This document shows, one piece after another, positions 1-35,249 of a stretch of 35,249 nt of DNA (its first letter is position 1; the number at the start of each line of letters is the position of its first letter). The stretch comes from Hyphochytrium catenoides. Lineage: Eukaryota; Protista; Hyphochytriomycota. The notes under the pieces were generated by a model, which worked only from the letters and a program-made list of their open reading frames with translations, was not told the DNA's origin and made no database searches. The translations under genes were made by a program, and so were the position numbers. The stretch spans positions 1 to 35,249 of the forward strand of contig FLMG01001682.1 in the NCBI GenBank assembly GCA_900088475.1. The letters run 5' to 3'.

Positions 1-25
1 GAGAGAGAGAGAGAGAGAGAGAGAG
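1..25 (+). repeat. (GA)n microsatellite, truncated at window edge
   Basis: Perfect GA run at the start of the window. Confidence 0.95.
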
Positions 26-272
26 GAGGGAAGCCTAGAAACGTACGAAATAGATGGGGGAGAACCGTTTTACCTGTACCTTGCCATGAAGCCGTTACTG
101 GCTATTGCCGTCTATACCGATTCCTGATGAGATTCTTGAAATAAGGAATAGGTGACCCCTCGATCATCCGTTACATTTCTCTTCCTCTCGCTCCTTCTGC
201 ACTCAACGGAGACTCGGAGAGAAAGTCTACCTTTATGTTGGGCGGGCTATGAAGGAAGGCGAGGAAGAGTGA

Positions 273-332
273 TGAGAGAGAGGAGAGAGAGAAGAGAGAG
301 AGCGTTTGTGTATGAGAGAGAGAGAGAGAGCG

Positions 333-370
<38 letters not shown>
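273..370 (+). repeat. Compound (GA)n/(GT)n microsatellite
   Basis: Interrupted GA runs with short GT runs. Confidence 0.9.
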
Positions 371-372
<2 letters not shown>

Positions 373-856
373 CCTGATGGAGATAGACTGGGTGGAAGGA
401 TGATACGGAAGAAAGCAGAGGAGGACAGAGGGAGCTGGCTAAGTAGGAGGGACCCGAGGAGAGTGAGCCAGTACGAGCAGACAAAACAGCGGGACTAACT
501 TGCCTGGCAGACAAAGATGCTGACTGAGACAAGCAAGCCGGACGATAAGCAAGAGTTGAGATGGTCATACTTCTTGAGGACGAGTCGTATCCTATCGTGA
601 GCCTTGCTGGTCGTCAGAGCTTTATGTATTATAGCTCCTACCATTAGGATCTATTGACTCACCAGGAACCCCATCATGCTCTTTTAAATGGGGATTTTGC
701 AGGTCATCATCTACCCATGCACTGCTCTTCTTGCCCCGCTAAAAGCTAGGAGGCAGTAGCAGTCCAGGCCCACCGCCATCAACCGACTGGCGGATAGAAG
801 AGGGAGTATCACCAGCAAGTATTGCGTGGGCAGTAGTACCAGGAGAGCTTGGAAAC

Positions 857-3800
857 ATGCTTCGATCGGCCCCTCAGTGTGCCATCAACCAGCAGGAACG
901 GCTCAACGCCCTGCGGCAGGAACAGGAAATAGAGCAGCTGCGCGAGTTCATGGTGAAGTTTAACATCCTTGCACCGTCGCAGGCCAAAGAGAGTAAAGCT
1001 AATCCCATTCGTATGGAGGTATGCACTTAAGAACGCAGCAGGCACCAAGGGTGGCGTCTCCCAGGCGACGTGGTGGCTTCTCCAGGCTCTTCTCCACTTA
1101 CTTTGTTTGAACGTGATCATCCTCCCTATTGTCGTCGTTCCCCATATCCTTATGTACCTCTAGAAGAGAAAAAAGTAGTTAGTCTCCTCTCTCATTCGTT
1201 AGTCTAAGCTCCTTCTCCTCTCGCGTCATGCTTGGGTGGACATTAGGACCTGAAGGAACTGGCCAAGCGTTGGAAGTTGCACCAGCAATCGAGGAACTTT
1301 TGGCGAGAGCATACAGAGAGGGATGACCTCCTGCGTGCCCTGCTTAACCATTTACGACTCCTCAAAGAACAGGAGAGACAGCCTGTTGACACGGTATGTA
1401 GGCGAAGATGGTCTCTCTTCTTCTCCTCCTCAGCCGCAGTTGGGACGTTGTTATGCTTGCTTCTCTCCATTGTTCCTGCTCTCAACCGCAATTTTATCTC
1501 AAGATGAACATGTCTCTGTTGGTCTATAACTCTACGTATCCTTTAATATTCATCGACGGCTCTCCTCTCTTTGGCTCTATCCTTTCGATGGTCATTAGAG
1601 CCTAACCGCTCACTCCCACGTTTACCGCTTCTATCAGCGGCCTGTTGCAGGTATAAATGGCGGCGGGAAGAAAGGCGTGGGTCTTCTTCTTCAGAAGGAG
1701 GAAGCGTCTGTCACAGCCAGAGAACCGCAGCCTCCTGCCAGTTATATTCAGCACCTTTCTCCCCTTTTTCAATGGAAGAAGACGAATGGAGACCTCTTCT
1801 CTCAAAGGGGCACCTACTCAGACGTAAGAAGAGATCATCTTTCTGTCCTCTCATTGTGATATCAGTTTCTTTCTTTCGCCGCTTGGCTCTTCTCCTGCCA
1901 GGTGCCGCACTGTGCTTTTCACTCTTCAATCTACCGCTTTTTACGGAGTAATAACTAAACTGCTTAATCTTTAGGGCATTGTCTACCTCTCCCGGATAAA
2001 GCTTGAATCTACGTCTCCGCCGTCTCCCTCGTCAGCTGCGGCTCGACAACGACTGGACATACTGAAAAATGCACTGGTAGCGTTTTTGTCCTTGCGTGCA
2101 TGCTATTCTCTTTAGATTCCTTCTCCTTCATCCTACTGCACGGTCGAGCTCTGGGGTCTCGTCCGTCATCAGAATCTACGTATCTTCCTCTTCTTGTTCG
2201 CCTGTTGATGGTAGGATTATCCCTCTCGTACGTGGTATATGTTTCTTCACTTGAGTGACCTCTCCAACCCCTATCCTTTCTATCTCCTCTCTCTTCTTGC
2301 AGAAGGAAAGCGATCCCGTTTTACTCGCGTCAGGAGAAGTCCCTTCCTCTACTGTGCACTCTGCTGTCTCGCCTCTGCCATCTTCTGCGGATAGCCTTAA
2401 CCATGCCCTCGCTCTTCGGTTATCGTTGAGCGCTGAGGACTTCCCGAAAGAGGAGCTTGTTCGGCGTCAATTTGCCGAAAGCCTGTACAATCTTTCCTGT
2501 CAACCGGGGGTGGAGCTCAAGATGATTGGAGAAGGAGTCATTGAGCCATTGTTAGGTAAGAAGGAAAGCACCACCGACTATCCAACTGAGCCATATTGTG
2601 TCAGAGAGGGTATGGGCGTCGCTTTGCTGGCCCTCCACTTCTTAGATAGAGATTGACCGTACTCTCCATTGCGCAGCTCTATATGCAGTCTATTGCTGCC
2701 TTCGTTCTTCTCCAGACATCTCTGTCTTTTCTTTCTGGCCATTGATTATAGAATATAGGAGTAGGACGTCTGTCCCTTCTTTAGTTTCTTCGCTGTACTC
2801 ATTACTAAGGTTCATCTTCCTTCCTGACACAGCGCTCTGCCGTTTGGACGATATGGAGACGCGTCGCTTTTGCTCTGCCGCACTCCTGAATCTCATATAT
2901 GAACCGCAGGCCAGAATCAAGTTTGTGCAGCAAGGAGGGCTGCTCTGCCTTTTCGAGCTTTCTCTCTCTCCGAACAGTGTCATTAGAAAGAATACCTCTC
3001 TCTCTCTCTGCATACTATCTGCAGACCATAATACGCAGTTTCGCCTCATTGAGGCTGGCGGTACAGGAGTGCTCCTCCAGATGTTCACCAGTTACCAGGA
3101 CAGAGGACCGAAGATCATTAGCCTAAAAGCGCTTATCAATCTGGTCTCTGTTCCTGGTAAAGCTGTTCCGCTTCTCTTATCTTCGACTCTCGCGCTGCTG
3201 TCCTTCAATCCAAAGCCCTTGTTTACGTGGCTGGTTGTGGCCTAGCCGTTCCTTCCCATCATCCTTTCCTCCCCCAACCCCAACCCTCGTTCTACTCCGC
3301 TGTTTGTGCCGACCGCTGTTCCCGAAGGTTGTCAGCTTCTGCTGCCACTTTTATGTTTAGAGAATAGTCGTAGTAGCTCGCCCTATCTCTCCATAACTCT
3401 CTATGGCCTTTGTCCTGGCTAATTCCGTTCTTCTTCTGTAGGCGGAGCGTTCGTAGAAACCGAGATTTTGAGCATGGAGAGTTTGGCAAAACTTCAGGAC
3501 GAGGAGTCAATATTCACCGTTTCTAGGGCGACCTTTAACCTGTCAGTCCTGCCTCACACTCGCTCTCTGGTTGTCGAGGAAGGGATCATGGGCGTCCTTC
3601 ACATTCTAAGCAAATATGAGACGCCCGTCCTTCAAAGAGAACTTTCCAATGCCGTCAGGAACTTCTCCTCTCTCAGGAGCAGTCAGGAGAGAATGATCAA
3701 ACAGGGCGTCCTGGGCATTGTACACCTTTTATCCTCGTCATCCGACCATTCGGTTCAAACGCATATAGCAGCTATTCTTGCGCAGTTTGCCTCCAACATG

Positions 3801-6800
3801 AAGCTAGGAGGGGACATAGCAAAGGCCGGGTTCCTCCCAAAGCTTCATGAACTTGCAAGGAAAGAAGAGGTCGAAGCTCGTCGGAACGTTGCTATTGCTC
3901 TTGCCAACCTCAGCTGGGCCGAAAAGGTCCGCGGGAAGCTGGTGAAGGAAAACACTCCTGCGGTGTTGATGCAGCTTCTAGGGACTAGTGACATACAGGT
4001 ATGCCATCTAACGAGTAAAGAAGAGGTGCTCGTCACCTTGCCGCTTGTTCGGTTGGCCTTTGAGCCTATCAGCTAGGTCCCTTGCCAACACTGATTCTTC
4101 CTGACACAATAGGACGCCTTTAACTTTTTTCTACTGTCTTAATAGGTGAAGACGGACTCTACAATTGCTCTGTGTAACCTCATGACACACGTCAGTGACC
4201 AAAGCCAAATGGATGAGAAGATTGTAGATGCATTGGTAGCACTCGCTGACTCTGAGAGCCTTCAGGTACTATTCTCTCCAGTTTGGGCGGTCCCACACAC
4301 TTCCTAACTCCAGCTATCAATCGTTCCCTGCAATGTCTCCTCTTGTTGATGATGATGGCCTGTCCCTCGCTAGGTTCAAGAAGTGTGCTCCCTGGCGCTC
4401 CTCAATCTGTCCTGTGCTCCGTCCGTTAGAGGCGCTCTTGCCGTATCTCAAGGCATGATTGGCTCTCTTATCACGCTTTGTGCGCACGAGAATCAAGCCA
4501 TCCAGACGCGATGCATCACCGCTTTGTATAACATATCCAAGGAGGAGACGAGCTCACGCTTTATCGTAGAGAGCGGAGGAATCCCGGTCGTTGTAGAAGC
4601 CCTCAACGCTATGACAAAGCCTCCCAGCTCGTCTTCCGTAGCTTCATCATCCGCTCTTTATGATTCTACTCTGTCGACGTCTCCGTCCAAGGTCTTCGGC
4701 GGAGGGGAGGTTGTTGGAGCAGCCGAAGCGGCCAAGGCTTTGGAGAATGAGCAGCAGCAGTTAAAAGGCGATATGTTGCTCTACCTCACGAGCATTATCT
4801 ATCAGCTCTCCCTCTCCTCAACTCCCTCTTTCCGCCATGAACTAGTAGACGGTGGCGTTATCGAGTCTATCATTTCCCTTAACCAAAGAGCTAAGGGTAG
4901 CCTAGAACTGAAGAGGATGAGCGCAAGTATCCTGGCTAATCTATCTTCCACGGCCATGGATCACCCTGGACTGATCCCGACCTTTCTCTCTCTTTCTCAC
5001 ACGGTTGATGAGCAGACTCTTCTCCGTATTTCTTTTTCCTTCGCTCTCATGTCACAGAAAGAAGAAGGACGAGTCCTTCTCGCTGCAGAACCTCAGATAA
5101 TCCATACGCTCATCTCGATGATGAGGAGCGGCTTCGGAGAAGTGCAGACTCATTCAGCTGTATGTCTATGCAACCTGGCGAGAGAGAGAAGGAAAGAAGA
5201 AAAGGAGGGAGAGGTTCCAGACAACCAAGATGCATACTCTATATGGGCTGACGGTACAGTCCAGGATTTCATTGTGATTGCCGTTCTGCGGGTAAACAGC
5301 GGCAGTACTAAGGAAATGTGTGCAAGAGCATTGTATAACCTGCTGTGCTCTCCTTCACTCCGGCCAAAAAGAGTAGAGCAAGGCGTAGTGTACGCACTCC
5401 TAAAGCTGGCACGACTTGAGAGTGAAAGAACAAGAGAGCTTACCCTCTCAGCGTTGTACAAGCTCTCATTCTATCCGTCCTTTGTCTCCAAGCTCTTCGA
5501 GATAGAGACCGTGCGATTCTTCTATCAGATAATTGACGACAACCTTAGCGTGGAGCTCAGAAGGCTGATGGCGCACATCCTTTGCAACATGGTCGCCGTT
5601 AAGGGACATACAGAAACCTTCATTGACCAGAAAGGACTGAAGGTAAGACGCCATAGGCTAATGCGTAAGGGGCTATGTAGACCAGATACTTACTGTTTGC
5701 TCTTGCGTCTTTATTCTCTTCTCTTCTGTTTCGTCAATAGATTGTGAAGCTTCTGGGCCAACTTCGAGACTTTGAGATCCGCATGAGCCTTGCCTCAGTA
5801 TTATGCAACCTCAGCACTGAGCCAACTTTAGCACCAGTGCTAGTGTCAGAGAAGTTTGTCCACGACATCGTGATTTTTGGGCGGATGCATGACCCTACGT
5901 CGCGGTATTATAGCGCTATTTCCTTGTGCAACCTGAGCGCTAACAGTCAACTGTTATCCACTCTGTCTGACAATGAGGCAATTTCTACAATGGTTAGCAT
6001 CATGAGACAAGATCCTCGCCCAGAAGTGGTACGGGTGGGTGTCAGAGCCCTTAGAAATTTCATTCAGGACCAGAATAATGCCGCAAGGATAGTGGATTGT
6101 GGAGCCGTGGAAGTTCTTTCATCTGCTCTCTCTGATACGCAAGATGAGGAAACGGCGAACGCCGCAGCCACGCTTCTTTGCATCTTAACCGAGGTGCCTA
6201 CTCCTGGTCTGGGTCCTAGGATTGTGAAAGAGGGAATCGTAAAAGCTCTTCAAAGCATTGCTAAGCTGGAAAGTGAGGGCAGTAGACGGGACGTTGTCTA
6301 TTCTCTAGCCTCACTGTCTCAGTTCCCGGACACTCATGAACTGATGGTGACCGATGGCGTGGTGGAGGCCCTGCAGTACCTTGCTTCCCCTGCCTCTCTC
6401 TCTTCATCAACAATATCTTCTTCAGCTTCCTCCATGACGTGGGCAAGAGAAATTGTATCGTGGGCCTCTCTTACCATCAGCAATCTTTCGACAACGGCAG
6501 ACAGCCTCCACCGAGCGAAGCTTGGGAGCAAATACGGTTTATTCACCTCTTTAGTTGGCTGGGCAGAGATGCCTAATATCTCCATGGAGACGAGATGGAA
6601 TGTTGCCATTACCCTCTTCAACCTCTCGTCAGTGAAGAAAAATACGGCCCAAATGGTCCATGCTGGGTGCGTGAAGACCCTTATAAATATTGTCCAAGTT
6701 GCCACTGGAGGTGCTGGTGGAGTAGGAGGTGGGAGTAAGGTAGGAATGGAGGCTGGAGGTCTACTAGGGCAACAGACGACTTCGCTTCTCCGTCAGCTAT

Positions 6801-8431
6801 GCGCCATGACCTTAAATCAGATATCCGTGGATCAGCCTGCAGGAGTGATGTCTGATGGCCTTGTGTCGTCTCTACTCTCCCTCATGTCCATGGATAAAGC
6901 CGCTATAGAATTGGCGGAAAGTAGAGCTCGAATGTTGGTCAGGCTTCCTCCACTTAACTCCGCCGCCGAGCTCTATACCCCTGTATCTGGAGCCTTAGAC
7001 AGGATCCGTCACCCATTAAAAGAGGTGCAGTGGGAGGAACTCGAGGAAGGAATGGTTTCAAACTCTCTTTCACCAGTGACGATAGAGGCTAGGAGCATTA
7101 GTATGAGGCCCGCCCCGCCGAGGCAGGCGAAGGAGGAAGAATGCTGCGGTTCGTTCATTTTCATGACAGAGACAGAAATGAAGTGCTTCCTGAACAGGTA
7201 TGGCCTTCAGTACTGGCCATCTAGAACTTCCTATCAGAGAAAATAACTTACTTTGTCTGCTTTCTTTCTTTTTTTCTTTCTCCTTCTTCTGGACCCGTTC
7301 CCAGTTCTATTTGAGCTTCGAATCTATTACCTTCCTAGTCCTCTGCCCCTTGTCCAGATGCCTGGTTATGTCTTGGTGTCTCCTCTATCGTGCTCTCGTC
7401 CTTCACTCCATCCGTCAGCACAATCAAGTTGCATATGTTGTTGCTGACGGTACCTTCAATATAGATATAGAGCAGAGAGTGAGCAGCCATCAATGGACGT
7501 CACGATGGGAGAATTCCGTCCCCGCACGCATGGCGGAGGGATTGACATCAGCCCCGAGGCAAATGCATCACCTGGAGTCAGAAAGCTGCAGAAAACACGT
7601 CTCTCTCTCACACTCCCTACCACCGGAGAGGGTGTTGAAGGTTCCTTAGGGGCCGGGCAAGAATCTTCCCCAGAAGCACTAGCAATTGCCATGGCAGCAG
7701 CGGCTGCAGGTTCTCCGCCTGGGACAGCTGAGAGTGGGGGAGACAAGAAAGAACGAAGAAGGAGTATGGCTAGTTCTGGCAGTGGTGTGAAAGCTGCGGT
7801 TGGAGGAGGAGCGACAAATTCTGAGAACCAACGTGGCGCCGCAGATACCCACAAAGGCGCTGGTACAAAGAGGAGGAGCTCTGGTGCTTCAGGAAGTGGA
7901 GGTGGCGGAACTCAAGGCGCTGGAGTTGTTGGAGGGGGCGAAAGCGTGACATCCGCGAGGACAACGCTCTCCTCCTCAAGGAGTTCTGCTGGATCGATTC
8001 AGGACATGATCAGTCAAACTGCCAAAGCGGCAGAGGCGCAGATCAGAAAGAACAGTGTCAAACTCCTCGGCAATTATCAGACATCACTATCTCCCCTGGC
8101 ATCTCCCTCTTCTTCGTCTTCCTCCTCTACAAGCGGTGCTTCCCTGTTACATAACTCCGGCCAACAAGGAAGGCGCAATCCTGGCCTACTCTCCCCAAAT
8201 CCACCGCCTCTTTCGTCCTATGGGGCGATGGCGCTAGGACACCTTGGTAATCAGGGTTCGAGTCGTGGCCTACTGTTGAGCAGCTCAGAAAGGACAAACT
8301 CTCAGCCATCACCCTCTTCTCAAAGAGGAGGAGCTCCAGGAGGGGTAGGGGGAGCAGGCGGTGACCGCGGCATTAGTTGGGAACAAGGGTATCGTCGGAG
8401 TGAGAATGGATCAAGGTCTTCAAAGATCTAG
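857..8431 (+). CDS. Large armadillo (ARM)-repeat protein, Vac8/beta-catenin-like repeats, ~1860 aa, 11 exons
   Basis: Hand-spliced GT-AG exons 857-1018, 1247-1393, 1599-1823, 1975-2076, 2303-2555, 2833-3156, 3442-3998, 4146-4265, 4374-5642, 5741-7197 and 7465-8431 join in one frame (5583 nt). Many ARM signatures: AALLNL, ALANLS, ALCNL, ALYNIS, SLCNLS, ALRNF, followed by GxxxxLxxL helices. G/S-rich disordered C-terminal tail. The start ATG at 857 is inferred, and an upstream exon cannot be excluded. Confidence 0.88.
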
Positions 8432-10322
8432 TAAAGGTGGTCTCTTTCTTCTCCTACTTGCGGGAACAGCTTGGTGGTGCTCTTGGAATACCTCCTGGGT
8501 TTAAAGAAGCATGGCCGGACGGGTTAGATATACTTTGCAATGCGTATGGACGAAGAGAAGTAGAGTCAAGAAGAAAGGAAGAAGAAGAAATTAAGCTTGC
8601 TGGTTGATAGAGTTATTAGCATCATCGTCATCAAGCTAAGTGATCGAATGACGACTGCCTCCTCCCACTTTGTTGTTGAAACACGATAATAGAGCACTGA
8701 CATGGGCTTCGCAACACCTTCCAGTTAAATCACGGCTCATCGACTGACAGTCTTTCTAGTCATTAGCCGTCGTACAGAGTGAGATAAAGTACTCATGCAC
8801 CACCTTACATTTGATTGTTGGCGAAAGGCGGACCGCGACGTGGCGTAATCGGGAAAATAAGCGGATCTCACATCTAAGGGAAGTTACTTCTCACATAGGC
8901 TGAGCTGGTATGTCAATATGATACTATGATGCTAATATTGCTACTACTGCCGCCGACAGTCTCCCTTAGAAATGGTGCTGAATCACTTCGGGACCGCCTA
9001 ATTTCTCAAACAACAGTCATCCACTGCAGCTCCAGAGATCTTCCCTCTGCTCATCCGGATGTCGTTTGGAAGGCAACAAGGACGTAATATAAGCCTTATG
9101 CTGAGGTTACCACCCTGACGCTTGACTCACTAGCCTGGAGAGCTTTTCCTGTCGCTTGGCTTGATCAAGCGACTAAACCTAGAACTCGGGGATAAATAGT
9201 AAATCTTCTTCCGCCAAATAACAGCGCTACCACGTATCTGAGTAGAGAAGTAAATACCTATGGGCTTACTATAAGATAGCCATCAGGAGGAGCGACGGGC
9301 CAGTTCGTAGTTGACTGTTCTGCGGCACAATGTAGGAGGTCTACTATTATTCACCTGTGCCGCCTTCCTTTTCGTTGCCGCTTTCTCCAGGAGGGGACAA
9401 TATTAGCAGGTGACAGAGGTTTGAGGCTGACCGAGGAATTTCGAGAATGAGCAAGATTAGCTCCCAAGCTCTAACCGCGCAAGGAAAGCCTAATGTCCCA
9501 CGGACAAACTAATTACGAATTCCGTCCGTGTTCAATTTGTTTTTAGTTCAGGCGAAAATGTCTCCAAGAGTTTTCCGAAATGAAGAAGCCGCACCTGTTT
9601 GCGTTTCCTAGTTATCATCGCTCATCTGCTGCTGACCATCGCTGTCTAGGATACAGCAGCTCAGCACTTGGACGAGCGAGGCCCCCCCTGGGGGGTTCGG
9701 GCGTCTGCGTCTGGCAGTCTTCTTATCACACTTTCTTTTCATTGGCTAGCCGCAGGTCCTCTTTTATCGGCTGAGTTGCGGAGAAGAAGGTGCTAGCAGG
9801 ATAGTGTTCCCTTCTTGCTGCGGCTTCTGGAAAGTCAATCATCGGCATCGAGCGGTACCGCCCGTTTACTACTATCTAGTTCTAGTACGGATTCGTAGTC
9901 TATGGCGCCAATGAGGGCTTGATGGCTGAGCTCCTCAGTCAACGAATATGAGCCTTTAGGATATATCTGACTAGCTCGCCTTACTTCTTGTTGTCAAGCA
10001 AATCAATCCCACCACTGCCTGGAGCCGTAAGGCTGTAACGAAGGCACTACCCCCTTACCATGATGCTAGGACTCTTCAGTCGTCAATGGCCGACGACCAC
10101 CACGGGTAAGTGATAACACAAAAAAAAGGTCTCTACGACAAAAGCTCTCTCCATCAGCTGGGTCGGTGGTTCAGATTGGAAGCCACGCACCTATCATGGC
10201 CAGTTCAACATAGACAGCAAGGCTCCGTTCCAGCTGAAACGATATATCTATATATTTGTACTAATCCTTGACCTACCACTAACTCTATGCCTCTCACAGA
10301 GTGCATCTCTAGCTCTCAATCA

Positions 10323-13300
10323 ATGGCGGAACGAGTGCTTATGAGGAGTATAAAGTGGATCTCGGGGACCATGGCGGAGAATCTGTCCGAGGTAATGTTT
10401 GGAAATCACCTTCTTACTTGCTACTGTCGTATGAAGTTTGGCATTGCTGCATGCCATGTTGTTGTTGTTGAATGTTGTTGCAACTAAGAAGGCTCATCAT
10501 CATAGTAGCTGTTGATGAAGGGATCGACTTCTTCGTCATTGAGCAGTCTGCCATGTAATCCTGACGTCTTGAACCGTTATTACTGTGTCGCTAGCTCATA
10601 ATCGTGAATGCTTCAGTCCCTTTCAACACGTCCTCTTCGGCACAGGCCGGCCTACTATCTCTTTTCAGCCATATTTATTCTATAAAATCAAGAAAAGCTA
10701 ATGCCTGTATCAAATACAGAGCGACCTGGATGGAAGCCCCTGGAAAGGGCTTGTCCCAAGTCCACATTACCTTGCAGGCCTAGTATTGCATCCTAAATTT
10801 TGCAAGCTCGGCCTCCTTTCATTTGGTATGCCAACCTTCCTTTGTTCGCTCAATTTACTAAACCACGTCAGAGCAATTAGAGAGTGGAGTCCACAGTAGG
10901 AAAAGAAGGGCTTCTGATTCATGCATAACAGAAGACCTCGCGACGACCAACGGACGGCAAGCAAGGAAGATCTTGATGTCAACTGATTTCAGGGTGACTG
11001 AGGAATCCACTCTCAGCTTATTGGTGTCAGGAGATGGTGCGGCTAACATATGTCCATCTTCTTACTAGTCGTCGATCAATGGTGATGCTATGACCCCCGT
11101 ACTTCCCGTTGTAGAGTTAAGACCAACAGTGCTCACCGAACCTAGCACATCCCAATATACTCTCGCGGCTTCCCATAATATACCCCGGGTGCGTTTCTCC
11201 TCAAGACCCCCCTCTAATCAAAACATTCAAAAGAGCCTAGAGCGGATAACAAGCCAAACAAACGACCTCAATACGCCAACGCTATTTCTTTTGGAGGAGC
11301 TCGCCACCATGACAGCTACAAGCACCGTATCGGGCGTCCTGGAAGTCCTCTTCGACGAGTTGGATATCCTCAGCAACGTTGCCCTGGCAATGTACTGCAT
11401 CAAGCAGCACCACTGCAGTGGCACAAAGGAAAGACTATACAGTCTTCTAAAGCTGGAGGAGGTGGAATTGAAGGAGCGCCTGAGGTACGGTTTATCATAT
11501 CAGCGGGTTTAAGGCCCAACATATCAAAGCGGGCATACAACTTTTTGATCCTCTCACAACGTATAGAGTGGCAATGGCCCTCCAATCAGAGGCTGTCCTT
11601 GCGCCCTACCCTCAGTATGGCACTATCTGTCCTTCATCAAAGCCAGAAGTGCTTGACATCTACAAACAAGGCAAGGCTGCACGTGAACCGAGGAGAGACA
11701 ATCTCGAAGTGATGGATGAAGTTTCCTCTCAAGGAGGCGCAATGGTGGGCCCCCCCTATCTCCTTGGGTAAGAATTTCCTTGTCATCTATCAATGGAAGG
11801 ACCCAAGCCACAAATTGGAGGAATGTAAAGGAGCCCTCCGATCTGACGTCAATCTCACACTTCGTTGCAGGCTGCATTTCACCTTGATAACTCTCGCCTT
11901 CCCGCCCCGGATAGCATTCAAGAGATTAGAAGATGCAATTCTGAGCGTGGGCTCGCCGGCCCTTGATGATGCTATATACGCACTTCATGACTACGTATTG
12001 ACGCTGAAAGCGAGCTCTTCTCTCAGGCTGAAAGAGGAGGCATTCCTTCAGGGAGAGGAAACCTCCAATGAATCCACGATGACAACTCTTGCTTCGTCGC
12101 CATGGAGAACCGAGCTCCTTCCGACGGCGGCGGCAGTGAGTGGGAGCGACATCCCTTACTCATCATGTAGATCACCGGCGCTTGAACTGCTGAGTGACAG
12201 CAACCTTGAGTCGCTCTTCAATAATACGGCGAGTGTCAAGATTCCAGGGCAACTGATACTGGCACATCGTAGGCCGTTGCTCTGCAGTACTTCGTATGCA
12301 AGTCCCGAAGCTTGGGCCGAAAACGTGTCTGACAATGTTCCGAAGCTGCCAGGCCTGGACGTGCTCTACCGACAGCTTCAAGGTAGGCGAAAGCATTCAG
12401 GAGCTTAGAAGAACGTGTTTCGGCGCCTTCCATACTAATTGAAACCATCAAGTCCGCTTAGCCGCAGGGCTCCTCAGTCTACATTCTGCATTATTATTAT
12501 GTTCTGCAGTATGATTGCTGTCTATGTCTTCTCGCTGGTCCAATGCTGCTACTTTGGTGCTCTATAATACCAGCGAAGTGGTCTGCGGTTTCTCATATTT
12601 GCGTCTCGTAGACCCTTAAGCTTATCGTGAACGCTTCATTTAACTCCCCAATTGCTTATCACTTCGGAAGCATAAAGACTGACAGTTTCCACAGATGACA
12701 GGACCCCGATTACGGCTCTTAGAGAAGATCCGGGCATATTCAACCTGCAGCCGGAGGAGGTTCCGACAGAAGCGCGAAATATCTCCTTGTGCAGCTTAGA
12801 GGAAATTAGTACATTAGGAGTTGTCTCTGCCGCCACTGCGAGCTTTTCGGATGGAAATGAGGCGGAATATCCCAAAAGGCCATCTACGGCTTCAACTTGC
12901 CAGGTCGTCCAACATAAGAACTCTCTATTTCCGACACTAGCGAGAATCGCTAGGGTGGTAGTCCAGCTCAGTTACTTTGGGCTCAATCACCTTTCCATCG
13001 AATTACCGATTCTCGAAAGCCAATTACAAGGGGCGGCCAACTGCTGTTGTTTGCGGGAACCAGCCTGCCAGCCCAACTGGAAAGAAGACTCCAGACATCA
13101 AAGCCGCCTAGACGGCTTTGTACTCTGGCCCGTCATGATGCCTGCCAAGGTCTTGCCATCAGAAGAAACGAAGATCATACGTCTCAAGGCAACGCATGAA
13201 GAGCTTCGGGAAGAAACCGGAGAGAGATCTCCGGCACAAGGCGGCAAAACGTGTGCAACGATATCGAGCAAGGTATGTGATACTAGTAGGGATAGCCTTG

Positions 13301-16300
13301 CTTCCCAACAACCTTTTATCTGCTGTATCTGTTTCTCATGATGCTCAAAGAGGGAGAAGAAACGTGAGTGGTGGATGGTGTCTTGTTGTTGTTCGGTAGA
13401 AGATGGTGACGTTGTGATGTCAACTTGTTCCTCGTTGCCTCAGCAAAGGTTGCCTGACGACACGCTTTTTAGGATGAGTCTAGCCACTCTCTAGGGAAAC
13501 GACTCCATGATAGCAGTAGTAATTCGGTGACAAAGAGGAATAGCCCCACAGCGCTGAATGGTCGGCTCAACAGACCTATTCGTTCGGGGTACGCGCCATC
13601 ATCAGTAACCCTCACAAAAACTTCTGTAAGGTATCCCTGTCTGCCTGGCTGCAATAATCCGGAATCAACCGCAGGGAGGCGATTGCTAGCAAAAGGGGAA
13701 AGTTTGCCACATCACGAGATGTAGAAGAACAACGGAACTTAGTTCATCGTAAAGGTAGACCATAGAAATTCGTCAACAGACCTTTAGCACGCCTTTAACA
13801 TACCCACACACGTTATTGTCTAGCTTTGCTATGGCATGAGCCCGTGCTACTTCTCCCAATGAACAGTCATCCCTTCGCCGACGCAAAGACTGTTCATCGT
13901 CACTAACCATAGTTGTTGTGCCCCACCAGCAGCAAAGCATCTGCCTGAAGGAGAGGAGGCGAACCATATGTCGTCTAGACCGGGCGAAGAGACGAGACCA
14001 GCCTCACCTAGTGCCCAGAGGACTGCACCTCCGGGCACTTCTATTAGTCTATGCGGCAGAACGGTAGCAGAGTTAGTCCAAGAGTACATTATGTCCAAGA
14101 AGAAGGGGCACGAAGGTCCATCCAGTCGTAAGAGCAGTAACTCGCTAGCAACTAAAGTAAGATCGACCTGCCCACCGTTGTTGCGGCGGGCTCTACTTAC
14201 TAGTACTTATGATGGATTGATTTGATCACCTCTTTCTATAACTGGTGTTAGGATATCTCCTCCGCCTTTTCGGACCCATATGGAGGAGGACGAAGACCGA
14301 GCGCCGCGCAACGCTTTGACAGAGGGACCATAGCAAGCCGCGAGGCCGCCAGTAAACAAGAAGAGCCTTCCTGCACTATTTTTATCAGGAAGAGGCTCAT
14401 CTCTCTGGCATCACAATTGAGTATCCTCCCCATGTCGGCTAATTGCCCCGTAGAGACGGTGGAAGCATGGAAGAAGATACGAAGTAATGCCATAGAGGGT
14501 CCAAGTGATGCACAACGCCTGCTTGGACTTAGTACGCAACTCAGGTACCCGATTCCTCACGAACGGATCTGCGAAGCGTTTGCTGTTGTTTGTCAAGGCT
14601 AATCGGATATATCATTTTAGAAGAATAGTTGAGAAGACCGCTGGCATGAGACAGAGACTTTACCACCAGAATAAAGCTGAAGGAAGGAATCCTTCCTGCC
14701 TCCAGGATCTTCGGGCTCTGACAATGATGATGACTCTTCTGTTGAGTAGCATTTGCAACGCAACCGTTCCTTCTTCATTATGTGCACTCATTACTCGTTC
14801 TTGCCTCCTTTTCCTACTACTGTGAATTGTTCCTCTCAGTCACCCATAGCTCCTGCTCTTCTACTCTGGCTCAGTGAACGCCACAGCCCACACGTCATCT
14901 CTCTCCAGACTGTGGATATCCTTAAACTAGATTTGTAACCGCCTCCGACCCATCTGACCCTGCTAATGCGTCTGCTTCTTGCTCATGTCTTTGTTGGCAC
15001 AGTGACGCGTGGAATTCGGTCGACCCTATTTCCGTCATTAGGCATGTTGCCACTACTAGCGAGAAGTACTTTTTACTTTTGGGTGATGCAAACGTCGCCC
15101 TCTTGCGAGAGCTGTTAGAGCTGTTACCTGGGGATAGCCTGTGTCACTTGCCTTTCGATGGGTCAACCACTTCAGAGAAAGAAGCGCCCCAACGGAGTAA
15201 GAAGCGGAGGGTCCCTTCATTATTATGCTTGTTGTTCTCAAAACTAAGTCTGTGTTCATGAAGGGTATCATAGGCTCGAGCCCCACCCAGACAAAGTACC
15301 TCTGGCGTCTAAGGAGGAGACAGCTAGAGAACAGGGCGGAGATAAATGTGAAGCTTTGCAGCAAGATGGTCATAACTGTCTCTCTAAGGAAAGAATCTCT
15401 TGAAGTGACCTCGTCACTGACCTATCGCTACATGTCAACAGAATGCCGTCCAGCAGTTCCAGCTGACCCTGAGCCAGCGAACTGCGTACAGATTCCAACC
15501 ATGGCAATTAGTCTGGATGCGCTATGTTCAGAGGCCATAACCACCAACGTGGATTTGGTGGTTACCCTTCGAGAGGAATTTGGCGTCAGTCTTCTATTTG
15601 AGCGGCAACTGGCGCCCTGTGTGGACGTTGTGATTGACGAGACGGCGTGTATCTCCATTGTTAACCCTCTTGACATCATATCCGGTAATTTTATTATGAG
15701 CCTTGGCCCGCTTCGTTGTACTACTCACGAAGGTTCATATGTGACGACATTTTTGCCCTATGTGCAATAAGAAGATGATGCGCTGAAGTCCTTTGTGAAG
15801 AACCTGACACTAGTCGCGTTGCACTATCAAGAGGTAGGATGATAGCTCAAAGAACCGCTAAAATTGTCAGTTTAACGACTCTTTGTCTCTCATGGCAGTG
15901 CTGGATTATCATTATAGGTATCTCGCTCTCCTTTATGCCGGCCTGGACGTTATTTACCTGCTTATGCTACTCTATGCAAAAACACCGACCATCGTCATTG
16001 AGAAGATGATTATGCAAGGCCGCCCGGTGAAGCCAAAGCCGTACCTCTAGATACGACGAAGCCGCAGCCTGTGCTAGAGTTGCTCATATCCACTCAGCAC
16101 TTCCTCATGGAAGTTTACTTCCTTTACGGGTAAGCATCAACCCTCATTGCTAGGGCCAGTAGAAGCCTTGTCTTACCACCACGAGCTGACGCACCTCCAT
16201 GTATGCCATGACTTTGACTTGAAGCACGGGCGTACTCGATGTCGCTAAACTGGTCAAGCTCGCAATCGATACCGTCGCTGTGCAGAGGTGTAAGAAAAAC

Positions 16301-16699
16301 GGCCTCCTGCCGGCGCAATGGGTGTCCCGTCGGGAGCTGAGAGAAATGCCGAGCTGCCACGAAGGAGTTCTGACATCAAGCCACCTTCTGAACCCTATCC
16401 AAGCGTGTAGAGTACTGCAACAGGTACAGGTTCAATGTATAGGGAAAGTATATTGAATTCCGTCCCTCTATTCTCAGTCCAGCCGGTTGGGACTCTCTGC
16501 GAGAGTCTTCCTGAAACTGGCTGCCTCCTTCTTTAAGGAGGAATCGCCTTCACATTAAAGTACTAATCCCAATCTCTGCCAGGGTGACCTTCTGTCCTAT
16601 CTAAACTACGGATTGACTCCGGAGCAACAGGAGGAGGAAAATTCCTTTTCGCTTTCACAGCACCAACAACTGCTATATCTGTTGCATCTCCCGCTCTAG
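10323..16699 (+). CDS. SHOC1: SHOC1/Zip2-like meiotic crossover (ZMM) protein with degenerate XPF-like domain and HhH, ~1290 aa, ~21 exons
   Basis: Frame-consistent exons: 10323-10391, 10720-10825, 10932-11023, 11069-11484, 11567-11767, 11871-12382, 12695-13272, 13473-13630, 13675-13754, 13930-14156, 14252-14544, 14621-14745, 14850-14934, 15060-15196, 15291-15368, 15442-15684, 15772-15833, 15899-15917, 16051-16129, 16225-16423, 16583-16699. The spliced C-terminus reads CSEAITTNVDLVVTLREEFGVSLLFERQLAPCVDVVIDETACISIV...KSFVKNLTLVALHYQECWIII...YGTGVLDVAKLVKLAID...AQWVSRRELREMPSCHEGVLTSSHLLNPIQACRVLQQGDLLSYL. This matches, in order, the motifs I recall for the SHOC1 XPF-like/HhH region. The 5' exons and start (10323 or 10371) are less certain. 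Confidence 0.72.
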
Positions 16700-16773
16700 A
16701 ATTTCTCATCACTCTCGAAATTCTTTTTACTGAGATCTTCGGCCTGCTTCACTCTTGCTTTTACTGCTTTTGG

Positions 16774-18594
16774 TTATCGCTCTCCACTCACCCCTTGAGG
16801 GTCTGCGATGTCGCCGACGAAACAATTGGTGGCCGCAATAAAATCTTTGATTGCTACCCGCAACTTGACGTCAACTTCTCCTCCTCCCATCCAGAAATAT
16901 GGAGGCTGCAGACTGAGAATCTTGTCGGAGAGTATAATCTGAGGGTGGAGAAGGAACAGGGATAAAGTCAGAACGGAGAGTAGATAACCTCAACTGAGAG
17001 TATATCCTTCAAATAAAGCTAAGTAAGGATCAGTCACAATCAAGATGAAGGATGAACTCAAGAGGATCTACAAGTCAGTCAGACTTCACGATTGCTATGC
17101 AAGGGCCTACAGGTATGTTCTCTTTCATCCCAAAAGGCGAGACTCCGTTATGATAGAACCCAGTTAGCTTATCGGATGTCTGAGGATAAGAGGGAATCGA
17201 GAGTCAGATAGGCTTAGCGATATAACTAGAAGTACAAGGTGGACTCGCCCAAAGGAGACAAAATTACCGTTGCATTCTTTATCTGTCAAAGAGGCCTTCA
17301 TATCGAAGAGAACACATGACATAGCACACTACAATACCATAGGGCCGCAACTAGCATTACCTCCTCCAAAGCATGTCTAAAGTTGTACTTCTTTCTAGCT
17401 GGTCTATCTGGATCACCCTCTTTCAGACCTCTGACGAAGCGAAGCAGTTTCTCCGCATTGAGCTTGGTGGTATACTGGACTATTACGCAGTAGTACCTGA
17501 AGATATAAAAAGCGGAAGCGTTAGCCTTGTCGTTACTTACGGCTCTCGCAGGGAGACACAAGGTATGCCGTCGTCGCCCTTATTCGCATTCCTAACTTCT
17601 TACTCGTTCGCCATGAGACTTGTGGACGTGCGATGCCCTCTCTATCTTCTTCGCACCTCCTACATCTTAACTAACCTGCTATTCTCTCTGTCTTCCCAGT
17701 CATTCCTAGTACAAGCTGAATTTTCCATGACGAGGCTTTTTGTCAAATGTTCGACGGAACATTGTAGTCTCGCACTGGAAGGATGCGTTAAGACGCTTGA
17801 TTAGATTAGGCTAATGGAAGGGATAAGACCTCCAAAACAGACAGAAGGGAGGTGCGCAACAGCGGATGAAGAAGAAAATGAGATGGCTGCATGACAGATA
17901 CTATGGCGCAGATGCGAAGAGAAGAGAGACAGGGGTAGAGAGAAGCGGCAGGGCGCCGTTAGTCACTGTCTTACGCTCTCTCCGCGAGTGTCCAGCTATA
18001 ATAGTCGCTAGCCACCACTTCAATCTTCGCGCTGGAGACTAGGAGTCAGACAACAACTAACCAAAGGCCAAACCCATGAGGGAGGAGAGGCATCAGCAGG
18101 CCAACAGCAGTACGCGAGAGAGAGCTACCTTCAAAGCACTTCATCACTTCAGCGAGACGACAGGATGGAGAGTCCTGGCGAAACGAGACACAGAGAGGTG
18201 AGGAGCGCTGTCTGACTTACCCTGACGCGCCTAGCTTTCGACAGCTCTGACGAACACGAACGACAGGTGGTAGCAACTCCAGAGGGTGATTCACTCCAGA
18301 TGCTACTTCCTCTAACAATCTGATCCTTGCTTCTGCAGCTTTTATTGCCTCTGAAAGCCTCTTCACTCTGTCATGCAAGGGATCATGCTGCTCGCCCTTC
18401 TTTCCCTGGTCTCTGCTCTTCTTATGCCCTGACTCTCCCTGCTTCTCCCCTTTCTTCCTTTCCACTGCGCTCTTGTCAGTAGTGCCACAGGTCTGGGACG
18501 AGCAGGAGCCGCTGCGTGTGGGGTCGATGACAGTGAATACCGCTGTTTTCTTTAGCTGGAAGCGGCCATCGAGAGTGCCGTAAGGAAGAGCCAT
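16774..18594 (-). CDS. YbaK/ProXp (INS-superfamily) aminoacyl-tRNA deacylase-domain protein, 299 aa, 6 exons
   Basis: Minus-strand exons 18594-18221, 18031-17975, 17774-17676, 17496-17361, 17179-17111 and 16938-16774 total 900 nt in frame. The translation contains VASDYYSWTLAERAARLQCSVEHLTKSLVMEN (conserved Lys), RYYCVIVQY, LTGFYHNGVSPFG (GxxxP loop) and IILSDKILSLQPPYFWMGGGEVDVKL. Confidence 0.9.
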
Positions 18595-19222
18595 CTTTAC
18601 TGTCTGCTTTCTCTTATTATCAATGTCCCCTTTGCCCTCCTGAAGCCTTGCTCTGACGGTATCACCCGCCAGACGCTCGCTAGGAGAGCTTTACTTCGGT
18701 TATCCTGGAGGAAGGAACGCCTAGCCAAGCTAGCTAATGATTAGCCTGTGCAGCCGGACTCAACGACCGGACCGGTGAGGGCCAGCAAAGGCCATTGCTG
18801 CCAAGGAGGGAGGAGGAGGAGGAGCAGGTGGGAGCAGAGGGCCAAGAACAAAACCTTCACATCCATGATGTAACAAGATACAATAAAGAGGTGTTAGCGG
18901 CTCCTGTCGGATGTGGGCAATGCGAACGTACTTTGAAGAGCTTTGATGAAGGCTTCCGAGCTTGTTGCGGCGCTTGTCGGAGCGCTGCTGACGAGTGAGC
19001 GCATAGTCCCTGAGCTTTCCCTGCCCTTCTATGAGCTGCAAAACGTTTGATCTCCAGCTTGTCTCGCTCTCTTGTTCGTCCTCCTTTTTTCTCAAGCTTC
19101 TTGGTCATTCTCTCTCTCTCCAGCTCCTCTTACAGGGAAGCCGAGTCTTCGCCCGTCATCGTGCAAGGAGAAGGATGCCGTGAAAGGAGAATGGACGATA
19201 GACTTAAAGAGAATCAGGCCCA
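18595..19222. promoter_or_regulatory. Probable bidirectional promoter region between the YbaK-like gene and MSH3
   Basis: The divergent ATGs at 18594 (-) and 19223 (+) are separated by 628 bp. No specific element was identified. Confidence 0.5.
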
Positions 19223-22200
19223 ATGAAAAGCAATCAGCAGACGCTTCTTTCCCGTTTCTTTAAACCTGTAAAGGCATCCGGGGAGGACGACGACAAATCT
19301 CGCCATCTTTCTTCGGCGAGGCAACAGGGGACGGCAGAAGAAGACGCAGTAGTCATTCTCTCAAGCGATGAGGAGGCAGGCGAAAAGGGCAATGCAAGCA
19401 GTGCATCTGTCGCAGCGTCTCCATCTCCTCTTGCTAAGTTAGGAGGTGAGTGGTCGCGGCGAGGGGAGGTGGCAAGGGAAAAGGTTGGCACATGGGAGTG
19501 ACTGAATGTGATGGAATAGCGAAGGAGAGGATGGGACGAAGGAAGAGAGAGCGAATGCAGGGTGCTTTATGCTTTGGTGTGACACCGAGAAAAGGATGCT
19601 AAGTGATCAGACACAAGGGGTCAACCACTAGATGAATGCCTGGTGTCCACTCTGAACCACACGGTTGTCCATTGCTCTCCGCGTCTCTTTCTGGCAGGGC
19701 TCTCTCGCCTTCGTGCGAAACGGAAGGGTCTAGAGGGGGAGAAAGCAGATCAGTCCGTCCATCCTGGGAAGAAACCCAAGCTGGACCAGGAAGAAGAAGC
19801 TTTTCAGAGATTTGCCAGTGGTAGCTCCGTCTCTGTCTCTGTCTCAAAAAGCAATGCTGTATGGGAGGAGAATGACCGTCCTGACAAGACTGGAGAAGAC
19901 GGTGTTGGAGAAGAAGAAGCTACACCTTCGAAGCATGACGGAGAGGAGAATAACGAAGAACCAATCAAACCAGAACTCTTCAGCCGCTTCTTCCATGAAA
20001 GCGGTCCTGCCACCAGCTCCCGAAATGGGGACAAAGGGAAGGAAGGGAAAGGGGCTCAGCGGAAGAAGCCAGTCAAGTACACCCCGTTAGAGCAGCAAGT
20101 CATTGAGCTAAAGGCTAAACATCCCGAAGTTCTCCTCTTGATTGAGTGCGGCTACCGGTTCCGTTTCTTTGGGGACGACGCCATTGTAGGTGCCTACTCT
20201 CCCTACCTCTCTCTGTCTTTCTGCTTGCTTACCCTTATCATCCTTTCCTACATATAACCCTGAGGTATCTCGCTCTCTCTTTCTTAGCCGGCCTACTGAT
20301 TCCCTAGTCTTCTTCTTTCGTTACTCTTGCTCCACTCTAACATAACTTCGTCTGTCGACTGGATAGTGCTTGGAGCGAAATCCTTCTCGTTCTCTAGGCT
20401 TCTGACCTTTGCCCAACTCCGCCTTTTTGTGCAGCCATACGCTTACTCATCTTTCTCCCTCTTGTACCACTGTCTTGACCTCTTCCACCCTCGTTGCAAA
20501 CGACAATCTCTTTCTTACTGACTCACCTACTTCTTTCCGTCCTTCTTTTTCAACAGAATGCCGCACGAATATTGAGTATTCAGGCCTTTGCTGATCACAA
20601 CTTTATGGTCGCGTCTATTCCAACTCACCGCGTTCACATCCATGTTCGCCGGCTCATCTCGAGAGGATACAAGGTGGGGATCGTGAGGCAGACCGAGACC
20701 GCCGCTGTCAAGGCTCTGACCGGAGAGAAGCACAAAATGTTTAAGAGGTGAGGTGGAAGTATTTCAGGAAGGGGAGGGCTTCCTAACCTGCCACTTGCTG
20801 CCGTGTCTATATTCTTAGCCCGCCAGTTTATTGTAAAATGGCCTATAAGCTCTGCTGGAAAGGTGTTTCCGCTTTCTCTTCTGAGCCTAATGTCAGTCAT
20901 CCCATCCCTCACTCGTCCCTCCTCCACAAAGAGCCCTGTCGTCAACCATCCTTCTCTGCCGTTTTTTCTCTGCTGTCTAACTACTGCTATGTTCAGAGAG
21001 CTGGACCAGCTTTTCACCGCAGCCACAGTTTCTGAGGAGGACTTGGAGGACCTGGCCTTCCGTATGACATCTATACGAGGTTTCAATGCTGAAGAAGCTG
21101 GAGACGAGGGAGACGAGGTTCAGTGATACTCTTAGTATATTTACTCGATACCACTTAGTTGCTTTACCATCTGTTCAACTCTAGAAAAGTCTCGCGGAGG
21201 GTGCAACCCTCTGCCTTCCTCACTCTATTGCGCGGCTCTCATCGTGTACAGCTATCCGGAGGACACTGATGATCCAGCTGATCTGGTCGCTCGAATCTGG
21301 CATCTTTTCTGAGATAATAATTCTCTGGGAGGCGTTACTACTGAACACTAACCCTAATCTTGGTCCTTACTCCTAGGGAGATGGTCCAGTCAAACCTTTT
21401 ACAGCAGCAGACAAGGCAGAGCAGTTTATCGCTTGTTTTTACGAGGAACACACCTCCTTACGTGGAGATACGAAGAGTCAATTAGATAACAAGAGGAGTG
21501 GAGAAGGCCATTTGGCTTCTGCAGCTTGCGAAAGGAAGCCAGTCCATCAAGGTCCGAAGGATGTGGCTGTCGTTGAGATTGCAATGGTGGCCGTGGACAT
21601 CAGTAGCGGCAGGATAGTCTATGACACGTTCACAGACCAACCTTTGAGGTAGAGCACCTTGTTGCTTCGTTTTGCTCTCACTCTTCCACTCCGTTTTAAG
21701 GCGTTCTTTTGATGGGTGACGGGCTATTGTGAGCCTCGAGTGTCTCACACGATGTTGTTACCATCATTTGCTCTTGTGACCGTTATTTTCCTCGTTCGGT
21801 GAGTACTTTGGGCTTACCCTATTCCGCCAGAGGGCATCGCTGCGCTCTGCTACGGAAGGTCGACTCTTACTTCCTATTCTACTTGTAGGATGGAGACGGA
21901 GAGAAGATTGAGGGACTTGAGTCCAATAGAGATCATAGCACCGCAAGGAGGTCTGTCTCATGCCACAGAACACGTCATAAAGCAGTATCAGTCGAGGTAT
22001 GCTCCCTCTATAGCAACACCTGGAAAAGGGTCAGAGCAAGAAAGAGGAGAGGTGCGAATAGAAAGAGTTCCAGACACAGCGTTCAACTACGAAGGAGCGC
22101 TAGGAGAACTCGTAGGACTCTTTGGGCAGTCCATAGCCTTGGATGATAAGAATCGACGAGACAAGCCATCTTGGGTTGAACCGACCGAGCAACAGAAAGA

Positions 22201-25200
22201 GAACAAACTGAGACAACAAGAAGCTCTTGCCAGAACGGCGAAAGATCAGTCGGGAAACTCTCTTCCGTCATCCGAGCTTTACGACCAGATCGTACAACTC
22301 TCCCCCCTATCTTTGTGTTGCTTCAGGGGCCTCTCCCTACATCTCCACCGGTTTCGTTTGCAGGGACTTTTACGATATCCTAAGCTTGAGGAGTTTCAGA
22401 AGAGGACACACATGCTTCTCCCTGGATCTACCCTCACAGACTTAGAAATTATGGAGGTGATTGATGCTCGCTTGCTTCCACTTGCTTCCCAATCCAATGC
22501 TGCTTTTGGGGATCTGTTGTTACTGTTAGTCCCTCGGCTTGATCTACCACTAAAACCTTTCACAATGCTCTCTTCGCTAAGCATAGCCTTCGACTCTCTG
22601 CAGAGATTAGAGGATGGGAAGAAGCAGTATTCTCTTCTTTGGTTGGTGGATCGCACTCATACTCCCTTTGGGAGGAGAATGTTACGCGAATGGCTTAGAA
22701 AGCCCTTGCGAGACCTAAGGTCACAGGCAGTTGTATACGCAACACAGCTTCACCTCTAGTTTTAGCCGTACTGCTTAGGGAGCCCTACACTCCATGTCTT
22801 CGTCGCCTCTCTTTGGCCATGTGGCAGAGCTGTTCTTACCGTCCTCTTACTGACTCCTTAAATTGACAGAGCGTCTCCTTCTTAGGGCTATAGAAGAGCG
22901 GCTGGAAGCAGTCTCAGAATTAGCATCTGCTCCTGCTGTGCTAGAACCATTTATTGGAGTAGGCCCCAATTTACTTCGTCTAGCTGCTTTCTCTTTCGTA
23001 CCAGTTCCTGACTTTAAGTCATTTCAGTGTGAAATTGTTGGGCGAGTCTCGGGCGTAGGCTGACACAGATTTTGCTTCTTTACTCCTGCCGCTCATGAAT
23101 TTGCTATCCCCCTCTCACACAGAACTGTGGCTTGCGTCGGCTCAGGTTTAGATGCCTACTCAAATATTCGAACTCCGCTTCTTTTTCTCCCCCCAAGGTC
23201 CTTCGGAAGCTCCCGGATCTAGAGCATCGTTTGGAACGTGTGAAGTGCTTGAAGAGTCGACCACAGGAGTTTGAAAGCATCGTCAGGGCAATTCAAACAG
23301 TCACAGAGGTTTTGCCTGTTCCTCATCAGGTAAGGACTATGCAAAGTGGGCGAAGGAACGGGATACTGCTCTAAGTATATACATTTCCCCGTAGGCTTCC
23401 TCGTTGAGCGCCTCGCTCCTACGGCACCTATTTCTCTCTTTACCGTCTTCTCTTTCTAGGATCGTGAAGCGTGTCTCGGAGCTGATCAGTCTGGAGGCTG
23501 CTGCAGCCAAAGACATTGTAAGTCTGCCTGAGATTACTTTAGTAAACAAAAAAGCATCAAGGCCCTATAAGTTAATAGTCAAGGGAACGGAAAGTGGTAA
23601 GACTGAGAAAAGGAACAGTTCGATCTCCCAGTGCCAGAAAAAGTATATGGTGGAGAGAGGGCGGTCACCACGAGTATATGATCGTGGAGAGAGGGCGGCG
23701 GTCACCACGAGGCAATGGGCAAAACAGCAGGTGGAAACTGGCAATCCAGGTTGAGTTTCACTATTACCTTTGCCTCCCCCAGGTTGGGACCTTCACATCC
23801 TCTGAAGCATTCCCGGAAGTTTTTCAACTTAAGGAGCAGATCAATCAAGTGGAGGGCCAATTTGACGAGGAATTGCAATCAATCAGGTAAGCGGGAGAGA
23901 AGAGAATCACTGGGAGGGGAACTAAGGCATATGCTCTCTTGCGCTCTGCTCCATGATATATCCGCGCTCAACAAGCTTAGCGGCGGAACGGCTGAGATCT
24001 AGTCCTGACTGTTTATAGTTGGCGTCCTTCCACTATCACATGCCCGTCCGTTCCGGGATATTTCTCATATTCTGCCTCGTCTACAACTTGAAGGCGGACG
24101 TTACGGAAACCTCGGGTTCAGTTTTTCAGTCTGAAAACCGGGCCTTCCAGCTCGCGGGATTATTTGATAGAAGTGCCGCATGCTGAAGTTAGCCGCTTGG
24201 TCCCCCCGGATTGGCAGACTGTGAACAGCACAAAGACGATGAGCAGGTTTAGGACACCAAGGACCAATGACTTGTGTCTGCAGGTAACAGTAACGCCAAG
24301 CAAAAAATCCTTGTTCGAGATGATATTGTAGCTAATGGACAGGAGGCCGGACCGCTAAAACCAATGGTGCCATCCTGGGCCATCCGTGGGCGTGCCGCCT
24401 CTGCTTTGTGTCCAAGCATTGTCGCTCTTCGTCTTTTTTCGACGTCTGCTACTTTCTCTGCCTTTGGGTTAACAGCCAGAAAAGATGCCATTTACTACGG
24501 GCCATGCTTTGGCTTCTCAAGTTCCGAGTCCTCTGCCACTGTGTCTCTAGAATAGGCCGTGTTCATTTGCACCGTTCTTTTCAGGAACCACGTCCTCACG
24601 CTCTCTGTTGTCTCTTTGGCTTGTCCTGCTCGGCCTTCGTAGCTGGAAAGATTTAAGGAAGAGCTGATGATTGAAGCTGATCGCAGCTGGAAGAAGTTTC
24701 TCAGCAACATCTTGCGCGACATCTACATCCCTATCTCTATTACTGTCAATACTCTCAGTCATTTCGACTGTCTTCTCTCCCTTGCGCAAGTCGCTACCAG
24801 GCCCGGTAAGTAGTAAAAAAGATAGGCCGAAAGTGAAGACAGAGGAAGTCCGCATGAGGGTAGGGCCGAATAGGTGCGGTATGGAGGACGGGAAGATGTC
24901 AGGTCGTCGTTATCAATGCTCATTCAGCATGCCTTCGGACTCACAGCATATTATTGACGCTCTCTTCTCTGTCTCTGTCTCCTCGTTCTGCCGTTCACAA
25001 GGCTATTGTCGCCCCTCTTTCTCGTCGAGACGAGTGACGCAGATTGTTGGTGCTAGACATCCGCTTCTGGATCAAGTGATGGGAGGATCGTATGTACCGA
25101 ACGACATCAATTTGGGAGGTGATGAGCTACAAGTGACATTTCTGCTCTTATCCGACAAAGTGCTAAATTAAGGTCGTTTGGCGCCTTTACCCTCGATGGC

Positions 25201-26851
25201 ATGGGTCCCTCGCTTCCTCTTCTAAATGGATCCCTCACTTCCTCTGCTTGTCACTGTACTAGCTAGTATCTAATATTTGTGCGCGCTGAAACTCACTTCG
25301 CTTTCATTTCTAAAGGTGGCTTGGAGGATAGGATTTGCACAGTGTTGACAGGTCCTAATATGGTGAGTGAATTGAAAGGAGTGTTGCTGGCATCGGTTGT
25401 AAGGCATTCTTGGTCCTCCTGAATCTCTCTCCTCGTGCCTACTCTTCTGATAATTTGTGGCCCAACCTTGCGATCACTGATATATCTCTTCTAATGCAGG
25501 GAGGGAAATCTAGGTAAAGATATACCAGGCAGATCCCTACTACCTTCTTCTCAACTCAAGCTAAGGGTTTACCTTAGCCAAGGTTGCGATACCGTTGCTT
25601 TCTTCTGTGTCAGCAACTTGTCCGCTCGAGAGTCTCAAGATCTGCTCACTTTTCTCGTCTTCTGATGAAGCTTTGTCTGACTATGTAGTCTCGTATATTC
25701 CTCATCTCACACCACGTTACCCTAGTCTAACTCTCTTCTCCTCGGGTCAAACGGTTGCAGCTTCATAAAGACCGTTGCCCTCGTAGTCCTCCTTGCACAG
25801 GTTGGATGTTACGTACCCGCGACCTCTGCCTCTCTTTGCATCTATGATGCAATTTACACCCGGATGAGTGCTACAGATGACATCGCGACCGGAAGGAGTA
25901 CATTTTTTGTAGAGCTTTCACAGACAGCCGAAGTGCTAAAGAATGCCACAGGTAAATTCCGAGTAGCTACCTTCTCCACGTCCTTTCCATACGTCCTGAG
26001 CTGAGAGAAGGACCTCTAGCAGCAGCTTTGGTCTACACTTTACGTTGTTGATTATATTCTCTCTTGCGTTAACAGTGATCATTGCGATACCAGCGGGCTG
26101 GTCCCTCTATGTTCGCAACCACTCTCTCTCTCTTTTTCCCTCTTTGTTCCTCTTTTACATCCTTCCTCTACCATCTGCCCTTTAGTCTATCATCACCCTA
26201 ACCAACCTACTTTGCTGTCGCATGTTCGTGTTTTTCTCACGCGCTCTCTTAGAAAACTCCCTCGTCATTATAGACGAACTGGGCCGAGGAACGTCTACGC
26301 ATGATGGAGTGGCCATTGCATACGCTACCCTCTATTACCTGGTAAATGCTAGGAAGTGCACGACACTTTTTGTCACGCACTATCCCATCCTCGCCGAAAT
26401 TGCTTCTCTCTCTCGCCCTGGAGCCGTCATCAACGCTCATATGGGATACTTAGAAGTGGCGGAGGATGGAGAAGAGCTGAGCCAACAAGGAAGAGATGCA
26501 TCGGGAGAAGATACGATCAACGGAAGAGATGTGTCCCAGGATTTAGAGGACAGTGATGGTGGAGAAAGTACCCCACGGAAGCGAACGGATAAGGCACAGG
26601 GTGCGCAAGGTAGCCCTGGCATGGAGAGGAGCCAAGAGAGAGTGAAGAGGGATGAACCGAAGAAGAGAGTCGTGTTCCTGTATAAGCTGATCGAGGGGGC
26701 GGCAAGCCACAGCTATGGCCTAAATGTGGCTCGGATGGCTGGGCTGAGCCCACAGCTGCTAGCGAGGGCTGAGGAGAAAGCACGAGAATTTATTGAGAAG
26801 AATCAACATCGAAGCTCCTCTCTCTTCCTCAACGCAAAGGCAAAGACATAA
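19223..26851 (+). CDS. MSH3: DNA mismatch repair protein MSH3 (MutS-beta subunit), 1243 aa, 18 exons
   Basis: Exons 19223-19445, 19698-20185, 20557-20747, 20997-21117, 21377-21648, 21889-22456, 22604-22719, 22886-22958, 23198-23329, 23395-23517, 23783-23886, 24094-24283, 24643-24805, 25002-25118, 25316-25362, 25500-25513, 25761-25951, 26253-26851 (3732 nt). N-terminal PIP box [12 protein letters not shown]3-type mismatch domain [12 protein letters not shown]...[13 protein letters not shown] and [32 protein letters not shown]. Walker A TGPNMGGKSS, Walker [20 protein letters not shown], and [11 protein letters not shown]. Confidence 0.96.
23642..23709 (+). repeat. Imperfect tandem duplication (31 nt + 37 nt) in MSH3 intron 10
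   Basis: agtatatg-gtggagagagggcggtcaccacg is followed by agtatatg(atc)gtggagagagg(gcg)gcggtcaccacg. Confidence 0.85.
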
Positions 26852-27491
26852 AGAGTATGGTATCACTCTTGTGCGCTTTCTCTATCTCCCTCATCATTGC
26901 GAACGGTACATGTTGTGGGGTGACAGCATGGACAGGATAGGTGAAGTCCTGCCACTTCACAAGGAGAGACCACAAGGATTTGCATCCGAGAGCGCCGGAT
27001 GCCTTCTTGTGTCTCTCTCTCTTTTTCTTTCTCCTTTCTTCTCTCTGCGGTTAGTGATCTACACTACCGGGTAGTTCTACCCCTTTCCAGCAGATCGATC
27101 GAATTTCAAGCAGTGTCTGCCCGTCAGGACGCTAAGGCTTTGGTGACTTCACTCGTCTCAGGGTACTGGGATAGGAAGAGACAGCACACTCATCTAAACA
27201 AGCCGCCGGAGGGGAAAGAGAGCATAGGAAGGAAGCATGTAAAAAACTAGAAGAGGCAAAAAGAGAGGTAAGCAAGAAGAGAGCGAGCCAGAGAGGGAAA
27301 GCGAGGTCAAGGGTCGTCTCTGTCTTGAGGAGCATCAGCGTCATGAGGCCTTAACCTATGTCGCTCGCTAGTAAAGTTCTGTCCTGAGAAAAGGAAACAG
27401 TCGAACAGGCCGACCTTTCCCTTTTCCCTCCTTACTTTTGCCTACTCAAGCCAGCAAGGAAGCGTCCTTTGATGCTGGTGATCATTGCTCA

Positions 27492-27550
27492 CCTCTCTCT
27501 TTNNNNNNNNNNNNNTCTCTCTCTCTCTCTCGCTCTCTCGCTCTCTCTCG

Positions 27551-27581
<31 letters not shown>

Positions 27582-27910
27582 GTCCTCCCTAACCACCTTC
27601 TGCCTTTTATATGTAACTCTTGGAGCCCTTTGCCTCCAATTTGTCGCATTTACCCAAAGAACCCTAGTACTCTATATCAGTTCCTAGGAGTGTGACAAAC
27701 AAAACCTAAGATTGTCGCCTCGAAGAGCCACGATAAGATCCATCCTGCTGTCCCGTTTCGTACCCCCTTGTTGAGTCTCCAAACCACCATTCTCTCTCTC
27801 TCTTCTTTCTCTCTCTCTCTCCTTTCTATCTCTCCTTTCTCTCTCTCTCTCTCCTTTCTCTCTCTCTCTCTCCCCTCTCTTTTACCTTCTCTTCCTGTCC
27901 CTGTTCTTTC
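27492..27910 (+). repeat. (TC)n microsatellite and polypyrimidine tracts (27492-27585 and 27790-27910)
   Basis: Long TC runs with TCGC interruptions. The first tract contains the N gap. Confidence 0.9.
27503..27515. other. Assembly gap (13 N)
   Basis: N run inside a TC microsatellite. Confidence 0.99.
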
Positions 27911-28576
27911 TAGCTTTGGTTCTTCTGTGACGCACAACGCATTAGTTTCCACTACCGTTTTATGATGAGTCAAGAAGAAAGCAGAAAAGACACAGAAAGA
28001 GAAGAGGGAGAAAACAGTCTTAAAAAGAGACAGGGAGACATCCACTGACACAGAGAGAGAGGAAGGGAGATGGGTGGGAAAGGCAGAGGAAGGGCAGATA
28101 ATAAACCCCGTAAGGGAGAAAGAGCGGAGAAAAAGACAGAGCTCCCCCGCTCTTCGACTGGCTGCCCAGCGACAGGATCCTCTCTGGATTCCAAAGAACA
28201 AGCTGTGGAAAAGAGGCGACTGAAGAGCCGCAACGTGGGCTTTTTGACAACAAGAGGACTAACGGCGCGGAGGAAGGTGATAGAGGAGAGAAGAAAAGAG
28301 AGAGAGAGGTAGGGAAGATAGACCAAAGAGACACACAGAATTCCCTCTACGTTCGGTGTGACCATGGTGCTTGATGGCGCCGTCTCGCCGCTAGAGATCA
28401 AAAGAGAGACAGGAGAAAGCAAGAGAGACATTGAGAGAGAAAGAGAAAAGTACAAAGGAAGGCGATCACTTATTCGTTAGATCGTTCTCCAGACTAGGAA
28501 GGGCGACTACCAAAAAAGAAGAAAGAGAGAGAGTGAGTGAGAGAAGGGAAGAAAGGGAGTGGGAGAGAGGGATGCT

Positions 28577-31500
28577 ATGGGTCGCTTTCTCTCTCAATCA
28601 CTGTCTCAAAGAGAAACACTCTCCAGGAGAAGCAAACCAGAAGTAGAGAGAGGCGAACGAAATGAGCAATCAGATCCTGCAGCAGAACAAAAGCCAGAAC
28701 CATTGCCCAAAGTCCTCAGAGCCTCTGACCGCCTCTTTCGCTTCCTTCAAAGGCTGAACAACCAGCGGCTCATAGAGGAGTTCCGAGATACTGTTCTGCG
28801 CAACGGGGACACGGCGCGATACCGAGAGAGAGAAGGCGATGGGGAAGACTTTGCCCACGCGGAGAAGATCCTACGACATAGAAGAGAGCTGTGGAATCTA
28901 GTGTGGGAGAGTAGTGTGGCCTCCTTGGGACGTCTTTCCTCTCCTGACAAAGAGAGACAAAAAGAGAAATGCGTTAACGAAGAGAAAAGGGTCCCAACGC
29001 TTCTGATGGGCAAGAAGAGAGAGAGAAAGAGTAGCGACGAGGAAGCCTTTGAAGATGGGGAGAAAAAGAAGAAGAGAGAGGAGAGGAAAAAGAGGAGATT
29101 CTCTCCCGCGCTCTCTTTCCCGCGCAGTCGTGGTTCTTTCTTTTATGAGGCTTCCCCAGCTCTGGCTCTGTCCTCGCACGTGCTGGCACACTCTCTCCTC
29201 CAGGAGGAAGAAAAACAAGAGAATCTGTCAAAAAGCACCAAGTGTCTTTCTCTTCTTCCTTCTTCCCCTGTAGACAACAGGGACAAGAAACATAGAAGAA
29301 AGGAAGAAAAAGCAGAAGCCTCTTGGTCCTCCTCACAGTCTTCCGCTGTTTCCCTGCCAGTTCCCGTGGCACCAGAGCTGCCCAACCGTGAGAAAAGAGA
29401 GGCGCTGTCAGAGACAGAGAGACGACTCGCTTCCATGGGTTCTCAGGCCTCTCCTGCTGCCGGCCATTCCCTCGATCCGGCACTTTCAGCCCCTGCTGGA
29501 TCTGTTGCTCTGATGTCAGAGAGCGCAGACGAAGGAGAATCGATTCAAGAAGACGAGAAGAGGAAAGAACAAGAGAGACAGAAGGTCTCCAACACGCTGC
29601 TGCTCGCCCTTCAGGAACATGTCTCCAGCCTGATGAAAAGCTGTGCCGAGAAGTTAGAGGCCTCATTCTTGAAGGAGAGAGACGACCTTTCGAGGGAAAG
29701 AGACGACTGGAGGAAAGAGAGGGAGGTATGGACAAAGGAGAAAGAGACATGGCAGGAGGTTCGCCAGAAAGATCGACAAGAGGAGAGGCGACAGGGAGAA
29801 ACTGAAGAAGATCCCGTCACGGAGACAGGAGAACCAAAGAAAATGAACAACGCAGCTCAAAATGACAGCAGTCGGGACAATAATGAGAAGATGAAGAAGA
29901 GACAACCTTCTGTACTTTCCTCTTCTTCTTCTTCTCTCTGTCTCTCTTCTCTCCCAAAGGAGCCACTTCGTCTTCTTCAGTCTTCCTTCGAGATCCTGAA
30001 GGGAGAGACAATTGTACAGATTGAGGAGATGAAAAGGCTAAGCAATGACTGGGATGTCAAGTTCAAGAGATTTGCCGAAGCACATTCCAAGATCATAGCC
30101 CAGCAGAGCATAACACTGGAAGAGAGCTGCCAAGAAAGCCAAACAGCATTTTCTCTTCGCGTGGAGAAGCAGCTGCAAGAGGAAAAGCAAGAGAGAGAGA
30201 GGGACTTCCGAGAGCAAGTGGACAAACTCAGGAAGGTTTTCGAGAAAGAGAGAGAAGAGGAGCTACTTAGAAAGGAACCTCTCTCTATTATTGAGTGTCC
30301 ACTCTCTGAAGAAGAACTAGAGAAGAAACTCATCCCTCTTCGACAGCTCGTTGAAGAAGGTTTCCTGGCCTCTAGGGAGACACTCCAGAGGGCTCAGGAG
30401 AGAGAAAGAGACCTGTTGGACGCTTCCGCAGAGATAAACGAGTTGCTGCTAGGGATTCTCTCATCCGATAGCCAAAGACAGAGAGAAGAAGTGAGAGAAA
30501 GAGAGAACAGAAGGCACTCTCTCCTTCTTTTTCTCCACAGGCTGACAGAGAAAGGCCAAGGGGAAGAGAGAGAGAGGAGCTATTCCGATCCGAAGGTTAT
30601 TCCTGAAGAATCCTTTAGCCCGAAGGCACCACCAGCATTCACTGCTGAGGATACGTCTCGGAGAGAGCGGTCGAGACGAGGCAAGAGGGAGCCAAGTGGG
30701 AAGGAGTCGGAGAAGACTATTATTGGGCAGGGAGGAGTGAAGAAGAGAAGAGAACCAAAGGTGGACCTTGAAGAAGAGAGACGGAGGAAGATGGACGGCC
30801 TGAAGCTCGAGCTCAAGGAGAAGGCAGCAGAGAGAAGGGCACTAGCAAAAGAGCTTTCTGGTGCCAGAAAAGAGGAAGAGACCGTCCTCTTAGACATCCT
30901 TGGGACCCTTAATAAGCAGCTGCAGCGCGTCCAAGATCAGGAGAGAGAGACGGCTGGGAATGTGGAGAAGATTCAAGAGGCTCTCCACCTGGCAGAAGAA
31001 GAGAGAGAAGTGAAGGAAAAGGAGGAAGAGAGGACCTTAAAAGAGAAAGAGGAAAGGCAAGCAGATGCTTTCTTGGAAATGGCGAGGCAGTATACGGTCA
31101 CCGCCCTAGAGAACTACGTGCCTTCTAGTCTTCTTCAGAGCGAAATCGACTCTCTCCGTACCACTCTCATGGAAGGAGTCACAGCCTCTCTTGAGGGATG
31201 TGAGAAGCGTCTCAAAGCGGAGATAGAAGAGAAGTCTCTCTTTCTCATCCAATCGCACTCTTCCTCCTCCAAGATTGAGGCAGAATTATCAGTCATGAAG
31301 GCTCACTTCCAGACCACAACTAAGCAGGTGGACGAGCTCAAAGAGCAGCTTGGAGTTCTGGCAGAATCTCTACGGGTGGCCGACGACGAGCGAAAGAGAT
31401 CTGGAAAAAGTAGAGAGAGGGCCCAAGCTGCGCTCTTCACAAAGAAGATAGCCGAAGTCTCGTCCATGGCCCTTGCTCTCAGTGACAAGCTGACAAAGGA

Positions 31501-33085
31501 AATGAATGAGGTAAAAGAGCGAGGAGAGAGAGAAAGGATTCAGTGGACACAGACCTGGGAAAAAGAGGAGAGACAGAAGAGGAAGAGTTGGGAGAATAGG
31601 ACGAGCCAAGAATTGAAGAAGCTGCGCGAGAGAGAAAGAGACGCTCGTGCTGCCATAGAGACAGAGCAACAGAAGCTGAGACGCGAGTTGGACAAGTTAG
31701 AGCGTCGTCTCGCTTCCTTTTCTCCTCCACCGTCCTCTCGATATCAGCTTGTCCCTGTTTCTACTACGGAAAGGGCCGCAGGATCCTCTGACCTGGCCAG
31801 CTCTATACCACCGGAGCTTTCTGCTGCCGATGGTCCCTCGACAGCCGAGGTGCTGCAGATTGGGCGGAAGGACAGGGAGAAGGGAAAACGTATTCTATCG
31901 CACATCCGTCAGCTCATTTGTGAAGCGCAGGAGCAGTTCAAGAGGGAGATGACGCACGACACTGAGCAGTTGATAAGCAAGCAAGTGGCCGAGGTAGCCC
32001 AGCGGTTGTGTCTAGCACTTGAGGAAAAGTGGTCAGCAATGGCTTCAGACCTCCAAGATCTTGTCAGGCGCAGCCAAGAAGAAGCGGCGGAGAAGATGAA
32101 GCGAGAAGTAGAGCAGATGATGCGCGCGACAAGCGGAGAAAATCAGCTTTGCAGGGGGAGATCACCAGGACGGCTAGTAGCTGAAGGTGACGAGGCAGCA
32201 CCACGGGATCAACTAGAGCCAAATCCCGTCACTGGTGGCTTTTCTATGTCTGTGACTGTCCAGCTGAAGTCCCTTGAAGAAGAGCTTGAGAAGCAGAACC
32301 TTAGTTCTGGTGTGCTTGGACAGGCTCTGAAGAGGCTGGTAGCTGCTATGAGACGGCAAGTAGAGCTTGACCATGAGATGGAAGATACGGATAACATTAG
32401 CGGACCAGGTGCGACGATGACTGCTGCCTGTGCTGTTAACGCAATAAAAAAGCTCTTGGAGGAGAACAGAGGAGCAGCAGCAGACATGGCCTGCGATAGA
32501 GTAAGGAACCTGATAAAGCAGGTCTCTGCAGTCAATGCTCGCCATTTTGAGGAGCTGAGCTGTAGGCTGAAGCTGGAGCTGGAGAGAGAGCTGGAGTTCA
32601 GGTTGGACAGCGCACGGGCTTATGATCGGAGCATTTGCATTGAAATTGTGCTTGCACGGATGGTCGAGAAGTTTGACTCGTGGGCCTCAGTCCTTCTTCT
32701 CTCTCAGATAACTCCTCCTAACGCTCAGCACTTTCCTCCGGCTGCTGTCATGGGCCCTCTCTCCTCGCCACCACCTCTTCAACCTACTTCAGTCGGTGCT
32801 TTGACAAGTGATATAGTAGGATGGCAGCAAGATCAGCTACAGCGGAATGTTCTCGGCTGTGCCCTTGTTGGTCCTTCCGCTAGTCTATCTTTAGCAGCAA
32901 GCGCAACATCACCGCCACCAAGCGGAGGAAGCATCATGGCGACTTCTTGTTGTCCCTCCTCCAGTTCACCAATCGTCGAAGGGGTGTCTTTAGAAGGCCA
33001 ACGGCGGCCAACATCTGCTGGGCGTGCTTCTGCTCCTTCAGCAGACCCTCATGCTGCTGTTAGTTCTATGAGAACTTCTTCTTAG
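28577..33085 (+). CDS. Intronless orphan long coiled-coil protein (~1500 aa, E/K/R/Q-rich)
   Basis: 4.5-kb stop-free frame with first ATG at 28577 (the ORF track starts at GTG 28559). Extended heptad-like E/K/R/L helical segments, a basic cluster KKKKREERKKRR, and an S/P-rich C-terminus. No catalytic motif recognised. Confidence 0.75.
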   Translation: MGRFLSQSLSQRETLSRRSKPEVERGERNEQSDPAAEQKPEPLPKVLRASDRLFRFLQRLNNQRLIEEFRDTVLRNGDTARYREREGDGEDFAHAEKILRHRRELWNLVWESSVASLGRLSSPDKERQKEKCVNEEKRVPTLLMGKKRERKSSDEEAFEDGEKKKKREERKKRRFSPALSFPRSRGSFFYEASPALALSSHVLAHSLLQEEEKQENLSKSTKCLSLLPSSPVDNRDKKHRRKEEKAEASWSSSQSSAVSLPVPVAPELPNREKREALSETERRLASMGSQASPAAGHSLDPALSAPAGSVALMSESADEGESIQEDEKRKEQERQKVSNTLLLALQEHVSSLMKSCAEKLEASFLKERDDLSRERDDWRKEREVWTKEKETWQEVRQKDRQEERRQGETEEDPVTETGEPKKMNNAAQNDSSRDNNEKMKKRQPSVLSSSSSSLCLSSLPKEPLRLLQSSFEILKGETIVQIEEMKRLSNDWDVKFKRFAEAHSKIIAQQSITLEESCQESQTAFSLRVEKQLQEEKQERERDFREQVDKLRKVFEKEREEELLRKEPLSIIECPLSEEELEKKLIPLRQLVEEGFLASRETLQRAQERERDLLDASAEINELLLGILSSDSQRQREEVRERENRRHSLLLFLHRLTEKGQGEERERSYSDPKVIPEESFSPKAPPAFTAEDTSRRERSRRGKREPSGKESEKTIIGQGGVKKRREPKVDLEEERRRKMDGLKLELKEKAAERRALAKELSGARKEEETVLLDILGTLNKQLQRVQDQERETAGNVEKIQEALHLAEEEREVKEKEEERTLKEKEERQADAFLEMARQYTVTALENYVPSSLLQSEIDSLRTTLMEGVTASLEGCEKRLKAEIEEKSLFLIQSHSSSSKIEAELSVMKAHFQTTTKQVDELKEQLGVLAESLRVADDERKRSGKSRERAQAALFTKKIAEVSSMALALSDKLTKEMNEVKERGERERIQWTQTWEKEERQKRKSWENRTSQELKKLRERERDARAAIETEQQKLRRELDKLERRLASFSPPPSSRYQLVPVSTTERAAGSSDLASSIPPELSAADGPSTAEVLQIGRKDREKGKRILSHIRQLICEAQEQFKREMTHDTEQLISKQVAEVAQRLCLALEEKWSAMASDLQDLVRRSQEEAAEKMKREVEQMMRATSGENQLCRGRSPGRLVAEGDEAAPRDQLEPNPVTGGFSMSVTVQLKSLEEELEKQNLSSGVLGQALKRLVAAMRRQVELDHEMEDTDNISGPGATMTAACAVNAIKKLLEENRGAAADMACDRVRNLIKQVSAVNARHFEELSCRLKLELERELEFRLDSARAYDRSICIEIVLARMVEKFDSWASVLLLSQITPPNAQHFPPAAVMGPLSSPPPLQPTSVGALTSDIVGWQQDQLQRNVLGCALVGPSASLSLAASATSPPPSGGSIMATSCCPSSSSPIVEGVSLEGQRRPTSAGRASAPSADPHAAVSSMRTSS

Positions 33086-33698
33086 CCACGTCGTCTAGTA
33101 CTACGCACCCATATTGCCTCGCCGCCATGTCATCAACCTTTCTTCAAGTCCTGTGACCGGCCACGTTTCTCCTACGCAGCGAAGCCCGTCACTCGAGAAG
33201 ACGTCGAGGGCTGCTTTTGTCCTCGGCAAAAACAGGTAGCGACATCTACTTATGCAACCGCAGGTGCCAGCGGGAGGACTACTAGGTAGGTTGATGTCGG
33301 ACTGCTCAAAATATAGAATGATGATGGACGCCCGATGTCCCAAGGTCGTAACAAGTACTAAGACAGCTTCCAGCCATAAGGCGCAAAAGCAACAAGTCGA
33401 ATGAGGATCTCGCTAAGTAAAATTATAAGCTTATCGCCCCGTTCTGAGGGTTCCATCGAAGCAAGCCCAGACTAGTAATAAGTGGTTCCCGCTGCAGCAT
33501 CATCACCGGTACTCATGCCTTTGTCTAATTTCCATCCACGACCATCTAGTCATCAGTGATCCCTCTACTCGTCGGATGATGGACCGTCGTTCCCATTCCA
33601 GGTCGGAGCCCTCCTGCTGCCTCCAACAACGCTCCAAATAATGGGGCTGCAATACACAGATTAGGACTGAACAACAATATAGTCATGCCGCGGCCATC

Positions 33699-34190
33699 GT
33701 GCGATTGACATGCCACTCGCCGCCGCCGACCGCGATCATCATGCTTGCTCTGTCAACAACCACCAGCCAAGTCTTCATTACTCTCTCGCATCAGAGATAT
33801 GAGGATCGAAGCAAGAAAACTGCAGGCGCAAGCCGGAGTGACATCGCGCTGCTGCTGCAAGCGAGCGACCAACAACACGGACGGAGGTCCAGCTGCGACC
33901 GACCAAGCCATGATCCATCATCATCTGCAGACAGCGGCGCTGCTCCTGATGATGATGCAGACAGAAAAAAATTTGGGCGTGGCTTCCCAGAGCTTTTGGA
34001 AAGATCTGATGATGCATGCAGGGCAACCATCGCCCGAATTCTGAGAATAAGACCGAATATGAAGAGGCCGATTTGGGTAGAGGGAGAGGCGTGCAACCGA
34101 ATTCTGAGAATAAACGCCGAAGAGATAGGGAGAACACATGGCGGACAACTGTGCTTTTACGAATTTAGTCTACAGTTTCCTAGACCGTAA
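33699..34190 (+). CDS. Hypothetical ORF or exon of unknown function
   Basis: 163-codon frame ending at a strong GTAAGT donor (34187). Contains an internal 17-nt direct repeat. No recognisable domain. Confidence 0.25.
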   Translation: MRLTCHSPPPTAIIMLALSTTTSQVFITLSHQRYEDRSKKTAGASRSDIALLLQASDQQHGRRSSCDRPSHDPSSSADSGAAPDDDADRKKFGRGFPELLERSDDACRATIARILRIRPNMKRPIWVEGEACNRILRINAEEIGRTHGGQLCFYEFSLQFPRP

Positions 34191-35190
34191 GTTAACAACC
34201 TCCTTCTGCAACCGTGTGGCTTGGGTCTGTGGTACTCGTGAGGATAGACAAATCGTGAATTAATATCAGGATTCTGTGCTAATTGCAGACAGGTACTCTT
34301 TTGTATCGAGTTATTCTTAATCATGCTTGGGTGAGGTACAGCTGCATTTACGGTACATTCTCTGTCCTTGAGGATCGCAGAATCACATTTCCTGGTGGTC
34401 GGCCGATGGTTTTGGTAAGCCCGCCATTACTCCAACTATTATTCTACTCCAGGCCTCACCGCTAAAAGGTGTGTAGCGCATTGGGGGAAGAAAAAGCCCA
34501 GATCTTTACAGTACTCCTTCTGGCCCCATTGTCCTATCTCGCCCCTCTCTGTCTCTTAGGCTCCTCGTTTACTTATGTAAACGCTGTGTAGAAGGGCCAG
34601 GATCTGTATCACTCACCGCTCTGGTTCATCTCGACGCCAGGTAAGACAAAGGAGCACTGGTGGCTGTGTGCACTTTGGATGGTGGTGGTGATTGGTGTCG
34701 TGGTGTCACAAGACCAAGGAGAAGAGCAGAGGAAGGAGAAAGAACTCCTGCTGCGAACCCACCACCCAGCCGCGCTGGCCGATGATCGCCTTCTTCCCTT
34801 CTTGCAAAGGTAAAGGAGAGCACGACGGCCGCAGGAAGAACAAACGAGAAGAGGGCACCATTTCCTCTTTCTTTTACAAGCTGCCTGCTGCACAGGCTGC
34901 TGCACTCCAGCGAGCGCCACACCACCACCACCTTATTAGCCACCCAAAACAGCCACCCATTCATCACTGCACCAGCAAGAACGAAGGAGGAGAAACAACA
35001 ACAACGAGAAGAAACGACAAGAAGAGAGGCTCCCACAAAACAAAGAACACGCGGCGAAGTGTTGTGCAACACCACCGCAGCCCCTGCTGGTTACGAGAGG
35101 CAAACAAAGAAGAGCAGGCAGCAGCGACAGCAGCGTTGTTCATTCCGTTGTTCAACAAACAAAAAAGTGCTAAGCACCTACTCTACTTAC

Positions 35191-35249
35191 GCTGGGGGTG
35201 AAGACTTCTTTTCCAGGCCTGCTGCTCCTTCTTGTAGCTCCTTTTCAAC
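35191..35249 (-). CDS. Possible partial exon of a minus-strand gene continuing beyond the window
   Basis: Purine-rich open frames on the minus strand (e.g. VEKELQEGAAGLEKKSSPP) end at a GTAAGT donor (35190-35185), followed by T-rich intron-like sequence. Confidence 0.3.

Follow-up and report, generated by a model that had tools for sequence, protein, structure and literature searches.

The forward strand of the window, that is, the whole stretch of 35,249 nucleotides analysed here, carries an unannotated split gene of about 21 small exons. Within the tail of its product an XPF-like motif frame is found in which the catalytic residues have been lost. The best reading of the gene, to which we give an even chance on sequence grounds, is that it encodes a SHOC1/Zip2-type factor. 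The gene is invisible to ORF calling and missing from the protein databases, and it is validated by intron positions and a 19-nt microexon shared with a related locus and by the way heterozygous indels are distributed.

Gene model on the forward strand

Between 10.0 and 16.7 kb all stop-free pieces of the + strand are short, the longest comprising 231 codons, and GT..AG introns of 46-328 nt link these pieces into a single frame. The independent model consists of 21 exons with 3801 nt, spans 10060-16558 (+) and encodes 1266 amino acids (Table 1). This agrees with an earlier note on this DNA, in which only fragments were seen in the ORF track and about 21 exons were joined into ~1290 amino acids without a frame break. 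The predicted protein of a one-gene model has about 1270-1300 residues. Since joined open reading frames of 700-800 amino acids also arise from shuffled DNA, joining alone is weak evidence for small exons; the score of the dynamic programme, however, is 128 for the + strand versus 48 for the reverse strand and 11-36 for 15 dinucleotide shuffles. The codon bias is too weak for gene finding on codon usage alone, which gave unstable models.

Table 1. Exons of the split gene and the adjacent convergent gene, in window coordinates
Feature	Position	Strand	Remarks
Candidate exon 1 with start ATG	10060..10105	+	consensus donor GTAAGT at 10106; predicted
Exons 2-5	10300-10391, 10720-10825, 10872-11036, 11115-11484	+	GT..AG joins
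Exons 6-8	11567-11767, 11871-12382, 12695-13272	+	GT..AG joins
Exons 9-11, best path	13473-13588, 13675-13754, 13930-14156	+	dynamic programme; uncertain
Exons 12-14, best path	14252-14531, 14629-14745, 14840-14873	+	dynamic programme; uncertain
Exon 15, helical region before the XPF-like domain, contains KYFLLLGDANVALLRELLELL	15003..15196	+	
Exon 16 (A), opening half of the XPF-like central domain; carries the 18-residue motif frame	15442..15684	+	
Exon 17 (B), helix past the motif (..LKSFVKNLT..LHYQE)	15772..15833	+	
Exon 18 (C), 19-nt microexon encoding CWIIII	15899..15917	+	
Exon 19 (D), ..QHFLMEVYFLY, helix and strand	16051..16129	+	
Exon 20 (E), final helix of the central domain followed by a linker and a first HhH-like element (..LLNPIQACRVL..)	16225..16423	+	
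Exon 21 (F), stops at in-frame TAA 16556-16558	16478..16558	+	good acceptor, 54-nt intron
Convergent next gene	16777..18690	-	five exons 40-75% identical to L001 6598-7822, same order

Both ends of the model deviate from the span of 10323-16699 proposed earlier. The ATG at 10323 lies within exon 2 and is an alternative start; translation may begin in the upstream exon instead, which joins in frame to exon 2, and the acceptor of the latter at 10299 is preceded by a CTAAC-like branch site and a pyrimidine tract. At the 3' end, the frame of exon 21 is open, apart from its TAA, up to the TAG at 16697-16699 where the gene was formerly placed to end, and no acceptable intron reaching the stop at 16699 was found. 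Contigs of DNA run X1 match the window across 16484-16750. The 3' end is bounded by the convergent gene on the minus strand, and an extension to 16965 suggested by the dynamic programme was discarded because it overlaps this conserved gene.

Heterozygous indels, present at half depth in the DNA runs, provide a test of the exons: within confident exons they are multiples of three or compensated, and indels of 1-2 nt are intronic. Accordingly, the indels at 12016, 12050, 13197/13204/13209 and 13258, all within exons 2-8, are multiples of three or compensated, and the 2-nt indel at 11852 falls in an intron. The 1-nt indel at 15750 is located in the intron before exon 17, and a 54-nt deletion allele (14921-14974) in the intron before exon 15. 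The acceptor at 14931 is spanned by this deletion allele and was rejected, the homologous locus L001 described below favouring 15003. Two insertions that bring in stop codons (TAA/TGA, at 15384 and 15223) lie upstream of a further 2-nt indel at 15404. As all three must be intronic, exon A starts at 15442 and not upstream, and the candidate starts 15274, 15314 and 15390 are ruled out.

Exons 2-8 (10300..13272) encode ~675 poorly conserved residues and contain stop-free runs of 147, 95, 231 and 221 codons. The ~285 residues encoded by exons 9-14 are rich in S, P, R and K and probably disordered. These middle exons are the weak link in the claim of a single gene, their borders within 13473..14873 shifting with the parameters and no significant similarity to L001 being found for them. 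Two adjacent + strand genes, the first ending near 13340 and the second, with the conserved tail, starting from about ATG 13968, are a rather unlikely alternative to which this weakest stretch of 1.7 kb, having no similarity to L001, parameter-dependent borders and a modest coding score, nevertheless lends itself, the more so as, without use of the 13273 donor, a stop is reached at 13339. This donor, however, is a consensus site (AAG|GTATGT) situated exactly at the end of a 578-nt exon, and from it an uninterrupted reading frame, joined through good donors, crosses the weakly conserved middle stretch (13273-14873) with a constrained dynamic-programme score of 26.5, above all of the 56 shuffles (at most 17.6). 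Moreover, a collinear single-gene model of similar length (1241 amino acids) is possible in L001.

Conserved tail and XPF-like motif frame

L001 is a homologous and syntenic locus on a Logan contig from a related organism. Five C-terminal introns are identical in position and phase between the window and L001, and the spliced C-termini are stop-free and 34.6% identical over 289 amino acids. Exon A is 43% identical to L001 5405-5584 (E 2e-10), exon B 48% identical to 5685-5743 with equal phases of the flanking introns on both sides, and exon E 46% identical to 6115-6297 (E 1e-17); the counterpart of exon D, 5923-6022 (..HHFSMEVIILH), has the same phases, and exon F shows weak similarity. The tail of L001 is assembled from 5024-5603, 5685-5743, 5849-5867, 5923-6022, 6087-6285 and 6364-6519. 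The microexon is present in both loci, at 5849-5867 (CWIVVL) in L001, and its context ..CAG|TGCTGGAT.. is common to the two together with a GTA donor. The acceptor of exon 15 matches L001 5023 in position and phase, and the L001 counterpart of this exon is predicted to be helical with a pLDDT of about 70-75. Towards the N-terminus a block at 12922-13014 is 52% identical to L001 3477-3569, while the ~975-residue N-terminus as a whole is almost unalignable, though the neighbouring gene is 57-75% identical. As judged from the two sequences, the conserved part of the protein is confined to the C-terminal ~230-290 amino acids and the remainder is fast-evolving.

The motifs quoted in the earlier note, LFER..VDVVIDE..CISIV, LVALHYQE|CWII (across a splice junction) and HEGVLTSSHLLNPIQACRVL, are all present. 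Aligned to XPF by eye, the first of these yields the frame V-D-x8-I-S-I-V-x3-D in the window and I-D-x8-L-S-L-V-x3-E in L001, both of 18 residues, as is the frame G703-D720 of human XPF (PMC3620063). In this by-eye alignment the pattern x-D-x8-[IL]-x3-x3-[DE] and its spacing are kept in both species, the first Asp is invariant, and the residues conserved between window and L001 fall on motif positions. The likeness to XPF and MUS81 thus comprises the length of the motif, Asp at positions 2 and 18, V/I at position 11 and the spacing to the next strand, a hydrophobic CWIIII found 25-30 residues past the last Asp of the motif. The equivalent segment of XPF reads VLLIEF, and exon D aligns, again by eye, with '..LHFPRLRILW' of XPF.

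The catalytic ERKxxxD motif is absent, as stated before: the E-R-K positions are occupied by S-I-V in the window and by S-L-V in L001. Since S, I (L in L001) and V stand in for E714, R715 and K716 of XPF, equivalents of D676 and E679 are not evident, and the exon pieces gave no match to Pfam ERCC4, the protein is predicted not to be catalytic, and active XPF or MUS81 was rejected as its identity. Past the central domain, one HhH-like element (..LLNPI.AC..L..) is conserved with L001 and a second is doubtful, so that only half of an (HhH)2 region is recognisable. The tail is read as a putative XPF/ERCC4-type central domain devoid of E-R-K, followed by a degenerate helix-hairpin-helix region.

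In searches of 24,736 Pfam models, the FANCM pseudonuclease domain (PND, PF17949) was the top match for exon A, covering profile positions 16-62 of 125 with E-values of 0.02-0.12. With half of the domain per exon, this match is below threshold (13-15.5 bits versus a cutoff of 23.6); spurious matches on other pieces (UPF0515, ANGEL2_N, SAS-6_N) have E-values in the same range, and the L001 copy does not match PND. Exon E has neither a Pfam nor a PDB match, PDB profile searches with exons A and E returned nothing, NCBIfam gave nothing for the gene, and ESM Atlas searches as well as metagenome scans were blank. When exon A was compared with 1.84 billion representatives by phmmer, the ORF of L001 was the sole real match, the four others being repeats or Ig-like proteins, and when P0005 and an exon E profile were used as queries in word-indexed homology searches, nothing beyond L001's own ORFs was recovered. 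Among 15 billion predicted proteins the family consists of these two loci only. AlphaFold2 models of single-exon pieces were unusable (pLDDT 47 for P0005 1-205 and 45 for L001 6088-6519), and a Foldseek search with the latter low-confidence model was meaningless. The XPF-like signature proposed earlier fits the motif frame residue for residue by eye and is without a significant profile or structure match.

Comparison with SHOC1/Zip2 and other XPF-family proteins

Like Zip2 and SHOC1, the predicted protein is large and fast-diverging, appears to carry an XPF-like central domain followed by a C-terminal HhH region, and contains no active helicase. Zip2 retains just the first motif Asp (D538), the ERKx3D region being gone (PMC6411835), and the same loss of E-R-K with the first Asp of GDxnERKx3D kept is seen here in the by-eye alignment. 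The best HHpred template for Zip2 is FANCM (4bxo; PMC5859969); here, too, the best library match, although weak, is the FANCM pseudonuclease. The poor alignment of the N-terminus has a parallel in Zip2, whose orthologues in related yeasts share no more than 23-26% identity (PMC5859969). With its long N-terminus the protein has ~1270 residues, human SHOC1 having 1444, and in mammalian SHOC1 a helicase-like fold has been predicted upstream of the XPF domain (PMC6411835). Contrary to Zip2, in which HhH2 is tandem (PMC6411835), one HhH-like element is recognisable, and neither sequence nor profile comparison detects a resemblance to any SHOC1/Zip2 entry; none of these entries was among the Pfam, PDB or 1.84-billion-protein matches obtained with exon-piece queries, whose sensitivity is low. 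Of the earlier claim of a divergent SHOC1, the hidden gene, the conserved tail, the loss of E-R-K and the fast N-terminus stand, and a significant SHOC1/Zip2 match is missing. From other non-catalytic subunits of the XPF/ERCC1 family SHOC1 is set apart here only by size, the first Asp and the preference for PND.

FANCM itself is excluded by the absence of a helicase domain: its N-terminus is an SF2 translocase, whereas no large exon matched DEAD, ResIII or Helicase_C, even at E-values up to 10. The PND of FANCM (partner FAAP24) likewise has a degenerate catalytic motif, set in an XPF fold, and the HhH hairpins past it are without the PGhG consensus, but FANCM has kept CD-D-x-R where VD..S-I-V is found here.

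EME1/Mms4, the partner of MUS81, is near-universal and also fast-evolving, and it resembles the present protein in its C-terminal nuclease-like domain with HhH and its variable N-terminus. Any member of the family could show this motif frame and such a weak match to PND, a SHOC1-specific match is absent, and the C-terminal one of two genes would, with ~560-600 residues, be of EME1 or Zip2 size. Still, it is quite improbable that the tail belongs to a non-catalytic XPF/ERCC1-family subunit other than SHOC1, be it EME1/Mms4 or a lineage-specific pseudonuclease of somatic repair or replication-fork processing: the Pfam ERCC4 model, which usually recognises EME1, is silent and the best match is PND of FANCM, the GD motif retains its first Asp as in Zip2 and FANCM, and ~1270 residues with a long N-terminus, about twice the usual length of EME1/Mms4 if one gene is present, are closer to SHOC1 than to EME1, none of these differences being decisive. 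Somewhat less improbable, yet doubtful, is a tail that does not adopt an XPF fold at all and belongs to a lineage-restricted protein of unknown function whose motif likeness arose by chance. Every objective search was blank or at noise level, the family is confined to two loci in the protein collections searched with the metagenome scans blank as well, and the motif match consists of a few residues and hydrophobic patterns in a by-eye alignment. Chance, however, would have to account for three consecutive elements whose spacing holds across splice junctions (18-residue motif, +25-30 strand, HF..strand-helix element), for an XPF-family pseudonuclease surfacing among 24,736 Pfam models on exactly the motif stretch, and for the coincidence of interspecies-conserved residues with motif positions.

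For a SHOC1/Zip2-type factor we infer the fold, the partner proteins and a meiotic role as follows. By analogy with Zip2/SHOC1 the protein would not cut DNA; together with a small ERCC1-like partner of the SPO16/PTD type, the tail would bind branched recombination intermediates, and a scaffold of the ZIP4/TEX11 type would attach to the long variable N-terminus. The complex would then stabilise joint molecules, leading to class I crossovers.

If the SHOC1 reading is true, the gene would be a very divergent member of a family that is routinely missed by sequence searches and a concrete marker for the ZMM (class I crossover) pathway in the organism. Such a system would not be new in kind; earlier reports describe relatives of SHOC1/Zip2 in fungi, plants, animals and Mycetozoa (PMC5962103). 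The furthest-reaching version is considered unlikely: a genuine ZZS-type (SHOC1-like) factor from a eukaryotic lineage that is little sampled and in which none was annotated before, forming part of the case for a complete interference-type crossover pathway and hence for undescribed sex, or else a new branch of XPF-family pseudonucleases distinct from SHOC1, FANCM and EME1.

Neighbouring genes

The convergent gene next to the split gene has no Pfam match. Further downstream, a MutS gene occupies 19.6-27 kb; it was considered as a meiotic MutS (MSH4/MSH5) neighbour and is instead identified as MSH3 by the presence of MutS domain I and by the names of its homologues.

Exon structure of the target gene

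The window is eukaryotic DNA with a G+C content of ~50%, and between 10.0 and 16.7 kb its six-frame ORF listing contains nothing but fragments. The longest plus-strand stop-free runs comprise 231, 221, 189 and 147 codons, and a Pfam search of such runs found no family above threshold. Read directly, the DNA shows these runs closing at GTA-type donors and resuming past pyrimidine-rich ..YAG acceptors. An exon chainer employing dynamic programming (codon log-odds and simple splice scores, introns of 40-400 nt) scored 128 on the plus strand, compared with 48 for the opposite strand and 11-36 in dinucleotide shuffles (n=15). Since 'joined ORFs' of 700-800 aa also arise from shuffled DNA, frame-preserving joining says little in favour of small exons, for which independent support is needed.

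The final model, in which 18 of the 20 donors begin with GTA, was built separately and matches in exon number and length the gene of about 21 exons and ~1290 aa described in the earlier note. It may start with the exon 10060-10105 in place of the ATG at 10323. Within the middle stretch, 13273-14873, the exon structure is uncertain: exon borders shift with the parameters and the stretch cannot be aligned with L001, a syntenic Logan contig from a related organism, while its score of 26.5 beats all shuffles (n=56; at most 17.6). The exons probably all belong to one gene, although the interval may comprise two.

Features of the window and of the syntenic contig L001
Feature	Position	Strand	Remarks
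Armadillo-repeat gene, large, upstream of target	2742-8431	+	ARMC5-like and Arm repeat matches, four long ORFs
Target gene, final model	10060-16558	+	21 exons, 3801 nt, 1266 aa
Indels in confident exons	12016 -3; 12050 +3; 13197 +3 with 13204 +1 and 13209 +2; 13258 -3		
Intronic 1-2-nt indels	11852 +2; 15750 -1		
19-nt microexon, window	15899-15917	+	CWIIII
19-nt microexon, L001	5849-5867		CWIVVL
Convergent neighbour gene	16777-18690	-	five exons, 40-75% identity, same order in L001 6598-7822
MutS-family gene, multi-exon	19643-26851	+	MutS domains I, III, V
Intronless ORF, 1508 codons	28559-33085	+	no Pfam family

Contigs of three DNA sequencing runs were placed on 10800-16750 (5951 letters). 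Two haplotypes, each at about half depth, extend across this region, with ~176 substitutions and 31 indels between them, or roughly 3% over 5.95 kb. Either a diploid organism or a mixed sample was sequenced, and heterozygosity is high. All indels listed in confident exons either have lengths divisible by three or are compensated within five bases. Upstream of exon A (15442-15684), a +2 indel at 15404 and insertions of TAA at 15384 and TGA at 15223 imply that this exon must begin further downstream; its best acceptor is 15441|15442, in phase agreement with the donor at 15197. The exon start at 15003 coincides exactly, with identical phase, with an acceptor in L001. A candidate acceptor at 14931 is ruled out by an intronic 54-nt deletion allele (14921-14974). 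The substitutions listed in confident exons comprise 7 synonymous and 12 non-synonymous changes, a ratio indicating weak constraint as expected of a fast-evolving protein.

The conserved tail and its counterpart in L001

A phmmer search of 1.84 billion representative proteins with the exon encoding ..VDVVIDE.. retrieved one real relative, P0005 (E 4e-4), an ORF call on L001, which spans 9.5 kb and is collinear with the window. The other four matches were repeat or Ig-like proteins and were rejected. By tblastn, window and L001 share exon-sized islands of 43-52% identity at 12922-13014, 15495-15662, 15774-15836 and 16253-16435. The spliced C-terminal tails contain no stop and, in an alignment of 289 residues, are 34.6% identical. 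Five introns agree in position and phase, and a 19-nt microexon is flanked in both loci by ..CAG|TGCTGGAT.. and a GTA donor. The splicing of L001, the shared introns and the microexon thus confirm the last six exons of the earlier note, along with the LVALHYQE|CWII junction. Neither P0005 nor a profile of exon E (16225-16423) yielded further relatives in homology searches, and two metagenome scans gave no match.

Residues common to both tails are ..SLD.., ..CSE.., ..N-V/L-D.., ..TL.., ..(V/I)DVVIDE.A..S(I/L)V.., ..LKSFVK.LT.., CWI.. and ..HF.MEV.., followed by a last block, ..PA.W..RREL.E....HE..LT.S.LLNPI.AC..L. The nuclease motif of human XPF extends from G703 to D720, with D704, E714, R715, K716 and D720 conserved (PMC3620063). 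The segment V-D-V-V-I-D-E-T-A-C-I-S-I-V-N-P-L-D equals this motif, GDxn(V/I)ERKx3D, in its length of 18 residues and, aligned by eye, places Asp at position 2, Ile at 11, S-I-V at E-R-K and Asp at 18, the latter being Glu in L001; ERKxxxD is absent, as had been noted from the sequence. A hydrophobic strand, CWIIII, follows 25-30 residues past the last Asp, where XPF has VLLIEF, and ..QHFLMEVYFLY plus a helix parallels, in order, ..LHFPRLRILW.. plus a helix in XPF. Because the alignment crosses three splice junctions, it also supports the splicing model. The HhH segment proposed earlier is represented by one conserved element, ..LLNPI.AC..L.., of the expected position and shape, but a second is not evident in the tail. 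Taken together, the tail is quite likely an XPF-family pseudonuclease, although its resemblance to XPF may be due to chance.

Proposed assignment within the XPF family

The top Pfam match on exon A in three overlapping submissions was the FANCM pseudonuclease domain (PF17949; E 0.12, 0.033 and 0.021), which scored 13-15.5 bits where the cutoff is 23.6 and covered profile positions 16-62 of 125. Plainly spurious families attain similar E-values on other pieces, and the L001 copy gave no match to this domain; the match is suggestive only through family identity and location. For Zip2, too, the best template in HHpred was FANCM (4bxo; PMC5859969). PDB profile searches with exons A and E, an NCBIfam search and ESM Atlas searches returned no match. 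AlphaFold2 models of the two largest contiguous pieces of the six-exon domain, each with the window exon as alignment row, reached a mean pLDDT of 47 (P0005 1-205) and 45 (L001 6088-6519); Foldseek on the latter gave noise only.

Active XPF and MUS81 are excluded by the absence of E-R-K, and FANCM by the lack of a helicase domain in any large exon (Pfam). Among family members a SHOC1/Zip2-type factor, as read in the earlier note, fits best, owing to the retained first Asp, the affinity to the FANCM pseudonuclease profile, the large size and the very fast N-terminal divergence, and we regard its chances as about even. In the Zip2:Spo16 structure D538 is reported as the sole conserved active-site residue of Zip2 (PMC6411835), and the tail likewise keeps the first Asp and has lost the ERKx3D region. 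Zip2 is only 23-26% identical between related yeasts (PMC5859969); similarly, the N-terminus of the target cannot be aligned with L001, against 57-75% identity in the neighbouring gene. The protein may instead be an EME1/Mms4-like or a novel non-catalytic subunit. A SHOC1/Zip2-type factor would add a highly divergent newcomer to an established family, with relatives reported from fungi, plants, animals and Mycetozoa (PMC5962103), and would not be a new kind of system. Cryptic sex, as suggested in the earlier note, would be a possible implication.

The 3′ end and neighbouring genes

The model terminates at an in-frame TAA at 16556, around which contigs of one DNA run match the window. Beyond it the frame stays open for 46 further codons to the TAG at 16697-16699, the end chosen previously, but no acceptable intron removing the TAA was found. 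The segment 16556-16699 may stem from recent truncation or from use of an alternative 3′ exon, or may be fortuitous. The L001 tail is longer, with a faint likeness to the post-stop frame of the window (..DLL..L..). An L001 intron (6286-6363, 78 nt) is in frame and stop-free, while its window counterpart has 54 nt and contains a stop; retained as coding, the L001 segment could add a connector helix to the HhH region.

Chytrid, ichthyosporean and animal homologues of the MutS-family gene (37-42% identity) are named MSH3 by their sources. Judged by its domains and these homologues the gene is mismatch-repair MSH3, not meiotic MSH4/MSH5, and provides no meiotic context for the target gene. Exon pieces of the convergent neighbour matched no Pfam family. 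The intronless ORF sits in a region strongly skewed towards purines (A and G).
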